Notes under the pieces: generated by a model
Seen by the model: only the letters and a program-made list of their open reading frames with translations
What the model was told of the DNA's origin: nothing
Databases searched by the model: none
Source: an uncultured Acidobacteriota bacterium
Lineage (GTDB): Bacteria > Acidobacteriota > UBA6911
Assembly: GCA_963827655.1 (NCBI GenBank)
Contig: CAWHCF010000014.1
Location: forward strand, 64,001 to 128,000
Length of the DNA: 64,000 bases
Reading direction: 5' to 3'
Position numbers and translations under genes: made by a program
In this document: one piece after another, positions 1 to 64,000 of the stretch
Layout of the letters: every line of letters starts with the position of its first letter
Numbering within the stretch: the stretch's first letter is position 1

Positions 1-1403
1 CCTGTAGCAAGATGGGATCAGGCCGTCGCGGCAGGTAGGTCAACAGCAGTTCCGTGCCCCAGACAGCAGAAGAGCGTTCCCAGAGTGCCGCCCAGTCCGG
101 CCAGCAGCAAGCTTTCGGTGACCAGTTGGCGGAGAAGCCGCCCGCGTCCTGCGCCGATGGCCAGGCGCAATGCCAATTCCTTTTGCCGAGCGGCTGCGTG
201 CGCCAGGAAAAGGTTGGCGACGTTGGCGCAGGCGATGAGCAAGACCAAACCGACCGCCCACATAAGCAGAAATAGCGGCTGACCGAAATCCTTGCGCAGC
301 TCGGTCCAGCCAGTGGCACCAGATTGCAGGACGACTTTGCGCGCAAAATGCTTTCGCCGCTCCTCCTCGCTCCACTTCGAGCCGTGCGCGGCGGCGCTCT
401 CGGCGAGCCTTCGCTGATAGACGAGGTCCATTTCCGCGCGCGCCTGCTCGCGACTCACTCCCGGCTGCAACCGGCCCATGAGTTGCAACCACCCGAAGCC
501 AGGTTCCTTCAAAGCTGTTTTGAACGGTCCCGTGGACACCTGCGGATGCATCTGCAACGGCAGCCACACGTCGGGACTGCTGCCCACTTCAAACCCAAAG
601 AACCCCGGCGGCGCTACTCCGACGATGGCGAACGGGACATCGTTGAGCACGATGTTCTTTCCAACCGCCGCCGCATCGCGGCCAAACCGGCGTTGCCAGA
701 AGCGGTGGCTGATGACAACGACCGGTTGCGGATCGCCCGGCCGGTCATCGGCGGGGGTCAACATGCGGCCCAGCACCGCGTTCACTCCCAGCACGGAGAA
801 AAAATTGCCACTGACTTTCTCGGCCCGCACCGGCTCGGTCGCCGAGCCTGCGCCCGGGGCGCTAACCGTCATCCGCATCCTCTCCTCGCTGCTGGTGGCG
901 CAGATGCCGGTGAACGAACCTTGATGATCGAGGAACCGTTCGTAAAGCGGGTACGAAAAACTCTCCCATGTGCCGCTCGTGTCCACTTCAGCGAAAAGTG
1001 CGAGCCGCTCCGGCTCCCTGACCGGCAGCATCCGCAACATGACGACATCGATCAGGCTGAAGATCGCGGTGTTCGCGCCGATGCCGAGCGCAAGCGTCAG
1101 CACGGCCACGGCGGTGAAACCGCGGTTCTTGAGCAACATCCGCAGGCCGTATCGCAAATCTTGAATCAGTGTCTCGATCACGGGTAGCCCTCGCTGCTCT
1201 CGGTAGACCTCCTTCATCTGCTCGACCCCGCCAAGGCTCCGTCGCGCCGCGTAGCGGGCTTCTTCCGAAGACATCCCTTTGCCGAGGTTCTCTTCGATCA
1301 GCATCTCCAAATGGGAACGCAGCTCTTCGTCCAGCTCCTGTTCCAGTCTCCGCTTCCGGAACAAAGACTGCCACCGTAGAGCCAAAATTCGCAGCCAGGT
1401 CAT
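1..1403 (-). CDS. ADOP-family (MacB/FtsX duplicated) ABC permease; runs off the window, apparent frameshift near nt 68
   Basis: Motifs [33 protein letters not shown] and [11 protein letters not shown]. Removing one base near 68 restores [15 protein letters not shown] through the window edge. Confidence 0.9.
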
Positions 1404-1404
1404 C

Positions 1405-1749
1405 TCAGCTCTCCTCAACGCCTCGCAACAAGCGCGACACGATACCTACCATGCGCTCCCAGCTCTCCGTCTGCTCGGCTAGCTGCTTACGCCCGGCTTT
1501 GGTCAAGGAATAGAAGCAGGCGCGCCGGTTGTTGTCGGAAACTCCCCACTTGGACTTGATCCAACCTCTTTGCTGCAGGCGCAGCAGCGCCGGGTACAGG
1601 GTGCCCTGATTGAGATACAGCAGATCCCCGGAGACTTGTTCGATGCGGCGGGCGATGCCAAACCCGTGCAGCGGTCCCAGCGTGTCCAGCGTTTTCAGAA
1701 CCAGCAGGTCTAACGTGCCGCGCAGGATATCTTCCTTTGGTTTTGTCAT
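1405..1749 (-). CDS. PadR-family transcriptional regulator (Acidobacteria ADOP-associated type)
   Basis: [21 protein letters not shown]...[11 protein letters not shown]...[11 protein letters not shown]...[11 protein letters not shown]; lies directly upstream of the ADOP gene. Confidence 0.93.
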
Positions 1750-1761
1750 CGCAGGATCTCC

Positions 1762-1807
1762 TGTTGAACTCCAACATGAGTATACGGTCTTATGTTGAAA
1801 GTCAACA
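1762..1807 (-). promoter_or_regulatory. Two palindromic operator boxes over the padR promoter
   Basis: TGTTGAactCCAACA (1762-1776) and TGTTGAaagTCAACA (1793-1807). The minus strand has TTGACT (1805-1800) and TATACT (1784-1779), with a short 15-bp spacer. Confidence 0.6.
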
Positions 1808-1960
1808 GGAAAAAAGTCCGACGCATACCGCGCGGTCAGGATTTTTACGAGGACAAACAACCTGGCGACTGTGGCCGGTATTGCGACAGCCCTCCCGATG
1901 ACCGCGCGGCACATTTGAAAACAGGGAGGATCGTGGAAGGCCGATTGCGCCCGCCACACT

Positions 1961-2935
1961 TCATGGGCGAGGGACAGCCGGATCAGAGGAAGCTAGTGGC
2001 TGATTCTGTTCTGCGGCGTAGATTGCGGTGCGGTAATGATCGTGCGGTGAGTGTCCGCGCACCATCTCGTGAAACGCCCGCTCGATCCGGGCGGTAACCG
2101 GTCCGATGCCGCCTGAGCCAAGCTTGTAACCGTCTACTTCGGAGATCGCCTGTATCTCCGCGCCCGTGCCGCAGAAGAATGCCTCGTCGGCCACGTAGAG
2201 TTCCGACCGATCCACTTCACGCTCCTCCGCAGGTATCGCGAGCTCCTCGCGGCACATCTTCAAGATAGTCCGCCGCGTGACGCTTTCCAGGATCCCGCTG
2301 GTGATCGCCGGCGTGATCGCGACGCCGTCGCGCACGATAAACAGACAGGAAGCGGGCCCTTCGGTTACCTTGCCCCGGTCGCTTAGCAGGATCGGATAGT
2401 CATAACCGTGGCGCGTCGCCTCCATCAGCGCCATGCGGCTGTTCTGGTAATTCGAAACGCACTTGATGCGTGGCGGCATCATATTGTCGCCGAGCCGCGT
2501 CCAGGTCGATACGCACGCCCGTATCGTAGCGCCTGAACCGAGCACCGACCGGAACGGCGTCGTCCAGATGAAACAGTGCGTGCTGCTTTCGGCGCCGGTC
2601 GAGAACCAGGTCGTGTCGCCGAAATAGGCCATGGGCCGGACGTAGGAGTCCTCGCGCACCTGATTGGCTCGGAGCAGTTCCGCCGAAGCGGCGGCGAGGT
2701 CCTCGACCGACCAGCGGGACTCCAGGCGCTGGAAGCGCATCGAATAGAGAAACCTGCGGTAGTGCGCAGCGAACTGGAGTCCGTAAAGCTCCTCGCGTTC
2801 GTGATTCCAGTAAGCCTTGATCCCCTCGAAGATCGCCCCCAGAGTCGACCAGCCGAGAACCGTAATGTGCACCTTCGCCTCTGTCCAGGGCACCAGCTCG
2901 CCGTTGCGCCAGATATATTGCGGAGTCTGCTGCAT
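1961..2935 (-). CDS. ilvE: Branched-chain amino acid aminotransferase (PLP fold type IV)
   Basis: IFEGIKAY, RIKCVSNY (catalytic Lys), ILESVTRRT and EAFFCGTGAEI motifs. Confidence 0.85.
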   Translation of the reverse strand: MQQTPQYIWRNGELVPWTEAKVHITVLGWSTLGAIFEGIKAYWNHEREELYGLQFAAHYRRFLYSMRFQRLESRWSVEDLAAASAELLRANQVREDSYVRPMAYFGDTTWFSTGAESSTHCFIWTTPFRSVLGSGATIRACVSTWTRLGDNMMPPRIKCVSNYQNSRMALMEATRHGYDYPILLSDRGKVTEGPASCLFIVRDGVAITPAITSGILESVTRRTILKMCREELAIPAEEREVDRSELYVADEAFFCGTGAEIQAISEVDGYKLGSGGIGPVTARIERAFHEMVRGHSPHDHYRTAIYAAEQNQPLASSDPAVPRP

Positions 2936-2986
2936 CCCTTCCTCCAGTGTAGAACGCATGAAGAAATTGGTCGAGGCTCGGCCGGT

Positions 2987-3931
2987 TCACCCAAAAAGAT
3001 CAGTCGAGAGATATTTCAGCCCGGTGTCACAGGCCACGGTCACGATGACAGATCCAGTATTAGCCCGGCGCGCCAGTTCGAGGGCGCACGCGACGTTGGC
3101 CCCGGTCGAGAAACCGCCGAAAATTCCCTCCTGCCGGGCGAGCCGGCGGGCAGTCTCGACTGCTTCGTCATCGGTCGCGGTCAGGAACCCATCGCAGAGA
3201 GACGTGTCCCAGAGCGGCGGGACGAGCGCATAGCCCGTCCCCTGGATCTTGTGGCTGGTGCTGGTAACGGGCGAGCCGGAGATAAACGGAGCGCTCGCAG
3301 GCTCGGCGGCATAGCACCGGATTGCGGGGTTGTGCGTCTTCAATGCCTTCGACGCGCCAATGAATGTGCCCCCGGTGCCGATCGATGCGACGAAGTGCGT
3401 TACCTGTCCACCAGTCTGGCGCCAGATTTCCTGCCCGGTTGTGGCTGCATGGGCGGCCACCGAACTCGGGTTGTTGAACTGATCCGGCCGGAAAGCGCCC
3501 AGTTCTTGCGCGAGCTCTCGAGTGCGAAGTTCCACCTGTTGGAGATCCTCGGCCGACACCTGGCCCGGGCGCGGCGCGCCCACCTGGGGAACGAGCTCAA
3601 CCTCTGCGCCAAGAGCCTCCAGGATTCGCCGCCGCTCGACTGAGTTCCCTTCCGACATCACGGCGATCATCCGGTATCCCCTGAGCGCGCATACAATCGC
3701 CAGTCCGATTCCCATGTTGCCGCTGGTGAGCTCAACCACCGTGCCTCCCGGCTGCAAGCTTCCGTCCCGCTCGGCATCCTGGATAATCTGCAGCGCCACC
3801 CGATCCTTCACGCTTCCTCCGGGGCTGTAATACTCGAGCTTGATGGCAATGCGAGCCGGCAAGCCTGCGGCGAGCCGATCCAGGCTTACCAGAGGAGTCT
3901 CCCCGATCGTGGCCAGCACTGAGTCGAACAC
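2987..3931 (-). CDS. cysK: Cysteine synthase family PLP enzyme
   Basis: SPGGSVKDRVA, TSGNMGIGLA, GTGGT, HKIQGTG and DTGLKYLST motifs. Confidence 0.85.
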   Translation of the reverse strand: MFDSVLATIGETPLVSLDRLAAGLPARIAIKLEYYSPGGSVKDRVALQIIQDAERDGSLQPGGTVVELTSGNMGIGLAIVCALRGYRMIAVMSEGNSVERRRILEALGAEVELVPQVGAPRPGQVSAEDLQQVELRTRELAQELGAFRPDQFNNPSSVAAHAATTGQEIWRQTGGQVTHFVASIGTGGTFIGASKALKTHNPAIRCYAAEPASAPFISGSPVTSTSHKIQGTGYALVPPLWDTSLCDGFLTATDDEAVETARRLARQEGIFGGFSTGANVACALELARRANTGSVIVTVACDTGLKYLSTDLFG

Positions 3932-3953
3932 GGCGCTTCTCCCTTCCGCCGTA

Positions 3954-4005
3954 AAGACACAAAGACTCTAAGGAACGCCTCGCGTCCTTAGAGTCTTCGT
4001 GTCTT
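3954..4005. repeat. Inverted repeat built from the octamer (GAAGACAC-type) repeat family
   Basis: AAGACACAAAGACTCTAAGGA (3954-3974) and TCCTTAGAGTCTTCGTGTCTT (3985-4005): 21-bp arms with one mismatch. Confidence 0.85.
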
Positions 4006-4036
4006 CGTAGTTAACGTTGGATGACGCCCCAGGACG

Positions 4037-5227
4037 TCATGCAGCAATGCTGGAGTGAGGATCGAGGACGAACTTCTTGGCCGCGCCTTTGTCGAAGTCC
4101 TTGTAACCTTGAGGCGCCTTGTCGAGCGAGATGACCTCGACGTTGACGGCCTTGGCGATTGCGATTTTCCCGTACAGTATAGCCTGCATCAGCTGCCGGT
4201 TGTATTTCATCACGGGACACTGGCCTGTCTGGAAGAAATGCGACTTCGCCCACCCCAGGCCGATCCGTATGCTCAACATGCCGATCTTGGCATTGTCGTC
4301 GATTCCGCCAGGATCGCCCGTCACGTAGAGTCCCGGAATGCCCAGCGCTCCTCCCGCGCGCGTGATCTCCATGAGGGAATTGAGCACGGTGGCGGGCGCT
4401 TCTTTCTTGGCTCCTTCGCCGTGACCGCGAGCCTCGAAGCCCACACAGTCGACCGCACAATCCACCTCGGGAACGCCGACGATGGCCTCGATCTGTTCCG
4501 CTACGGTCGCCTTCTTAGACACGTCGACGGTCTCGCACCCGAAGCTTTTCGCCTGCGCCAGCCGCTCGGGAATCAGGTCGCCCACGATGACACACGCGGC
4601 GCCAAGCAGGTGGCTGGCTGCCGCGGACGCGAGGCCAACCGGTCCCCCACCGGCAATGTAAACAATGGCTCCAGGCCCCACTCCGGCGGAAACGGCGCCA
4701 TGATACCCGGTGGGGAGAATGTCCGACAGGCAGGTCAGGTCGCGGATCTTCTCCATGGCCTGTGCCTTGTCAGGGAACTTCAGCAGATTGAAATCGGCGT
4801 AAGGCACCATGACATATTCGGCCTGGCCTCCAACCCATCCCCCCATGTCGACATAGCCATACGCGGCGCCTGGCCGTGCGGGATTCACACTCAAACATAC
4901 TCCGGTCTGACGCTCCTTGCAGTTCCGGCAGCGCCCGCAGGCGATGTTAAAAGGGACGGAAACGAGATCTCCTACCTTGATGAACTCAACGTCGCGTCCG
5001 GCCTCGAGAACCTCGCCGGTGATTTCGTGCCCGAGAATCAGTCCTTGCGGCGCCGTGGTGCGGCCGCGGACCATATGCTGGTCGCTGCCGCAAATATTGG
5101 TGGAAACGATCTTCAGAATCACTCCGTGCTCGCACTTTCTTTTTCCCAGAGACAACTTGGGAAAGTCGATGGTTTGGATCTCGACCTTGCCCGTTCCCAT
5201 GTACGCTACTCCACGATTGCTAGGCAT
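4037..5227 (-). CDS. fdhA: Glutathione-independent formaldehyde dehydrogenase
   Basis: NICGSDQHMVRGRT, LGHEITGEV, CGRCRNC, GAAYGYVDMGGWVGGQAEY and the C-terminal KKFVLDPH. Confidence 0.95.
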   Translation of the reverse strand: MPSNRGVAYMGTGKVEIQTIDFPKLSLGKRKCEHGVILKIVSTNICGSDQHMVRGRTTAPQGLILGHEITGEVLEAGRDVEFIKVGDLVSVPFNIACGRCRNCKERQTGVCLSVNPARPGAAYGYVDMGGWVGGQAEYVMVPYADFNLLKFPDKAQAMEKIRDLTCLSDILPTGYHGAVSAGVGPGAIVYIAGGGPVGLASAAASHLLGAACVIVGDLIPERLAQAKSFGCETVDVSKKATVAEQIEAIVGVPEVDCAVDCVGFEARGHGEGAKKEAPATVLNSLMEITRAGGALGIPGLYVTGDPGGIDDNAKIGMLSIRIGLGWAKSHFFQTGQCPVMKYNRQLMQAILYGKIAIAKAVNVEVISLDKAPQGYKDFDKGAAKKFVLDPHSSIAA

Positions 5228-5288
5228 CGCTTCTCCTCCTTGAATGATGTTTATCCTTGGTGTCTTCGCTCTTGTGGTTAATGCGTTC

Positions 5289-6776
5289 CTACGGCGCCAC
5301 CCAACCATACCAACGATGGCTGGGTTCCGCCCCCTCTTCGAGGTAGGCCATCTTCATCTGGCTGAGATAGTCTTTAGGAATCTCGTTTCGCTTCGCCTTC
5401 ACATCAACACCGAAAACCTTCGCGGCATTGAGGCCGAAAATCTGCGCTTTCACTTCCCGATTGAGCGCTGAATACTTGTGCTTCGCGGCAATCTCATCGG
5501 GAATCTCAAAGCGCCTGAACGCCTCGATCTGCCATTGAGGCGTGCCGTACCAGATCGAGTCGGTGCCCCAGAGCACATGATCGGATCCGAAGGCATCGAT
5601 GATCTGACCGAGCAGGTGCGCGCAGATGGCTGGCTGGGTCGTCACCAGTTGACCGAAAGTCGACCCGAGTTCCATGTAGATGTTGCTGATGCCCGGCTCT
5701 TTCTTTTTCATCTTGCAGAACTCGCTCGTCCATGGAATCTCACCCGTCTTCTCGAAGATCTTATCGACCGAGCCGGCGCTGCGCAAACCTGAGTGGTAGA
5801 CCAGGAATTGGATTGTGGGAAAATCCTTGGCCGCCTTGATCAGGTCGCGCGGGTGATTGTAGTCCTCGACCGGACCCAGAGGGAGTCCTTTGTGCACGCA
5901 GATGCGCGGCACTTTGAGCGCGCGCGCCCTCTCCAGCATCGGGTAGGTCACCTTTTCGTCGTCCATCCACCAGCCTCGATCGAACCCTTTTGGAGCTGCG
6001 CCCGTATACGCCTTCCAGGCATCGATCTTCAGGCTGTTGGCCTGCAGGTCCATGAAATCGAGGTCAGCTTTGCCGAGTTGCGGCGTAACCAGGCCGTGAG
6101 CCAACATTCGCTGCGACCGAGTAACCCGATTAATCTCATCCCGGATGTGCGTCATTTCCTTGGGAGTGACGACCGCCTCCTGCGGGTAAGGCCCGGGGGG
6201 AGTGCTGATCAGGCCGAGGGAGGTCTCGCTATCAAGGAATACCTCCTTGATAAAGTTCTCCCACGAGAGGTCTGCCATTGTTCCCCGATCTCCAGCCAGT
6301 TTGGGATTCAGGCCGGCCGCGCGCGTCTGCTTGCGCAGCGCCAGGAGCCCTTGCTTGGTAACGGCTCCCTTCCGGCTTCCCTCGGCATCCGCCGGATCGT
6401 AACGAGTGCTCACGTAGTGCGTCTGAACGTCGAAAATGAAGAAAGGTTCGCCTTGACGCTGGGCGAACGCGGCGGCTTCCACTTTTTCAATTTCGAGCAC
6501 GTCAAAGAACTTACCGAAAACCGTGTTCATCGCCAGGAGGGCCGTGGCCATGCCTCCGCCGGTCCGCAGGAAAGCGCGGCGGCTCATTCCCAGTCTGCGG
6601 GAAGCAACCTCGGCGGCGCGCTCAATCAGGCACTCCACACGAGCCTGCTCGGGAGTCTGCGGCAGAGGGTTGAACTCTTCGTTCGAAACGATCCGAGTCG
6701 GAATCGGTGAGCCGGAGGTAAACCCTTGGGTCATTCCGGGCCGGACTGTGAACAGATTTCGATTCACTCGAGTCAT
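5289..6776 (-). CDS. Amidohydrolase_2-family metallohydrolase with an internal twin-arginine-like segment
   Basis: DVQTH, CVHKG, LVYHSG and WGTDSIW motifs; MSRRAFLRTGGGMATALLAM preceded by SPIPTRIVSNEEF. Confidence 0.85.
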   Translation of the reverse strand: MTRVNRNLFTVRPGMTQGFTSGSPIPTRIVSNEEFNPLPQTPEQARVECLIERAAEVASRRLGMSRRAFLRTGGGMATALLAMNTVFGKFFDVLEIEKVEAAAFAQRQGEPFFIFDVQTHYVSTRYDPADAEGSRKGAVTKQGLLALRKQTRAAGLNPKLAGDRGTMADLSWENFIKEVFLDSETSLGLISTPPGPYPQEAVVTPKEMTHIRDEINRVTRSQRMLAHGLVTPQLGKADLDFMDLQANSLKIDAWKAYTGAAPKGFDRGWWMDDEKVTYPMLERARALKVPRICVHKGLPLGPVEDYNHPRDLIKAAKDFPTIQFLVYHSGLRSAGSVDKIFEKTGEIPWTSEFCKMKKKEPGISNIYMELGSTFGQLVTTQPAICAHLLGQIIDAFGSDHVLWGTDSIWYGTPQWQIEAFRRFEIPDEIAAKHKYSALNREVKAQIFGLNAAKVFGVDVKAKRNEIPKDYLSQMKMAYLEEGAEPSHRWYGWVAP

Positions 6777-6931
6777 GGGAGTTCCTCCTGCAAACAAATC
6801 CACCACCAGGACGCCAAGACACTGAGAGCGCCATCATACACCCAAAAAAATCGACAGGGCAAAAGTACGATGCTTCGCGTTTCGTGGCGTCTTCGAGTCT
6901 TGGCGGTTATGAAAACGAAAAACAACCGAGG

Positions 6932-8833
6932 TCAGTCGCGCGTGCCCAGGGTGTAGGCGTTGAGGCGGTTGTCCTTCGACGAGTAGAGGAGGGCCGAGGC
7001 CTCGTCGCTGATGAAGCGCTGATCCGGGTCGCTCAGACCGATTGCGCGCTCGGGTACGCCCGTGTTGATGTTGACGCCGATCAGGCCGTTCCCGTCCCCC
7101 TTCAGGTCGGTGTAGAAGTACATCCATCGGCCGCGCAGCGCGGACAGTCGCTGCCGGCGCCCCGCGAAGCGCGACAACGCCTCGAGCCGAGAGGCGGGGT
7201 CGAGACGGTCAAGCAAACGCTCCTCGACGTCGACCGAGGGCGCCGGCACGTCGATCGATGGGCGCGTCGCCAGCCGTTCACGCGCAGAGACGGTCGCGCC
7301 GCCCGCGCGGGAGAGGATGCCGAAGGGCGAGAAGCGCTCGCGCAAATAGTGCCGCGAGTAATCCGTCGCGAGGCTCGTCAGATTGGGCGCCGTCGCATGC
7401 GCCGCGAGGCCCGACCAGCGCAGGCCGTCGACGGCGCTCAATAGCCTGACGCCGCCGAATACGGTCGTCGCCGCGGCGCCGTAGCGAAAGTAGAGCGAGG
7501 CGGCGCGGGCCGTGACCGCCGTCACTGTGCCGAAAATACTGCGACCCGGTGGATCGTGGCGCGCGCGCCACACCGCGCGGTTTGCCGCCAGGTCGAAGGC
7601 GGCAATCTCATTGCGGCCTCCGACAACTGCATGGCCGCGCTCGTTCAGCAGGGCGAAGGCGGCGCGCTCGACGCCGTGCGGGATTTTAGCGCGGGGCTGG
7701 CCCGTGGATGCGTCGATGGCGATGAGATCGTCGCCATCGGCGACGACGACGGTCGAGGCGTCGGGCAACAGCATGTTGGTAATGCCCTTGTCAGCCCCCT
7801 TGAAACGCCAGAGCGTCTTGCCCGTGGACGCGTCAATGGCGCTGACTCCGTATGGACCGCGCTCCACCGACTGGCCGTCTTCGAGGCGCGTGAACCGCCC
7901 GCCTGTCCGCGCATAGAGCGCTCCTCCAGCCAGCGCGATCTCCGGCGTCAAACCCAGGTCTTTGGCCTCCCACACCTCGCGGCCGTCGGCCCGCGAGATG
8001 GCGCGCACGCGGCCCCGCCCGGAGAAGTAGACGAAGCGCTCGTCGGCAACGGGGTCGGCCTCGGTGAGCGCCAGCCCTTCCTCGTTGACGCGGAACTTCT
8101 CGCGCCGGCGCTCCTCGCCCGTCCGCGCGTCGAGCGAGGTGACGCCCTCATAAAAAAGGTAGAGGCGGCCGTCGAAAAAGGCCGGCGGGCGGTAGTTGTC
8201 GAGCGTGTAGGGGAGATCCTCGTCCTCCGAGACGCCAAGGAGGGCGGGCATCATCTCGACCTCGCTATCAAGCTCGCGCTTCCAGAGCTCGCGCCCCCGC
8301 CTCAGGTCGAAAGCCTGCACTACGGCCTTTCGCTTGAATTCACCCCGCGCGCGTCCACGCGCGTCGCGCACGACGACGACGGCGAGCAGCCCGGAGCCAG
8401 GGTCGAACGCCATCTGCATAACCGAGCCGTGCGCTTTGTCGCCGCGCCAGAGCGCCCCGCCCGTGAGCAGATCGACAGCCTCGAGCCGCGTTCTGTCGCC
8501 GCGTTCGAAACTCAGCAGCAGAACATCCGTGCCCGGAACCGCCGCCACGTCCGTCTCGTATAGCCGCGCGTCCTTCCGCCGCCACAGTACCTCGCCGGTC
8601 TCGGACGTCACCGCATACAGCGACTTCTCGGTGCCGATCACCAGCACGCCCAGCTCCGTCGCCTGGTAGAACACGACGCGTCCGTCGAACCTTGCCGACC
8701 AACGCGGCCCTGCCGCCTCGATCGAGCACACGCCCCAAATCAGAAGGCCCAGCGCAAGCCGCAGGCTGATGCGCCCGGGAGCTCGCGGCCGGCCGCGTCT
8801 TTTGACAGCACCGGTATCAAGCACGAAGAACAT
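6932..8833 (-). CDS. Secreted PQQ-like/BamB beta-propeller repeat protein
   Basis: N-terminal hydrophobic signal and repeated A-D-x-x-T-G-x-x-x-W units. Confidence 0.75.
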   Translation of the reverse strand: MFFVLDTGAVKRRGRPRAPGRISLRLALGLLIWGVCSIEAAGPRWSARFDGRVVFYQATELGVLVIGTEKSLYAVTSETGEVLWRRKDARLYETDVAAVPGTDVLLLSFERGDRTRLEAVDLLTGGALWRGDKAHGSVMQMAFDPGSGLLAVVVVRDARGRARGEFKRKAVVQAFDLRRGRELWKRELDSEVEMMPALLGVSEDEDLPYTLDNYRPPAFFDGRLYLFYEGVTSLDARTGEERRREKFRVNEEGLALTEADPVADERFVYFSGRGRVRAISRADGREVWEAKDLGLTPEIALAGGALYARTGGRFTRLEDGQSVERGPYGVSAIDASTGKTLWRFKGADKGITNMLLPDASTVVVADGDDLIAIDASTGQPRAKIPHGVERAAFALLNERGHAVVGGRNEIAAFDLAANRAVWRARHDPPGRSIFGTVTAVTARAASLYFRYGAAATTVFGGVRLLSAVDGLRWSGLAAHATAPNLTSLATDYSRHYLRERFSPFGILSRAGGATVSARERLATRPSIDVPAPSVDVEERLLDRLDPASRLEALSRFAGRRQRLSALRGRWMYFYTDLKGDGNGLIGVNINTGVPERAIGLSDPDQRFISDEASALLYSSKDNRLNAYTLGTRD

Positions 8834-8972
8834 TCTTAAAGTTTACTCCCGAACCTCAGGAGTTAACACAGCCTTGCGGGCGTTTCGGTCTCTGACCAGG
8901 TAGAGCAGGATACAAGTTGGCTTGGTGCGGCAAGTCCGATCCCGGCCTCACAAGGTGTGAAAGAATTGGGTC

Positions 8973-9207
8973 TGTGACGCGGGTCATCAGAGGCTCTTGC
9001 AAAACGCAGCTCTACCCTGGAATGTGGCTCAGACATTTCCGAAGCCTTATGTGGCGACGGGTCATCAGACCCAGTCGCAAGTAACCGTGATCGGAATGAA
9101 TTTGACCGTAACAAGTTCATTTGTGCCACAGGGGGCCGGACGGGCTTGATAGCCCGTCCGCACATGTATCGGGTGTTCTTGCGACAGTCTCATCGGACCC
9201 GCGCCAC
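8973..9207. repeat. Cluster of REP-like palindromes
   Basis: TGTGGCGACGGGTCATCAGACCCAGTCGCAA (9050-9080), degenerate copies at 8973-9002 and (inverted) 9179-9207, and hairpin CGGACGGGCT-tgat-AGCCCGTCCG (9137-9160). Confidence 0.65.
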
Positions 9208-9255
9208 ACAAGCCAAAGGGCTCTCGGTCAATCGAGAACCGTTCGTTGAATTCTT

Positions 9256-9994
9256 TTACAGCTTCTCACGACCGCGCCTGTTCTGTCCTAGGACCTCCTG
9301 CAGGATGGGGATCGCCGCGAGCATCTCCACGCTGACCCGGCGGCGATCGATGCCGCGCGGTTTGGGCGGCCTCGGTTTTACCGAAATCACCCCTTCCGCC
9401 GTGACGATGAGATTCACCGTAACGTCGTGGGCGAGAACGGGAAGTTTTGATCCCAGACTTGGACGGGATGGACCGTGGTAGCACCGGCGTGGCAGCCTTC
9501 AGAAAGCCGAACTCTCGTCCGAGAGCCCACTCGAGATCGGAATAGCCACCCCCTTTGCCGATGCGCTCGCCACGCGCATTCACGGCCACGGACCCCGCGA
9601 TGACGAGGTCGATCCCAGGCACGTCGCTGGGATGAACCGGTACGCCGTAGCGCAGCGATCCTGCAATCGAAGCCGCATCACGCCACTGCGCCCGTGGTAT
9701 CCGCGCCGGGTCGAGCTTCACAAAACATCGGAGTTCGCGGAGGCGCGGCACTGCCATGAAAACAGTCTTGCCCGCCTCGAGGGCGCGAAAGCGCACCGGG
9801 CGTTGCGGCGCATCGGGATTGCACTTCAAGACGCGTGCCAGGCGCCAGGCTTCGGTTCCGGCGAGTCGATCCGCCGCCGCGGCAGCCCCACCGAAGTTCG
9901 GGATGCGGCCGCGAGCGCCCGGAAAGGATTCGATCCCTTCCCGCTCCATCCGGTCCCACACGGCCTCGCGGATTTGATCTTTAGGGGACGTCAT
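9256..9994 (-). CDS. 5-formyltetrahydrofolate cyclo-ligase, MTHFSD/archaeal-like; two apparent frameshifts near 9480 and 9445
   Basis: GRIPNFGGA, KCNPDAPQRPVR and RIGKGGGYSDLE motifs. Shifted frames continue TTVHPVQV...AHDVTVNLIVT to a TAA at 9256. Confidence 0.85.
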
Positions 9995-10023
9995 AACGAA
10001 GAATACGGATGGGACGGTTCGCG

Positions 10024-10466
10024 CTAACCACTCACCTCACCGGGAGCCGGCCAGACATCCATGCCTGCATGTCTCGCGGCACCCATCCTGATCGAAGGTG
10101 GCCAGCGTGACTGGCTCCGCCAGCGAATCCTGCCAGAGAAGAGCGCAGGCCAGGTGCACAGCGTCATAACCGCGCAGTTGATGCTCCCAGGCGAGCAAGT
10201 CGGCACGTTTCAACAACTATTCCGTCGACTCTGAGCCGGAACAAGGCGGGCCAGTGAGCACGAAACAGCTTCACAGAAGCCGACGCGTTGTCGGGGTCGA
10301 CAATCCCCATCCGCACTGCCCTGCAGATGGCTGCAGACACCTCCGCTCGGCTGATGAGCGCCGTACGCGCCAGATCCGCTGGCGCCAGCAGACTCTCCAC
10401 CTCCGGCGTTCCGGGTTCCACGACATAGCGCTTGACCAATGCACTGGAGTCTATGTAGAGGATCAC
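10024..10466 (-). CDS. vapC: VapC/PIN-domain toxin; apparent frameshifts near 10210 and 10090
   Basis: ILYIDSSALVKRYVVEPGT; the shifted frame gives LRGYDAVHLACAL...TLATFD. Confidence 0.85.
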
Positions 10467-10738
10467 CGTCGATCCTCGACCAGCAAAGCAGCGACCGAAT
10501 GGCCCTTTTTGACCCTGGTGACAGGCTTCATCGGCTTCAAACGCTTGCCATTCCAATCGGCTCGACCTGACTTCACCATTGCCACAAGCTTTTCATCCAG
10601 GGATTGAGCGTTGGGAACAAGCCTGCCAACCGCCTTTCCACGCTCGGTGATGATGATGCTCCTGCCGGCCTTGACCTGCCTCATATACTTGCTGAACTGC
10701 GCTTTCAGTTCGCGCACGCCAACGATTATTGCCGCCAT
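10463..10738 (-). CDS. Phd/YefM-family antitoxin
   Basis: VGVRELKAQFSKYMRQVKAGRSIIITERGKAVGRLVP; 4-bp overlap with vapC. Confidence 0.92.
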   Translation of the reverse strand: MAAIIVGVRELKAQFSKYMRQVKAGRSIIITERGKAVGRLVPNAQSLDEKLVAMVKSGRADWNGKRLKPMKPVTRVKKGHSVAALLVEDRR

Positions 10739-10760
10739 GCCGTCCTCCGTGAAGCCTGGA

Positions 10761-10795
10761 GACTACATTCTATATCCTGTGACTACATCCTTCAA
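10761..10795 (-). promoter_or_regulatory. Sigma70 promoter and direct-repeat operator of the phd-vapC operon
   Basis: TTGAAG (10795-10790)-N17-TAGAAT (10772-10767); GACTACAT repeated at 10761 and 10781. Confidence 0.7.
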
Positions 10796-10876
10796 TGGCG
10801 GTCACCTCGGGGCAGGGTGGCACGCGCTCCCGAACTGCGATCGCGTCGTGACCCGGTCGCTTCTTAGGCACTTCGA

Positions 10877-11342
10877 TCATTGGATCGTCAGCAAGAGCTC
10901 GAATCCGGCGATTTCGAAGTCCCGATCGAACGTTGCGACCTTGCTGCATTTCGCTGAATGCATCACGGCGAAGCTCACCGCATCGGTGTACGTAATGCTG
11001 TGACCGGCAAGTTTTTCGAGCCAGGCGCGCGCCGCGCCGGTGATGGGCGTCCCCCGGAAACTCGATTCTCACCAGGGGACTCGCTTCGATCCGATCGAGG
11101 GCGGCAAGCGCGGGGCGCATGCCTGCCCGGAACAGCAGGAGACGATGGACTTCAGCCAGCACCAGATTCGTGGTGAGAATCGTCATGCGCCTTTCGACCG
11201 CGCGTCGAAATGTCCTGTCAGCGTCGCTATGGTGTTGATCCCGGGCGCTGAAAAGGGCAATCCAGGCGCTGCTATCCACGAAGACGCGGTCTTCGCCGGC
11301 GCTTTGCCTTGCTTGAGTATGGCGCTTGCTTCTCGGCAACAA
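10877..11342 (-). CDS. vapC: Second VapC/PIN-domain toxin; apparent frameshift near 11035
   Basis: VFVDSSAWIAL...TTNLVLAEVH; the shifted frame gives SITYTDAVSFAVM...VATFDRDFEIAGF. Start codon uncertain (TTG after GGAG). Confidence 0.85.
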
Positions 11343-11562
11343 AACTCTCCTCGAGATAGTGGTCAAACCGCTCGCTGCAATCCGCGGGCAGGCCATCGAT
11401 CATCCCGCTGGCACTCAGTAGAGGATCCTGCTCATCGGAGTGAACGAGCGCACGGACCGCAGCCCGAATCGCCTGCGACTTTGTCCAGCCGTGTTCGCGA
11501 GCCCACGACTCCAGCCGCTCCAGCTCTACATCATCCATGTACACTTGCACTGGTTTGTTCAT
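11272..11562 (-). CDS. Ribbon-helix-helix (CopG-like) antitoxin
   Basis: KPVQVYMDDVELERLESWAREHGWTKSQAIRAAVRAL...SERFDHYL; upstream of and overlapping the PIN gene. Confidence 0.85.
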   Translation of the reverse strand: MNKPVQVYMDDVELERLESWAREHGWTKSQAIRAAVRALVHSDEQDPLLSASGMIDGLPADCSERFDHYLEESFVAEKQAPYSSKAKRRRRPRLRG

Positions 11563-11610
11563 GATTAGATAGGTTATCGATTCATGAACTATTTGTCAAT
11601 ATGATCATGA
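11559..11610 (-). promoter_or_regulatory. Sigma70 promoter (near-leaderless) with three TCATGA palindromes
   Basis: TTGACA (11599-11594)-N17-TAACCT (11576-11571), 8 nt before the ATG; TCATGA at 11559, 11582 and 11605. Confidence 0.72.
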
Positions 11611-11688
11611 GGGATGGGCAGCGCTGTTGGTTAGCGCTAACGAACAAATACCACCAAGCCGCGAAGACACGAAGAAACACTAAAGTCT

Positions 11689-12016
11689 TTACGGCTCCGG
11701 CCAGAGACCGATCGATGATCCGACCCACGAGAAGATCCGATTGTAATCGACGCCCATCATCAGCCCACGCGAAAGCCGGCATAAATTCTGAGCCAGAATC
11801 GGCGCGCGTTCGTCGTCGGGCCTCAGAAACATCATGCGAACCTCTACCTTCACCCCTTCGCCGTCGGCAGCTCGTAGAGCAGGGGCGTAAGTGATCTTCT
11901 CCTGGAGACACCAGCTCTGCTTCTCGTCGTCCGGAATCTTCTCAATGTCCTCAGGTTGAGGTTCGATTTTGACGCCTCCCCCCGCCAAACAACAGACCAA
12001 TTCTTTTCCTTGTCAT
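11689..12016 (-). pseudogene. Chimeric remnant: start of one gene (MTRKRIGLLFGG) joined out of frame to the C-terminal ~95 aa of a conserved ATP-grasp-like protein
   Basis: AAGGA RBS and ATG at 12016. The downstream frame reads AGGGVKIEP...LQEKITYAP...KVEVRMM...RLSRGLMMGVDYN...WVGSS. Confidence 0.65.
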
Positions 12017-12176
12017 GATTCCTTAATCGGATGTGCGGGGGCAAAGATTCCTGGTGTTTCTTCGTGTCTTTGCGTCCTGGCGTATTTATTTCGTTTAACC
12101 GCGAAGACACGAAGACGCCGAGGCGTGCGCCCAGGCATCGTATATAATTGCCCTCCTTTTGGCAATGGAGGTTGGG

Positions 12177-12887
12177 ATGCTTCGAGAGTACAGCAGCTGG
12201 ATCAGTTCGCGCTTGAATCGAAGAATGGAGTTCCTCTGGTTCGGCCATGGAGGAAGGCCCGTCCTCATCTTTCCAACTTCCATGGGGCGCTTCTATCAAA
12301 ACGAGGATTTCAGCCTGGTCGCGGCCCTCTCCGACAAAATCGAGCGCGGAGAGATTCAGGTCGTGTGCGCCGACTCAGTGGACGAAGAGAGCTGGTATAA
12401 CAAGTCGATTCACCCGGCGGACCGCGCTCGCAGGCACGACCAGTACGACGGCTACGTGCGCCACGAGATGATTCCCTACATCACGCACCGCTCGCAAAGA
12501 AACGATCTGGCGGCTTTCGGGGCGAGCTTCGGCGCCTACCACGCAGCCAATCTGGCAGCCCGTTATCCCGAGTCAATCGCGAAAGCGATCCTCTTTTCCG
12601 GACTCTACGATATCCACCGGTATGTCGATGGGTATTGGGACGACACCTGCTATTTTCACTGTCCTACGGCGTACATTCCGAATATGGATCAAGACTGGAC
12701 GGCGCGCCTGTCGGCAGTGGAGTGGGTGATCGCTACGGGAGAACACGACTCGCTCGTCGATGAGAATCGCCGTTTCTCCGCTCTCCTCCGGTCCAAGGGA
12801 ATTCCACATCACCCCGAATTCTGGCCCGGCGTCTTCGGCCACGATTGGTCCTGGTGGAAAGAGCACCTGATACGCTTTCTACCCTGA
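12177..12887 (+). CDS. Putative esterase (alpha/beta hydrolase)
   Basis: FGHGGRPVLIFPTSMGRFY, GASFG nucleophile elbow, HDWSWW. Confidence 0.9.
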   Translation: MLREYSSWISSRLNRRMEFLWFGHGGRPVLIFPTSMGRFYQNEDFSLVAALSDKIERGEIQVVCADSVDEESWYNKSIHPADRARRHDQYDGYVRHEMIPYITHRSQRNDLAAFGASFGAYHAANLAARYPESIAKAILFSGLYDIHRYVDGYWDDTCYFHCPTAYIPNMDQDWTARLSAVEWVIATGEHDSLVDENRRFSALLRSKGIPHHPEFWPGVFGHDWSWWKEHLIRFLP

Positions 12888-12943
12888 AGCCCGGAAGGAG
12901 AAGGAAGCGCGCGAACCCTCAACACCGCTCAAATTCCTGTTCG

Positions 12944-13351
12944 TCACTCGCTGCGCGCGTATTCGCTCTCTTCTTTCAGCAACCGCAAAAGGAGAATTCC
13001 CAGCGCAATCCCGAAGCTCAGATCGATCAGGCCGAAACCTAAATACGCCTTTGGAGCGTTGGCAAAGAACACCGGCCACAGCCAGAACACGCCGAACGAC
13101 AAATGCCCAAGCACCATAATCGTGGCGTTGTCTTTGTAGCGCAGAGGGTCAATCCCGGTTGGGAAATACATGAGGGACAGGAAGAACAGGAGCAGGCCGG
13201 CGTCGCGCAGCCAGACGGTCGGATATGCTGCCGGCAGGCGCATCAGCGAAAGCAGCCATAACGGGAAGAATACTGCCGGTATGGCAAAGCCCAGGTTGAC
13301 CAGAATCTTCAGCCATACGATTGGACAAAACCATTTCAGGTACTTGTTCAT
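12944..13351 (-). CDS. Small four-TM membrane protein of unknown function
   Basis: Four hydrophobic segments; co-oriented downstream of the cytochrome c gene. Confidence 0.75.
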   Translation of the reverse strand: MNKYLKWFCPIVWLKILVNLGFAIPAVFFPLWLLSLMRLPAAYPTVWLRDAGLLLFFLSLMYFPTGIDPLRYKDNATIMVLGHLSFGVFWLWPVFFANAPKAYLGFGLIDLSFGIALGILLLRLLKEESEYARSE

Positions 13352-13422
13352 GCGCGTTCCTTTCTGACCTGCTGCCATGGCCTCTTGCGTGACCGTGTGG
13401 ATCGGGCGGCTCGCAATGATTG

Positions 13423-14940
13423 CTAAAGCGTCTTTAGATATTCGATCAGCGCTCGCTTTTCCACGTCGCTCAATTCGGTTCCGTAACGCGCGCCGCTGTG
13501 ACCGCTGTTGCTATTGCCGGGCTCGGTGATGTCGAAGAGAAAAGACTTTCGACCATCGACCTGGCTCACGTCAGTTCGGAATCCCACGTCCACGGTGTCA
13601 TAAACTCCGTGTCCGGTGTAGAAGGTCTTATTGCCCTTGTTGCGCCGATCGGCCGGGGTCAGCAGGTCCCACAGAGTCGGGACCGAACCATTGTGCAAAT
13701 AAGGCGCGCGAGCCCAGATCCCATCAAGCGGCGCCGACGTATACCCGTCAGTCTTCTTGAAATTCTTAAACTCCCACTCATAACCTTTGCCGTAGTCGAG
13801 CTGCAAAGCCACCAATTTCTCAGTGTAAGAGTTCAATCGGTACGGGTCGGTTTGGATCTCCGCCAAAGGTATGACCTGACCGATGTAACGACCTCCGGCA
13901 CCGTGGCACTCGGCGCAGTATTGCCTATAGACCTTTTCGCCGCGGGCGACCGCCTGCGGGTCATCGGTCCGGCCGAATGGGTACGGCGGCGGAGGGAATG
14001 TCCTGAGCCACTGCGCGATTCTATCGATCGACTCGCTTGCCACATTCTCGCGCGTTGCCCCGGCGCCGAAGGCCGCGCTGAAATTGCGCTCTCGCACCGA
14101 TGAGTTATTGCCATCCCAATGAAGGTTCATCCCTTCGCGCATCTTCTGGTCCCAGATAGACGGAAAATCGGCGGTGCCTACTATTTCAGCGTCAGGAAAC
14201 ACGTAATCGCGATAGGACTCGGCGAATTGGTTGGTCTTGTACGGGTTAAACGTATCTACTCGCCCGGGGCCAAACTTCGGACGGCCCGGGCCGCTGAAGA
14301 CACTCAACTGAGCCTGGCGTTTCAACAGTCCCGACTGGACTGAAGGAATGGCGTTGCTGTAAAGAAGCCGATCCAGAAAAAACAGTCTGCCGTCCTTTTC
14401 GATCTCCGCCAATAGGTTGTCTGAAGTGAATCTATTGTCGCCGGCACAAGCAAAGAGAAAGGTGAAGAATGCCTGCAGATTGACTGTGTTGGCGGGCATC
14501 CCTGGATAAACTTTAGGCTGAGAGTGCTCCGATTCGCGAACCGAACCGGTGTGACAGATAGCGCAGTTAAAGCCCACGACGTCGACCAAACGTCGGCGTT
14601 TTGAAAATCCTATTGGCATCTCCTTGCCGGGCTCCATGATGAAGCCGAAGGCAGTGTAGTCACGGGGTGCGCCCTCAGGGAGGTATTCGGGAAACATGCG
14701 CGGCAGGACCTTCAGAAGCCGCAACGGAAAGCCGTTTTCGACATCGCTGCCAATTGAGCCATACTTGAAATGGTCGAGGATGTTGGAATAAGTCACCGGC
14801 CGATTCGGGGAATAGCGATAGGACAGGAACGCCACTATGGCGAGGAACAGAATTGCAACCAGAATGCGCCGCCTCAGTATTCGCTTCCTGAGCTCCCTTT
14901 CGACCGGGGTGAGGGGTTCTTCGTATTTCGGCGTTTTCAT
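13423..14940 (-). CDS. Membrane-anchored diheme c-type cytochrome, RoxA/MauG-like
   Basis: N-terminal TM; CAICH and CAECH; LDGIWARAPYLHNGSVPTLWDLL; GNSNSGH; LIEYLKTL. Confidence 0.85.
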   Translation of the reverse strand: MKTPKYEEPLTPVERELRKRILRRRILVAILFLAIVAFLSYRYSPNRPVTYSNILDHFKYGSIGSDVENGFPLRLLKVLPRMFPEYLPEGAPRDYTAFGFIMEPGKEMPIGFSKRRRLVDVVGFNCAICHTGSVRESEHSQPKVYPGMPANTVNLQAFFTFLFACAGDNRFTSDNLLAEIEKDGRLFFLDRLLYSNAIPSVQSGLLKRQAQLSVFSGPGRPKFGPGRVDTFNPYKTNQFAESYRDYVFPDAEIVGTADFPSIWDQKMREGMNLHWDGNNSSVRERNFSAAFGAGATRENVASESIDRIAQWLRTFPPPPYPFGRTDDPQAVARGEKVYRQYCAECHGAGGRYIGQVIPLAEIQTDPYRLNSYTEKLVALQLDYGKGYEWEFKNFKKTDGYTSAPLDGIWARAPYLHNGSVPTLWDLLTPADRRNKGNKTFYTGHGVYDTVDVGFRTDVSQVDGRKSFLFDITEPGNSNSGHSGARYGTELSDVEKRALIEYLKTL

Positions 14941-15014
14941 GACTCTTGTCTCCAGGTTGCAAGTCTAAACAACATCCCAGCGCGCCGGTTGACTGCGATC
15001 GTTTTCGCCGGCAA

Positions 15015-16361
15015 TTACGGAAAAGGCTTAGGCTCGAAGACGGTCATTACTTCCTCGATCATTGCTTCGTAATCGCCGTCATATCTGGAGAGCTCGTAAC
15101 ACCCGAGCGGATTCTCGAGCACGTTCATCAGGCACTTGTTGCAATAGGTGCATCGTTTCTTCTCGGGAATCTCTTCCCCGCGCTCGAAGTACTTCACCAT
15201 CTCGTTGTTGGCTACCAGCGGCCGCGCGATCGAAACCGCATCACAGTCGCCGCTTTCGATCACGCGGCAGATCCTGCTCGCCGTCTGGAATCCTCCGGTG
15301 CATATGACCGGCACATCCTTAGTGATCTCCCGAACGCCGGCTCGGACCGCGCGCGCGTCCGCAGCATTCGCGCCTTCGATTCTTTCCAGGCGCTCCTGGC
15401 TGCGGTGCCACATGTATTTGAACAACGGTTGCAAAAGCCGGTTGCGAAAGAAGAGGTAATTCCGATGTGTATGCACGCCGTTGGACAGCATGCCGTCATA
15501 CCATTTCACAGCCTCCTTGATCGGGAAGCCCCCCATCGGATTGCGAGGATGAGGAAACATGTCGCCGGTAGAAACATGAATTGCATCCACGCCGTCCTCA
15601 ACCAGCCATCTGCAGACTTGAACGGATTCGGCGAGCGTGTTGCCCTTCTTCTCCCAGATGAAAACGGCGTTGTTGTGATCAACCGCGCTGATCTTCATCT
15701 GGAGGTGAAAGTCGCCGCCAACCTTCTTGCGAATGGCACGAACAACTTCGCGGACGAAGCGGGCGCGATTCTCGAGCGGGCCTCCATATTGATCTCTTCT
15801 GTCGTTGATGGCAGAACTCAGAAACTGAGTGATCAGGTACCCGTTGGCCCCGTGAAGCTCCACTCCGTCAAGTCCGGCCTCGCGCGCGCGCCGCGCTCCC
15901 TCAGCAAAGTCGGCAACCGTCTGTTGTATGTCCTCGACGGTCATCGCGCGAGACAGGAGTCCATGAAAGGACTCGACCTTACCGGTCGCGCTCAAGGCTC
16001 CACGGTATTGATTCTCGACGCCGGCCAGGTCCTGTTGCCGTCCGGAGTGGCTGAGCTGGAGTATGAACTTGCAACCATGCCGGTGAACCGCATCGCCCAG
16101 GGCTTTCCAGAAAGCGATGTTGTCGTCGCGGTCAATCGTGGCGTAATTGGGAACAATACGGCCACGAATGCTGACCGGCGCGAAAGAACTGATGATTGCG
16201 CCCACGCCTCCGCGCGCGAATTTGACTTCCCAGTTAATGCGAGCCTGGGTACCAGAGCCATCATAATTGTCGAATCTTCCGGAAATATTTGAACGGAATA
16301 TCCGGTTCTTCACCGTGAGGTTGCGGAAGCGCAGTTCCTGAAAGATTGTATCGAATCTCAT
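15015..16361 (-). CDS. NADH:flavin oxidoreductase (Old Yellow Enzyme family)
   Basis: KNRIFRS, LQLSHSGRQ, ELHGANGYLITQFLS, NDRRDQYGG and C-terminal CTYCNKC. Confidence 0.92.
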   Translation of the reverse strand: MRFDTIFQELRFRNLTVKNRIFRSNISGRFDNYDGSGTQARINWEVKFARGGVGAIISSFAPVSIRGRIVPNYATIDRDDNIAFWKALGDAVHRHGCKFILQLSHSGRQQDLAGVENQYRGALSATGKVESFHGLLSRAMTVEDIQQTVADFAEGARRAREAGLDGVELHGANGYLITQFLSSAINDRRDQYGGPLENRARFVREVVRAIRKKVGGDFHLQMKISAVDHNNAVFIWEKKGNTLAESVQVCRWLVEDGVDAIHVSTGDMFPHPRNPMGGFPIKEAVKWYDGMLSNGVHTHRNYLFFRNRLLQPLFKYMWHRSQERLERIEGANAADARAVRAGVREITKDVPVICTGGFQTASRICRVIESGDCDAVSIARPLVANNEMVKYFERGEEIPEKKRCTYCNKCLMNVLENPLGCYELSRYDGDYEAMIEEVMTVFEPKPFP

Positions 16362-16529
16362 AGCCACCTCTCTCGAAGACATGGTTTCAAATCTCATCGA
16401 CTTGCGCCAACAGTTCGCCTTGAGACAGAACGATAACACCTAGTCCTTTGGCATATAGAGTACACGCTTTCACAAACACAGTATCCTATTCTCGGTGGCT
16501 TGCTGGGTGTGCAAACCCTGGTCGCGTGA

Positions 16530-16580
16530 GGCGAGGCAAGCTTTGCCAAACTAAGGCGGTAGCAAGCTACTGCACTCCAA
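16530..16580 (-). repeat. REP-like element, copy 1 (TTGGAGTGC...AGCTTGCT family)
   Basis: Reverse complement aligns without gaps to 31293-31343. Confidence 0.75.
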
Positions 16581-16817
16581 GGGAGCGCGTTTGCTTGCTT
16601 GCGACTTGCGCTGCGACAGCTTGCTACCGCGCCACAGATCGCCAAACGACACGGCTACAGAAACACCAATACGCACTTTGATTGCGGCACTCGACCGGCT
16701 GCGTTGACGTGCCGGCCTTGGCGTCGAGTAGAAAAGTTATCGTATCCGTGCTTCTCTCGTGGCAGAATACGACATAGTCTGGTCGATCCGATTTCGAACA
16801 ACAGGGAGACAAAACCC

Positions 16818-18032
16818 ATGAAGAATTCCTTGAATCGTCGACGGTTCATCGCAGGAATGGGAGCCACCGGCCTGGGAATCCTCACCGCCGGATCCTGGTC
16901 CAGGGTCCTTGGGGCCAACGATCGCATTGTCATGGGAATCCTGGGGGCCGGAGGCCGGGGACGTGGAGTAATGCGAATTTTTCTGAAGAATCCCGGAGTA
17001 GAGTTTGCTGCCGTCTGTGACGTCTACGAACACAATATCGGCGAGGGTATGAAAATCGCCGGCGACAAGGCCAGAAGCACCTACGAATACCGGGAGGTTC
17101 TCGACTCCAAAGATATCCAGGCCCTGCTCATCGCGACGCCCGACCACTGGCATGGCCCGATGCTTTTGGATGCGCTCGACGCCGGCAAAGATGTCTACCT
17201 GGAAAAGCCGATGTCCCACTCCATCAAGGAAGGGACCAGGATGGTGAAGAGAACGCGCGAGACCAAGCAAATTGTACAGATCGGCATGCAGCGGCGCAGT
17301 TCCCCGGCAGTCCAGGAAGCAAAGAAGCTCGTCGATGACGGAACCTTGGGAGACGTAGTCCTGGCCAAGGCACAGTGGCACTGGAACCGGAATCCGCTGC
17401 CCAAGAATGTTGAGCTCAAAGGAAAACTGGACTGGGATCGATTCGAGGCCCCGTGCAAGAATAAGCGACCCGTGGATCCTGTCCGATTCTCGGTATGGCG
17501 CAACTTCTGGGACTATTCCGGTGGGCATTGCACGGATCAGGGCACACACCTGATGGACGTGATCCAGTGGTTCCTCAATGAGGGGAACCCGCCACTCACG
17601 GCCCAATGCCATGGCGCCACATACAACCTGATCGGAGCGGAGGTGCCTGACACATTCTGCGCCGTTTACGAGTACCCCAAGTTTCTTGCCACCTGGACCC
17701 TGACGTACGGAAACTCCTATCATGACGGTTGGACCATCATCTTTCAGGGACGAAAGGGAACCATGGAGCTTGACGACCGCGGCTATCGAGTCTTTGCAGA
17801 GCCCTGGCCCAAGGACGGCCGGCAACCTGAACCTACCCTGGAGTACAAGGGTGGCATACCTACGGAACCGCACGTCGAAAACTTCCTCGAATGCGTGCGC
17901 AGCCGCAAGGAACCCAACGCGCCCGTGGAAGTGGGTCACCACGCCGTATGCGGCCCCCATCTCGCCAACATTTCATTGCACCGCAAGAAACGCGCCAAGC
18001 TCAATCCGGAGGCTAGCAAGGTTGAGACTTGA
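16818..18032 (+). CDS. Gfo/Idh/MocA oxidoreductase with Tat signal
   Basis: [24 protein letters not shown] and DVYLEKP motifs. Confidence 0.92.
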
Positions 18033-18044
18033 AAAGCGCTCTCC

Positions 18045-19187
18045 ATGTGGCCGCTGAACCATAGAGCGGGCAAGGGGCTGCTTCTGATCGTGGTGATTGC
18101 GACAGCGGCAGTCCTTTACAACCCGCTCGCCCAACTCTTTCTTGCCGGCCGGTTGCTCCTTGCCGTCAGGGAAGTCGTGGCCGGTGACACCGGGACCAGT
18201 CTTGCCGTAAAGGAAACTAAAGTTCAGCGGTCGATGGGCAGCGAGAAACTGGAAGGGATTCTCTACGAGCCTTCCCGATCGAGACCGAGGTCCGGAGTAC
18301 TGCTGATCGCCGGAGTGAGCGAGCTTGGTTGCTATCACCCGCGCCTGGTGGCCATGTCCCGGACTCTGGCCGCCAAAGGATTCTTGGTAGTGACCCCGGA
18401 CATCGCGATGTTTCGGCAGTTCAAGGTCACGCCCGCGGTTCTGGACGAGATTGCATTCTGGTATACCGAGACGCGCGACCTGGCCGCCAGCAGGAAGATC
18501 GAGCGCATCGGAATCGCCGGAATCTCCTTCTCCGCGACTCTGGCGCTGATCGCGGCCGCACAACCTCAGGCTCGCGACACCGCCGGGTTCGTTCTGGGAA
18601 TCGGGGCCTACGACGACCTGCGTCGCTGCAGCCGCCAGTGGTTCTCGAGCTCTCAGGCCGGCGCGGGAGAGGGTTACTATCCAGTGCGTTTCTATGCAAA
18701 ATGGATCCTCATGCTTGCGGCACTGGACATGCTGGACGCGGATGAGGATCGAAAGTTCCTTCAAGAGGTCCTGCTCAGTCTATTGCTGCAGCGGCCCGTG
18801 ACGCAGGCGCCCGATAACCTGACCAGCGAGGGACGGCGCTGGCAGCGCCTCGCCGTGATGCCGGAGAACGAGTCGGATCCCGAGCTCGTCGCAGCGATCG
18901 AGAATTACCTGGCTCCGCGCCTTTACCGTCAGCTCTCTCCGGACCTGGCCGCAGCCGAAGTGCGTTGCCCCGTATTCCTCGTGCATGGAGCTTACGACGA
19001 TCTGATTCCTCCGACGGAAAGTGAAGCATTGAAAAAAAGGATACGGCGCGCGAAATCCTACATCCTCATCAGTCCGTTTCTTACCCATACCCATCCATTG
19101 CAAAGGACGCTGAGCTGGAGCGAAAAGAGCTCTGCCCTTCTGGACATGCTTGGGTTTTTCTACAATCTCGCCGGAGTAGTCCGGTAG
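18045..19187 (+). CDS. Membrane-anchored alpha/beta hydrolase-fold protein
   Basis: N-terminal TM, GISFSA elbow, VFLVHGAYDDLIP. Confidence 0.75.
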   Translation: MWPLNHRAGKGLLLIVVIATAAVLYNPLAQLFLAGRLLLAVREVVAGDTGTSLAVKETKVQRSMGSEKLEGILYEPSRSRPRSGVLLIAGVSELGCYHPRLVAMSRTLAAKGFLVVTPDIAMFRQFKVTPAVLDEIAFWYTETRDLAASRKIERIGIAGISFSATLALIAAAQPQARDTAGFVLGIGAYDDLRRCSRQWFSSSQAGAGEGYYPVRFYAKWILMLAALDMLDADEDRKFLQEVLLSLLLQRPVTQAPDNLTSEGRRWQRLAVMPENESDPELVAAIENYLAPRLYRQLSPDLAAAEVRCPVFLVHGAYDDLIPPTESEALKKRIRRAKSYILISPFLTHTHPLQRTLSWSEKSSALLDMLGFFYNLAGVVR

Positions 19188-19205
19188 TTCATCTCGGAGG
19201 TCGCC

Positions 19206-20120
19206 ATGCCGGCCCAAGGACGCTTGATTGCCTTCGCCTTGTTTTTAGCGCTTTTTAACATCAGTTGGGACGATTCAGGCTGGCCCAGACTGAACTATTC
19301 ACCGGTCCCCGATTGGCCTCACCTGCCCGAAGGATGGAATTTTGGTGAGGTTCCGGCGGTGGCGCTCGATGCCTCGGAAAACGTCTATGTTTTCAACCGC
19401 GGCCCGCATCCGCTGATTCAATTCTCCAACAGCGGCAAATTCGTGCGCTCGTTGCTGGAAGGAATGGTCACGTCCGCTCATGGACTGAGGATCGACCACG
19501 AAGGGAACATCTGGGCCGTGGACCACAGAGGTCACACCGTGCTCAAGCTCAATCCGGCCGGCCGCGTCGTGATGGTCCTGGGCCGGAAAGACCAGGCAGG
19601 TACAGATGAAACCCATTTCAACCAGCCTACGGACGTAGCGGTGGCACCCAATGGCGATTTCTATGTCACCGACGGATACGGGAACTCACGCGTGATGAAG
19701 TTTGCCAAAGATGGAAAACTCCTTCATCAGTGGGGAAAGAAAGGAACCGGCGAAGGAGAATTCAATCTGCCGCACTCGGTCATCCTGGATGGAGAAGGCC
19801 AGGTGTATGTGGCCGATCGTGAGAACAATCGAATCCAGGTATTCACTCCCGACGGGCGTTTCCTCCGGCAGCTAACTGACCTGGGTTCGCCGTGGGGCCT
19901 TGCCCTGACGCGCGATCAGGAGATTTTTATGGCGGACGGGCGAAACAACCGGGTGGTGAAGCTGACGCGTGAAGGCAGGATACTGGGCGGCTTCGGTTCG
20001 CCGGGCAAGAAGCCGGGTGAGTTTGCCTACGCCCATCACCTCGCCGTCAGTCCAAGCGGCGAGGTCTATGTTGCTGAGATTTTGAACTGGAGGGTCCAGA
20101 AGTTCCTGCCCAGGAGGTAG
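19206..20120 (+). CDS. NHL-repeat protein (peptidyl-alpha-hydroxyglycine lyase-like)
   Basis: Signal peptide; FNQPTDVAV, DGYGNSRV, FNLPHSV and YVADRENNRIQVF. Confidence 0.9.
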   Translation: MPAQGRLIAFALFLALFNISWDDSGWPRLNYSPVPDWPHLPEGWNFGEVPAVALDASENVYVFNRGPHPLIQFSNSGKFVRSLLEGMVTSAHGLRIDHEGNIWAVDHRGHTVLKLNPAGRVVMVLGRKDQAGTDETHFNQPTDVAVAPNGDFYVTDGYGNSRVMKFAKDGKLLHQWGKKGTGEGEFNLPHSVILDGEGQVYVADRENNRIQVFTPDGRFLRQLTDLGSPWGLALTRDQEIFMADGRNNRVVKLTREGRILGGFGSPGKKPGEFAYAHHLAVSPSGEVYVAEILNWRVQKFLPRR

Positions 20121-20156
20121 CGGGCTTCCGGCATGACGCGAAAGCGCCATGAAACG

Positions 20157-20540
20157 TTAAGCTTCTTCCTCCGCCACCGTGACGACGTTGCCTGTGAACT
20201 CGACCGCCTGGGCCCAGGCTCGCTCGACCTCCCCGCTGTCAGGATTTCGATACCAGGAGAGCTCCCACATTCTCTTGTTGTTGAGATCCCAGCTGACGAT
20301 CTGACCCTGGCGGTATTTCTTGACCACCGGCATGCACTCGATGGTTTTCTGATTCTGCTCCGGATCCTCGCACCGAAGAACTACAAGGCGGGCGCCCTGC
20401 ACCTCCTTCTCGCACTTTGAATCCGAATAGAAGGGAAGATCCGCATGCAGCACACGATAAGGACGCGCCGGCATGGATGTGGTTTCCTCTGGCTCGGGAT
20501 TGTCGGGTGGTAGCTCATCGGGACGACGCTGTTGCGGCAT
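20157..20540 (-). CDS. Hypothetical protein
   Basis: Globular-looking ORF with GAGGAGG upstream of the ATG; family not recognised. Confidence 0.6.
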   Translation of the reverse strand: MPQQRRPDELPPDNPEPEETTSMPARPYRVLHADLPFYSDSKCEKEVQGARLVVLRCEDPEQNQKTIECMPVVKKYRQGQIVSWDLNNKRMWELSWYRNPDSGEVERAWAQAVEFTGNVVTVAEEEA

Positions 20541-20834
20541 TTTGACCCTCCTCACGGGTAAGAGAATTCTAGGTTGCGGAGGAAAAAAATGTCAACCCCG
20601 GGACTAACCACGAGACGAAGACTCTAAGGTTCGTCCGGGGACTTCGCCCGAACGAAAGGCCCCTTGGAACGACAACATGTTGGTTTGAACGTTTCGCTAA
20701 GCGCCTAAGAACACGAAGAAAAACCTGAGTGTCTTGTTGTCTTAGAATCTCTGTGGTTAGTGCTTGCGTTCTCGCATTGTAATCGCGCATGCCGTCCCAT
20801 AGAATTGCCCCTTTTGCGAGGACTAAACAGAACT

Positions 20835-21890
20835 ATGCAGGCAGTCTATGCAGTGGTCATGGCCGGAGGTCGGGGGGAACGTTTCTGGCCGCTGAGTACC
20901 AGCCAGCTGGCGAAGCCCTTCATTCCACTCCTGGGCCCAACCACTCTGATTCAAGATACGGTCAGCAGGCTGCACCCATTGGTGCCGCCCGAGAGAATCC
21001 TGATTTCCATCGGCGAAGCGCATCACGGACTGGCCCGCCAGCAACTTCCCGGCATTCCCGACGCGAACTTCATTGTCGAACCTGCGGGACGCGACACCGC
21101 CGCCTGCCTCGGCTTATGCGCTATCCACCTGGAGGAGCGGAATCCGGACGCCATCATGCTGGCTGTTCCTGCCGACCACTTCGTCGGCGAGCCGGACGAC
21201 TATCGCCGAACTTTGCAGATTGGAATTGACCATCTGCCGGGTGCCACCGGAGTTGTTTTCGGGGTTCGCCCGGTTCGGCCTGATACGAGTTACGGCTACA
21301 TCTGCGCCCAAAGACCCGCGCCTCAATCCCAGGCCTGGCCTGTGATCCGCTTCGTGGAAAAGCCCGATGCCGCCACTGCGGAACAGTATTTCAAGTCCGG
21401 AGACTACTTCTGGAACAGTGGCATCTTCTTGTGGCGCAACCGGACCTTGCTGGACCTCTTTCAAGAACATCTGCCCAGGTCGTACCAATGCCTGCGCGAA
21501 CTGCAAGCTCTGCTGCGCCAGGGGGAAAGCCCGCAGGAGATGCTGAGGGTTTTTGCGTCCATGGAACGTATTTCCGTGGATTTCGGAATCGCCGAGAAAG
21601 CCTCCGGGCTTCGTCTTGTCCCGGTAGAGTTCGCCTGGGACGACATCGGTAACTGGAGCGCTCTGGAACGAGCGCTTCCCGCCGATTCGCACGGAAATGT
21701 ATCGCGGGGTGCCCACGTGCCGGTCAACACGAAGAATTGCATCGTGTATTCGGACGCCGGACCCGTAGCTACTTTTGGCGTTGAGAATCTCGTGGTGATC
21801 CAGGCTTATGGTAAGGTCTTGGTGTGTCCTAAAGAACGTGCCACAGACTTGAAGCGTCTGGTCACCGCGCTCGGACCTCATCAGGATTGA
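20835..21890 (+). CDS. manC: Mannose-1-phosphate guanylyltransferase
   Basis: VMAGGRGERFWPLS, EPAGRDTA, PADH, FVEKPD, WNSGIF and WDDIGNW. Confidence 0.92.
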   Translation: MQAVYAVVMAGGRGERFWPLSTSQLAKPFIPLLGPTTLIQDTVSRLHPLVPPERILISIGEAHHGLARQQLPGIPDANFIVEPAGRDTAACLGLCAIHLEERNPDAIMLAVPADHFVGEPDDYRRTLQIGIDHLPGATGVVFGVRPVRPDTSYGYICAQRPAPQSQAWPVIRFVEKPDAATAEQYFKSGDYFWNSGIFLWRNRTLLDLFQEHLPRSYQCLRELQALLRQGESPQEMLRVFASMERISVDFGIAEKASGLRLVPVEFAWDDIGNWSALERALPADSHGNVSRGAHVPVNTKNCIVYSDAGPVATFGVENLVVIQAYGKVLVCPKERATDLKRLVTALGPHQD

Positions 21891-21894
21891 GCCG

Positions 21895-21962
21895 AGTGCT
21901 GAGTAGAAAGTATCAACAGCAAGTTTTTACTCAGCACTTTCAACTTTAGACTTTCTACTGAC
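21895..21962. repeat. AGTGCTGAGT / ACTCAGCACT short-repeat inverted element, copy 1
   Basis: Closely resembles 53678-53748. Confidence 0.7.
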
Positions 21963-21974
21963 TGAGGAGAATAC

Positions 21975-23243
21975 ATGAGCTCAAAGGCAAACAAAGTCGT
22001 CCTCGCTTACAGTGGAGGGCTGGATACGTCGATCATAATTCCCTGGTTGAAAGAAAACTACGGAGCGGAGGTAATAGCCTTTGCGGCCGACATAGGCCAG
22101 GGCGAGGAATTGTCGGGACTGGAGGACAAAGCAATTCGGACGGGAGCATCCCGGTGCATCATCGAAGACCTGCGCGACGAGTTCATCCGCGAATTCGCTT
22201 TTCCGACTCTGCGCGCCGGAGCAATCTACGAACGGAAGTATCTGCTTGGAACTTCATTCGCCCGTCCGCTGATTGCAAGGCGCCAGGTCGAAATAGCGGA
22301 ACAGGAAGGCGCGGATGCTGTCGCTCACGGCTGCACCGGAAAAGGGAATGACCAGGTGCGATTCGAGCTCGCCTACAAGGCGCTCAATCCCAAGCTGAAG
22401 GTCATCGCACCGTGGCGCGAATGGGACATCAAGTCGCGCGAAGATGAAATCGACTATGCACAGTCCCGCAAGATACCGATTACCGCCACGAAAGATAAGA
22501 TCTACAGCGAGGATCGGAACCTCTGGCATCTCAGTCACGAAGGGGGCGTTCTAGAGAACCCGTGGAATGAGCCCAACGAGGACATGTTCGTGCTCACGGC
22601 TTCCCCGGAACGCGCGCCTGACAAAGCTCAGTATGTCGAGATCGAGTTTGAACGAGGAACACCGATCGCGGTGGACGGGAAATCTCTGGATCCTGCTCCA
22701 CTGGTTCAGCGCTTGAACGAGATCGGGGGGATTCATGGAGTCGGCCGGGCCGATCTGGTGGAGAATCGCCTGGTTGGTATCAAATCGCGCGGCGTTTACG
22801 AAACCCCGGGCGGGACGCTCATCGTGTCAGCGCACCGGGAACTCGAGAGCTTGACCCTCGACCGCGCCACCCTTCACTTCAAGGATCTGCTCGCGGCGCA
22901 ATACGCCGAGCTGGTTTACAACGGCCAGTGGTTCTCCCCGCTGCGGCAAGCTCTGGACGGGTTCGTGAACTCCACCCAGGCGCGCGTCACCGGAACCGTG
23001 AGGCTGAAGCTCTTCAAGGGAAACGTAATCATCGCTGGAAGAAAATCTCAGTATTCTCTCTACCGGGAAGATCTGGCCACTTTCAGCGCGGACACTGTCT
23101 ACGACCAGAAGGAAGCCGAGGGTTTCATCAACCTGTTCGGCCTCCCCAGCAAAGTCGAGGCGCTTCTCGACCTGGCCGGGGTTCGCAAGACGGATTACCG
23201 GCAGCGTCAAAGCCGCTCGCCCGCAAAGACTCTAAGTCGCTGA
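21975..23243 (+). CDS. argG: Argininosuccinate synthase
   Basis: [24 protein letters not shown] and [12 protein letters not shown]. Confidence 0.98.
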
Positions 23244-23265
23244 AAGGATCGCCAGGAACCGTTTT

Positions 23266-23274
23266 TGTTATAAT
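23266..23274 (+). promoter_or_regulatory. Extended -10 promoter (TGnTATAAT) of the ferredoxin gene
   Basis: TGTTATAAT at 23266-23274, with a GGAGTGAGG RBS before the ATG at 23301. Confidence 0.55.
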
Positions 23275-23300
23275 GCCGGAAACTATTTGGAGTGAGGTTA

Positions 23301-23627
23301 ATGCCCAAGGTCAAATTCCTGAATCAGAAGACGGAGCTTGAAGTCCCCCAGGGAGCAAACCTGCGCAAGGAAGCCCTGCGGGCCGGCATCCAGCTTTACC
23401 CCGGAATTCATAAGTACCTCAACTGCCGTGGATTTGCTCTGTGCGCCAAGTGCGCGGTACTGGTAAAGGAAGGCAGGGAAAACTGCTCTCCCCCCGGATG
23501 GCGCGAGAGGCTCCGCCTTTTTCTCAGCTATCTTCCGATTGGCCGCGAGGGGCAGGTACGCCTCGCCTGCCAGACCCAAGTGGTTGGCGACATCGGCGTC
23601 GAGACCACACCCAAGCTTAAGATGTAG
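23301..23627 (+). CDS. 2Fe-2S ferredoxin
   Basis: CRGFALCAKC...RLACQ. Confidence 0.9.
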   Translation: MPKVKFLNQKTELEVPQGANLRKEALRAGIQLYPGIHKYLNCRGFALCAKCAVLVKEGRENCSPPGWRERLRLFLSYLPIGREGQVRLACQTQVVGDIGVETTPKLKM

Positions 23628-23685
23628 GATGTTCCTTCGCGTCTTTGCATTACTACGCCGTAACTTCTTGCTTTTTGGGCAAGCC

Positions 23686-23770
23686 CCTTGGTGTTTCTTC
23701 GTGTCTTTGAGTCTTAGTGGTATTTGTTAGACAGCTCTAACCACGAAGACACGAAGAAACACTAAGACAC
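23686..23770. repeat. Full-length octamer-repeat palindromic element (core GGTATYTGTTAGACAGCTCTAACCACGAAGACACGAAG)
   Basis: Core shared with 29865-29955; partial copies at about 15 other intergenic sites. Confidence 0.85.
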
Positions 23771-23800
23771 TCGGTTGCGGCCTCACGGCTCCTTTGCGCC

Positions 23801-25033
23801 TTAGCGGTCATCTGGATTCTTCAATATTTCCCAGGTTTGATGGGCCGCCTGCTGGAGCGCGGTATCAATATCCATCTCCCCGACGATCGCGGCTCGCACC
23901 GACGTCCAGAGAGCGTCTTCGACAGCAGGATACTCGGGGAATTTCGGTGGGATCAGCATGTGGTTCTCGACCGTGATTCGCAGCAGGTCGAGCCGGTGCG
24001 AATCGAGTGAGCCGGGCGGCGTTTCAGCCTGGATCCTGGCTTGGATTTCGGACCTCGCCGGAAGGGCGCCCAGTGTCGCCTCCAGGTACTGGCTGTCTCC
24101 AGATGTGAGAAACCGCAGCAACGACAGAGCTCGTTCGAGATTCCGAACGCTTCGCGGAATTGCGAACGTGTGGCCGCCGGAATAGACGAAGCGTTTTCCC
24201 GAAGGGCCCACCGGGTACAAGGCAACGCCGAACCTGTCAGCGACCTTCGAGGTTGCCGGATTCTTGAACAGGTGGTATCCGCCGGGCCAGTCGGTCGTCA
24301 TAGCAGCGCGGCCATCGACGAAGAATTGAGTCACCTCGTCGTAATGCCAGTTCGCAACATCGTGCGGCACGATGCCCTTTTGATAGAGGTTGGTTAAAAG
24401 GCCAAGAGCCCATCGGGCCGCCTCTTCCTGAAAGTTGAGACTGGGTCCTTCACCGAAGAGATCGCCGCCAGCCATCGCATCCAGCTCGAAAAAATGCCCG
24501 AACAAACCGGAGAAGCTGCCAGGAAAGACAAAGCCATACATCGCGGGAGGGCGCGTGAAAAACACCGCGGTGTCCCAGAGTTCGTCCCAGGTTTGGGGAA
24601 TCCGCAGCTCTTGACCATACCGGTTTTGATAAGCTTCCTTGTTGCCGGCATCGTCAAAAAGATCGGTGCGGTAATAGAGCAATTTGACGTCGATATTGCG
24701 CGGAATCCCGTACAGGCGGCCGTCGATTCGAGCATGTTCCAGCATAGCGGGAGAGAATGGGTCCAATTCCGCGTTCAACAAGTCGTCGAGAGGCCGCAGA
24801 AATTCTCGTTGAGATGGGGCGTATTTAGTATGGGTGGAAATCAGATCGTAGCCGGGATCGCGGCCGCCGGCAAAATCGGCCGCCATGCGAGCGTTGAGCG
24901 CCGGATGATTGAGCCGCACGGCAATGTCAACGCGAGTTCCGGTTTCGGATTCAAACTGTGGTATCCGTTGGTACAGGCGATCGTACATCGGCCCGTCTAC
25001 AAGCGCGACCTTTAGAATGTTTTCGTCGGACAT
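23801..25033 (-). CDS. Sugar ABC-type solute-binding protein (SBP_bac_1/8), no signal peptide evident
   Basis: DGRLYGIPRNIDVKLLYYRTDLF, PQTWDEL and FVDGRAAM. Confidence 0.85.
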   Translation of the reverse strand: MSDENILKVALVDGPMYDRLYQRIPQFESETGTRVDIAVRLNHPALNARMAADFAGGRDPGYDLISTHTKYAPSQREFLRPLDDLLNAELDPFSPAMLEHARIDGRLYGIPRNIDVKLLYYRTDLFDDAGNKEAYQNRYGQELRIPQTWDELWDTAVFFTRPPAMYGFVFPGSFSGLFGHFFELDAMAGGDLFGEGPSLNFQEEAARWALGLLTNLYQKGIVPHDVANWHYDEVTQFFVDGRAAMTTDWPGGYHLFKNPATSKVADRFGVALYPVGPSGKRFVYSGGHTFAIPRSVRNLERALSLLRFLTSGDSQYLEATLGALPARSEIQARIQAETPPGSLDSHRLDLLRITVENHMLIPPKFPEYPAVEDALWTSVRAAIVGEMDIDTALQQAAHQTWEILKNPDDR

Positions 25034-25100
25034 GGCTCTCAAATACCACAAATACCAAGGGTTCGCGCAGAAATAAGTTCGCATTCTGCTGCAGGCCCCC

Positions 25101-25178
25101 AGGCCCGCTGGCGAGGCGCGAGCGACGATGCGTACCCGGTGCGGTACGTGAGGAGCGAGCAACAAAGCCAGCGGGCCT
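25101..25178. repeat. Structured MITE/REP-like element with 12-bp terminal inverted repeats
   Basis: AGGCCCGCTGGC (25101-25112) and GCCAGCGGGCCT (25167-25178); internal CGTACC-N6-GGTACG hairpin. Confidence 0.6.
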
Positions 25179-25415
25179 GCGGGCCGCAGCCCGAAGGGGA
25201 GCGATACTATGCTACTTAACAAACCGGTTCATGATTGCCACCGACCCTTGCGCCAGAATGTGAAGTTATTTCGCGCGACCCTAGGACTCAAAGACACGAA
25301 GAAACACCAAGAAATCACGTATGAATGTGGAATGATGCTAAGCTTGGTTCGTCCCGGATTGGATTGAACGGGCGCGGCATTCTACCCCCTGCGCCCTTTT
25401 CAAAAGACTCTGGAT

Positions 25416-27071
25416 ATGCACGACGCCACTGGAGTTCCCTTCCCCAAGATTCCGCACCAGTCCGAGTTGTTTCTCGACTACCTGGCGCAGTCACCCAAGG
25501 CGCTGTCTTTCTACCGCCGGCCGCCAACGGTGGAGAGTTTCGAGCGCGCCGCGCGGGAAGACATTCCCGGAATTACCATCCCCCGCCGCGAGATCGCGGT
25601 TATTCTCAGGCGTCAGAATGAGGCCTACGGCTCCGCCCCTCGGACGATGGATCACATTCAGGAGCTGGAGGAAACCGACTGCGCCGCAATCGTCACCGGG
25701 CAGCAGGTGGGCCTCTTCACCGGCCCACTCTACACCATTCATAAAGCGTTCACAGCCATTCGCATTGCGCTGGACTTGCGTCGCCGCGGCGTCCGCGCCG
25801 TCCCTGTCTTCTGGATGGATTCAGAGGACCACGACCTGGCCGAGGTCACCCGCGTCTCGATCCTCGGACCCGAGTCTGTCCCGCAAACGCTCGACTACCG
25901 TCCGCTGCTCTTTCAGGACACCAATCAAAACGAAAAGGCGCGCGCCGTAGGATCGATCGCGTTCCCGACCTCCATTCACGAAGCCACCGAACATTATCTG
26001 GCTTCACTCGCGGGCTCGCCCTGGCAGAACGAGGTTCGATCTCAACTACAATCAACCTATAGCCCGGCGTCTACGTTTGCCCAGTCCTTCGGCCGTCTCA
26101 TGGCACGCCTCTTCCGGGACCTCGGCCTCGTTCTGTTTGATCCTCAAGATCGCGAGGCAAAGCGCCTGCTCTCCGACCTGATCGAGAGGTCGGTGCGCAA
26201 CTCCCATCAGATTTATGAGCGACTGCTGGCGCGCAACGTCGCGCTTCAAGACTCGGGTTATCATACCCAGGTCAGCGTGCTCGAGAATTCCACCGTTCTC
26301 TTTCTGCACGACGAAGGAGAAAGGAAAGCTCTCACGCGCCTCGACAGCGGATTCGGTCTCAAGAATTCCGACAGGCGCTTCACCGAATCGGAGCTGGCCC
26401 GGCTGGCACAGGCCGCTCCCGAAAACTTCAGCCCTAACGTGCTGCTTCGACCGCTGGTTCAGGATCATCTCTTCCCGACGATCGGTTACGTGGCCGGTCC
26501 CTCGGAAATAGCCTACTTCTCCCAGATCCAGGTCCTGTACGAGCTGTTCGGGCGGCCGATGCCGGTCATATGGCCACGCGCCAGCATGACGTTTCTCGAG
26601 CCCGAGACCAGCGCCGAAATGAAGGCGGCCGGTCTCGCATTCGAGGACTGCTTGCAAGGCAAGCATCACGTCGTGGAACGACTGATCACCGCCAACAACG
26701 ATTCAAACACCAATCTCATGCTTCAACAACTTCGGGAAGTCCTGGACCGCGAACTGCAGGAACTGCGACCCGACATGGAGGCGGCTGACTCTTCGCTTGG
26801 ACCCGCGCTCGAGACAACAAGTCGCAAGATTTTCCACCAGGTTGAAGCATTGCAGACCAAGTTCATCCATTTCGAGACGCGGCACAACCGGGCCATTCTG
26901 AATAAGGCCGACTTTCTCTTGAATAACTGCTACCCTAACAAGAACCTTCAGGAACGCGAGCTCGGCATAAACTACTTTCTCGCCCGCCACGGTCCCTCGT
27001 TCATGGCGGAGATCTTTGCGCAGGTGGAGCCTGAGTCATTTGTGCATAAAGTCATTTCGATTGACGATTGA
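25416..27071 (+). CDS. bshC: Bacillithiol biosynthesis cysteine-adding enzyme BshC
   Basis: IVTGQQVGLFTGPLYTIHK, FWMDSEDHD, FSPNVLLRP, GPSEIAY and LQER motifs. Confidence 0.95.
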   Translation: MHDATGVPFPKIPHQSELFLDYLAQSPKALSFYRRPPTVESFERAAREDIPGITIPRREIAVILRRQNEAYGSAPRTMDHIQELEETDCAAIVTGQQVGLFTGPLYTIHKAFTAIRIALDLRRRGVRAVPVFWMDSEDHDLAEVTRVSILGPESVPQTLDYRPLLFQDTNQNEKARAVGSIAFPTSIHEATEHYLASLAGSPWQNEVRSQLQSTYSPASTFAQSFGRLMARLFRDLGLVLFDPQDREAKRLLSDLIERSVRNSHQIYERLLARNVALQDSGYHTQVSVLENSTVLFLHDEGERKALTRLDSGFGLKNSDRRFTESELARLAQAAPENFSPNVLLRPLVQDHLFPTIGYVAGPSEIAYFSQIQVLYELFGRPMPVIWPRASMTFLEPETSAEMKAAGLAFEDCLQGKHHVVERLITANNDSNTNLMLQQLREVLDRELQELRPDMEAADSSLGPALETTSRKIFHQVEALQTKFIHFETRHNRAILNKADFLLNNCYPNKNLQERELGINYFLARHGPSFMAEIFAQVEPESFVHKVISIDD

Positions 27072-27143
27072 CGATTGACGATTGACGATTGAAAACCACT
27101 CAATAGGTTTTTCAATCGTCAATCGTAAATCGTCAATCGTAAA
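27059..27143. repeat. (ATTGACG)n heptamer tandem repeat arranged as an inverted pair
   Basis: About 4.5 forward units, a spacer, then (AATCGTM)4; overlaps the bshC stop codon. Confidence 0.92.
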
Positions 27144-27161
27144 TTGATTCGGGGAGGGTCC

Positions 27162-29840
27162 ATGAAACGCGTTTCTAAATTGCGCCCAGCGGCGTTGTTC
27201 CTGCTCGCCGGCCTGGCTGTTGCCGGCTCATTCTCGCGGGCGGGACATCGCAATGCCTATCCCTTGCCCGAAGAGCGGGGAACAGCCGGTATTCTGAACG
27301 CGCTCGAGAAGCTGCCGGTCTTCGTACGCGTGCTTCACACTACGGCTCACCCCGACGATGAGAGCGCCGGAACTCTAACCTGGCTGGCTCGCAGGATGCA
27401 CGCCCGAACCGCCCTTTTCTCTCTCACCCGGGGAGACGGCGGGCAGAATGTGCTGGGCGACGAGAAATACGAAGCCATGGGACTCGTACGCACCGGAGAG
27501 CTTCTGGAAGCTTGCCGGGTCTACGGAGTTGAAACTTACTTCTCGACGGTTTTCGAGTTCGGATTCTCGAAGAGCGCCCAGGAAACACTCAGAGTCTGGG
27601 GACATGAAGCCACGCTGGAAGAAGTGGTCCGGTTCATACGCACCTGGAAGCCGGCGATTGTCATTTCGAAATGGCTAGGGAATTCGAGGGACGGCCACGG
27701 ACACCATCAGGCGGCCGGATTGCTGACCGTCGAGGCTTTTCGGGCGGCGGGAGATCCCTCGAAATTTCCCGGCCATCTCCAGCAAGGCCTCCGCGCCTGG
27801 CAGCCGAAGAAACTCTACCTGCCTGCCCGCGATGATAGCGCGGGGGGGAACGGTCAGGGAACGCCGCCGGACGGCACGATACGGATCAATGTCGGGGAGT
27901 ATGATCCGCTCCTCGGCCGCTCCTATCGCGAAATCGGCTCCGAAGGATACAGCAAGCATCGCTCGCAGGGGAACGGCGCAAGGTTTTCATTGCCCGGCCG
28001 CGGCTTCGATAACTTCAAACTGGCGGATTCGACCCTTGGGACCGGAGGTAAAGAGGACGGTTTCTTCGATTCGATCGACACGGCCCTCACGTCCATTGCC
28101 GGATTGGCAGGACCGGATTCAGCCGCTGTCCCCTGGCTGGCTCAGGATCTGGCTGCCGCAAAATCAGCAGCGGAGTCTTGTGTACGAGCCTTTCGTCCCC
28201 GCGAACCAGAAGCCAGCGCCGAACAGGCGGTGCGGGGGCTCGCCATTCTCACCGGCCTGATCCAGAAGGTGGAAAGCTCCGACCTGCCGCGCCCCACAAA
28301 GGAGCTGCTGCACGACGCCCTCACCGAAAAACGGACCGATTTCCAGGACGCCGTGAACGCCGCTCTCGGGGTTTATATCACTGCTGGAACCGAAGAACCG
28401 ACCGCAGTGCCCGGACAGGAGATCGCGGTGACCGCTCAGGTCTTCAACCGCGGAGCCAGGACCATCGACCTGAAACGCGTCACCCTGTGGACTCCCGACG
28501 GTTGGATCTCTTCGTTGCCGGCCGGGGCGCCGCTGGGAAAAGTTGCACCCGGAGAAAGCGTGTCGTTCAAACATAATGTCCAGATACCTCCTGGCGCGAA
28601 AATTACCGAGCCGTTCTGGTATCGCGAAAACAAAAACGACTCACGGTACAAAACGCATCCGACTCGGAACGTCTTCGCTCCCTTCGATCCGCCCGAAATC
28701 ACGGCTCAGGCAACCTATCGTTACAATGAAACTGAAGTATCGATATCGGCACCGGCGCGCGCTCAGGCAGGCGATCCGATCCGAGGCGTAGATTTCGTGG
28801 ACTTCCAGGTTGTGCCGGCGCTCTCGGTAGCGCTGAACCCCGATCTGGTTGTCATCCCGGCGGCAATCGAAAATCAAACTCGCGAATTTCAGGTGTCGGT
28901 CGTGAGCAATGGGAAGTCGCCCCTCCAGGGACAGGTTGAGATTGTTGCGCCTCAAGGATGGAAGGTCGAGCCCGTCTCCGCGCCGTTTTCCCTCTCTCGC
29001 AAAGAAGAGTCATTCACCGTGCGCTTTAATCTCCGCATTCCCCCGGGCGGCAGCGAAGGTAATCACTCCGTGGATGCCATCGCCAGGACGGCAAACCAGG
29101 AGTTCCGCCGCGGGTATCGCGTCATATCCTATCCCGAGAACTGGACGCGTCACCTCTACTCGCCGGCGCGCGCAGAGGTCAAGATCTTCGATGTGAAAGT
29201 CGCTCCCAACCTCACGGCCGGCTACATCGTGGGGGCAGGCGACGAGGTGCCGGCATCTCTCCAGCAACTTGGAGTGAAGGTCGAAATGCTCTCGGCGAAG
29301 GATCTTGCTTTCGGCGAACTCAGCCGGTTCAGCGCGATCGTAACCGGCATCCGCGCCTACAACATCAATGAAGATTTGAGGGCCAATAACCAGCGGTTGA
29401 TCAAGTACGTCGAACAAGGCGGAATCCTCATCGTCCAGTACAACACGCCCATGGGGCGCGGGAATTCGCCGTTTCCCTATGGCCCATTTCCGATGAGCAG
29501 TTCAGCCGGCGATCGTATTACGGTCGAGGATTCGCCAGTGAAAATTCTCGAGCCGCAGCATCCGATCCTGTCGGTTCCCAACAAGATTACCATGGCGGAT
29601 TTCGAGGGCTGGGTGCAGGAGCGAGGGCTTTATTTCATGACCCAATGGGACAGCAGGTACACGCCTCTGATCTCGGGAAATGATCCTGGGGAAAAGCCCA
29701 GTTTGGGCGGGTTCCTGGTAGCGCGCCACGGGAAGGGATACTACATCTTCACAGGTTACGCCTGGTTTCGTCAGCTGCCCGCCGGGGTGCCCGGCGCTTT
29801 CCGAATCTTTGCGAATATGCTGAGCCTGGGGAAGAATTGA
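27162..29840 (+). CDS. Large exported PIG-L-family deacetylase with Ig-like (NEW3) and C-terminal GATase-like domains
   Basis: Signal peptide; AHPDDE, LTRGDGGQN and HGHHQ; C-terminal GWVQERGLYF...RQLPAGVPGA. Confidence 0.9.
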   Translation: MKRVSKLRPAALFLLAGLAVAGSFSRAGHRNAYPLPEERGTAGILNALEKLPVFVRVLHTTAHPDDESAGTLTWLARRMHARTALFSLTRGDGGQNVLGDEKYEAMGLVRTGELLEACRVYGVETYFSTVFEFGFSKSAQETLRVWGHEATLEEVVRFIRTWKPAIVISKWLGNSRDGHGHHQAAGLLTVEAFRAAGDPSKFPGHLQQGLRAWQPKKLYLPARDDSAGGNGQGTPPDGTIRINVGEYDPLLGRSYREIGSEGYSKHRSQGNGARFSLPGRGFDNFKLADSTLGTGGKEDGFFDSIDTALTSIAGLAGPDSAAVPWLAQDLAAAKSAAESCVRAFRPREPEASAEQAVRGLAILTGLIQKVESSDLPRPTKELLHDALTEKRTDFQDAVNAALGVYITAGTEEPTAVPGQEIAVTAQVFNRGARTIDLKRVTLWTPDGWISSLPAGAPLGKVAPGESVSFKHNVQIPPGAKITEPFWYRENKNDSRYKTHPTRNVFAPFDPPEITAQATYRYNETEVSISAPARAQAGDPIRGVDFVDFQVVPALSVALNPDLVVIPAAIENQTREFQVSVVSNGKSPLQGQVEIVAPQGWKVEPVSAPFSLSRKEESFTVRFNLRIPPGGSEGNHSVDAIARTANQEFRRGYRVISYPENWTRHLYSPARAEVKIFDVKVAPNLTAGYIVGAGDEVPASLQQLGVKVEMLSAKDLAFGELSRFSAIVTGIRAYNINEDLRANNQRLIKYVEQGGILIVQYNTPMGRGNSPFPYGPFPMSSSAGDRITVEDSPVKILEPQHPILSVPNKITMADFEGWVQERGLYFMTQWDSRYTPLISGNDPGEKPSLGGFLVARHGKGYYIFTGYAWFRQLPAGVPGAFRIFANMLSLGKN

Positions 29841-29864
29841 GGGAGTCATGCGTTGCGTCGTATC

Positions 29865-29955
29865 CCTTGGTGTTTCTTTGAGTCTTTGCGGCTTGGTGGT
29901 ATCTGTTAGACAGCTCTAACCACGAAGACACGAAGACACCAAGAAACGCGAAGCT
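29865..29955. repeat. Octamer-repeat palindromic element, second full copy
   Basis: CTTGGTGGTATCTGTTAGACAGCTCTAACCACGAAGACACGAAGACACCAAG. Confidence 0.85.
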
Positions 29956-30022
29956 CTTGACGGAACGTTTGAATTCTACGCTAGACTTTGGCTCCCGCTG
30001 GTCTTGACCTGCTGATCTCGTC

Positions 30023-31276
30023 ATGCTGACACCCATCTCTCGCCGCGGGTTCCTCGCCGCTCTAGCGCAGGCGACTGCTCCTGATATCCGGCGCGAAGTT
30101 TTTCTGGCTTCACCCGCCCAAGGGACCGCGGTCATGGCCTATGCCTTCTATTCGCGGCCGCGCGGCGGAGACATGATCTCGATCGAGCAACGCTGGACGC
30201 GCTCGGATACGGTCGACATCGCCTACATCCGTCGCTCGCGCGACCACGGGCGCACGTGGAGCAGACCGACCGCGATACGCACAGGCGAGCGCCGCCCGGA
30301 AGGGATGCTGCGACGCCATCCCCGTTACGGCTTCGTCGATGCCCGCACGGGCCTCTATCTCGAATTTTGGATCGAGGGGGTGCTGCCTACAGACGATCCG
30401 CTCGAGGGTCTGCGCAACTGGAATATCTATTACCGGGTTTCCCGCGACGGCGGCCGCACGTTCGGTCCCTCCTGTCAGGTCATTCATGCGGGCGCGGAAT
30501 TCAATGAGCGCCATCCGCTGCCTGGCGTGTGGACGGGCAGGAACGCCGCGATGCTCGGCGACATGGCCTGTGTGCCCGTGGCGACCCCCGATGGCCGCAT
30601 CCTGCTTCCGGTCGAGATCTCACCGCTCGGAGCCGACGGCAAGCTTTACAACCCGGCCGGCGGATACACCTATACAGACGCTGCTGTTGTCGGTGGACGC
30701 TGGCGGGGCGAGCGCCTCGAATGGGAAATGTCCGACGTGATCAAAGGCGATCCTGCGCGTTCGACACGCGGCATGGTTGAGCCCACGATCGAGTTTCTCG
30801 CCGACGGACGCTTGCTAATGGTGCTGCGTGGTTCGAACGACCGGCGCCCGGAGCTACCGAGCTACCGCTGGATTTCTTTTTCTTCCGACGGCGGCCGCCG
30901 CTGGACAACACCGGAGCCGTGGACCTACGACCGGGGCGAGGCGTTTTTCAGCCCCAGCGCCTGCTCACAGTTGCTGCGCCACTCGTCGGGACGCCTCTTT
31001 TGGCTGGGCAACATCACCGCGGAGAATCCGCGCGGCAATCGCCCGCGTTTTCCCTTCGTGATCGGGGAAGTCGACCGGCGCTCAGGCCTGCTGATGCGCT
31101 CGAGCGTGCGGACAGTCGACACACTGGCGCCTGGAGAAGATCCTGTCCTGTCGTTATCGAATTTCTACGCGCGTGAAGATCGTCGGACACGAGAGATCGC
31201 AGTCCACATGACGCGCTTGTTTGCAAAGCCGGAGGGATGGGCCGGTGACGCATACCTGTATCGGATACGGGTGTGA
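30023..31276 (+). CDS. BNR/Asp-box sialidase-like protein with a Tat-like signal
   Basis: SRRGFL; Asp-boxes SRDHGRTW, SRDGGRTF and SSDGGRRW. Confidence 0.85.
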   Translation: MLTPISRRGFLAALAQATAPDIRREVFLASPAQGTAVMAYAFYSRPRGGDMISIEQRWTRSDTVDIAYIRRSRDHGRTWSRPTAIRTGERRPEGMLRRHPRYGFVDARTGLYLEFWIEGVLPTDDPLEGLRNWNIYYRVSRDGGRTFGPSCQVIHAGAEFNERHPLPGVWTGRNAAMLGDMACVPVATPDGRILLPVEISPLGADGKLYNPAGGYTYTDAAVVGGRWRGERLEWEMSDVIKGDPARSTRGMVEPTIEFLADGRLLMVLRGSNDRRPELPSYRWISFSSDGGRRWTTPEPWTYDRGEAFFSPSACSQLLRHSSGRLFWLGNITAENPRGNRPRFPFVIGEVDRRSGLLMRSSVRTVDTLAPGEDPVLSLSNFYAREDRRTREIAVHMTRLFAKPEGWAGDAYLYRIRV

Positions 31277-31292
31277 GCCCAGACGCGGACTT

Positions 31293-31343
31293 TTGGAGTG
31301 CCTCAGCTTGCTGCCGCTTTGACTTGGCGAAGCTTGCTTCGCC
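31293..31343 (+). repeat. REP-like element, copy 2
   Basis: TTGGAGTGCCTCAGCTTGCTGCCGCTTTGACTTGGCGAAGCTTGCTTCGCC; matches 16530-16580 in reverse. Confidence 0.75.
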
Positions 31344-31574
31344 AAACGGCTACGGAATTCGTCCTGAACAGCCAGGGAGTCGCAGACCCTGATGACCCCA
31401 TCATGAAAATGCGTATCCGATAGGGCTGGAACATCCTCAGGAGAGCTGGGAACAGGGCAGGAGAAACCATCGGCCGCGGTGGACCTCCTGCAGCCGAGGA
31501 TCAACGTTGCAAGAACCTACCCCAAAGTCTTGGCCGGATGCCTATGCGTCACATGCTTTCTTGGTTTCGCGGCC

Positions 31575-32724
31575 TCAGGCGCAGAATTCCAGTCCCGCCG
31601 CCAGCACTATCTCAGAGCACTGCCGCACCGACTCGATATCAACCCACTCCACGACACCATGAAGACCCTCGCCCGTAGGACCGAAAACCACGCTCGGAAT
31701 CCCAGCGTCATTGAGCAGCGCGGCATCGGTCCAGAACGCCGAGCCGATGAGCTCCGGTTTCCGTTCCAGCGTGGAGGACGCGCGGCGATACAGCAGCTCA
31801 ACCAGAGGATGGTCGCTTGCAATCTGCATCGGATGGCGCACAAAGGTGGTTCGCAGCGATCCGCTGAATGAGGGATCGCTCCGGGCGACGCGCGTTGAGC
31901 AAACCCTGGATCTCGTCTTCGACCAGTTTCTGGCTCTCGCCTGGAAGGGTTCGCCGCTCGACCCGAAGCACGCAGCGCTCCGGATAGCTTGACAACTCCT
32001 GTCCCCCCTCGATGAGGGAAGCATGGAGCGAGCCCCAGCCCAGCAGCGGATGGGGTTGGGTGCGGCGCAGCGATGCATCGAGCGCCTCCAGCCCGACGAG
32101 TACCTTCCCCATCTTTGTAATGGCATCGATCCCGGTCGTGAAGTCGGATCCGTGGGCGGCCACGCCACTGGTTTCAACGTCGAGCCAGATAAACCCCTTG
32201 TGGGCCGTGGTGATTCTAAGATTGGTCGGCTCACCGACGATGGCCGCATCGGCTCGGCACCTTCGCACCAGCGCTTCGGTTCCGGCGCTCTCGAATTCCT
32301 CGTCCGCCACGGCCGCCAGGACGAGATCGCCTCGCAGCCTGTGTTGTCGTATCTCCGCTGCCGCCGCCATGAATGCAGCCAGAGCCCCTTTGGTATCGCA
32401 GGCTCCCCGGCCGTAGAGCCGCCCTTCTCTCACCTCGGGCTGGTGCGGCCTTTCCATGCCGGCCACCCCCACGGTATCGAGGTGGGCGTTGAGCATCAGG
32501 GTCCGGCCTCCGCCCGAGCCGGGGGCGCGGCCAATGACGTTGGCCCGGCGATGGCCGAGATCCTCGACCTCGACTTCGAGTCCGGCGCGCTCGAGCCATT
32601 CAGCGACAAACGCGGCGATCGCCTTCTCCCCGGCTCCTCCCGGCACAAGCCCGGGATTGACCGAGTCAATGGCGACCAGCCTTTCAAGCAGCGTTTCGAG
32701 TTGGAAAGCCTGCGTGAGAGCCAT
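31575..32724 (-). CDS. ArgE/DapE M20-family deacylase; apparent frameshift near 31890
   Basis: LNAHLDTV, GRGACDTKG, DEEFES and GEPT; the C-terminus in the other frame has FWTDAALL...GPTGEGLH. Confidence 0.9.
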
Positions 32725-32752
32725 TGAAATCAACCGCCAAGACACGAAGACC

Positions 32753-32787
32753 AAAAAAAAAGCCCCTGGCAGACCAGGGGCTTTTTT
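32753..32787. terminator. Bidirectional intrinsic terminator after the DUF1501 gene
   Basis: A9-GCCCCTGG-caga-CCAGGGGC-T6. Confidence 0.9.
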
Positions 32788-32806
32788 GGGCGACGGAAGG
32801 AATCCC

Positions 32807-34249
32807 TTAAAAGACGGCGTTTATCGGCCCGTAGACGTCATCGTCCGCTTCCGGAACGTATTCGAATCCACGATTGAACGGGTCATCGTAGCGGACCGTG
32901 GTCCAGTCGATACCCAGAGCCGTGTAAATAGTCGCGGCGATGTCTTCAACCCGGACCGGCCGGTTTCTCTCCCAGCCGGATTCGACTGTGAAGGCTCCCA
33001 TATTGTTGGTGGCGCCGATCACGCGCCCTCCCTTGGTGCCTCCGCCTGCGAAAACGACGAACTGCTGCAGATAGTGGTCCCGTCCGGCCTGATTGTTGAG
33101 CGACTGAGTCTCTCTTCCGACCGTCCGGCCGAATTCACCCATCATCACGATGAGGGTTTCGTCGAAAAGGCTTCCACCGCCGACTCCCGGGGTTTGTGCC
33201 AGGTCCTCAAGCAAGGCGGCCAGCCCGCCGTCGAGCGTTCGCGTCCGGCCGTAGAGCTGGGCCTGCGAGTAGATGTTCTGGTGATGATCCCAGCCGCCGA
33301 ATGCGATCTGGATAAACCGCGTACCCATATCCGCCTTGAGGATGTTGCGCGCCACGATGCAGGCATCTCCGAACGCATTGGCGCCGAACCTGTTGCCCGC
33401 ATTGGGGCCGTTGCCGGCGGGAAAGTCGCCGTAGCGCATGCGCTCCTCGTTGCTGAATCGGAATACGGCATCAATCGTCGGGTTGTACATCAGACCCCGG
33501 GCCTGCTCGTAATAAGCCGACATATTTTCAGGCTCCCTCCCGAAAGGGGCATTCATACGCAGTGCTCCGTCGAGGGAAGCGAGGAGCTGCAGCCGCGTAT
33601 CAAACCGCGGCTGCCCGTCGGGATGCGCAACCTGCGCCAGGCCGGCCTGGTTTGGCGTAACGACGAACGGGGATAACCGGCTGGGAAGGTAACCCGACCC
33701 TACGGGATTGCCGGTGTTCATGGCGATGAATCCCGGCAACCTGGCTCCCTGCCTTTCCTTTTCCAGCGCCACGACCGCCCCGATGTTGGGCGCGATCCGA
33801 CCTAGTGCCGACGTGGGATTGCGCGCGATCTGGGTCCATGTCTGAGCCAGCGAATGCACCGCCGCCCAGGACTGAACCGACCGAACGATGGTGAGCCAGT
33901 TGAGCCGCTCGGCGAGCTTGGGCATCAGCCCCTGCGGAAACCGAGTATCACCGTAGCTTGTCGGGTTGAAGTCCGCGGGCGTCCACGAGCCTTCCTTCAA
34001 GTCGAAGGTATCGATATGGCTGGGAGCGCCGGTGAGAAAGATGAATATGCAATTGCGCGCGGTCCCTCGGGTGGCGACCTTTCCGGCTGCCTTCACATCG
34101 AGCGGGCGCGTGACCTGGGTGAAATAGTAGCCCGTCAGGGCGGTGCCGGCCACTCTGAAGAACTGCCGCCGGCTGAATCCGGGGCCATCCCAAAGGGAAT
34201 TGTTTGCGCGCGGCTGAGTGCAGCATCCGAATCTATCTTTCGTGGACAT
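32807..34249 (-). CDS. DUF1501 protein with Tat signal
   Basis: SRRQFF, FLTGAPSHIDTFDLK, GGWDHH, MGEFGRT and GRDH. Confidence 0.92.
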   Translation of the reverse strand: MSTKDRFGCCTQPRANNSLWDGPGFSRRQFFRVAGTALTGYYFTQVTRPLDVKAAGKVATRGTARNCIFIFLTGAPSHIDTFDLKEGSWTPADFNPTSYGDTRFPQGLMPKLAERLNWLTIVRSVQSWAAVHSLAQTWTQIARNPTSALGRIAPNIGAVVALEKERQGARLPGFIAMNTGNPVGSGYLPSRLSPFVVTPNQAGLAQVAHPDGQPRFDTRLQLLASLDGALRMNAPFGREPENMSAYYEQARGLMYNPTIDAVFRFSNEERMRYGDFPAGNGPNAGNRFGANAFGDACIVARNILKADMGTRFIQIAFGGWDHHQNIYSQAQLYGRTRTLDGGLAALLEDLAQTPGVGGGSLFDETLIVMMGEFGRTVGRETQSLNNQAGRDHYLQQFVVFAGGGTKGGRVIGATNNMGAFTVESGWERNRPVRVEDIAATIYTALGIDWTTVRYDDPFNRGFEYVPEADDDVYGPINAVF

Positions 34250-34282
34250 GCTCTTAACTCCCCTCGCTCCTCGTGTGACCCA

Positions 34283-36209
34283 TCAATAGTTGTAAAGAAA
34301 GTCGATCTTGTTGAGCAGGACCCACATCAGGTTCTCGGCCCCCTGAACTCGATTCGCCTTCAACGCGGCCGTCCCTACCGTGAGTTCCTCGGCAGTGGGA
34401 AACCGGCTCAGCGCCCACAGGAAGAGTTCTTCGACGACGTGGCTATCCGAATAGTCCCGATTGGCCAGCAAACGGTTCACCGTGCTGCCCGCCGTAGCAT
34501 TCCGGAGCCGCGTGGTAACGAACGTATTGTTCATCATGTTCAGGGCCTGAAGAATCGTCGCCTCGCCGGAGCGGGCATTCTGATCTCGATTGCCGCGCAG
34601 GAAGAGGTTCAGGAAGGTGTTCACTGCGCCGTTCGAGCGCGGTTCGGGAGACGCCTCCGGGAGCTGCATGGCCCACTGCACGGTGGGCAGCTGCCCGACC
34701 CCGTATGCAGTCGGCACTCCCGTCGCCGTCACAATGGCGTCGTGAACTTCCTCGGCCCAAAGGCGGCGCACGAACTTGCGGGCGAAATAGCTGGTGTATT
34801 CCGGCTGCCATTCCTCCGTGAACCTCGAGGAGAGCTGGTAGGCGCTGGATTCCGCGATCGTGGTCAGAAGGCGCCGCACGTTGTACCCGCTCCCAATGAA
34901 ATCATCGGTCAAGGCCTCGAGCAGTTCGGGATGGGATGGCTGAAGATTCCAGCCGGAGGGGACCTTGTTTGGATCCAGGCGGGCCAGATCGAACTGGTCC
35001 GCAGGTTCGACGATCCCCATTCCCATCATGTATTTCCACATGTAATTCGCCGTAGCCCGGGCGAACTGGCGGTCCGCCACCAGGTTATTGGCAAACCTCT
35101 CGCGATAAGTGCTGCCGGAGGCCTGCGTGTCCGAGAAGATGTAGCGCGGGCGGATCAGATTCGTGCCGCCGAATGGCGTCCTGGCCGTTCGATTCCCTGA
35201 ATTCGTGTTCAACTGATACTCGCCGGTGGGAGCATCGGCAACAGACCAATAATAGAGCTGCTGTCCCCCTTCCACCTGGTTGGGCGATCTCGGAAAGCGG
35301 GTGCGTGAAAAGAAAGCGGCCATTTCCCATGCCTGCATTCCGCCGCGTGCTCGCCCCCCAGGCATTCAGAGCATCCAGATGCCCGCGACCGTCATGGCAG
35401 AGGAGACAATCAAACGAGGAGAGCCCCAGGAACTGAGTGGCGGCGCGAGAAAGCATCATGTCGTAGTGATCCTGGACCGGCCCCATGGACTGCGTCCCCT
35501 TCAACAGCCAGTTCAACTCTCCTTTTTCCCAGGAGCTGCCCTCGCCCGCAATGAAGTATTTCGCGAAGGCGTCATACGGCCACTGGCCCTCGACACCCCG
35601 TTTGATCGCCATGTAGAAGGCGTTTCGCCCCTCGACGTAGATGTTTTGAACCGCGCTGGTGGTGTCGGTCACAGCGGCCTTCAGCAAGTCGCCGTAATAC
35701 ATCGTGAGCTTGTCGGTGCAGTCGGCGCTCCCGACCAGATCTCGAATGACGTCGTTTCGCTTGGTAGAAATGTCGCTGCCGAGGAAGTTGCGGACAGCGC
35801 CGGCGCTCGGAATGCGCCCGGTGAGGTCCAGAGTTACGCGCCGCAGGAACTCCGTGTCATCTGCGAGAGGGGCATGAGGAATGCCGGCCTGTTGCATCTT
35901 GCCGAAAATAAAATCGTCAATGTAGTTTCGATGCGGGATATCGCTGGTGAAGCCGCTGCCCTGTCTGGGCGCCCGGGCGGGTGAATACTTGACCCTGCCC
36001 GAGACTCTTTCGGTATCGGCCGCCAGTTGTTCTACGTGCCGCCGCACACGATCGAGATAAGCACCGGGGTCGCGCTCGAAAGTGCAATCGGCGACCGACG
36101 TCGTCCGGAGCGCGTCGTCACTGGTGTCGTTTTCACCTTCGCGGCCGACGCCCAGGCCGGCTGCGAGCAACAACAAACACAAAACCTTCGCGCTGAATCG
36201 AGGTCTCAT
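34283..36209 (-). CDS. DUF1549/DUF1553 (PSCyt) protein; apparent frameshift near 35340
   Basis: EFLRRVTLDLTGRIP, CLLCHDG, PSHPELLEALT and RRLWAEEVHDAI split across two ORFs. Confidence 0.9.
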
Positions 36210-36470
36210 AAGGGCTCCCGATTTCTAATATGCAGCAGGGCACACGAACATCAATGTGTTTGACCCAACGACTCACGTACCGCAGGTAACGGACAATAAT
36301 CGCGGGGAGATGGCTTCATAACTGCCCAGGCATAGCAGCCGAACCATTAGTTAAGCAGTCGTATGATATTAACCCCACTCCGAGCAAAAAGTCGCGAAAA
36401 AAACTAAAATTCTAAAATTTTCTCCGGAAAGGGTCTCACCGTCGGCACTAACCGCCCCGACGCGAAGACG

Positions 36471-37400
36471 TTAGGACACCGCCCGGGAGGCTTTTCCCTC
36501 GGCAATGACGCGGTTGCGCATGGTGCCCACGCCTTCGACGAACAACTCGACGATATCGCCGTCCTGCAGGAAAACCTGCGGGCGGCGCGCGAAGCCCACA
36601 CCCGGCGGTGTTCCAGTCGAGATGATGTCGCCGGGTTTGAGGGTAAACATGTGCGAGATATAGCTGATAAGGGTGGGGATATTGAAGATCAGGTTGCGCG
36701 TGTTCGAGTCCTGCATGACCCGCCCGTTAAGGGTGAGGCGAATGTCGAGATCGTGCGGGTCATCGATTTCGTCCGGAGTGACGAGGTGCGGCCCGCAGGG
36801 AGCAAAGTTGTCAAACGTCTTTCCGGAAACCCACTGACCGGTGCGAAACTGCCAATCCCGGGCGCTCACGTCGTGCATCAGCGTGTACCCACCGACGTAA
36901 TCGACAGCCTCCTCCGGCGACACTCTCTTGGCCTGTTTTCCGAGAATCACGGCCAGCTCCGCCTCGTAGTCAACCTGTGTGGAGTTCGAGGGGAGGATCA
37001 CGGGTCCGGAAGCTCCCACCAGCGCATTATTGTACTTGTTGAAAATTACCGGCTCCTTGGGAATCTCCATCTTGGACTCCGCGGCGTGATCCCGGTAGTT
37101 CAGCCCGATACAGATGATTTTTTCCGGGACGGCAACCGGCGGCAGCCAGTCGAACTCCTGTGACGGCTCGCATAATTGATCCCAATCCGCCGGCACACCC
37201 GACGCGCGAATCTCCTGATCCAGCTTGTCCAAAACAGCTCTGGCTGCCGGAACCCACAGCGCGGTAGCATCTCTCGCTTCCGCCAGGACTTCGTATCCCC
37301 GCCGGCCGCTCCTTCCCAGCTCGGTCAGGTTCAGCGTCCGATCTCCATGAATCAATCCCAGGCAGGCAGTATTCTGTTTCGAAAAGCTTCCAAGCCTCAT
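36471..37400 (-). CDS. Fumarylacetoacetate hydrolase family protein
   Basis: ICIGLNYRDHAAE, DYEAEL, DVSARDWQ and GDIISTGTPPGVG. Confidence 0.93.
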   Translation of the reverse strand: MRLGSFSKQNTACLGLIHGDRTLNLTELGRSGRRGYEVLAEARDATALWVPAARAVLDKLDQEIRASGVPADWDQLCEPSQEFDWLPPVAVPEKIICIGLNYRDHAAESKMEIPKEPVIFNKYNNALVGASGPVILPSNSTQVDYEAELAVILGKQAKRVSPEEAVDYVGGYTLMHDVSARDWQFRTGQWVSGKTFDNFAPCGPHLVTPDEIDDPHDLDIRLTLNGRVMQDSNTRNLIFNIPTLISYISHMFTLKPGDIISTGTPPGVGFARRPQVFLQDGDIVELFVEGVGTMRNRVIAEGKASRAVS

Positions 37401-37464
37401 GAGTCCTCCGAGTAAAATTCAGAATTGGACGTAAGCAGCGTCCCACTATATAACAGTGGCCGCC

Positions 37465-38235
37465 ATGAAACACAGTGCCAAGCTCGATCGAAGAGTCGCC
37501 GTGATCACGGGGGCGGGCGCCGGGATCGGCGAGGCCGCCGCCCGGCTCTTTGCTCGCGAAGGGGCCCGCCTGGTCGTGGTCGACATCGACCCAAGAGCGC
37601 TGGCGGCTATTGTGGCGGAGTTGGAAGCAGCTTCGGTCATTGTGCTTGACCTTGCCGGAGATGTCTCTCAAGGAGACTTTTGCAAAACCGTGATTGACAG
37701 AACGATGGCGCAGTTCGGCCGGCTCGACATTCTCTTCAATAACGCCGGGATCGTGTTCAACGGCAGCCTGGTGGAATGCACCGAAGAAGAGTGGAACAAG
37801 ACCCTGGATGTAAATCTGAAGTCGATGTACCTGCTCTCCCGCAGTGCCGTTCCGGTCATGCAGCGCCAGGGGGGAGGCAGCATCATCAATATGGCCTCGG
37901 TCGCGGGTCCCACCGGCGTCACCAACCGGGGGGCCTACTCGGTCTCGAAGGCCGGTGTGATCGGGTTGACCAAGAGTCTGGCCGTCGATTTCGTCAAAGA
38001 CGGAATCCGGGTAAATTGCATCTGTCCCGGAACGGTCGATACGCCGTCGCTGAGGCAGCGAATCGCCAGCTCTCCGGATCCCGAAGCAGCGCTCCGGGCC
38101 TTCGTCGCGCGCCAGCCGATGGGTCGGCTCGGCTCGCCCGAGGAGATCGCCGCGATGGCCCTGTTCATGGCGTCCGATGACGCGCGTTACATGACGGGCC
38201 AGGCTGTGTTCATGGACGGGGGGATGAAGCTGTAG
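37465..38235 (+). CDS. SDR oxidoreductase (2-keto-3-deoxy-L-fuconate dehydrogenase/BDH2-like)
   Basis: TGAGAGIG, NNAG, YSVSK, CPGTVDTPSL and FVARQPMGRLG. Confidence 0.88.
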   Translation: MKHSAKLDRRVAVITGAGAGIGEAAARLFAREGARLVVVDIDPRALAAIVAELEAASVIVLDLAGDVSQGDFCKTVIDRTMAQFGRLDILFNNAGIVFNGSLVECTEEEWNKTLDVNLKSMYLLSRSAVPVMQRQGGGSIINMASVAGPTGVTNRGAYSVSKAGVIGLTKSLAVDFVKDGIRVNCICPGTVDTPSLRQRIASSPDPEAALRAFVARQPMGRLGSPEEIAAMALFMASDDARYMTGQAVFMDGGMKL

Positions 38236-39344
38236 CGGGACTGGTAAGGTAAACGTTGATCTTCGCCTGAGTGCGCAGCTCATCGACGAGCTTCGCCACG
38301 TCCTGATCTGTCTTCTGACGCTTGAGGAATTCGGTGAGCTCGGTGCGAGCCTCGTCAAGCGTGGCGAGACCCTCCTTCTTCTTCTCCGTCACTTTTATGA
38401 TGTGGAAACCGAATTGGGTACGCACCACGTCGCTGATTCCGCCCGCCGGCAGCGAAAACGCAACCTCTTCGTACTCCCGCGCTAACTGACCTTTGGGAAC
38501 CAGGCCCACGTCTCCGCCCTGCGTGGCGGAGGCGGGATCCATCGAATTCTCTCTCGCGAGCTTGGAGAAATCCTCGCCTTTCTTTACGCGCGCGAGAATC
38601 GCCTCGGCTCTCTGTTTTGCCATGGTCTCCTGTTCCTGCGTCGCCCCTTCCTTGACCAGGATCAGAATATGGCTGGTCCGGACCAGGTCAGGATGCCGGA
38701 ACTCTTCCTTATGCTGCTCATAGTATTGCGATAGCTCCGCCGGAGTGATGGCAATCTTTCCGGCGATGGTCTCCTGGATGAATTTCGCCACCGTCAGTGA
38801 TTTCTCCAATTCGCGAGTCAAACCCGCTCGATCGAGCCCGCGGTTGGCCAGGGCTGCGTTCATCTCGGCATCCCCGCCGAAGTTCTTGGCAAGCTTGGCA
38901 AGCTCCGCCTGAATCTCGGGCTCGCTCGCTTTGATGCCGCCAGCCTGAGCCTTTTGATACACCAGTTCGGTCCCGATGAGCGCTCCGAGCGATTGGCCTA
39001 TCAACTCCTGCCGGTACTCCTCCCGGAGGTTATTCCACTTCGGATTTCCGATTGGGGCCAGTTGGGCCTGGATGCGCTGTTCGAGGTCTCTTCCCAGTAT
39101 GGCCTTGCCGTTCACCCGCGCCACGACCGCAGGAAAGAGAGCGCCCGGCGCGCGCCGCCAGAACCTGCTCCTCCTCGGGAGCTTCCTTGGAGGGCGAGGT
39201 CTGTGGAGGCGCAGGAGCGCTCTTGGCGGGCGTCGCTGGTCGCTTCGTCTGTGTCTGCGCGAAACCGTGCGCGGTCAATCCCAGAACAGCAGCCCCAAAG
39301 ACCGCAATAACAAAAAGCCTCACAAGCCAGGCGCACTGTGACAC
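38210..39344 (-). CDS. SurA/PrsA parvulin-type peptidyl-prolyl isomerase; apparent frameshift near 39130-39160
   Basis: Signal peptide in one frame; VARVNG, SHILI, FSKLARENSMD, GGDVG and TQFGFHIIKV in the other. Confidence 0.88.
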
Positions 39345-39607
39345 GCGCAAGAGTTCCCTACCCGTAAGATCTTTCAAGACTCCCCCGATCTTTCCCGCGA
39401 TTGTTTATAGCCGATGGCCATAATAATACCATCGAAAGCGTCGACGTCAAATCCGCCTCGGTCATGAACCGGTTTCCTCAGCTACGCACCCCGAGGATCG
39501 CGAACCCTTAGTGTTTCTTCGTGTCTTCGTGTCCTGGTGGTATCTGTTTTGCATTTGCATTCAAAAGTCCTTGGGATATTGGTGAACCCTTTTTCGGGAG
39601 CGATGTT

Positions 39608-41059
39608 GTGGGCTTCAACTGGATTGACGGGACCATCGTCGTCTTTTACCTGATCGCCATCACGCTCTTCGGCGTGCGATTCCGGAAGAAGCAGCAGTCG
39701 ATCCACACCTATTTTCTGGGTGGAAAAACCATTCCCGCCTGGGCGCTGTCGCTCTCAATTGTCGCGACCGAAACCAGCACCCTCACGATTATCGGAACCC
39801 CGGGAATAGCCTTTGGCGGCGACCTATCGTTCCTTCAACTTGTTCTCGGCTACATGGTCGGACGCATCTTTATCAGCCTGGTCTTGATCCCCGCCTATTT
39901 CAAGGGGGAGATGTATACGGCCTACCAGCTCATGGAGCGAAGATTCGGCCAGCGGATCAAACATGCCACGGCAAGCCTGTTCCTGGTCACACGAGCGCTG
40001 GCGGAGGGAGTGCGCGTCCTGGCCATTGCTACCGTTGTCGGCATCGTCCTGGGAACAGGAGACCTCGCCTCCATTCTGATCATCTCCGCCCTGACCCTGA
40101 TCTACACGTTCGAAGGGGGCTTAACAGCGGTAATCTGGACCGATGTGGTTCAACTCTTCATTTACATAGGGGGAACGCTGGTCGCCTTCTTTACGATTTT
40201 GAGTTACATCCCCGGGGGCTGGGAGGGAGTGATGGCGAATGCGGGACACAAATTTGTGCTCTGGAATTTCTCAACCAGCTATCACGTGCCTTACACCTTC
40301 TGGGCCGGCGTGATCGGCGGGGCCTTTCTCAACACGGCCAGCCACGGCGTGGACCAGTTGATCGTGCAGCGCCTTCTGGCAGCCCGGAACGAGCGCGACA
40401 GCAAAGCTGCCCTGCTCTCGAGCGGACTCGTAATCTTCTTCCAATTCAGTCTCTTCCTTGTTGTCGGGATCATGCTCTACAGCTTTTATCTCTACCATCC
40501 GGAAGAGTCGGTTCCCGCCATGCGCGACCGGATCTTCCCGACCTTTGTTGTCCGCCATCTCCCTCACGGAGTCTCCGGCTTGATGATCGCCGCCATCCTG
40601 GCCGCCGCGATGTCGAATCTCAGCAGTTCCCTCAACTCGCTGGCCTCGACTACCGTCGTCGACTTTTACATTCCCTTCCTGAAGCGGGGCGCGGGCACAC
40701 AAGAGCAACTGCGCATCTCGCGGTGGATGACGGTCGTCTGGGGAATTATTCTGGTAGTCCTGGCTTTCCTGTCACGAGGCGTGGAATCGGTACTGGAGGC
40801 CGGCCTGACCATAGCCTCCATCACATACGGCAGTCTGCTGGGTGTCTTCCTCCTCGGGGTCCTCACGCGAAAGGCGAATGAATCTGGTTCGATCCTCGGC
40901 TTGGGGGTCGGTTTATTCTCAATGCTGGCGATCTGGTACTACAGCACTTATTACAATGCGATTGCCTTCACCTGGTACGTCCTGATCGGAACGGTAATAA
41001 CGTTTTCTGTGGGCTACCTGGCCAGCCTTTACCTGGGCGCCAAAAGAATCAACCGCTAA
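39608..41059 (+). CDS. Sodium:solute symporter
   Basis: SIVATETS, GGLTAVIWTDVVQ, DQLIVQRLL and AAAMSNLSSSLNS; many TM segments. Confidence 0.93.
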   Translation: MGFNWIDGTIVVFYLIAITLFGVRFRKKQQSIHTYFLGGKTIPAWALSLSIVATETSTLTIIGTPGIAFGGDLSFLQLVLGYMVGRIFISLVLIPAYFKGEMYTAYQLMERRFGQRIKHATASLFLVTRALAEGVRVLAIATVVGIVLGTGDLASILIISALTLIYTFEGGLTAVIWTDVVQLFIYIGGTLVAFFTILSYIPGGWEGVMANAGHKFVLWNFSTSYHVPYTFWAGVIGGAFLNTASHGVDQLIVQRLLAARNERDSKAALLSSGLVIFFQFSLFLVVGIMLYSFYLYHPEESVPAMRDRIFPTFVVRHLPHGVSGLMIAAILAAAMSNLSSSLNSLASTTVVDFYIPFLKRGAGTQEQLRISRWMTVVWGIILVVLAFLSRGVESVLEAGLTIASITYGSLLGVFLLGVLTRKANESGSILGLGVGLFSMLAIWYYSTYYNAIAFTWYVLIGTVITFSVGYLASLYLGAKRINR

Positions 41060-41117
41060 GACACGAAGACTCGAAGAAACGCTGAGAACGCCGTCACTCT
41101 CCGATCAAGGCGCCCGA

Positions 41118-42530
41118 TCAGGCGTTGGCGGTTCCGGCTGTCCGGCGATAGTAGAAGTAGAACGGCAAGCCCAGCGTAAGAAGAATCAGTCCCACTGCAG
41201 ACTCCACCGGGCTGGTCTGCAGCGTGTTTATCAGCAACCACACCGCAACAAGCACGAACACAAGCGGGACCAGCGGGTAGCCGAAGGTTCGGTAGGGCCG
41301 CGGGAGATCGGGTCGCCTGCGTCTCAAAACAAAGACCGCTGAGGTAGTCAGACCATAAAAGATCCAGGACGCAAACAGCACGTAGTCGGTCAGTTGATCG
41401 AAAGATCCCGATATCGCCAGCACACTGGCCACTGCAGCCTGAATAACAATGGACCACACCGGCACGCGCGCGCCTTCGCTCAGGCGGCCGAAACGCGCGA
41501 AGAACACGCCGTCGCGCGCCATCGCAAAAGGAACCCGCGCGTTTGACAGGATTGACCCGTTCAAAGCCCCGATCGCCGAGAGCATGAACGCGATCGAGAC
41601 CAGTTTACCCCCGGTGGATCCCAGAAACGATTGCGCGGCTTTAGTCGCAACCGGCAAGGCGTTCCGGTAGGCGGTGGAGTTTGAGGTTATGACCTCGATT
41701 GCCGGCAATGCATAAAAGTATGCCAGGTTGGCCACGCAGTAGACTGCCGTCACGACCACCATCCCGGAGATCAGAGCGCGCGGGATGTTGCGGCCCGGGT
41801 TGCGAACTTCGCCGGCAACCATGGGCATGTTGTTCCAGCCGTCGTAAGCCCAGAGCGCCGCGAGCATCGCCGCGCCGAACGCTTTAAGCCCGCTCCAGGG
41901 CGGAGTGCCCGGAGACGGTGCCAGATTCTCCCAGGTGGCGGTTCTCGAGAAAAAAAACACGCCGCCGACTATGACTGCAATACCGAGCAGCTTTGCAACC
42001 GTGAGAAAGGATTGGACACGGCCGCCGAATGCGACGCCTATGCAGTTGATGGCGGAAAAGAAAAGAATGGCCGATACGGCCACAACCTGGACCAGGCCGA
42101 ACTGCCACTGGATCTCGCGTCCGAATACTTGAAAGGTATGATTTGCCCAAACGCTGTGGAGTGGAAGGATGGCCGAAAGAAATGTTGCGAATCCCACCCC
42201 CAGAATAGCGATCGAACCAGGAGCGGCAACCGCGAAGCGGGTCCAGCCAAACAGGAAGGCTGGAGCCTCGCCGTAGGCCGCGCGCAGGTAAACATATTCT
42301 CCGCCGGCTTCCGGCAGAGCTGCCCCCAGTTCCGCGTAGGTCAGCGCCCCTGCCAGCGACAGCAAGCCGGCCGCTATCCAGGCCGCCAGAACAAGGGCAG
42401 GGGTTTCAACCTGCTGCATCATGACGGAAGTCTTCATGAACACACCCGTACCGATTACGGTGCCAATCACGAGCATCGTGGTGTCGGTAAGGCCAAGAGC
42501 ACGGATCGGCTGGTTCGTTGATTCCGTCAC
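41118..42530 (-). CDS. APC-family amino acid permease (LAT/SteT-like)
   Basis: [20 protein letters not shown] and RPYRTFGYP. Confidence 0.93.
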
Positions 42531-42893
42531 TATTCGGAAACCTGAATGATGGTACGGCGGTGTTGGCCCTCGCCAATAATCTTGTCACCTTCCGTGACGC
42601 GGACCTCGAACAGGAGCTTGCGGCCGTCGGCTTCGAGCAGCTTGCACGAGATCTTGATCACCGCCCCGATAAGGGCCGCCGCTTTGTGCCTTATGTTGAC
42701 CTCAAAGCCGACCGTGGTAAAACCGGCGGGAAGCAGCGGCTGCACGGCATCCTTGGAAACGATTTCCATCAGGCCGATCATCATGGGGGTGCTCAGGACA
42801 GGAACCTTTGTATGCGACACGGTGTGTTTCTGTTCCACCGTCAACGGTCGCCTCGTTCGTTATGCCCGCCGTTATTCCGTCAAAGCTAGCCAT
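42530..42893 (-). CDS. Fluoroacetyl-CoA thioesterase (FlK)-like hotdog protein; apparent frameshift near 42845
   Basis: [22 protein letters not shown] and GEGQHRR; N-terminus [14 protein letters not shown] in an adjacent frame. Confidence 0.85.
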
Positions 42894-42902
42894 CGCTCCT
42901 CC

Positions 42903-42999
42903 GATTTACGATTGACGATTGACGATTGACGATTTCGAAAAACAGGACGCGGTGAACAGTTAAATTCAATCGTCAATCGTAAATCGTCAATCGTCAATC
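42903..42999. repeat. (ATTGACG)n heptamer inverted pair
   Basis: GATTTACGATTGACGATTGACGATTGACGATT ... AATCGTCAATCGTAAATCGTCAATCGTCAATC. Confidence 0.92.
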
Positions 43000-43002
43000 T
43001 CG

Positions 43003-43974
43003 TTAGCGGTTGTATTTTGGCGTAACACCTCGGAGCTCGGTCCAGATGGTTTCGCATTCTTTCAGGACCTGCTCGCTCAGCAAGGGCCCCTGGCAAGCTT
43101 TAACGTTCTCGTCGATCTGCTCGAGCCGGGTTGCTCCGAGGATGATGCTGTCGACCAAAGGCTGCGCCAGAAGCCAGCGGAACGCGAGCGCGACGAGAGA
43201 CATCCCTTCCCGCTGCGCGATCGCCGAGAGCTTTTCCACCGCCGAAAAGAGTGCGGGGTGCCAGTATCGATCCAGGTACATCTTGTTGTCGTGGAAACGT
43301 GTCCCTGCCGGCGGGCCTTCTTGTGCGGAATGTTTTCCCGTGAGCAGACCCCCGGCCAGTGGATTGTAAGGAACTACCGCGACATTGTACTCCTTGCAGA
43401 AAGCCAGGAATTCCTGTTCGATGCCTCGGGCCAGAAGGTTGTACATCGGCTGGGAGACGGTGGGTGGCGTGTAGCCATGGTTTTCGGAAAGCCATAGCGT
43501 CTGGCAAATCTGCCAGGCAGAGTAGTTCGACGCCGCCGGGTAGCGCACTTTCCCTTCCCTCACCAGTTCGTCCATCGCGGCCAGCGACTCCTGTATCGGC
43601 GTGTTCCAGTCGGGCAGGTGCATGTAGTACAGATCAACGACGTCGGTCTGGAGGCGCTTGAGACTGCCATCGATGGCTCTGCGGATGGCGGCGCGCGTCA
43701 GCCCCACATCGTCAGGCTCCTCCCCCATCTTCCCGCGCACCTTGGTGGCCAGCACCACGTTATGCCGCCGCCCTTTCAGTGCTTTTCCGGTGATTGTTTC
43801 GGCAAGACCATTATTGTAAACGTTAGCGGTATCCACAAAATTGATTTCATGCTCGAGGCAGCGGTCCATCATCCGAATCGCGTCAGCCTCGGACACTTGA
43901 CTGCCGAAGGTCATCGTGCCTATGGAGAGTCGGGATACTTTGAGGTCGGTCTTGCCCAGAGTTCTGAATTCCAT
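43003..43974 (-). CDS. Aldo/keto reductase
   Basis: GTMTFG, DTANVY, ATKV, SLKRLQTD and YNPLAGGLLTGK. Confidence 0.93.
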   Translation of the reverse strand: MEFRTLGKTDLKVSRLSIGTMTFGSQVSEADAIRMMDRCLEHEINFVDTANVYNNGLAETITGKALKGRRHNVVLATKVRGKMGEEPDDVGLTRAAIRRAIDGSLKRLQTDVVDLYYMHLPDWNTPIQESLAAMDELVREGKVRYPAASNYSAWQICQTLWLSENHGYTPPTVSQPMYNLLARGIEQEFLAFCKEYNVAVVPYNPLAGGLLTGKHSAQEGPPAGTRFHDNKMYLDRYWHPALFSAVEKLSAIAQREGMSLVALAFRWLLAQPLVDSIILGATRLEQIDENVKACQGPLLSEQVLKECETIWTELRGVTPKYNR

Positions 43975-44162
43975 GGCTCTCCTTTGATTGGATGACACTT
44001 ACCGCCGGCCAATGCGCACAGGTTCAGCGGCCATTGACAATTGTCAATATTGACACATCGTCGATTCAAGAAATTCGCGCTCAATGACACTTGGATTATA
44101 ATCGGAACCGGTCGAAATCAATCGTCTATTACCCAGAGACTATAGTATTTTCGGGGCCCCAG

Positions 44163-44585
44163 ATGACAGAACGGCAGATCCTCAATAATAAAGACTTTTC
44201 CGAGCTGATTGGCCTGGTTACTCAGCGACACCAGGACGGGACCTGCGTCTCGGAAATGGAGCTGGACCAGCGCCACTTCTCGCTGGCCGAGCGCGTGCAC
44301 GGAGGCGTCCTGGCTTCAATGCTCGACACTACCCTGGGAGGTGCGGTGTTTGGCGGAATCCCGAAAGGGAAGGGATGCGCCACGCTGTCGCTGAACATTA
44401 ATTTCTTTCGCCCGGTTACGGCCGGGAAACTGGTGTGCACGGCCCGGCTCGGAAACTTGTCGCGCCAGACGGCCTATGCGTCCGGCGAGATTCATGACGA
44501 GAAAGGTCGGCTTATCGCATCCGCAACCGCAACGTTCTTCCTGACACCTACCGTCCAACAGCCGCCTAAGAATTTCGCCCCGTAG
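44163..44585 (+). CDS. PaaI-family thioesterase
   Basis: VHGGVLASMLD and TLSLNINFFRP. Confidence 0.9.
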   Translation: MTERQILNNKDFSELIGLVTQRHQDGTCVSEMELDQRHFSLAERVHGGVLASMLDTTLGGAVFGGIPKGKGCATLSLNINFFRPVTAGKLVCTARLGNLSRQTAYASGEIHDEKGRLIASATATFFLTPTVQQPPKNFAP

Positions 44586-44746
44586 GTATCTTTTTTTCGT
44601 GTCTTTGTATCTTTGTGGTATTGGATTCATTCCCCTTTGTTGGATTTGCGATCGAAGGTTTCCGTGAGGGGTTTTTTAAATCGTCAATCGTCAATCGTAA
44701 ATCGTCATCCGTTTCGCAGCCCTAACCACGAAGACACGAAGAATCT

Positions 44747-47209
44747 TCAGTGGCCGAGAAAGCGAATGCGCCCGGTGAAGACTCTTCCCTGCCCTCCACT
44801 GAAAGTTCGGAAATCGGGAGAGCTGATGTTGTTGTTCACTACCACCGGGTTGTGATGGCCCGTGATGTTGTTGAATCCTGCCCTTAACGCCCATTGCCAG
44901 CGCCCCACCCGAAAGCGTCGCTCCATATGGACATTCAAGCTGAAGTAATCGGGCAGGCGGCTGCCGTTGGGCGGGCCGATTAGTTCTTGAAGCTCGTTCA
45001 CCACGGTATATGGAAAGCCCGTGTGCCACTCCATGAAATAGGCGACCGAGTATTTCTTCAGGAACGGGGCTGGAAGAAAGGCCCAGGAAATGACCCGGTT
45101 CGGAACATCCCAGTCGAGCGGCCCACCCGCCTGCCTGCCAAGAATCGGGTTCTCGAGAGAAAAGTCAATAACCGCCGTGGAACGCGCGCTCGAATAGGCG
45201 TAGGAAAGAAGCCACGGGTATTTCTCTTTGAACGTCCGCGTAGCCGTGAATTCCAGGAGGCGATAGTTGTCCCTGCGCAGATTGTCAAGCTGGAAAGCTC
45301 TCAGCAGTGAACTGTCGTCGAACGAGGCGGGGCCGGCATCATAAGACCACCCGTTGCGCCCGTGCTTGCGGATAAAATTGCTGCGGAAGTAGAAAGACCC
45401 TGGTAACTTCTGCTCCCACCCCACGCTCCAGTTCAAGTAAAAAGGGGGTTTCAAGCCATGCTCGTTAGCCCGATAGAAGCTGAGCACCGGTTCACGCATG
45501 GTCGTAAGTCCGTCTTCATCGTAGAACGTGTCCAAGCGCTGCTGATCCAACTCCCGGGTCAGGAGGTCCAGGTGCGTGGCATCGTAGAATACACCGATAC
45601 CGGCTGAGAACTTGGAGTCCGGCGCCCGGGTGGGACTCCAGGTCGCCCCAATCCGGGGAGACCACAACGGCTCCCGAATGATCTGATCCCAATCGAATCG
45701 CATTCCAGCTTCGACCAGAAGCCTTTCATTGAGCGACCATCGGTCCTGGATAAAGCCTCCGAATTCGAAGTTGTGCCGGCCGAAATTCGGGTTGCCGCTG
45801 AATGAAACCGCTCGGGCCAGGCTTCCGGCGTAGCGATGCACCTCGAAAGGGCGGCGATCTGCCAGCTGGTCGTAGTCGATCTTGTTAGCGTCGATCCCGA
45901 ACTTCACGCTGTGCTTCCCGCGCCAGTTCCACGACGGAAGGATGACGTTGGCCAGCCACTGCGCTCGCTGTACCATTCCCTCCGAGTTCAAGAAGTAATT
46001 GCCCGATCGGCCTTCAGGGCTGATTTGATAGAGCTCTTCCCCAAGCGGGCGCTCCCTGGTATTGATCTGATTCAGCCCGAACCCCGTCTCCAGAACCCAG
46101 CCGCCCGGCAGAAAGGCCTGGTCCTTGATGTTAAAAAAATAGAAGCGCTCGCGCCGGTTCCGGCTGGTTTCAACCGGGTCCAGCGGCGTGATGCCCAGGT
46201 GGCGCGAGTTCTGAAAATTGACCATCAGGCCAACGCTGAGAAGGTTGGAATCGGTGAGGTTCACTTGCACGCGGCTCAGATTGCTTCCGAACCAGTTTCG
46301 ATTCTTATTCGCCGTCGAGGGAAGCTCGTCTATGATGTTCAAGTCGTACTGCAGTGACATGGCGTTAAAATACCAGGCCCGACCCTTGACAAGAGGTCCC
46401 GAAACCGTCCCGCGCGGGTTCCAGTTACTGATGCCGAACCCATCATGAAATTCGTAAGAAGGCAGAAAATTCGTGGCCGAAAACCGAAGCCGATCGTCGC
46501 CGCGCGAAGACTCCAGCGCCATGACTCCGGCCGAGCCTTTGCCATGCTCAGCGGAGTAGCGGCTGGTCTCGAGCCTGACCGCCCGGATCGCATCCACGGA
46601 GATTCGATTTTCCAGGATGCCTGAAACCGGGCTGGTAATGTTGAAGCCATCCAGGCTGTAGAGCACCTGATCCTCCCCGCCCCCGTTCACATGAATTCTC
46701 CCTTTGGTATCTTTCACCACACCGGGGATCAATGGCAGGGAGTTGCGAAAATCGTGAGTCGCCGGGACCGGGATGTCGATGATCTGTTCAGAGGTAAGGG
46801 TATTCTGGACCGCTATCTCCTCTCGGTCGATGATGGGGGCGGAGTAAACGACGTCAACCTTCTCCTCATATTCCTGCTGGTGATTCAAGACAACTTCCAG
46901 AACGTTGGAGCCTTCGCGCAGAGACATTGATTTGGAGACAAAAGCATAAAAGCCCTGCTTTTCGACCTTAATCTCACACTCACCCGGTGGAGCGGCGGTG
47001 AAGAGAAACCGCCCGATTTCATCACTGCTACGATAGATGGGCGCGGGCAGGCTCGACCCGCTCAGAGTGACAAGCGCGCCTTCGACGGCCAGGCCGTTCT
47101 CATCCACGACTCTGCCGGACAGCTGCGTGGACGCGGCCCATAGCACTTGCCCGATCAGAAGGAACATGGTCGCCCCGATCGAGCCACGTGCACACCAGCG
47201 CTGGAACAT
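44747..47209 (-). CDS. TonB-dependent receptor with N-terminal carboxypeptidase-regulatory-like domain
   Basis: LSGRVVDENG, plug DGFNITSP...YSAEHG, and a beta-barrel C-terminus ending GRIRFLGH. Confidence 0.88.
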   Translation of the reverse strand: MFQRWCARGSIGATMFLLIGQVLWAASTQLSGRVVDENGLAVEGALVTLSGSSLPAPIYRSSDEIGRFLFTAAPPGECEIKVEKQGFYAFVSKSMSLREGSNVLEVVLNHQQEYEEKVDVVYSAPIIDREEIAVQNTLTSEQIIDIPVPATHDFRNSLPLIPGVVKDTKGRIHVNGGGEDQVLYSLDGFNITSPVSGILENRISVDAIRAVRLETSRYSAEHGKGSAGVMALESSRGDDRLRFSATNFLPSYEFHDGFGISNWNPRGTVSGPLVKGRAWYFNAMSLQYDLNIIDELPSTANKNRNWFGSNLSRVQVNLTDSNLLSVGLMVNFQNSRHLGITPLDPVETSRNRRERFYFFNIKDQAFLPGGWVLETGFGLNQINTRERPLGEELYQISPEGRSGNYFLNSEGMVQRAQWLANVILPSWNWRGKHSVKFGIDANKIDYDQLADRRPFEVHRYAGSLARAVSFSGNPNFGRHNFEFGGFIQDRWSLNERLLVEAGMRFDWDQIIREPLWSPRIGATWSPTRAPDSKFSAGIGVFYDATHLDLLTRELDQQRLDTFYDEDGLTTMREPVLSFYRANEHGLKPPFYLNWSVGWEQKLPGSFYFRSNFIRKHGRNGWSYDAGPASFDDSSLLRAFQLDNLRRDNYRLLEFTATRTFKEKYPWLLSYAYSSARSTAVIDFSLENPILGRQAGGPLDWDVPNRVISWAFLPAPFLKKYSVAYFMEWHTGFPYTVVNELQELIGPPNGSRLPDYFSLNVHMERRFRVGRWQWALRAGFNNITGHHNPVVVNNNISSPDFRTFSGGQGRVFTGRIRFLGH

Positions 47210-47454
47210 GAAACTATTTTAACCTACAAGGACGTAACGATTCGAGATCTTAGCGTTTTCTTTGTGTCCCTCGTGCGGCATTTTCTTTGTTTTTCGACAC
47301 GTCCTTAGCGATTGTTTGAGTCTTAGTGTCTTAGCGGAGCTATCAGCTGTCAGCCGTCAGCTTCTGGACGAAGAACACTTGGTTGCGGCGGGAGGCTGCG
47401 TCTTCGAGTCTTAGTGGTGGCTTTTTTTTGAGCGCCAAGACGCGAGGGCGTGGA

Positions 47455-47976
47455 TCAGAAAAGCCGGGACAGAATGTCGGAAGGAACCTCGGGGCGGAGG
47501 AGCGGATAGGCTTCCAGGATCCGTCCGATATCCGCGAGATCTTTTTGCCGCTTGCTGGGACGCCGCCCCTCGTCGGTCACTGCCCAGACTTTGGCACGCA
47601 GAAGATCCTTGATATCTGCGACCGGCATTTCTATTCCCAGGACCGGCATGGGTCTTGAGCGCGCAACGAAATCGAAGTAGCGCGGATCCGTTTGGATCTG
47701 CACGCGCAAGTCCGAACCTGGAAACGACAGGTTAATGCTGTGGGGGAAGCGTTCGGCTTTGAAATCGCGAGACAACTTTCGCACGGCATCTTCGATCTGC
47801 TCCGAAGCCAGCACCAGGTCAAGATCGAGACTGACGAGAGGTTCGACATAGGCGTTGATGCCCTGGCCCCCGATAACGCAGAACTTGATCTGCGCCTTCT
47901 CGAGCCACTCGAGGAGCTTGGCGAGCGCGCCGGACTCATCGGACACTATGGTTCTCCAGAACTCTGCGGCAAGCAT
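47455..47976 (-). CDS. Putative nucleotidyltransferase (AbiEii/MNT-like)
   Basis: IGGQGINAY...SLDLDLV and KVWA...RPSKRQKDLADI. Confidence 0.7.
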   Translation of the reverse strand: MLAAEFWRTIVSDESGALAKLLEWLEKAQIKFCVIGGQGINAYVEPLVSLDLDLVLASEQIEDAVRKLSRDFKAERFPHSINLSFPGSDLRVQIQTDPRYFDFVARSRPMPVLGIEMPVADIKDLLRAKVWAVTDEGRRPSKRQKDLADIGRILEAYPLLRPEVPSDILSRLF

Positions 47977-47982
47977 CACTTC

Positions 47983-48063
47983 GATTGACGATTGACGATT
48001 GACGATTGACGATTGCAACGTTCGCAATCGTAAATCGTCAATCGTAAATCGTCAATCGTCAAT
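47983..48063. repeat. (ATTGACG)n heptamer inverted pair
   Basis: About 4.5 forward units, TTGCAACGTTCGC, then five AATCGTM units. Confidence 0.92.
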
Positions 48064-48531
48064 CTACTGGACTTCGGTTACGGGTTTTCCATAGGGGATG
48101 ACCGGTTGGATCCGGCTAGAGGGCTCGGCCGATTCAATCCGCCACGACTCGCCCTCTTTCCTCAAGCTCATGCGCTGGCGCTCGTTCTGATCCTGGTAGA
48201 CATATTCGACCACGAGGGTTGCGGCGCCTTCGCCGGATCGCTGAACATCATAGACAGCGACGCCCTTCACCTTTTCAATGCTCTCCCTGAGATACTCCGA
48301 GAACCGGGGGAGTGTCATTCCGCGCGCCGTAACCTCCAGTTGCTCGCGCATCGACCCGGTGAAGCAATCCATGTATCCCTCGACGCTTCCCGCGCGGGAT
48401 TGATCCAGCACCCGCCAGATCACATTCTCCGGTTCCTCGGGAGTCTTGGGCCGCTGACGGTAGGACAGAAAGACTGCGCCGGCAACCAGCGCAAGAGTCA
48501 ATGCGAATGCGAAAGCCTTTTTCGAAGCCAT
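48064..48531 (-). CDS. Small membrane-anchored protein (possible NTF2-like/DUF4878 fold)
   Basis: N-terminal TM; TPEEPENVIWRVLD...LRKEGESWRI; last gene of the ATPase-hflCK operon. Confidence 0.7.
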   Translation of the reverse strand: MASKKAFAFALTLALVAGAVFLSYRQRPKTPEEPENVIWRVLDQSRAGSVEGYMDCFTGSMREQLEVTARGMTLPRFSEYLRESIEKVKGVAVYDVQRSGEGAATLVVEYVYQDQNERQRMSLRKEGESWRIESAEPSSRIQPVIPYGKPVTEVQ

Positions 48532-48538
48532 GTCTCAC

Positions 48539-48607
48539 GATTGACGATTTACGATTGACGTTCCACGTTCTCCAAAATCGTCAATCGTAAATCGTAAATC
48601 GTCAATC
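48539..48607. repeat. (ATTGACG)n heptamer inverted pair inside the operon
   Basis: GATTGACGATTTACGATTGACG ... AATCGTCAATCGTAAATCGTAAATCGTCAATC; contains the hflK stop codon. Confidence 0.9.
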
Positions 48608-49618
48608 GTTGGGTCTCTTCTCGATCAAATCGAGATCGATTCCTCCAGATCCGGATTCAACCACGATCTTCTTCAGCCGAGGCAGCACCTCCTCCATCGT
48701 CTCCAGAAAAAGCCGGGCGCTCGTGACATCGCGCGCGCGGGCATACTCCGTCGCCAGGCTTACGAATCGAGCTGCGTCACCCTCGGCCTCGTTGATCTTG
48801 CGCTCGCAGTAACTGGTGGCTTCGGCCGTCAAGCGGGAAGCTTCGCCGCGCGCCCGAGGCACCACGGCATTTAAATAGCTTTCCGCCTCCTGCATGATTC
48901 GGTCCTTGTCTTCTCGAGCGCTTGCCACGTCGCGGAAGGCTTCCAGAACTTCGTCGGGGGGAGCGATGGATTCAAGGCTGATGCTCGAGATGAGCGCGCC
49001 GCAGCGGTACTCATCAAGCAGGTTCTGGGCGGATGACTGCACTTCCTGCTGTACCACGACCTTTTCGGTCGTAAGCAAGTCATCCACCCTGCGCCGCACA
49101 ATCACGGCGGAGAGCGCGGTCTCCACGGATTTGGCGATCACGGATGTTACATTGCTGGCGTGGAAGAGGTACGCGACCGGATCCTGCACCGTGTACTGCA
49201 CCGCCAGACGCACATTAATGATGTTCTGGTCGCCGGTCAGGAACTGCGCTCTGACTTCGCCGGCGCCGCGGCCGAGGACCTGATCCGGGGCTTCTACTCC
49301 GACGGTGAGGCGTTTGGTTTCAAGCACCTTCAGCTTGTGAACCTGGGCCAGAGGATACGGCCAGGTCCAGTGAATGCCGGGAGGGACGCGTGTCTCGTGG
49401 ACCCGGCCGAACAACAAGACTACCGCCTGCTGGTCGGCAAAAACGAAAAAGAAGCCCGAGAGCACATAAAGTACTGCAAGCACAGCCAGAAGGTGACGCC
49501 GGTTCCGGCGCTCCAGCCAGTGATCGGCTCGGTGTGCAATCGAATGAAACAGGCGGAGACCACGGCCCTGGTCGTGGTGGTGCGAGTGATTATGGCCGCT
49601 AGTGTTATTGTGCCCCAA
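48602..49618 (-). CDS. hflK: HflK-like SPFH protein with His-rich N-terminus
   Basis: PGIHWTWPYP, FLTGDQNII, AFRDVASARED and ARGEA; TTG start after GGAGG; N-terminus MGHNNTSGHNHSHHHD. Confidence 0.9.
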   Translation of the reverse strand: MGHNNTSGHNHSHHHDQGRGLRLFHSIAHRADHWLERRNRRHLLAVLAVLYVLSGFFFVFADQQAVVLLFGRVHETRVPPGIHWTWPYPLAQVHKLKVLETKRLTVGVEAPDQVLGRGAGEVRAQFLTGDQNIINVRLAVQYTVQDPVAYLFHASNVTSVIAKSVETALSAVIVRRRVDDLLTTEKVVVQQEVQSSAQNLLDEYRCGALISSISLESIAPPDEVLEAFRDVASAREDKDRIMQEAESYLNAVVPRARGEASRLTAEATSYCERKINEAEGDAARFVSLATEYARARDVTSARLFLETMEEVLPRLKKIVVESGSGGIDLDLIEKRPND

Positions 49619-50483
49619 CCTTACCCCTCCCCTGGGTCAGCAGTTTCAAGAGTTCTGAATCTGAAGACAGGATGATGCTGGTCTTGTCGTCCAGGATTCG
49701 CTTGTAGGAATCGAGGGTCCGAACCAGCTTGTAGAACTGGGGATCGCGAGAGTATGCCTCTCCGTAGATCCGGGTGGATTCCGCGTCGCCATGACCGCGA
49801 AGCTTTTCCGCTTCGCGATAGGCCTCGGCCAGCATCACCTCTCTTTGCCTGTCGGCGTCGGCCCTGATTTGTATCGCCCTTTCCTCACCCTCGGCCCGGT
49901 ACTGCTTGGCGATTCTCTCCCGCTCCGCGCGCATACGGGCGAACACCGACTTCTTGTTCTGTTCGGGAAAGGTCAAGCGCTTGAGCTGCACATCCATCAC
50001 CTGGATTCCAAACTGATCGCCCGACACCTTGCGCCGAACCGCCTGAGTCACCTCGGCCGTTTTGATGCGGCTCGGCTCCACCGACACCAGGTCTTCCAGT
50101 TTCAGATTGCCCAGCTCCGCTGCCAGGGCCGCCCAGACGATGTCGTGGAGTCGCATCTCGGCGGTCACGACGTCTCCGACCGTCTGAAGGAAACGATTCG
50201 GATCCGATATGCGCCAGATGACATCGCTATCAAGAACCAGATTCTTCTTGTCGCGAGTCAGGAATTCGGAAGGCCTGGGGTTGTATACCAGGAGCCTCTT
50301 CTCAAACCGCAGCAATCGCTGGATCGGCCACTTCAAGTACAGGCCTGCATGCAGGACGGTGCGTACCGGTTTGCCGAACAACGTAACGATGCCCGTCTCG
50401 GTCTCCGGCATAACATAGAATGAGTTCCAAACGATCAGGACGGCGATGAGTACCAGCGCCGCACGCTTCCAACGATCATTCAT
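49605..50483 (-). CDS. hflC: HflC-like SPFH protein
   Basis: FLTRDKKNL, RMRAERERIAKQYRAEGEE and DPQFYKLVRTLDSY. Confidence 0.92.
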   Translation of the reverse strand: MNDRWKRAALVLIAVLIVWNSFYVMPETETGIVTLFGKPVRTVLHAGLYLKWPIQRLLRFEKRLLVYNPRPSEFLTRDKKNLVLDSDVIWRISDPNRFLQTVGDVVTAEMRLHDIVWAALAAELGNLKLEDLVSVEPSRIKTAEVTQAVRRKVSGDQFGIQVMDVQLKRLTFPEQNKKSVFARMRAERERIAKQYRAEGEERAIQIRADADRQREVMLAEAYREAEKLRGHGDAESTRIYGEAYSRDPQFYKLVRTLDSYKRILDDKTSIILSSDSELLKLLTQGRGKVGAQ

Positions 50484-50497
50484 AATCTCTCCATTTA

Positions 50498-50529
50498 AGC
50501 AGTCAGCTGTCAGCTATCAGCAGTCAGCC
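50498..50529. repeat. (TCAGCHR)n heptamer repeat
   Basis: AGCAGTCAGCTGTCAGCTATCAGCAGTCAGCC; similar run at 47338-47362. Confidence 0.75.
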
Positions 50530-50551
50530 ATCAGATTCTGCCTACTGCCTA

Positions 50552-53500
50552 CTACCGTTGCCTGCTACCGTCGCCTGCTTCCTGCTGCTTTTCCTTACCC
50601 GGCTCGACCAGGTTGAGCAGGTTCAAGTCTTTGGCATCCAGAAACAAGAATCTGCGCCTCCCAAGCTTCTTGGAATCGGCAATATACTTTTGCTTGTTGG
50701 GGAGCACCTGTTCAACGGTCTCAAAATAGAGCCGCAGGCTGGTGACCTCGGGAACCTTGCGATAGGCCTGCTCTCTTTCCGCGAAGCGGGCGCTTTCACC
50801 GCGACTTCGTTCGATGCGGGATTTGGAGTAACCCTCGGCCGCCAGAAGACGCGCGCGAGCCTGGCCTCGCGCCAGGGGGACTTGTTCCAACAAGTAACTC
50901 TCGGCTTCGTTGATGCGCGTGCTCTTCTCCTCCAGCGCGCTGGCGACGTCCCTGAACGACTCGACCACCTCCACCGGAGGATGAACGTCCTGAAGGCGCA
51001 CCGACAGCACTTCAAGCCCGCTGTCGTATCGTTTCAGCATCTCACTCAACTCTCCCTGCCACGCCAGCTCGATTTGAGATCTCTGGTCGGTCAGGATGGC
51101 ATCGAGAGGATGCCGCGCCACAATCCAGCGCAGCGTCCGCTCCGCGACTACACGAATCAGGGTCTCGGGTTCCTTTACGTTAAAGAGATAGAACGCGGGA
51201 TCGCGAATGCTGTACTGAGCCACCGCGTTGACTTCGACCAGGTTTTCATCGCCGGTAAGCATCAGCGATTCCTCGGCAACTTTTCGATAGCGTCCCTGCC
51301 GATGCTGCGTATTCCACTCGTAGACGCTCGGTCCCTCTTCGCCTGACGCGGCCTCCAAGTTAGTCCGGTAGCCGATCTCCACGACCTGAACCCGGCGCGG
51401 TGCCAGTCGAGTCACCTTCTCGATCGGCCAGGGCCAGCGGTAGTGGATACCTGGATCGAGGTTCACGGCCAGACGGCCGAAACGCCAGACCACGCCCACC
51501 TGATCGGGTCCCACCAGGACCAGCCCGGACAGTATCCAGAGCAACGTTATCGCCGCAACACTCCAATCGCGGATCGCGCGGCGGTTGTGCGAGAGCTTGT
51601 GTGAAAACTCGTGCCAACCATGTAGGGCCAGGTGCTGACGGGCGTGCTGCCAGCGATGCCGCCAGACGGACGCGGCGGCTGACAGCCGGGATTCCTCTAC
51701 CGCCTTTCCTTCGATCAGCAAGCGAACACAATTCAGGATCACAAAAAGAGAGGCCGCCTGGTGAACAATCGCCGCGATCGGCGGACTAAGATAGCCGAAG
51801 GCTGCGCCCAGGATCGCGATCAGATTCACGCCGAAGGCGAACAGGATAATGCTGGAACGGATGCGCTGGATGGTCTTGCGCGCGAAGGCGATAAGATCCG
51901 GGATCTGTTCGAGGCGATCCTTGAGGAAGACTACATGAGCCGCTTCGGCGCTTATGTCCGCGGCGCCCCGCCCCATCGCAAGGCCCACGTCAGCGACCGC
52001 AAGGGAAGGTGAGTCATTGACGCCATCGCCGGCCATCAGAATGCGCAGTCCCTCGTTGCGCAGTTCGCGAATCTTCTGGGCTTTGTCCTCCGGCAGCAAA
52101 CGGGCATAGACCTCGGAGATGCCCGCCTGCCGGCCGATGTTTTTTGCCGCCAGCTCCTCGTCGCCGGTTACCATCAAGATGCGGGAGATTCCCATTTCCT
52201 TGAGGCGCAGCACCGCGTCCGCAGCATCCGGGCGGAGAGGGTCGCTGAGACCGATTACGCCGATCGGCTTGCCATCCGCCAGCACAATCACTCGTGTCTG
52301 ACCACTGTGCGCGCCGGCGAAGAGGGCGGCCTCGGCCCAATCCAGGTTTTCGGCGGCAGCTTCGCGAGCCAGAGCGAGGTTTCCGACCCGTACCTGCTTG
52401 CCGTCAATCCGGGCCTGCACTCCCAGCCCGGGGCGTATGGAAAAATCCTTCGGGTCCTGAAGGGCGAGTCCGCGACGGGCCGCCTCCTTTACAATCTCCC
52501 GTCCCAGCAAGTGCTCGGACGGTTTTTCCGCGGCCGCGGCCAGAGCGAGTAAATCGTCCTCGGGCACACCGGGTGCGGGCACGACGTCGCTCACACGGGG
52601 GCGGCCTGCCGTCAGAGTGCCGGTCTTATCGAAGGCAACGGCCCGAACCCGCGCCAGCGCCTCGATAATGGTCCCCCCTTTGACGAGCACTCCCTCCCGC
52701 GCCAGACGCGCGATCGATGCCGCTACCGCCGCAGGAGTCGCCAGCACCAAAGCGCAGGGACATGCAACAATGAGCGCGGCGACGGCTCGAAGCGTCTCTC
52801 CGGTGAAGAAGTAAATAGCGCCGCCCGCGACGAGGACCACGGGGAGGAAGTACTTGGCAAATTCGTCCGCCGTGCGTTCTATCGGAGCGCGGTGTTTCTG
52901 AGCTTCAGCAATAAGACGGCTGATACGAGCCAGGGTCGTGTGCTCGCCCACCCTCTCAGCCCGGGCTTCGAGCACGCCGTATTCATTCACACTGCCGCTA
53001 TAAAGGGCATCCCCGGGGCTCTTCTGGGCCGGAAGGGGCTCACCGGTGATCATGCTCTCGTCAACCGAGGACTGGCCCAGCACGACGATCCCATCCACCG
53101 GAACCTTCTCTCCGGCCCTGACTATGACGGTATCGCCAACCCTCACCTCATTGGGATGTAGCTCGACCTCGGCCCCGTCGCGCCGGACGCGGGCCACCGT
53201 GGGGGTCATTTGAACAAAACCGGCTATCGCCCGCTTGGCGCGGGCGACGGTGTAGTGTTCCAGCCCCTCTCCCACCAGCATGATGAACATGACTTCGGCG
53301 GCGGCGAAGTATTCACCGACAGCGACGGCAGCGATGGCCGCGACTGCGATCGCAAGGTCCGCCGACAGCCGACGACTGAGCAGGTCGAGCATGGCCTGGT
53401 AGATGATCTTGTAGCCCGCGACAATTGCGATCAGAAGCGCCGTGTTGAAGCCAAACAGGGTGGTAAACTTGCCGAGACCGTTCAGCAGCAATAACACCCC

Positions 53501-53608
53501 GACGGCCGCGGTGAAGGCAAAGTAGCCCCACATCGATGTGCCATGCACATGGACGTGGTCCCCATGCGTACCGGGGGAATGATCATGATCATGAAACGAT
53601 CCGCTCAC
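50552..53608 (-). CDS. P1B-type heavy-metal ATPase fused to a C-terminal HflK/SPFH domain
   Basis: His-rich N-terminus; [25 protein letters not shown] and GDGVNDSP; then TM + [19 protein letters not shown] and [11 protein letters not shown] in the same frame. Confidence 0.93.
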
Positions 53609-53677
53609 TCAAGCTCCCTTTGAATAGACAATCATTAACATAAAGAGGCCGGGACAGAAAGCCTGATGCTTCCCAAA

Positions 53678-53748
53678 AAGTAGAAAGTAAAAAGTGCTGA
53701 GTTGAAAGTTGCCTTTTTACTCAGCACTCAGCACTTTTTACTTTTCTT
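53678..53748. repeat. AGTGCTGAGT / ACTCAGCACT short-repeat inverted element, copy 2
   Basis: AAGTAGAAAGTAAAAAGTGCTGAGT ... TTTTTACTCAGCACTCAGCACTTTTTACTTT. Confidence 0.75.
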
Positions 53749-53770
53749 AGGGCTATAATCACTGACTCAT

Positions 53771-55018
53771 ATGCCGCGCACGAACTCAATCGAGATCATT
53801 CGCAAAACGCTGGATCTTGCCGGCCACGAGCTGCAGATCCTGCATCAGATCAGCCAGACCATAAGCTGCAGCCTTGACCCGGACCAGATCCTGCGGCACA
53901 TCATCGACCTGGTGGTCGACGTCACGCGCGGAGATTCCTGCCTCCTGTACCTGCTCGACGAGACCGAACAGTCACTCATCCTGAGGGCTTCCAAGAACCC
54001 TCACCCCCGGATCATTGGCAACATCTCGCTCAAGGTCGGCGAGGGGATCACCGGTTGGGTGGCGCGTGAGGCCAAACCGGTGGCGATTCCCAGGCATGCG
54101 AGCAAGGATGCCCGCTTCAAGTTCTTTCATAATCTGCCGGAGGACCGTTACGAAGCCTTTCTCTCGGTTCCCATCATCGCACCCACCGATCGCATGATCG
54201 GAGTCATCAACGTGCAGCATCGGCGGGCGCATCGCCACACCGAACAGGAAATAACCCTCCTGTCGATAATCGGACATCAGGTCGGAGGGGCAATCGAAAA
54301 TGCCCGCCTCTATCAGGAGACGAGCCGCCGGGCGCAGCATCTTTCGGCGCTGGCGCAGGTCGGGCAGATCATCGTCTCCGGGAAATACCTCGAGGAAATG
54401 CTGCAGCTCATCGTCAGCTTCGTGACCGAAATGATGCCGGCCCGCGTCTGCTCGATCATGCTGGTGGATCGGAAAAAGAACGAACTGGTGCTGAAGGCGG
54501 CAAAGTGCTCCAGCCAGGAGTACTGGCAGCGACCCAACCTGAAGATCGGACGGAGTCTTATCAGCCGGGTCGTCAAAGAAAAACGGCCGCTGATTGTCCG
54601 CGACGTAACCCATGAGGTCGAGTATCGCTATCCGGAGCTAGCCAAAAGGGAAGGTGTGCGCTCTCTCCTGTCGGTCCCGATGATCGTCAAGGACCATGTC
54701 ATCGGCGTGATCAATATTTATGCCGCCGAGGAACGCGAGTTCTCCGATGAGGAAGTCCGCCTGCTCTCGACCGTGGCCGACCAGGCAGCCCTGGCAATCG
54801 AAAACACGAAGTTGATGGTGGAGGCGCAGGAGAGCCAGGAAGCTCTTCATGCGCGCAAGCTGGTCGACCGGGCCAAGAGCATCCTGCAACGCCAGGCGCA
54901 GCTTTCTGAGGACGAGGCTTACCGGCGGCTCCAGGAACAGAGCATGCGCACACGGCGCTCGATGCGGGAGATTGCCGAAGCCGTCATTCTCGCCCACGAA
55001 ATGCAGACCAACCGCTAG
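53771..55018 (+). CDS. GAF-GAF-ANTAR RNA-binding regulator
   Basis: Two GAF domains (LKVGEGITGWVA...FLSVPI; SLLSVPMI...VIGVINIY). C-terminal ANTAR RKLVDRAKSILQ...SEDEAYRRLQEQSMRTRRSMREIAEAVI. TATAAT at 53754-53759. Confidence 0.93.
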   Translation: MPRTNSIEIIRKTLDLAGHELQILHQISQTISCSLDPDQILRHIIDLVVDVTRGDSCLLYLLDETEQSLILRASKNPHPRIIGNISLKVGEGITGWVAREAKPVAIPRHASKDARFKFFHNLPEDRYEAFLSVPIIAPTDRMIGVINVQHRRAHRHTEQEITLLSIIGHQVGGAIENARLYQETSRRAQHLSALAQVGQIIVSGKYLEEMLQLIVSFVTEMMPARVCSIMLVDRKKNELVLKAAKCSSQEYWQRPNLKIGRSLISRVVKEKRPLIVRDVTHEVEYRYPELAKREGVRSLLSVPMIVKDHVIGVINIYAAEEREFSDEEVRLLSTVADQAALAIENTKLMVEAQESQEALHARKLVDRAKSILQRQAQLSEDEAYRRLQEQSMRTRRSMREIAEAVILAHEMQTNR

Positions 55019-55043
55019 TGTTTCTTCGTGTCTTCGAGAAACG

Positions 55044-56261
55044 CTAAGAACCTGGTACTTTCGCGATTACGATCGTCGTATCGTCCTCGGGCTGCGCTCT
55101 TCCACTGAAGCGACTCAGCTCCCCATAGATTTGCTCGCACAGCTCTCGCGCGCCGAGCATCGCATGAGCCCGCACGAAAGTCTCGAGTCGCTCTGTCTCG
55201 AACATCTCCCCTTCCACGCTCTCCGTCTCGACCACTCCGTCGGTGTAAAGAACCAGGGTGTCTCCCGGCAGGAGATCGATGAAGCGCTCGTTGTACGCTG
55301 CTCCCGCAAGAATACCCAGGACGGGCCCGCCACTCGAGAGATAGCGCCGACGGCCGTCGGCGCGCAAAAGGATTGCGGGATGATGCCCGGCGCTGCTGTA
55401 GGTCAGGCGGCGACGCCCGGTATCCAGTACTCCATAGAAGGCCGAGACGAACTGGTTGTCCTTGAGCCACTCCTTCAGCAGGTTGTTTACCTTGGCAAAG
55501 ATGGTTCGGATCGCGTAGTTGTTTCGGATCTCAGCTCGCAAAAACGCGCGAAAACTGGCCATGATCAGCGAAGCCGGGATGCCTTTACCGACCACGTCGG
55601 CTATCACAATCCCAAGATGCCCCTCCACGATGGGAATGAAATCGAAGTAGTCGCCCCCGATCTCCTCCGAGGGAATGTAGATGCCACTGAGGTCGAGACC
55701 GGAGAGTGTTGGAGCGCCCGTCGGCAGCAGGCTTAACTGCACGTCTCGAGCGATTCTCAATTGCTCACCGAGTCGCCGCTTTTCAGCCATTCCCTGGTAG
55801 ATCGCAGCCTTGGCAAGGGAGATGGCGGCTTGCGAAGCGACCACCGACAGCCATTCCAGGTCCTGCCGGTTGAAGCCGTCAGGTCGATTGCTTTCCAGTT
55901 TGAATGCGCCCAGAACCTTTTCCTGATTCACAATCGGCACAGTCAGCTGGCTGCGCGTCGCTTTCTCAGGCTGCGACATGTTTTCCACCAGGATGGCCTC
56001 ACCCGTTTCAAGCACCTTCCGGACCATCCCTCCCACCTTCTCCAGGCTAAGCTCGGGTTGATCGAGTCCGCTGGAGTTCCGCCCGGCGACGCGGCTCACG
56101 GATCCGTCGTCCTGGTTAAGGACGTAGATTTCGGCGGAATCGTAAGGGATCACAGTGTGCACCGAATCGACGATGAAGCTCAGGTCCTCGCGCGCATCAA
56201 GCGAAGCGCCGAGCTTTTGATTTATCGCAAGAAGCACTCGAAGTCTCGATTCGTCCGCCAT
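55044..56261 (-). CDS. GAF + SpoIIE/PP2C serine phosphatase (RsbU-like)
   Basis: IGGDYFD, IADVVGKGIPA, LYTDGVVE and EDDTTI. Confidence 0.93.
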   Translation of the reverse strand: MADESRLRVLLAINQKLGASLDAREDLSFIVDSVHTVIPYDSAEIYVLNQDDGSVSRVAGRNSSGLDQPELSLEKVGGMVRKVLETGEAILVENMSQPEKATRSQLTVPIVNQEKVLGAFKLESNRPDGFNRQDLEWLSVVASQAAISLAKAAIYQGMAEKRRLGEQLRIARDVQLSLLPTGAPTLSGLDLSGIYIPSEEIGGDYFDFIPIVEGHLGIVIADVVGKGIPASLIMASFRAFLRAEIRNNYAIRTIFAKVNNLLKEWLKDNQFVSAFYGVLDTGRRRLTYSSAGHHPAILLRADGRRRYLSSGGPVLGILAGAAYNERFIDLLPGDTLVLYTDGVVETESVEGEMFETERLETFVRAHAMLGARELCEQIYGELSRFSGRAQPEDDTTIVIAKVPGS

Positions 56262-56497
56262 CCCGAAAACCCTGCCTGTCTTGGTCTGTTCCCGGGCGGG
56301 CGGTCGTCTCGAACCTGAACCGCCACGCATGGGAAATACGGATAGTAACATTTGGGCAGGGGTTGCGGGTGGAAGACGTAAAGAATTGCGAGCGCGTGTT
56401 ACGGAAGGAAATTCGACCTTGCGTTAGTGTCCCCGCGCCTTCGTGGTCAGGCGCTCACCACGAAGACGCGAAGACGCGCAGGAATGCTTAAGGAACT

Positions 56498-57850
56498 CTA
56501 ACGCTCCTGACCCATCAGGTAAACAAGACCGATGGTCGCGGTCGTCTGGCTGCGGCTCAGGACGCCCGATCGCTTTTCGAAAAAGGGCCGGTCAGACCAA
56601 TCGCCCCGGTACTCTGCCCGCATGAGCAGCGCGCCGCGAGCCTTGAATTCCATGGTGAAGGTCGCTTCCTTGAGCGTCTGAGCCAGGCCGGTAGTAAACC
56701 CCTGAGGGTCGTCAAACCACTCTACCCGGGGGGCAATGGCAAACCACGGTGTGACGGCGAAGCGGAAGTATCCTGCCACACCCTGCCATCGAACTCTCTC
56801 CCCCAGGAGTCGATCCATTCCGTAGTCATAGTTGAACATCAGCGACAAACGGTCGGTGGCATTCACCGTAAGGATCGTGTCCAGGACGTGGCGGCTGTCG
56901 TCGCTGTTGTCGAGCTGCTCGGCGCCCACAATGTAGTTCTGGATCAGGTTCAGTTTCCTGAAAGGCGTGAAATTGACCGAAAGACCGACGCTCTTTCCGC
57001 CATTATTGTCGACCACATTGTTCCAGCCGTTCACGAGTAATCCCGCCACCGTCAGTTTGTCACCCAAGGGGTACGAGACGCGCGCGCCGAAGTGGTAGTA
57101 AGGAATTGCCCATGAGAAGAGCAGGGATCGCGAATAGTTATAGTTCAAGGGCGTCTCGATCACCTCGGCTCCCATATGGGTGACGAATTTCCCGACGTCC
57201 ACGCTGAGGCCTTTTCCCAGCGGCGCCTTGTAGGTCACATAGGCTTGCTGCAGGTACTGGTAGACGTCGGAGCCGCCGGGCTCGGCGGCATGCACGAACT
57301 TGGCGGTGTCGCCGAAATTCAGGTCCAACCGGAATCCCAGCGGGTCTGCTTTCCGCTCCATCGCGAGCTCGATCAGGTTCAGGCTGAACTGGTTATGATT
57401 GAGGTCGAAATTCCGTAACGGGTTCTTCCGGCTCGGTGGGCGGTTGAAGTTGTAACCATAATACGTGTCGGCAAAGCCGCTGAATTCGATCTTGTCAAAA
57501 AACGAGGCTCTGTTGCCGGCAGGCGGGGCAGGATCGGCCTTAGCCGGCTCTGCGGTCGAGCCATTCGCTCCCTCGGCAATCACAGCTTCCGGCGCTTTCC
57601 CGTTATCCTGGCTTGCCGAGCCTCGACCCTCCAGTTCCCGGAGGCGAGCCTCCAGCACGCGAATGGTTTCCTCCAGACTGCTGATCCGTTCCTCGGTCGA
57701 GGCTGCTTTGGATGCGGAGCCGGTTGGAGTGTTTCCTGCAGTGGCAGCCTCATCCGGGGATGGATGCGCCCGGAGAGTCGTGAGGTTCAGACCTGCAAAG
57801 AAAAGCAGCAGTAACGAAAGCTCTATCAGACTTCGTCTTGCTAAAAACAT
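56498..57850 (-). CDS. Outer-membrane beta-barrel porin (BBP2/DUF1597-like) with N-terminal coiled coil
   Basis: Signal peptide, coiled coil, FADTYYGYNFN, LQQAYV, GKFVTHMGAEVI, NYNYSRSLLF, NGWN and RAEYRGD. Confidence 0.88.
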   Translation of the reverse strand: MFLARRSLIELSLLLLFFAGLNLTTLRAHPSPDEAATAGNTPTGSASKAASTEERISSLEETIRVLEARLRELEGRGSASQDNGKAPEAVIAEGANGSTAEPAKADPAPPAGNRASFFDKIEFSGFADTYYGYNFNRPPSRKNPLRNFDLNHNQFSLNLIELAMERKADPLGFRLDLNFGDTAKFVHAAEPGGSDVYQYLQQAYVTYKAPLGKGLSVDVGKFVTHMGAEVIETPLNYNYSRSLLFSWAIPYYHFGARVSYPLGDKLTVAGLLVNGWNNVVDNNGGKSVGLSVNFTPFRKLNLIQNYIVGAEQLDNSDDSRHVLDTILTVNATDRLSLMFNYDYGMDRLLGERVRWQGVAGYFRFAVTPWFAIAPRVEWFDDPQGFTTGLAQTLKEATFTMEFKARGALLMRAEYRGDWSDRPFFEKRSGVLSRSQTTATIGLVYLMGQER

Positions 57851-58077
57851 GGACCGCCTCTCTTCTGAAGAGGCAGGGCGGATACTCGGACGAGCCTTGC
57901 AGCTTCAAGCGCGGATCGGGTATGTGATAGGATTCCCGTCACGAGAAACTGGCCCTGCCAGTTGATCGCCTAGAGACGAGGGGGAAGGCCGACCAGACAC
58001 TCTCCCTCGCCTCACCTCAACGCCATCAGGCCATTACCTGAGATCGCCTGCCTTCTCGGGACTGGAGACGACAGGGC

Positions 58078-58127
58078 AAAAAAAAACGTCTGCAAGCCGA
58101 GAGATCTCCTCTTCGGCTTGAAGACGT
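58078..58127 (-). terminator. Intrinsic terminator 2 in the porin leader
   Basis: RNA ACGUCUUCAAGCCGAAGAG-gagau-CUCUCGGCUUGCAGACG followed by U9. Confidence 0.9.
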
Positions 58128-58153
58128 CGTCGTCAGAATATGACTTCGGTGTC
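58123..58153 (-). ncRNA. ANTAR-target dual hairpin, module 2
   Basis: GAC-ACCGAA-GUC, 7-nt linker, GAC-GACGAC-GUC; the second hairpin overlaps the 5' arm of terminator 2. Confidence 0.8.
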
Positions 58154-58155
58154 GT

Positions 58156-58198
58156 AAAAGAAAAAAGTCTTCAAACCCGGCTCGGGGCTCGAAGACTT
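58156..58198 (-). terminator. Intrinsic terminator 1 in the porin leader
   Basis: RNA AAGUCUUCGAGCCC-cgagcc-GGGUUUGAAGACUU-UUUUCUUUU: 14-bp stem with two G-U pairs. Confidence 0.9.
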
Positions 58199-58233
58199 CG
58201 TCGTCTCTCCGTCAGCGATACGTCCTTGTATCG
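58193..58233 (-). ncRNA. ANTAR-target dual hairpin, module 1
   Basis: CGAUAC-AAGGAC-GUAUCG, 9-nt linker, AGAC-GACGAA-GUCU; the second hairpin overlaps the 5' arm of terminator 1. Confidence 0.85.
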
Positions 58234-58242
58234 TTGGCGCAT

Positions 58243-58271
58243 CTTTTAAGCTCTATCGCGCCGGGAGTCAA
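58243..58271 (-). promoter_or_regulatory. Candidate sigma70 promoter for the porin leader
   Basis: TTGACT-N17-TAAAAG just upstream of the first hairpin; the -10 is imperfect. Confidence 0.45.
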
Positions 58272-58306
58272 GAGAATTGTGCAGGGAAGTAACTTGACCG
58301 CGAAGA

Positions 58307-60823
58307 CTATCGGAGGGTCACGAAGAAAGGGCTTCCCCAAGCCATCTCGGGATCCCGCTCAGGCGCCTCGACATCCTTCTGAATGACCCGGACGTAATAG
58401 TAATGTTTTCCCGAAGGCGCTTCCGTATCCTGGTAGCTTCCGCGAAATTCCCTGCCCTTCCCCGGCACCGTGTAGACCACTTTGCCATCGCGCACCAGGT
58501 CGACGCGCACGAGATCGTTGCGCGCCCGCACAAAAATCTTCAGGCTCGGCTTCGCCGTCAGCTCGAATTCCTCTCCCATCGCGTGGTCGTTCATCGAGGC
58601 ATCCAGAATAATGTCGTCGGAAGCGGCAAAGGTCCGTCGTGCCAGCATCGCGTCGATGATTCCGCCGCGCGTCGCTTCTTTCACGTAGACACAGGCGTAG
58701 GAATTATGCGTGGAGAAGTGATCCGAGCTCGCGATGAACCCGTATCGATATCCTTTGTTGAGGGCGTCCTGGGCGAAGGTTCCCGACTCTTTCAGCTGCG
58801 ACTGTCCCCGTTTTTCACCCTGAACGGCTTCAGCCGTTTCGTACGAGCTGCGCGCCCCCTGATAGATTTCAAGCACCGGTTCGAACGCCGGATTCTCCCA
58901 ATCCCAGCGGCCGATCGACTGCGTGGTTTCGGCGAATGTGTGCGGGATGATTACAGCTTTTTGCGCCGAACCATTTCTGAGTACGCCGCGCATCCACTCC
59001 CACAAGCGCTCCGGCAGATTATCCTCCTTCACCCGCTCGCGATCCACCAGGCGCAACGGCGCGCCGCGCCGGAGAAAAACGATGTTGCGATGACCGCTCG
59101 GCGTCGCGAGGGAATGCTCGTACGCATACATGCCGTTGAAGGCCGGAGGATTCGAAAACATGTCCGCAGCCTTTTGAGTCCACCACCATTGATAGTCCCT
59201 CAGTCCGTCGGGCCAGCGGCCCCCGGTCGCCTGGTTATGATCGGTGGTACCGAGAAAATCCAGCTCGGCGGCGTCGAGGGCGTACCGGTAGGTGTCAAGA
59301 ATTGATCCGTCGACGCCATTGTGTCCGCGAATGTCGGTATGCCGGTGAAGATCGCCATACAGGAGCTGGTAGCGCTGCCCCCCTATGTTAGTACTGTAGC
59401 GCGAGCGCGGCACGGCGGCAGGGCGCTCCTTTTCCGGCACGACGGTCTGAAGCGCGGGGCCAGGCGCCGCCGGGCCAGGCGGAAGCGACGCACTGTAGAT
59501 CCGATAGGTGCGCGCTTTTTCCGATGAGGGAGATTGCTGAGGTTGGTCGCGGCCATCGCTGGAATAGACTACCTGAACCGTGCCGTCTTTCCCCAGCGCG
59601 ACCGCCGCGCGCTGGGAGTTCTGGCCCGCGCTGTTTTGGAGCTGAGCCGGAGCCGTCCAGCCATTTCCATTCCAGCGAGTGGCGTAGAAGTGGTAGATCT
59701 CGCTGGGTGCCGCGCTGGTCCAGTGGCGGAAAACCAGCACGGGCCGGTCATTCCCATCAAATGCCAGAAGCGGGAGTTCGGCGAAGCGCTCCATGCGGCC
59801 GGTCAGAACAGTCGAGACCGCGCTGGCCGGCTCCGCCAGCCCGTCACGCGAGTGAATCCGAATTCCGATCCTGCGTGACTGATGCAATCCTCCGCTTCCA
59901 GGGGCCGCAGTCTTGCTGCCTTGCGAGAAGTCCTTGCCCCAATTCTCGCCGGCAATATCGTAGACCACCCAGAGCCTGCCCTGCGAGTCGCAGGCGGCAG
60001 AGGCATGAAATTCGGCCTGGAGCGAATCGGCCACCGGCACAACCGGGCCCAGCTTTCCCCGGTCGAGGCTGCGCGCGTAGACGTTGTAATCGCCCGTCTG
60101 GTACGAATCCCAGGCGATGTAGACCATACCGCCGGAGTCAACCGCCAGGGCCGGCTCCCAATCGTTGGCGTCGCTGGACGAGACCCGGATGTCGCTGCTC
60201 CACTGGTCCCCTTTCAGCTGGCGCGCAAGAATATCCGATTTCCCGTTTCGGAATGCCTGCCAGGCCAACGTGATCGTTCCCGCGCGATCCGCGATCAGCC
60301 TGGGATTGACATCGGACCCTGCTGCGTTCGTCAAACGCCGGGGCGTCCCGGCTTTCCCGTCAGGCTCAATCCAGGCCGCGTAAACCTCCCAGTCTTCACC
60401 GGCGCGCCCTGACCAGGCACAAAGAAGACGTTCTCCGCGGGCGGCCATGACGGGGCCGTGGTGAGCCGCATTCCCATCGTTCACGATAATCGAGGGACGA
60501 CTCCGCTCCCACCTCGGGTTGCGAACGACCACCCGGTCGGAATCTCTGCCATCCCATTCCACCCACGAAGCCCAGAGCTCTCCGGCAGCCGTGGACACCA
60601 GCGATGGGAAGTCGGATTGATCCTCCGTGATCGAGACCTGACTGGACGCGATCACCGGATACTGTCTCTGTTCGGCCGCCGGGGTGGCTTGTCGTGGCTG
60701 CTGAACGGCCTCCACCTCCGCAGCCTGATCGCGCTTGATGGCACTCGAACTATTGTGCGACAGAAGCTGCCAGCCGGCACTCAGGATCAACAGCACAAAG
60801 GCGAACACGACACGTCCAAGCAT
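58307..60823 (-). CDS. Secreted beta-propeller + PHP-like metallohydrolase (DUF3604/CehA-McbA-like)
   Basis: Signal peptide; YGDLHRHT, LDFLGTTDH, GHRNIVF, IIPH and GFIASSDH. Confidence 0.8.
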   Translation of the reverse strand: MLGRVVFAFVLLILSAGWQLLSHNSSSAIKRDQAAEVEAVQQPRQATPAAEQRQYPVIASSQVSITEDQSDFPSLVSTAAGELWASWVEWDGRDSDRVVVRNPRWERSRPSIIVNDGNAAHHGPVMAARGERLLCAWSGRAGEDWEVYAAWIEPDGKAGTPRRLTNAAGSDVNPRLIADRAGTITLAWQAFRNGKSDILARQLKGDQWSSDIRVSSSDANDWEPALAVDSGGMVYIAWDSYQTGDYNVYARSLDRGKLGPVVPVADSLQAEFHASAACDSQGRLWVVYDIAGENWGKDFSQGSKTAAPGSGGLHQSRRIGIRIHSRDGLAEPASAVSTVLTGRMERFAELPLLAFDGNDRPVLVFRHWTSAAPSEIYHFYATRWNGNGWTAPAQLQNSAGQNSQRAAVALGKDGTVQVVYSSDGRDQPQQSPSSEKARTYRIYSASLPPGPAAPGPALQTVVPEKERPAAVPRSRYSTNIGGQRYQLLYGDLHRHTDIRGHNGVDGSILDTYRYALDAAELDFLGTTDHNQATGGRWPDGLRDYQWWWTQKAADMFSNPPAFNGMYAYEHSLATPSGHRNIVFLRRGAPLRLVDRERVKEDNLPERLWEWMRGVLRNGSAQKAVIIPHTFAETTQSIGRWDWENPAFEPVLEIYQGARSSYETAEAVQGEKRGQSQLKESGTFAQDALNKGYRYGFIASSDHFSTHNSYACVYVKEATRGGIIDAMLARRTFAASDDIILDASMNDHAMGEEFELTAKPSLKIFVRARNDLVRVDLVRDGKVVYTVPGKGREFRGSYQDTEAPSGKHYYYVRVIQKDVEAPERDPEMAWGSPFFVTLR

Positions 60824-60950
60824 AGGAGTTCCTCCTTAGTTCAGCGAGTCACAATTACGCTAACTGTATTTGGATCGGCGCATGTCCACTCGCCCTAGCA
60901 CGTGAAACACCAAGGTCTGCACTGAATTATGCGGCCCTTAGCGGTGAACC

Positions 60951-62137
60951 TTATCTCGAATCGCCTGGGCTAAGCTTGATGAGCGCTCGCGCGCCGGCGC
61001 GAAGACCGTCGAGCGTGAGCTCGTACATCGGAAAGATCCGGCGAATAGCCTCCGTCGTCGGAATGGAGTTCCACCATCTCTTCGGCTCGGGGTTCAGCCA
61101 GATGGCTTTCTTGAACCGCTTGCGGATATCCTGCAGCCATTCAATGCCGGGACGATCGTTCCGATACCAGTAATCGATGGCCCCATTGGGCGACATCAAC
61201 TCGCTCGGGGCCATGTAGGCGTCCCCCACGAGAAGCACCTTATAGCTGCGGTCCGTTTGCTCCAGTACCCGGCGGGTTGGAATGCTCTTGCGCTGCCCGA
61301 TGTCGGTATACAGGTCCTGGTAAATGCAGTTGTGGAAATAGTAGAACTTCAGCTCGCGCACGATGTCTCTGGCAGCCGAAAACAACCGGCTCACGATTTC
61401 CGCGTGAGGCGTCATGGTTCCTCCCGCGTCCATTAACAACAGCAGCTTGATTTTCTTCTTTCGGGTGCGATCCCAGACGAACTCCAGTTCTCCGGCGTTC
61501 CGGCTCGTGGCATCAATCGTACGGTCCAGATCCAGCTGGTCCTTGGGCCCGTCCCGAACCATCTGGCGAAGGTAGCTGAGGGCCATTTTCAAGGAGCGAG
61601 TGTCGAGCAGGATATCGTCGCGGTAGTTCTCGAACGCGCGCCGCTCGGCGATTTTGACGGCGCTGCCCATCCGCCCCGCTCCCTGGCCCAGCCGCACCGC
61701 GGCAGGATTGAATCCGCCCGCCCCCTGGGTCGACTTGCCCCGCACGCCGATAGCCCGGTTCCCCCCTTCGTGCCGGGCGAAGTTCCTGCCCCGCAGCTGC
61801 TCGAGGAAATTGGCCTCGATCTGCGCCAGCTCCAACTTCTCGACCAGCGCCTTCTCCTCTTCCGTCAGTTCCAGGGGAGGAAGCCTCAGCATCTCGGCCT
61901 CGACAAGTTTGACCAGTTCCTCGGTCGATTCGATGTGACGGAAACACTCGAGGAAAGCCCGGTCATACTGTCGAAATGGGCCTCACTCTTGACCAGGATG
62001 GACCGCGCCAGGTAATAGAACCGGACCAGTGAGCTATCCGCCAGATTCTCGGATAGCGCGCGCTGCAGCAGCAGCCACTCATTGAAGGTGACGGGAACGC
62101 CGTGCTTGCGCAAGGCCCGGAAGAGATTGATGAACAT
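60951..62137 (-). CDS. CoxE-like VWA-domain protein; apparent frameshifts near 61970 and 61935
   Basis: MFINLFRALRKHGVPVTFNEW...VKSEAHFD, LDLDRTIDAT, LLMDAGGTM, YFHNCIY and WLNP. Confidence 0.88.
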
Positions 62138-62216
62138 CACACGCCCCTGAATTGCCGGCTGCAGTGGGACGAACCGCTTTCTTGGAGTCTTCGCGGCTTC
62201 GCGGTAAAAATCGAAT

Positions 62217-63020
62217 TCAATGGACGGCGAATTTATCCACGTCCTCTTCCATTTTCAGCAGCACGCCGAGGAAGGGCAGCCGGCGGTTGAGTTCCTCTTC
62301 GGTAATGCCCGCCGCGGTCACGGCCTGGATCCAGTCGAGCAGCTCGCTGGTCGACGGTCGTTTCTTCAAGTCGTGTTTCTGACGGACAAAATAGAATCGG
62401 GCAATGATCTGCGAAATGAGGGTATGGCGCAGTCCGGGGAAGTGTACGTCGGCAATCCGCTGCATCATGGCAGGATCGGGAAACTCGATGTAGTGGAAGA
62501 GGCAGCGGCGCAGGAACGCGTCCGGCAATTCCTTCTCGCTGTTGCTGGTGATCACTACGATGGGGCGGCGCTTCGCCTTGAAGTGATCCCCGGTCTCGAT
62601 AATGTCGAAGCTCATCTGATCCAGCTCGTACAGCAGATCGTTGGGAAACTCCAGGTCGGCTTTGTCGATCTCGTCAATGAGCAGCACGACCTGGTTTTCA
62701 GACCTCAGGGCCCGCCCGAGTTTTCCCAGCCTGATGTATTGCCTGATATCGGAGACATCCTTATCGTGAAATCGGGAGTCATTCAATCGCTGCACCGTGT
62801 CGTACACGTACAATCCCTCGCTGGCCTTGGACGTCGACTTGATATTCCAGGTAATGAGCTCCAACCCGAGATCGTCCGCAATGACGCGCGCCAGCTCAGT
62901 CTTGCCGGTACCGGGCTCTCCCTTCAGAAGCAACGGGCGCTGAAGGACGATGGCGGCATTCACGATCTCCCGCAAAGCGTCGCTGAGGATATAGGTATCT
63001 GTCCCTTTGAATCGTTCCAT
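62217..63020 (-). CDS. MoxR-family AAA+ ATPase
   Basis: GEPGTGKT, LLIDEIDKAD and KELPDAFLRRC. Confidence 0.95.
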   Translation of the reverse strand: MERFKGTDTYILSDALREIVNAAIVLQRPLLLKGEPGTGKTELARVIADDLGLELITWNIKSTSKASEGLYVYDTVQRLNDSRFHDKDVSDIRQYIRLGKLGRALRSENQVVLLIDEIDKADLEFPNDLLYELDQMSFDIIETGDHFKAKRRPIVVITSNSEKELPDAFLRRCLFHYIEFPDPAMMQRIADVHFPGLRHTLISQIIARFYFVRQKHDLKKRPSTSELLDWIQAVTAAGITEEELNRRLPFLGVLLKMEEDVDKFAVH

Positions 63021-63982
63021 AAAGTCTTAACCGGACGTCTCGCGCTTTTTCCCGGCACGCACCATCCGCCCCGCTTTATCCGGAAAACCCGGGAACCGGT
63101 GTGGGAGCTCCCTTTGGCAAGCGCGGCGCGGCGAAGGATGCGATCGGCCGCCGCGCGATGAGGGTTATCGATAAGCTGACCATCGAGCGTCGAGAGCGCG
63201 CGCCCGCGCGTCTCGGCCTGGTTCAATTCCGCGACGACTTTTTCGGCCCAGGCGATCTCGTCTGAAGTCACATCAAAAATCTCGTTAATGACTTCGAGCT
63301 GCGCCGGGTGAAGCGCATTCTTGCCGTCGAATCCGATCCGGCGCGCCTGCGTTGCTTCCCGCCGGAGCCGCTCCTGGTCGCGCAGCTCAAAGCAGGGCGC
63401 GTCGATAGCTTCGATGCCGGCGGCGCGAGCCGCAATGACAATCTGCTCGAGCGCCAGCAGGAGTTCCACGCGATCCTCGCCCGGATGACAGCGCACATCC
63501 TTGATGTAGTCGGCCGAACCGAAGATGAGAGTGGCCAGGCGCGGCGAAGCCGCGGCGATGGCGGGCGCTTGAAGCAGTCCGCGAGCGGACTCGATCATCG
63601 CGTGGAATCTCAGTTCTCCTTCGTCAATACCGTAGCCTTGTTCCAGTTCCAGAACCGCGATGTCGGCCGCGCAAATCTCGGCCGCCGACTCCACCTTGGG
63701 AAGGCAAATTCCATCGGGACGGCACGGCACGATGGCGGCGAGATCCTTCCGGCCGATTTCGGAATCGATCGAGTTGATTCGCACCACGATCTCTTTCGAA
63801 CCGAATTCCAGGTTCCGGAGCGATTGCGCCACATTTTCGCGCGCCTCATCCTTTTTCGTCAACGCGACCCCGTCCTCGAGGTTGAGCAGGAGCAGGTCGG
63901 CTGCGGTTGCCGCCGCCTTGCGCAGCATCTTCTCGCTGTCTCCAGGGACGTAGAGCGAGCTGCGGCGGAGTCCGGTGATCAT
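62960..63982 (-). CDS. citE: CitE/HpcH-family CoA ester lyase; true C-terminus uncertain
   Basis: RSSLYVPG, LEDGV, VRIN, LPKVES, MIES and GFDGKNALHP. The ORF reads into moxR, so a stop may have been lost. Confidence 0.85.
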   Translation of the reverse strand: MITGLRRSSLYVPGDSEKMLRKAAATAADLLLLNLEDGVALTKKDEARENVAQSLRNLEFGSKEIVVRINSIDSEIGRKDLAAIVPCRPDGICLPKVESAAEICAADIAVLELEQGYGIDEGELRFHAMIESARGLLQAPAIAAASPRLATLIFGSADYIKDVRCHPGEDRVELLLALEQIVIAARAAGIEAIDAPCFELRDQERLRREATQARRIGFDGKNALHPAQLEVINEIFDVTSDEIAWAEKVVAELNQAETRGRALSTLDGQLIDNPHRAAADRILRRAALAKGSSHTGSRVFRIKRGGWCVPGKSARRPVKTLWNDSKGQIPISSATLCGRS

Positions 63983-64000
63983 GCCATTTGGTCCTCGACG

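Follow-up and report, generated by a model that had tools for sequence, protein, structure and literature searches.

The window, the whole 64,000-nt stretch of DNA that was analyzed, carries one version of a conserved module in which a metal exporter fused to HflK is followed by HflC and a free HflK. Three unrelated exporter families were found fused to one and the same lineage of HflK, across 5 or more phyla and including a conjugative plasmid. The presence of three exporter families at the same place on this lineage is a strong gene-fusion argument that the SPFH lineage works on metal efflux. Structures of bacterial SPFH cages are known, while their clients and purpose are debated; here, the client is encoded in the polypeptide itself and is a metal exporter.

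Organization of the locus

The elements of the locus were as follows.

53608..50552, minus strand: fused P1B ATPase::HflK gene, 1018 aa in one uninterrupted frame with a GTG start
7 nt 5' of the GTG of the fused gene: ribosome-binding site, sequence AGGGAG
51716..53608, minus strand: P1B-type metal ATPase part, residues 1-631, with a His-rich N-tail and 8 TM helices
51584..51715, minus strand: linker, residues 632-675, cytoplasmic, basic, and His/Trp-rich
50552..51583, minus strand: HflK part, residues 676-1018 plus stop, with the SPFH domain and coiled-coil helices
51239..51364, minus strand: fused-HflK-specific periplasmic loop in the SPFH domain, residues 749-790, motif YEWNxQHRxGRY
49605..50483, minus strand: module hflC, 292 aa
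48602..49618, minus strand: free second hflK (hflK2), 338 aa, TTG start with GGAGG upstream
48064..48531, minus strand: small fourth gene, 155 aa, an N-terminal membrane anchor or signal sequence plus an NTF2-like domain
53609..53770, minus strand: 5' leader of the fused gene, with a strong hairpin at about 53684-53746 and then a U-rich tract
48537..48609: palindromic heptamer array (CGATTGA/TCAATCG type) between hflK2 and the small gene
47982..48064: second palindromic heptamer array, directly past the small gene

A preliminary description of this DNA had proposed that a single frame of 1018 aa joins a P1B pump, through a His-containing linker, to a full HflK. The frame was intact, and domain models matched both halves. 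Pfam assigned E1-E2_ATPase to residues 134-304, a HAD hydrolase to residues 321-540, and Band_7 to residues 699-904. Against the NCBIfam models, the protein scored 562.1 bits for the heavy-metal P-type ATPase (TIGR01525, residues 84-630; cut-off, 346.25 bits) and 230.1 bits for HflK (TIGR01933, residues 697-987; cut-off, 159.4 bits). The hflC product reached 214.3 bits with the HflC model (TIGR01932; cut-off, 134.4 bits), and the hflK2 product, encoded beyond hflC, reached 229.5 bits with TIGR01933. Overlapping reading frames had also been described for this operon; hflC and hflK2 indeed overlap by 14 nt, but 68 nt separate the fused gene from hflC and 70 nt separate hflK2 from the small gene.

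The full-length AF2 model of the fused protein was of moderate confidence (pLDDT, 72.8). In this model, the linker forms one long helix from residue 641 to 674 (pLDDT, 59-73), and the HflK part starts with a TM helix (residues 676-693), followed by the SPFH strands and by helices at residues 879-950. The C terminus of the pump is cytoplasmic and leads through the linker into the HflK TM helix, which is exactly the N-in arrangement that ordinary HflK has.

The fusion is not an assembly artifact

A long frame of this kind could result from a sequencing or assembly error that joined two neighboring genes, or it could be a decaying gene; in the related genome G393, at locus L042, the fused gene is indeed broken up, as two frames of 749 and 373 aa that overlap. 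We give this possibility virtually no credence and count it as refuted. Besides the intact frame here, an independent contig of 1660 nt from a soil run covers positions 50550-52209 and spans the junction with 8 substitutions and 0 gaps. At least 98 full-length fused proteins (the window's included) align end to end, with catalytic motifs conserved on both halves; this set consists of the 90%-identity clusters of full-length ATPase fusions among the matches listed. Of 401 genomes from the window's phylum, 21 (this one and 20 others) had a frame of at least 1000 aa holding a fusion match, and 1 additional genome had a split match. Thus, near 51600-51700, where a frameshift or stop had been considered beforehand together with homologues that are never fused, the soil contig is gapless, and the homologues are fused. 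The databases hide this architecture because pipelines label the proteins either "HflK" or "Cu+-exporting ATPase," and no published description of an exporter::HflK fusion was found in the literature searched.

The pump has a CPC/HQ signature

By both its score and its signature motifs, the N-terminal part belongs to the P1B heavy-metal P-type ATPases. It has CPC at residues 283-285 in TM4, DKTGT at residues 327-331, and HQAAS at residues 616-620 in the last TM helix. An alignment of 25 sequences showed D327-T331, T188-G189-E190, G527/D528/G529/N531/D532/P534, C283, and C285 to be invariant. The P1B-4 subgroup is defined by SPC in TM4 and HEGxT in TM6, and the TM6 motifs MxxSS and DxG mark P1B-1 (Cu) and P1B-2 (Zn), respectively. 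Neither MxxSS nor DxG was found in the pump. Its best solved relative is sCoaT, a P1B-4 type pump (7qbz/7qc0, deposited as "Cadmium translocating P-type ATPase"), with a score of 361 bits to 7qbz (residues 10-631 to 20-672). The two align from the His-rich N-tail to the last helix, and both are without a ferredoxin-like metal-binding domain. However, 7qbz has SPC and HEGST, whereas CPC and HQAAS occupy the aligned positions in the window's pump, which therefore falls outside P1B-4 as defined. Among the 98 full-length fused proteins, the TM4 motif was CPC in 95 and CSC in 3, and the last-TM motif was HQ in 97 and HE in 1; these proteins also differ from 7qbz by the C-terminal HflK. With CPC/HQ in place of SPC/HEGST, the metal site of the fusion family differs from that of 7qbz, and the family defines a P1B subgroup with this signature. 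The pump passes the cut-offs of both the Cd-type model TIGR01512 (468 versus 313.5) and the Cu-type model TIGR01511 (414 versus 397), so these NCBIfam subfamily models do not discriminate between the two types. The pump probably transports a divalent transition metal from the Zn/Co/Cd/Fe(II) group.

Three exporter families occur in the same module

The exporters fused to HflK are a P1B ATPase in Acidobacteriota-type genomes, a CDF membrane domain in Gemmatimonadota, Zixibacteria, Spirochaetes, and an alphaproteobacterial conjugative plasmid, and an SO_0444-type Cu/Zn efflux permease. All 120 matches listed were exporter fusions (97 full-length ATPase, 10 shortened ATPase, and 13 CDF), but a length filter of 559-1782 aa had excluded plain HflKs from that search. 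Without the filter, 86 fusions were counted among the nearest 150 representatives (50% identity): 47 ATPase, 33 CDF (one of these assigned by Pfam), and 6 SO_0444/ArsP_1. The CDF fusions have the metal site HxxxD + HxxxD.

Synteny, which had been suggested as a check, was retained: the order fused gene-hflC-hflK2 was found in 13 of 13 ATPase-type loci. The corresponding CDF::HflK-hflC-hflK2 order was found in 8 of 9 loci, the ninth contig stopping past hflC, and the permease::HflK module is arranged in the same way. On the Aquibium oceanicum conjugative plasmid, a module of the same order adjoins a heavy-metal ATPase. A co-oriented TonB-dependent receptor had been put forward as an outer membrane partner of the pump, but none lay near the module in any of the 13 loci, and a conserved partnership was not supported. 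FeoB is encoded immediately 5' of CDF::HflK in 3 loci, and Nramp is encoded near the Aquibium module. A gene for a secreted PHP/CehA-like metallohydrolase was seen upstream in 6 of 14 ATPase-type loci.

Module HflKs and HflCs form clades of their own

In the phylogeny, the 41 module HflKs formed one clade (SH-aLRT, 99), separate from canonical HflK (99), and the free HflKs from all three types of module also grouped into a single clade (support, 99). The module HflCs (21 with a support of 90; 20 of them with 97) were likewise separate from canonical HflC (100). The module HflK and HflC thus lie outside the housekeeping hflKC clades of the same phylum and are not canonical orthologues. The relations among the three fused-HflK groups were poorly resolved (support, 51-82); therefore, a single fusion origin followed by exporter swaps is not established.

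A separate canonical hflK-hflC pair, scoring better against the models than the module copies, was present in 5 of 5 other fusion genomes tested. Both in this genome, which is 90% complete, and in G221, the module's hflK and hflC were the only ones above the cut-offs; therefore, the module could also be the ordinary FtsH partner here. All 6 genomes from the window's own family lacked any HflK match, which suggests that this lineage can do without canonical HflKC. As first described, the window lacks ftsH: the single Peptidase_M41 match of the genome is on another contig. In the 6 genomes checked, each with 1-2 copies, ftsH was never near the module.

His-rich tails and a conserved periplasmic loop

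The preliminary description had stressed His-rich cytoplasmic tails. These recur in the nearer relatives, with at least 4 His in the N-tail of 44 of 104 free-HflK homologues and at least 5 His in the linker of 29 of 98 full-length fused proteins, but they are absent from the 13 sampled genome loci, which have 0-1 His. The window's free HflK has 9 His in the 40 residues of its N-tail. Linkers in 25 relatives were 27-62 aa long, with 5-14 Arg plus Lys and 0-10 His.

The loop at residues 749-790 was found by sequence comparison in 14 of 14 ATPase-fused and 6 of 7 CDF-fused HflKs, and it was not found in the 21 free module HflKs or the 14 canonical HflKs compared. H769 was conserved in 98 of 98 full-length fused proteins, and YEWN was conserved in 83 of them. 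AF2 modeled the loop with low pLDDT.

A probable specialized SPFH assembly with an attached exporter

We favor, as reasonably probable, the interpretation that the locus encodes a specialized SPFH assembly built from HflK/HflC-type paralogues, with a metal exporter as the client and a covalent link joining that exporter to one subunit. An SPFH cage built around a metal pump had been proposed for this locus at the outset. That the pump and HflK/C belong together is borne out by the gene order in 13 of 13 loci, the two other exporter families, and the separate clades; the cage around the pump is suggested by homology to E. coli HflK/C. By homology to the E. coli HflK/C 24-mer, the fused HflK, the free HflK, and HflC would co-assemble into a ring and dome at the inner membrane, on its periplasmic side, with the K positions split between pump-bearing and pump-free subunits. 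Such sharing would fix how many pumps each ring carries and prevent crowding. The pumps would be kept at a fenced membrane patch, and the exported metal would exit beside the conserved periplasmic Glu/His loop of the fused HflKs. In the window's clade, the linker and the N-tail of the free HflK are His-rich and would lie alongside the ring helices; they are probable binding sites for the substrate metal close to where it enters the pump. Candidate contributions of the ring are local hand-off or confinement of the exported metal, control of pump activity, and turnover. A client appears to be built into this cage family, and the module, with one operon and a defined cargo, is a tractable system for learning what an SPFH ring does to a membrane transporter.

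The E. coli HflK/HflC-FtsH complexes (7vhp, 7wi3, 9cz1, and others) are natural references. The module proteins pass the same equivalog models, the score against E. coli HflK in the PDB is 145 bits over residues 774-984 of the fused protein, and common traits are the single N-in helix, the SPFH domain, the long helices (AF2 model), and the adjacent K and C genes. In contrast to E. coli, the module has two HflK paralogues per HflC, one of them with a whole transporter at its cytoplasmic end, its proteins fall into separate clades, its fused HflKs contain an additional loop, periplasmic and conserved, and ftsH is unlinked. HflK and HflC being known partners of FtsH, and the solved relatives being E. 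coli HflK structures with FtsH, the module might instead be the cell's HflKC regulator of FtsH, with the pump placed beside FtsH for turnover or quality control or with metal status tuning FtsH. The equivalog scores would agree with this, as would this genome and G221, which have FtsH yet no other hflK or hflC above the cut-offs. We nevertheless regard it as rather unlikely, given the better-scoring canonical pairs retained in all 5 other fusion genomes tested, the separate clades, the unlinked ftsH, and the 6 genomes of the window's family in which canonical HflKC is seemingly dispensable; it also leaves unexplained why, among the 150 nearest representatives, the partners fused to HflK come from three exporter families and from no other kind of membrane protein. 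A distinctly unlikely extension of the cage idea is a periplasmic nanocompartment, in which wall-tethered exporters would load an SPFH dome with a chosen metal, as a protected chamber for folding and metallating proteins that have just been exported or for confining toxic metal until it is released. The Glu/His loop with its invariant His, specific to fused HflKs, would fit such a chamber, as would the membrane-anchored, probably periplasmic fourth-gene proteins (NTF2-like here and PpiD-like PPIases elsewhere), the metallohydrolase upstream in 6 of 14 loci, and a design kept across three exporter families. A P1B-6 pump likewise serves to load a compartment, and not simply to expel metal, in the ferrosome (fez) system, which, as presented in the available part of its preprint (bioRxiv 10.1101/2020.01.10.902569), is a cytoplasmic lipid vesicle with the pump motifs SCA/HNxxT, versus CPC/HQ in the module; that part contains 0 mentions of SPFH proteins.

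The closest described system, compared here by description only, is the hmtA locus PA2434-PA2439 (PaFlo5-7) of P. aeruginosa, where the P1B ATPase HmtA (PA2435), reportedly an importer of Zn and Cu, is clustered and co-regulated with three HflK/HflC-family genes. The proteins are separate there, the SPFH genes come first, and the locus is Zur controlled and induced by Zn shortage. According to the accessible parts of the sources, expression of the cluster increases 5.6- to 14.4-fold on Zn depletion (PMC4542158, Table 2), its proteins also increase (PMC11761036), and the PA2439 promoter is bound by Zur (PMC8531726). If the two systems are related, shortage induction and a reported importer point away from simple detoxification, and the module would be a fused counterpart of Zur-regulated hmtA/PA2437-PA2439, serving metal acquisition or allocation under shortage; the uptake genes adjoining some modules (FeoB at 3 CDF::HflK loci and Nramp in Aquibium) would agree. 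We hold this to be very doubtful. The Pseudomonas cluster is likened to the module by gene content in papers rather than by sequence, the importer role of HmtA is taken at second hand, and 400 sampled Pseudomonadota genomes contained no adjacent double-HflK module. Moreover, CDF and SO_0444 transporters are efflux systems by family definition, and the module of Aquibium is carried by a conjugative plasmid, with a heavy-metal ATPase as its neighbor. The accessible part of a 2026 SPFH survey of PA14 mentions neither hmtA nor Zur. An SPFH assembly with an attached exporter suggests a reason for the co-regulation of a P1B pump with three HflK/HflC-like genes in P. aeruginosa.

Fourth gene and noncoding elements

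The eukaryotic stomatin family regulates channels and transporters, and SPFH scaffolds act on membrane transport proteins. Bacterial SPFH operons with small dedicated NfeD partner genes are described in the available part of one report (PMC13086221). Stomatin and NfeD contacts are noncovalent, whereas the client in the module is covalently fused. There is no NfeD gene at the window's module, the fourth gene there being NTF2-like. Its 155-aa product was assigned to no Pfam or NCBIfam family; its AF2 model (pLDDT, 87.6) folds like NTF2/SnoaL/KSI proteins, with 32 Foldseek matches in the PDB at an E value of ≤0.001 (TM, 0.43-0.59), the best being SgcJ (4ovm; E value, 1.5e-5). A homologue was present in 13 of 13 ATPase-type loci, directly downstream in 12. 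The fourth genes of the spirochete loci and the Aquibium plasmid encode PpiD-like PPIases.

The leader hairpin had an MFE of -50.7 kcal/mol (z, -3.64), equaled by 1 of 200 shuffled sequences, and matched no Rfam family. Contigs from soil RNA libraries mapped to hflK2, hflC, the junction, and the ATPase part; they are a mere hint of expression because such libraries can contain DNA. Both heptamer arrays showed an excess of summed depth in soil contigs.

Structure of the fused gene and its operon

One frame in the window joins a metal pump to HflK, and three further genes lie downstream of it on the same strand.

53608..50552, minus strand: ATPase::HflK fused gene; one frame, 1018 codons, GTG start, AGGGAG 7 nt upstream
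50483..49605, minus strand: hflC; TIGR01932, 214 bits
49618..48602, minus strand: second hflK (hflK2); 229.5 bits; TTG start with GGAGG upstream; 14 nt overlap with hflC
48531..48064, minus strand: gene for a 155-aa protein; no family in Pfam or NCBIfam

Against NCBIfam, residues 84-630 of the fused protein matched the heavy-metal P-type ATPase model TIGR01525 (562 bits; cut-off 346), and residues 697-987 matched the HflK equivalog TIGR01933 (230 bits; cut-off 159). Pfam found E1-E2_ATPase, HAD hydrolase and Band_7. The intact frame and both model matches bear out the preliminary description, which had proposed a complete pump joined to a full HflK. It had also described the downstream reading frames as overlapping; this is true of hflC and hflK2, but that pair alone overlaps.

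The fusion is real. An independent soil-metagenome contig of 1660 nt spans 50550-52209, including the junction, with 8 substitutions and no gaps; no stop or frameshift was seen near the junction, and many relatives are fused. When the HflK part was searched against proteins of 559-1782 aa, a range that leaves plain HflKs outside, all 120 matches listed were fusions (97 full-length ATPase::HflK, 10 truncated and 13 CDF::HflK). Without a length filter, phmmer against 1.84 billion representatives gave 9159 matches at E <= 0.001; among the nearest 150, 86 were transporter fusions (47 ATPase, 33 CDF and 6 permease) and 56 were plain. The probability that the fused frame is an artefact is negligible.

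Among 401 sampled genomes of the window's phylum, a tally that includes two unpublished ones (G152 and G049) with ordinary HflK only, which support none of the conclusions, 165 had an HflK match of any kind and 21, the window included, had a fused match in a frame of at least 1000 aa. Relatives carried the source names Blastocatellia, Bryobacteraceae and Acidobacteriota, which suggests that this phylum is Acidobacteriota. The fused match was split by a frameshift in one genome (G393). At this locus (L042, G393:C1:1957000-1973000, positions 4323-7449), the gene forms two overlapping frames of 749 and 373 aa with the remaining module intact, through either a frameshift or a sequencing error. At two other loci, the longest frame of the fused gene measures 1632 aa (L035:3550-8448, genome G260) and 1224 aa (L041:8104-11778, genome G186), with the ATPase match beginning at residues 652 and 171, respectively; the start has been placed too far upstream or the protein has an additional domain at its N terminus. 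No module was seen in 401 Pseudomonadota genomes, 260 of which had one ordinary HflK match; in the four with at least two matches, the copies were on different contigs. The ESM Atlas gave generic heavy-metal ATPase clusters only. PLSDB gave 51 plasmid matches, all below 60% identity and those listed at 32-37%, and the module was confirmed in a single record, from Aquibium oceanicum.

Conservation of the module with three exporter types

hflC and a free hflK followed the fused gene in all 13 fetched ATPase-type loci, and the order pump-HflK-hflC-hflK2 described for the window therefore held in 13/13 related loci. All 13 also had a homologue of the 155-aa protein, in 12 of them as the next gene downstream. 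HMM and hhalign comparisons detected none in the CDF-type loci, and the protein is thus specific to the ATPase-type module. A hydrophobic helix at its N terminus precedes an NTF2-like domain (pLDDT 87.6; Foldseek E 1.5e-5). The TonB-dependent receptor, suggested earlier as the outer-membrane partner, had a homologue in 0/13 related loci, and we no longer consider it one.

In the CDF fusions, found in Gemmatimonadota, Zixibacteria, unclassified metagenome-assembled genomes and Spirochaetes, the six-helix membrane domain alone (Cation_efflux 9-197) precedes HflK. hflC and a free hflK followed in eight of nine loci, and the ninth contig stops after hflC. A third type occurs in the window's phylum: a 747-aa protein in which Pfam ArsP_1 is joined to HflK (SO_0444 family Cu/Zn efflux transporter in NCBIfam, 352 bits; cut-off 300), its gene being followed by two Band_7 genes. 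The Aquibium conjugative plasmid (NZ_CP018172.1) encodes, in this order, CDF::HflK (annotated as HflK only), HflC and HflK, followed by a PPIC-type PPIase and then a heavy-metal ATPase, with an Nramp gene upstream of the module. The fourth gene of the spirochaete loci likewise encodes this PPIase, and a P1B ATPase lies just upstream.

Other neighbors recur in subsets of loci. A gene for FeoB (ferrous iron uptake) is directly upstream of CDF::HflK in L047, L048 and L049, and a Cys-rich ORF of 130-145 aa (CxxC...CPDC) follows the free hflK in the CDF loci L044-L046. A large protein with a PHP/CehA-McbA-like metallohydrolase domain is encoded upstream on the same strand in 6/14 ATPase-type loci. 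It has an N-terminal signal or anchor and a propeller-like region, and its DUF3604 match in NCBIfam (71.6 bits) is below the cut-off of 80.

58307-60823, minus strand: PHP/CehA-like protein in the window; also at L031:11384-14437 and in L039, L040, L041 and L043

A hydrophobic ORF of ~250 aa, unmatched in Pfam and NCBIfam and absent from the window, abuts the fused gene at L037:4403-5158 and has homologues in L039-L041, L043, L032, L034 and L042. In 5/5 loci of one genus it runs in the same direction as the fused gene, and in 3 loci of another genus the two diverge.

Pump, insertion and His-rich tails

The AF2 model of the fused protein (pLDDT 72.8) has eight pump membrane helices. Beyond the last of them (609-631) and a break, the chain continues as a long helix (641-674), the membrane helix of HflK (676-693), its SPFH domain and long helices. 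Eight helices place the C terminus of the pump in the cytoplasm, where the N terminus of HflK lies. Therefore, the fusion is topologically sound, and so is the six-helix CDF::HflK.

The whole of the window's pump aligned with 7qbz, a solved P1B-4 pump, which has SPC and HEGST where the window's pump has CPC and HQAAS. The window's pump therefore operates as P1B pumps do, but it matches no subgroup checked, the subgroup motifs being second-hand. Of 98 aligned full-length members, 95 carried CPC and 3 carried CSC in TM4; in the last helix, 97 carried HQ and 1 carried HE. The CDF site is HxxxD plus HxxxD, which we take to be a zinc-type quartet.

The fused HflKs share an insertion of ~18 residues (the Glu/His loop), with the motif YEWNxQHRxGRY in 14/14 ATPase fusions and YQWESRHxxGxY in 6/7 CDF fusions. 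Neither 21 free HflKs of modules nor 14 canonical HflKs had it, and its His769 was invariant in the 98 full-length members. The linkers are basic and 27-67 aa long. The His-rich cytoplasmic tails of the preliminary description proved to be a variable trait. At least five His residues were found in 29/98 linkers, and the tail of free HflK had at least four (up to 26) in 44/104 nearest homologues listed (120 minus 16 in which a crude filter saw no membrane helix), but the His-rich free-HflK tail was absent across 13 genome loci.

Phylogeny of the module proteins

In a 90-row tree, the 41 module HflKs, fused and free, formed one clade (SH-aLRT 99), separate from that of 13 canonical HflKs from the phylum (99). 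Module HflCs, 21 in all, grouped (90; 20 of them at 97) apart from the canonical HflCs (100). A site-mixture tree of 58 HflK rows, built without the long-branch rows of spirochaetes and Psychrobacillus and without the split row of G393, placed the free HflKs from ATPase-, CDF- and permease-type modules in one clade (99). The two-HflK design therefore predates the diversity of exporters. The branching order of the three fused-HflK groups was poorly supported (51-82).

No HflK match at E <= 1e-20 was found in six genomes of the window's own family, and the module copies are the sole HflK matches in the window's genome. Hence, the operon may have entered this genome by transfer.

A proposed ring with attached exporters and its alternatives

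We lean toward an SPFH ring with covalently attached metal exporters. Going by homology with E. coli HflK/C, the module's three SPFH proteins would assemble into a periplasmic ring and dome, presumably with pumps at some of the K positions and free HflK at the rest, which would fix the pumps at a fenced membrane patch. The exported metal, whose identity we infer, would come out beside the Glu/His loop, and the His-rich cytoplasmic tails, where present, could collect metal near the pump entrance, an arrangement of putative benefit to the cell. The module could instead serve FtsH, as would suit the window's genome (90% complete), which, like G221, has no canonical hflK-hflC pair. However, an adjacent canonical pair scoring higher against the models was present elsewhere in 5/5 fusion genomes tested, and ftsH is unlinked to the module; an FtsH-centered role is thus unlikely.

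In the full text of mainly open-access papers, no description of an exporter::HflK fusion was found. By gene content as described, the closest case is Pseudomonas aeruginosa PA2434-PA2439. Its ATPase, HmtA, is reported to be an importer. The cluster consists of the P1B ATPase HmtA and three HflK/HflC-family genes, Zn depletion raises its expression 5.6-14.4-fold (PMC4542158, Table 2), its proteins also increase on Zn depletion (PMC11761036), and the PA2439 promoter is bound by Zur (PMC8531726). A 2026 survey of PA14 SPFH proteins names the three genes the PaFlo5-7 operon, and contains neither of the terms HmtA and Zur (PMC13086221). A similar role under metal scarcity for the module seems less likely still than one centered on FtsH. 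Overall, the original interpretation finds partial support and is considerably widened. HflK/C-type systems themselves are known; what is new is one with a covalently attached metal exporter.

Sequences flanking the operon

The operon leader (53609-53770, minus strand) folds into a strong hairpin (MFE -50.7, z -3.64), with a U-rich tract next to it on the downstream side. It had chance-level matches only in Rfam, the regions preceding the fused gene in 13 loci shared no palindrome, and a promoter/terminator scan did no better than on shuffled sequence. RNA-library soil contigs covered the operon in parts only, and gaps in this coverage carry no information. The divergent gene (53771-55018, plus strand) encodes a GAF-GAF-ANTAR protein; regulators of the GAF-ANTAR type are RNA-binding antiterminators. 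This regulator, an AbiEii-like ORF, a BBP2 porin and a SpoIIE phosphatase were rejected as partners, as none had a homologue in the 13 related loci.

Palindromic 7-nt arrays (CGATTGA and its complement) lie on either side of the 155-aa gene (47982-48064 and 48537-48609). The summed depth of soil-metagenome contigs there was hundreds to >1000, versus ~5-10 nearby, with many loose ends, which marks the unit as a common short repeat; it may be a REP-like element or a hairpin that stabilizes mRNA. The 190-aa AbiEii-like ORF (47455-48027, minus strand) is a borderline match (22.6 bits; cut-off 22.5). Its 5' end overlaps the heptamer repeat; if the ORF is a gene, translation therefore probably begins further downstream.

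Follow-up and report, generated by a model that had tools for sequence, protein, structure and literature searches.

The window analysed here, a stretch of 64,000 nt from an uncultured Acidobacteriota bacterium (UBA6911 lineage), encodes a one-component regulator and, on the opposite strand, an outer-membrane porin preceded by a structured leader (Table 1). The regulator carries two N-terminal GAF stretches (PF13185/PF01590) ahead of its output domain, an ANTAR domain scoring 64.1 bits against a cut-off of 27.3 (Pfam PF03861). It is the single PF03861 match in the 8.18 Mb assembly, and its gene lies 3.1 kb from the porin leader. PDB matches to the GAF part cover residues 18-192 and 189-352. 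The first GAF domain is closest to 3e0y and to the PtsP (EI-Ntr) GAF domains 3ci6/3trc (E 6e-20), and also resembles the GAF domain of Nlh1 (PDB 4g3k), a NifA-like regulator. The ANTAR part aligns over 55-61 residues with EutV (6wsh), Rv1626 (1s8n) and NasR (4akk). The porin matches its Pfam profile over positions 1-337 of 339 (303.9 bits, cut-off 26.2). Contigs from four soil metatranscriptome runs cover parts of the porin ORF and leader, and one RNA-library contig spans terminator 2 into the porin 5'UTR; these contigs derive from 95-99% relatives and possibly from DNA carry-over, and as the runs hold contigs only, gaps in coverage are uninformative.

Table 1. Features of the regulator-porin locus, in order of position
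Feature	Position	Strand	Basis or remark
GAF-GAF-ANTAR one-component regulator, 415 aa, proposed antiterminator	53771..55018	+	Pfam
GAF-SpoIIE (PP2C phosphatase) gene	55044..56351	-	Pfam
BBP2/OmpL-like outer-membrane porin, 450 aa, proposed regulated gene	56498..57850	-	Pfam PF07642
Conserved hairpin in porin 5'UTR	57973..58013	-	sequence
Terminator 2: stem-loop 58126-58087 and T9 58086-58078	58078..58126	-	sequence and fold
Module 2 hairpin P2', GAC[GACGAC]GTC, 3-bp stem, G1 and G4	58123..58134	-	sequence
Module 2 hairpin P1', GAC[ACCGAA]GTC, 3-bp stem, A1 and G4	58142..58153	-	sequence
Terminator 1: stem-loop 58199-58164 and T-run TTTTTTCTTTT 58166-58156	58156..58199	-	terminator scan and fold
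Module 1 hairpin P2, AGAC[GACGAA]GTCT, 4-bp stem, G1 and G4	58193..58206	-	sequence
Module 1 hairpin P1, CGATAC[AAGGAC]GTATCG, 6-bp stem, A1 and G4	58216..58233	-	sequence
-10-like hexamer TAAAAG, 17 nt after -35	58243..58248	-	read from sequence
-35-like hexamer TTGACT of leader promoter	58266..58271	-	read from sequence; promoter role inferred
Upstream 838-aa gene	58307-60823	-	stop 74 to 229 nt before leader elements

Two hairpin modules in the porin leader

Read on the minus strand from 58271 to 58078, the leader consists of a sigma-70-like promoter and two hairpin modules in series, each made up of two hexaloop hairpins of which the second overlaps an intrinsic terminator. This arrangement had been proposed in an earlier note made from the sequence alone, and it is confirmed here to the base. 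All four loops are hexamers with G at position 4 (G4) and a C-G closing pair, on stems of 6, 4, 3 and 3 bp; the first loop of each module starts with A and the second with G. The linkers between the paired hairpins measure 9 nt in module 1 and 7 nt in module 2. At the first position of its second loops the porin leader has G where Enterococcus faecalis has A, a difference that counts against an ANTAR reading.

In both modules the second hairpin and the terminator are mutually exclusive, and in module 1 the terminator 5' arm begins within the P2 loop. The overlap recurs in 4/4 aligned leaders. Terminator 1 has a stem of 15 pairs by the terminator scan (G-T allowed, six of them G-C), with 98% of cells paired across the four aligned leaders, while that of terminator 2 reads as 13 pairs and one mismatch. 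The letters of the terminator 2 stem vary among leaders and pairing is largely kept, with five pairs changed on both sides and 72% of cells paired in an unrefined alignment of the four leaders. Hairpin P1' is kept in a related genome, G007 (loop ACCGGA), and in the metagenome leader L083 (loop AAAGAA). The P2' stem is kept in all four aligned leaders, with G or A at loop position 1. Folding of the 186-nt leader forms both terminators at -77.6 kcal/mol (z = -5.4 against 200 shuffles), and an Rfam scan of positions 50000-64000 at E up to 10, with an Rfam set that holds no ANTAR family, returned chance matches only (best 19.1 bits).

The start of the transcript is predicted to lie a few bases ahead of P1. 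A consensus promoter scan did not list TTGACT-17-TAAAAG because TAAAAG fails its second-hexamer rule. TTGAC is kept in three of four aligned leaders, namely those whose aligned range reaches the -35 hexamer, and L083 has a full TTGACA; TAAAAG, TATAAA or TAAAAA occupies the same -10 column in all four. The porin start lies 228 nt beyond terminator 2, and this interval holds further hairpins, one of which reads with compensatory changes at the start of contig C430 of G007.

A second leader before amtB

The earlier note had suggested a genome scan for dual hairpins with terminators and named amtB among the expected targets. This expectation was borne out: on another contig, amtB (PF00909, 428 bits) is preceded by the same promoter, TTGACT-17-TAAAAG, and the same double-module leader, in which P1' reads as degenerate (a pentaloop with two G-U pairs). 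A first, loose dual-hairpin descriptor was discarded as too noisy (15336 dual hairpins, 155 with a loose terminator), and energy ranking did no better. Pairs of AC[NNNGNN]GT hairpins number 119 on both strands of the whole genome; a T-run follows within 75 nt in only seven, and three of these seven are modules of the porin or amtB leader. A scan for a single hairpin with an overlapping terminator gave 37 sites, among which a GAC...GTC hairpin joined to a long terminator occurs only in the four modules of the two leaders; the remaining 33 were judged by eye as weak or coding.

Two models, R1 and R2, together with three descriptor scans found no further strong leader site in the 8.18 Mb. No leader was found before the glnB-glnA operon, the two other glnA genes or the second amt gene of the same genome. 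The earlier note had suggested that porins of this family often neighbour amtB/glnK; in this genome, neither amt gene has a porin or P-II gene beside it. The regulon in this genome seems to comprise only two uptake leaders, those of porin and amtB. These negative scans undercount diverged sites, since both models are narrow: module 2 of the porin leader itself scores just 14.9 bits, and leaders from the Nitrospira group score about 20 bits or less. R1 was built from three first modules only, because the MAFFT alignments A1 and A2 misplaced the second-module P1; these alignments also put the Nitrospira hairpin under P2. Weak R1/R2 matches in other genomes fall in coding sequence.

Related leaders and regulators in other lineages

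Among 137 genomes of the class, the regulator is found at E<=1e-30 only in the source genome and in G007, with a partial match in G089. Strong R1 matches are likewise confined to these two among 51 genomes of the family, R2 gave no match at E<=1e-4 in a further 150 genomes drawn from across the phylum, and blastn of the leader against 60 relatives yielded only G007 beyond chance-level short matches. The two genomes are close kin with regulators 88% identical, so their co-occurrence amounts to a single event. In G007 the contig ends within the porin leader, and locus L003, with an 88% regulator, stops short of the leader.

More distant homologues of the regulator (53-57% identity) occur in the Nitrospira group. 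In six of seven such loci, the seventh (L005) having no downstream sequence, the homologue is followed directly by a promoter, a G4 hexaloop hairpin overlapping a terminator, and nadE; glnD comes after nadE in L007, the one locus scanned for it. Four of the six leaders also show a clear hexaloop hairpin upstream; none was found in L008 and L009. The linker in the Nitrospira leaders is about 19 nt, which exceeds the tolerance of EutV as given in the account of PMC8934654.

Metagenomes were scanned with a pattern made up only of the 3' part of P2 and the terminator (ACGAM-GTCTTC, a gap, GARGACTTTTT), without P1. Of 78 matches, 62 have the full P2 hairpin GAC-N-ACGAM-GTC. A G4 hexaloop hairpin stands 0-14 nt upstream in all 61 full-P2 matches with enough upstream sequence, and in 2 of the 16 matches without a complete P2. 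Covariation, which the earlier note had put forward as a check, is evident in 31 related leaders, where all six P1 pairs are changed on both sides and 97% of cells are paired in an alignment fitted to the structure by a model. The terminators too show compensatory changes. The GAC...GTC stem of P2 is kept in 30-31 of 31 leaders and, being invariant, is neutral as covariation evidence. The elements of the porin and amtB leaders are conserved, P1 and terminators by compensatory change and P2 stems by identity.

The earlier note's description (G4, C-G closing pairs, A1 in first and G1 in second loops) holds for that leader; G1 is not conserved beyond it: at position 1 of the P2 loop, the 37 unique related leaders have 24 G, 10 A and 3 T. 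In the P1 loop the same position is A in 29, G in 4, T in 2 and C in 1, the two T-initial loops being a mis-picked hairpin, and one further loop, AGCGAC, is A-initial but off the AAYGRN type. G4 is present in every P1 loop of the 37, having been a condition of the scan. Hairpin linkers in the related leaders are 0-10 nt when maximal stems are counted.

The genes behind the related leaders encode glutamine synthetase (glnA), Amt, CitMHS_2 transporters, amidase and a UrtA-like Peripla_BP_5 binding protein. The leader elements occur only before nitrogen genes; glnA, amt and uptake genes of the urea or amide type follow the related leaders, in line with the earlier note's expectation of nitrogen targets. 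An automated count found second modules in 6 of 40 unique leaders; it missed L016/L077, L083/L126 and L064/L090, seen by eye, because their terminator stems are bulged. Nine or so related leaders are tandem, and in five of these a second-module hexaloop P1' was not found. A regulator lies near the leader on 1 of 76 metagenome loci, a count that says little given that most of the contigs are short. In the metagenome locus L067, a gene for a 232-aa GAF-ANTAR protein lies directly upstream of the leader and glnA.

The proposed circuit and its relation to known ANTAR systems

On computational evidence, these leaders probably form a transcription-attenuation regulon of the ANTAR type for nitrogen uptake, with the nearby GAF-GAF-ANTAR protein as antiterminator. 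The earlier note's proposal that this protein controls the porin through serial attenuators is supported to that extent. By default, a constitutive-looking sigma-70-type promoter would start the leader, and the transcript would end at one of the two serial intrinsic terminators. On induction, an active dimer of the regulator would bind the emerging G4 hexaloop hairpins, first P1 and then P2. The 3' half of P2 doubles as the terminator's 5' arm, and a P2 kept in its folded form would block termination; the same step at module 2 would let RNA polymerase read through into the porin gene, and the nearly identical leader on another contig would act likewise on amtB. The signal would most likely be nitrogen status perceived through the GAF domains, with 2-oxoglutarate and glutamine the leading guesses. 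Binding of these hairpins by the protein encoded at 53771-55018 is a prediction, the direction of the response and the ligand are likewise proposals, and two modules in series may lower leakiness or sharpen the response.

The ANTAR substrate is described as a pair of hairpins, each with a hexaloop, G4 and a stem of 3 bp or more, with a linker of 5-12 nt in eut leaders and a P2 that overlaps the terminator (PMC3369931). The stems, hexaloops, G4, linkers and terminator overlap of the porin leader all fit this definition. It also places A at position 1 of each loop; in the porin leader the first loops carry A there and the second loops G. In the E. faecalis system, an A-to-U change at loop position 1 is reported to have lowered induction (PMC3369931), and G4 is described as the only base-specific contact (PMC8934654).

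A close parallel in RNA architecture is EutV/EutW of E. faecalis, whose eut leaders likewise combine two G4 hexaloop hairpins, a short linker and a P2 over an intrinsic terminator (PMC3369931; PMC8934654), and whose EutV has an ANTAR domain alignable with that of the regulator. EutV, however, is a phosphorylated receiver with a kinase, whereas here two GAF domains sit in one protein; the P2 loop begins with A in eut leaders and with G, A or T here; the eut sites are described at four places along an operon (PMC8934654), whereas two complete modules are consecutive in one leader here; and the eut targets serve ethanolamine use rather than nitrogen uptake. In Geobacter sulfurreducens, GnfK/GnfR is reported to control nitrogen-gene leaders including those of amtB, glnK and nif by ANTAR antitermination (PMC2995071). 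The GnfR leaders share a conserved hairpin of the GGC-AANGGC-GCC type overlapping a terminator (PMC2995071), but GnfR is described there as a response regulator under an RpoN/GnfLM cascade, unlike the one-component protein and sigma-70-like promoters found here in another phylum. NasR (NIT-ANTAR) at nasF and AmiR at amiE are also kinase-free and ligand-controlled, with a hexaloop before a terminator and a role in nitrogen metabolism; NasR itself binds nitrate, and AmiR is held by the amide-binding AmiC (PMC3369931). NasR too has an alignable ANTAR domain, whereas both proteins differ in their sensor domain and act on a single attenuator in a single operon adjoining the regulator.

Ramesh et al. 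(2012) predicted regulons with several sites per transcription unit, among them 13 sites in six transcription units of Desulfotomaculum acetoxidans, and placed predicted sites ahead of the genes for ammonium transporters, P-II and glutamine synthetase, as set out in the text of PMC3369931. ANTAR proteins that sense through GAF or PAS domains are common; the same text states that, as of 2012, none of them had been characterised. None characterised since was found in the literature, judged by titles and abstract starts. A full-text literature search, judged by title, found no ANTAR regulon described in Acidobacteriota, in agreement with the earlier note; the 1902-genome supplementary tables of Ramesh et al. 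(2012) lay outside that search. The switch type itself is already known, as is ANTAR control of ammonium transporters in principle, and the unusual features are the tandem attenuator layout and the GAF-GAF sensor.

If the leaders are attenuators, what reads them? They could be genuine nitrogen-responsive elements read by another factor (an RNA-binding protein, a small-molecule-sensing RNA or a small RNA), with the ANTAR protein regulating something else. The protein and the RNA are linked by the likeness of the motif, by their proximity and by co-occurrence within a single lineage, the P2 loops lack a canonical A1, and the contigs of most metagenome leaders encode no regulator. However, the hairpins have the loop size, G4, linker and terminator overlap of a defined ANTAR target and are too small for a ligand pocket, no Rfam family matches the region above E 5, and GAF-ANTAR genes directly adjoin such leaders in three separate settings; we consider this explanation improbable. 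It is very improbable that the leader mainly yields a short RNA, terminated at about 80 or 160 nt, which with its two or four hexaloops titrates the ANTAR protein like EutX/Rli55 and so buffers the amtB leader rather than chiefly controlling the porin. Four predicted binding hairpins on one short RNA would suit such a role, as would the long, structured porin 5'UTR, and EutX is described as sequestering EutV (PMC8934654). The same layout nevertheless stands before amtB with only about 40 nt from terminator 2 to the start codon, and the RNA-library contig bridges terminator 2; titration would in any case be compatible with antitermination. It is hardly credible that the T-run stem-loops simply serve the upstream 838-aa gene as ordinary terminators in tandem, with the hexaloop hairpins a product of chance. 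The elements do closely follow the stop of that same-strand gene (Table 1), but a promoter-like TTGACT-17-TAAAAG intervenes between stop and P1, the same cassette stands behind an unrelated gene before amtB and behind a VWA gene in G007, and P1 accompanies 61/61 related terminators, always upstream of nitrogen genes.

Antitermination by the GAF-GAF-ANTAR protein can be taken further, although the fuller version is doubtful. The regulator could sense nitrogen status directly, with a PtsP-like GAF domain reading 2-oxoglutarate or glutamine, and run from constitutive sigma-70-type promoters a post-initiation uptake regulon separate from NtrBC/sigma-54, with a relay along the tandem leader in which the dimer on module 1 is handed to module 2. 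A relay would account for the five tandem leaders, of nine or so, in which no hexaloop P1' was found, and for the degenerate one of the amtB type. If true, nature would here supply evidence for the successive binding modelled by Walshe et al. (2022), and RNA targets would be defined for a GAF-ANTAR protein for the first time, in a system spanning at least Acidobacteriota and Nitrospirota.

The locus offers a small, defined system, with a single regulator and, in the genome, two leaders that carry four predicted binding modules, alongside at least 37 distinct related leaders before glnA, amt and other nitrogen genes. It bears on how nitrogen limitation is sensed in uncultured soil Acidobacteriota, and perhaps in Nitrospira through nadE-glnD, on whether serial attenuators alter the dose response, and on whether the second module can work with a single hexaloop, which the successive-binding model predicts.

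The porin may not be the last gene behind its leader. The GAF-SpoIIE gene begins 147 nt after it on the same strand, across a gap that holds a hairpin with no T-run, and may be co-transcribed with it; in G007 the porin adjoins the regulator with no GAF-SpoIIE gene between, so that this gene is not a conserved part of the arrangement.

Anatomy of the porin leader and its neighbours

The earlier note proposed that a GAF-GAF-ANTAR protein controls a nearby porin through two ANTAR attenuators in tandem, and each element of the two-module leader is indeed located on the minus strand (see Table). A module consists of two hairpins with hexameric loops carrying G at position 4, P1 and P2 (the first hairpin of module 2 being P1'), the second of which overlaps a terminator, so that P2 and the terminator are mutually exclusive. 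The fold of the 186-nt leader contains both terminators (-77.6 kcal/mol, z = -5.4), and the default state is thus termination. A search of the region against Rfam returned no fitting family. Translation of the porin starts at 57850, 228 nt beyond the leader end. The assembly holding the window (on contig C14) measures 8.18 Mb at 90% completeness, and the ANTAR gene at 53771-55018 is the only one in it.

Table. Features of the porin region, in window coordinates, and the gene behind the second leader of the genome (G000)
Feature	Position	Strand	Remarks
GAF-GAF-ANTAR protein	53771-55018		Pfam
GAF-SpoIIE phosphatase	55044-56351		Pfam
BBP2 porin	56498-57850		Pfam
Stop of 838-aa gene upstream of leader	58307	minus
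Promoter-like TTGACT, 17 nt, TAAAAG	58271-58266; 58248-58243	minus
Module 1 P1, CGATAC[AAGGAC]GTATCG	58233-58216	minus
Module 1 linker, P1-P2		minus	9 nt
Module 1 P2, AGAC[GACGAA]GTCT	58206-58193	minus
Terminator 1 stem-loop	58199-58164	minus	15 pairs (terminator scan); 5' arm begins in P2 loop
Module 1 terminal run		minus	TTTTTTCTTTT
Module 2 first hairpin, GAC[ACCGAA]GTC	58153-58142	minus	3 bases past module 1
Module 2 linker		minus	7 nt
Module 2 second hairpin, GAC[GACGAC]GTC	58134-58123	minus
Terminator 2	58126-58087	minus	then T9, 58086-58078
amtB behind second leader	G000:C25 (L002 6873-8279)	minus

Three further hairpins are seen on the minus strand around the porin gene. One of 13 bp in the 5'UTR (58013-57973), 3' of both terminators and lacking a T-run, recurs with compensatory changes at the start of contig C430 of G007, a close relative (locus L057, approximately 17-63). 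Another of 9 bp (57876-57854) spans the purine-rich ribosome-binding stretch directly 5' of the start codon, and may form a second, translational layer of porin control. Past the porin stop, 56440-56480 forms a hairpin of CGTCTTCG-type repeats, also lacking a T-run; similar words recur across the genome (e.g., contigs C4, C16, and C26) in the fashion of a dispersed repeat.

A second leader before amtB

A genome scan for the P2 word detects a second leader on contig C25, with an identical TTGACT-17-TAAAAG promoter. Its first module comprises CGGCAC[AAAGGC]GTGCCG, a linker, GAC[GACGAA]GTC and a terminator, and its second GAC[AACGGA]GTC, a terminator and T9; read from the sequence, the first hairpin of module 2 is a degenerate one, its loop having five bases and its stem two G-U pairs. 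The gene behind it encodes the ammonium transporter AmtB (PF00909, 428 bits). A genome-wide scan had been expected to reveal such leaders before nitrogen genes, and the amtB leader bears this out. No such leader precedes the glnB-glnA operon, either of two other glnA genes or the genome's second amt gene. Two narrow RNA models, R1 (built from three first modules) and R2, score the porin and amtB leaders at 50-60 bits, and all remaining matches in the genome, at 25.5 bits or below, lie in coding sequence and lack a terminator. Pairs of AC[NNNGNN]GT hairpins occur 119 times in the genome, with a T-run within 75 nt in seven cases, three of which are modules of these two leaders; a scan for single hairpins yields 37 sites, among which just the four modules of both leaders look real. 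No glnK adjoins amtB on C25. The clear P-II gene of this genome stands immediately 5' of a glnA gene and behind a plain promoter (G000:C22 209165-211000).

Leaders and GAF-ANTAR genes in other genomes

How widely is this arrangement conserved? The nearest homologs of the regulator are in an acidobacterial genome (88% identity), a Terriglobia genome (58%) and Nitrospira-group genomes (53-57%). At E<=1e-30 it is found only in G000 and G007 among 137 genomes of the class, with a partial match in G089, and strong R1 matches are confined to the same two among 51 genomes of the family. None of 150 further genomes sampled across the phylum has an R2 match at E<=1e-4. These tallies take in an unpublished genome, G046, which gave no match and on which no positive result depends. 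Because G000 and G007 are close kin, the co-occurrence of regulator and motif counts as one event. G007 carries two modules in the leader of another amt gene, at 83% identity across 86 nt. Its porin gene adjoins that of the regulator, with no GAF-SpoIIE gene between them, and its porin leader is interrupted by a contig end.

Metagenomes offer a broader sample. The scan pattern left P1 out and joined the 3' segment of P2, across a gap, to the terminator 1 3' arm and T-run; it gave 78 matches at 76 loci. A complete GAC-N-ACGAM-GTC hairpin is present in 62 of the 78, GAC being absent from the search pattern. In every complete-P2 match with sufficient upstream sequence (61/61), a G4 hexaloop hairpin precedes P2 by 0-14 nt, as against two of the 16 matches without P2. 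These represent 37 distinct leaders, with P1 loops chiefly of the AAYGRN type. Covariation is found: in an alignment of 31 leaders, which is model-fitted and leans towards structure and whose sequences are related, both partners vary in every one of the six P1 pairs, and 97% of cells are paired vs. 21-52% when the partner is slid. Four full leaders (window, G007, L083, and amtB) align from the -35 element to terminator 2, with 98% of cells paired in the hexaloop hairpins and 86% in the terminators.

The genes behind these leaders share a nitrogen theme. They encode glutamine synthetase (L062, L067, and L117; L097 and L108 by N-terminal sequence), ammonium transporters (L100, L090, and L069), an amidase (L094) and, at L083, a secreted protein of 412 aa that matches no Pfam family, followed by a Peripla_BP_5 binding protein that we take to be UrtA-like. 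CitMHS_2 transporters follow the leaders of L099 (135-1523, minus strand) and L066 (256-1671, plus strand); these putative citrate-type proteins are unexpected for a nitrogen regulon, and a link to carbon skeletons or 2-oxoglutarate is conceivable. Small ORFs without a Pfam family stand behind many other leaders (L060, L065, L072, L078, L081, L096, and others in one group, the L063 group in another); one product has 60 aa and starts MVLIKVQWDAYNRQF, and others are membrane-like and start MAATPQQGT. By eye, second modules are present in transporter-type leaders but absent from glnA leaders, and several contain a single hexaloop hairpin; a strict automatic rule recovers them in 6 of 40 leaders.

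GAF-ANTAR genes adjoin such leaders elsewhere. At six Nitrospira-group loci (L006-L011, approximately 7230-7420) a GAF-GAF-ANTAR homolog gene is followed directly by a promoter, a G4 hexaloop hairpin, GGAC[AANGRC]GTCC, that overlaps a terminator, and nadE, encoding glutamine-dependent NAD synthetase. A first hexaloop hairpin, GAC[AACGNA]GTC or GAC[GATGCG]GTC, lies approximately 19 nt upstream in L006, L007, L010, and L011 and was not found on inspection of L008 and L009. In L007 (7417-11956) nadE is followed by glnD (PII uridylyltransferase), and a seventh locus, L005, has no leader. At L067 (4637-6811, minus strand), from an AT-richer organism, a 232-aa single-GAF ANTAR gene stands directly 5' of the leader and glnA.

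A candidate circuit among known ANTAR systems

Classical ANTAR antitermination, operating at two points in each leader and sensing through the GAF domains, is the best-supported reading, and the circuit proposed in the earlier note is in this respect supported by computation. The ANTAR part of the window protein aligns with Rv1626, EutV and NasR, and the protein would bind the leader hairpins. GAF1 is most like 3e0y and the PtsP GAF domains 3ci6 (E 6e-20) and 3trc (2.5e-16); Nlh1 (4g3k), a NifA-like regulator, provides a further GAF match. For the GAF domains of PtsP and NifA, the signal is glutamine or 2-oxoglutarate. Nitrogen limitation would activate the regulator through a putative GAF ligand, and two modules in series would confer some benefit.

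NasR, AmiR and EutV are established examples of nitrogen-gene control by ANTAR proteins (PMC3369931), and in Geobacter GnfR acts on the leaders of nif, glnK and amtB (PMC2995071). Published predictions already include sites before ammonium transporter, P-II and glutamine synthetase genes, and transcription units with several sites (PMC3369931). Within this known control, the tandem layout and the GAF-GAF sensor are the unusual features of the porin/amtB system. Our literature search found neither a characterized GAF-ANTAR protein nor directly tandem ANTAR attenuators, nor, judged by title, an ANTAR regulon in Acidobacteria or Nitrospira, though the supplementary tables of PMC3369931 may include examples; in passages of a 2025 review, GAF is named only as a domain type (PMC12591593). 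Structural work on EutV describes G4 as the sole base-specific contact and proposes that a dimer occupies P1 first and then moves to P2 (PMC8934654). In this light the variation at position 1 of P2 is less of a concern, and the findings suggest that the dimer might also pass on to module 2.

In soil metatranscriptomes (four runs, three studies), contigs that are mostly 95-99% alike lie on the porin ORF and leader, and a single 312-nt contig covers 57895-58186, crossing terminator 2; as the contigs derive from relatives and such libraries can hold DNA, they give at most a weak hint of read-through transcripts.

A TATAAT (53754-53759, plus strand) stands just 11 nt 5' of the ATG of the regulator gene itself, which may therefore be transcribed as a nearly leaderless mRNA; a hairpin with a T-run is found just upstream (region 53692-53771, plus strand). 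Beyond it, 50552-53608 (minus strand) encodes a 1018-aa protein in which a P-type ATPase, with E1-E2 ATPase and hydrolase domains, is fused to a C-terminal SPFH/Band 7 domain.
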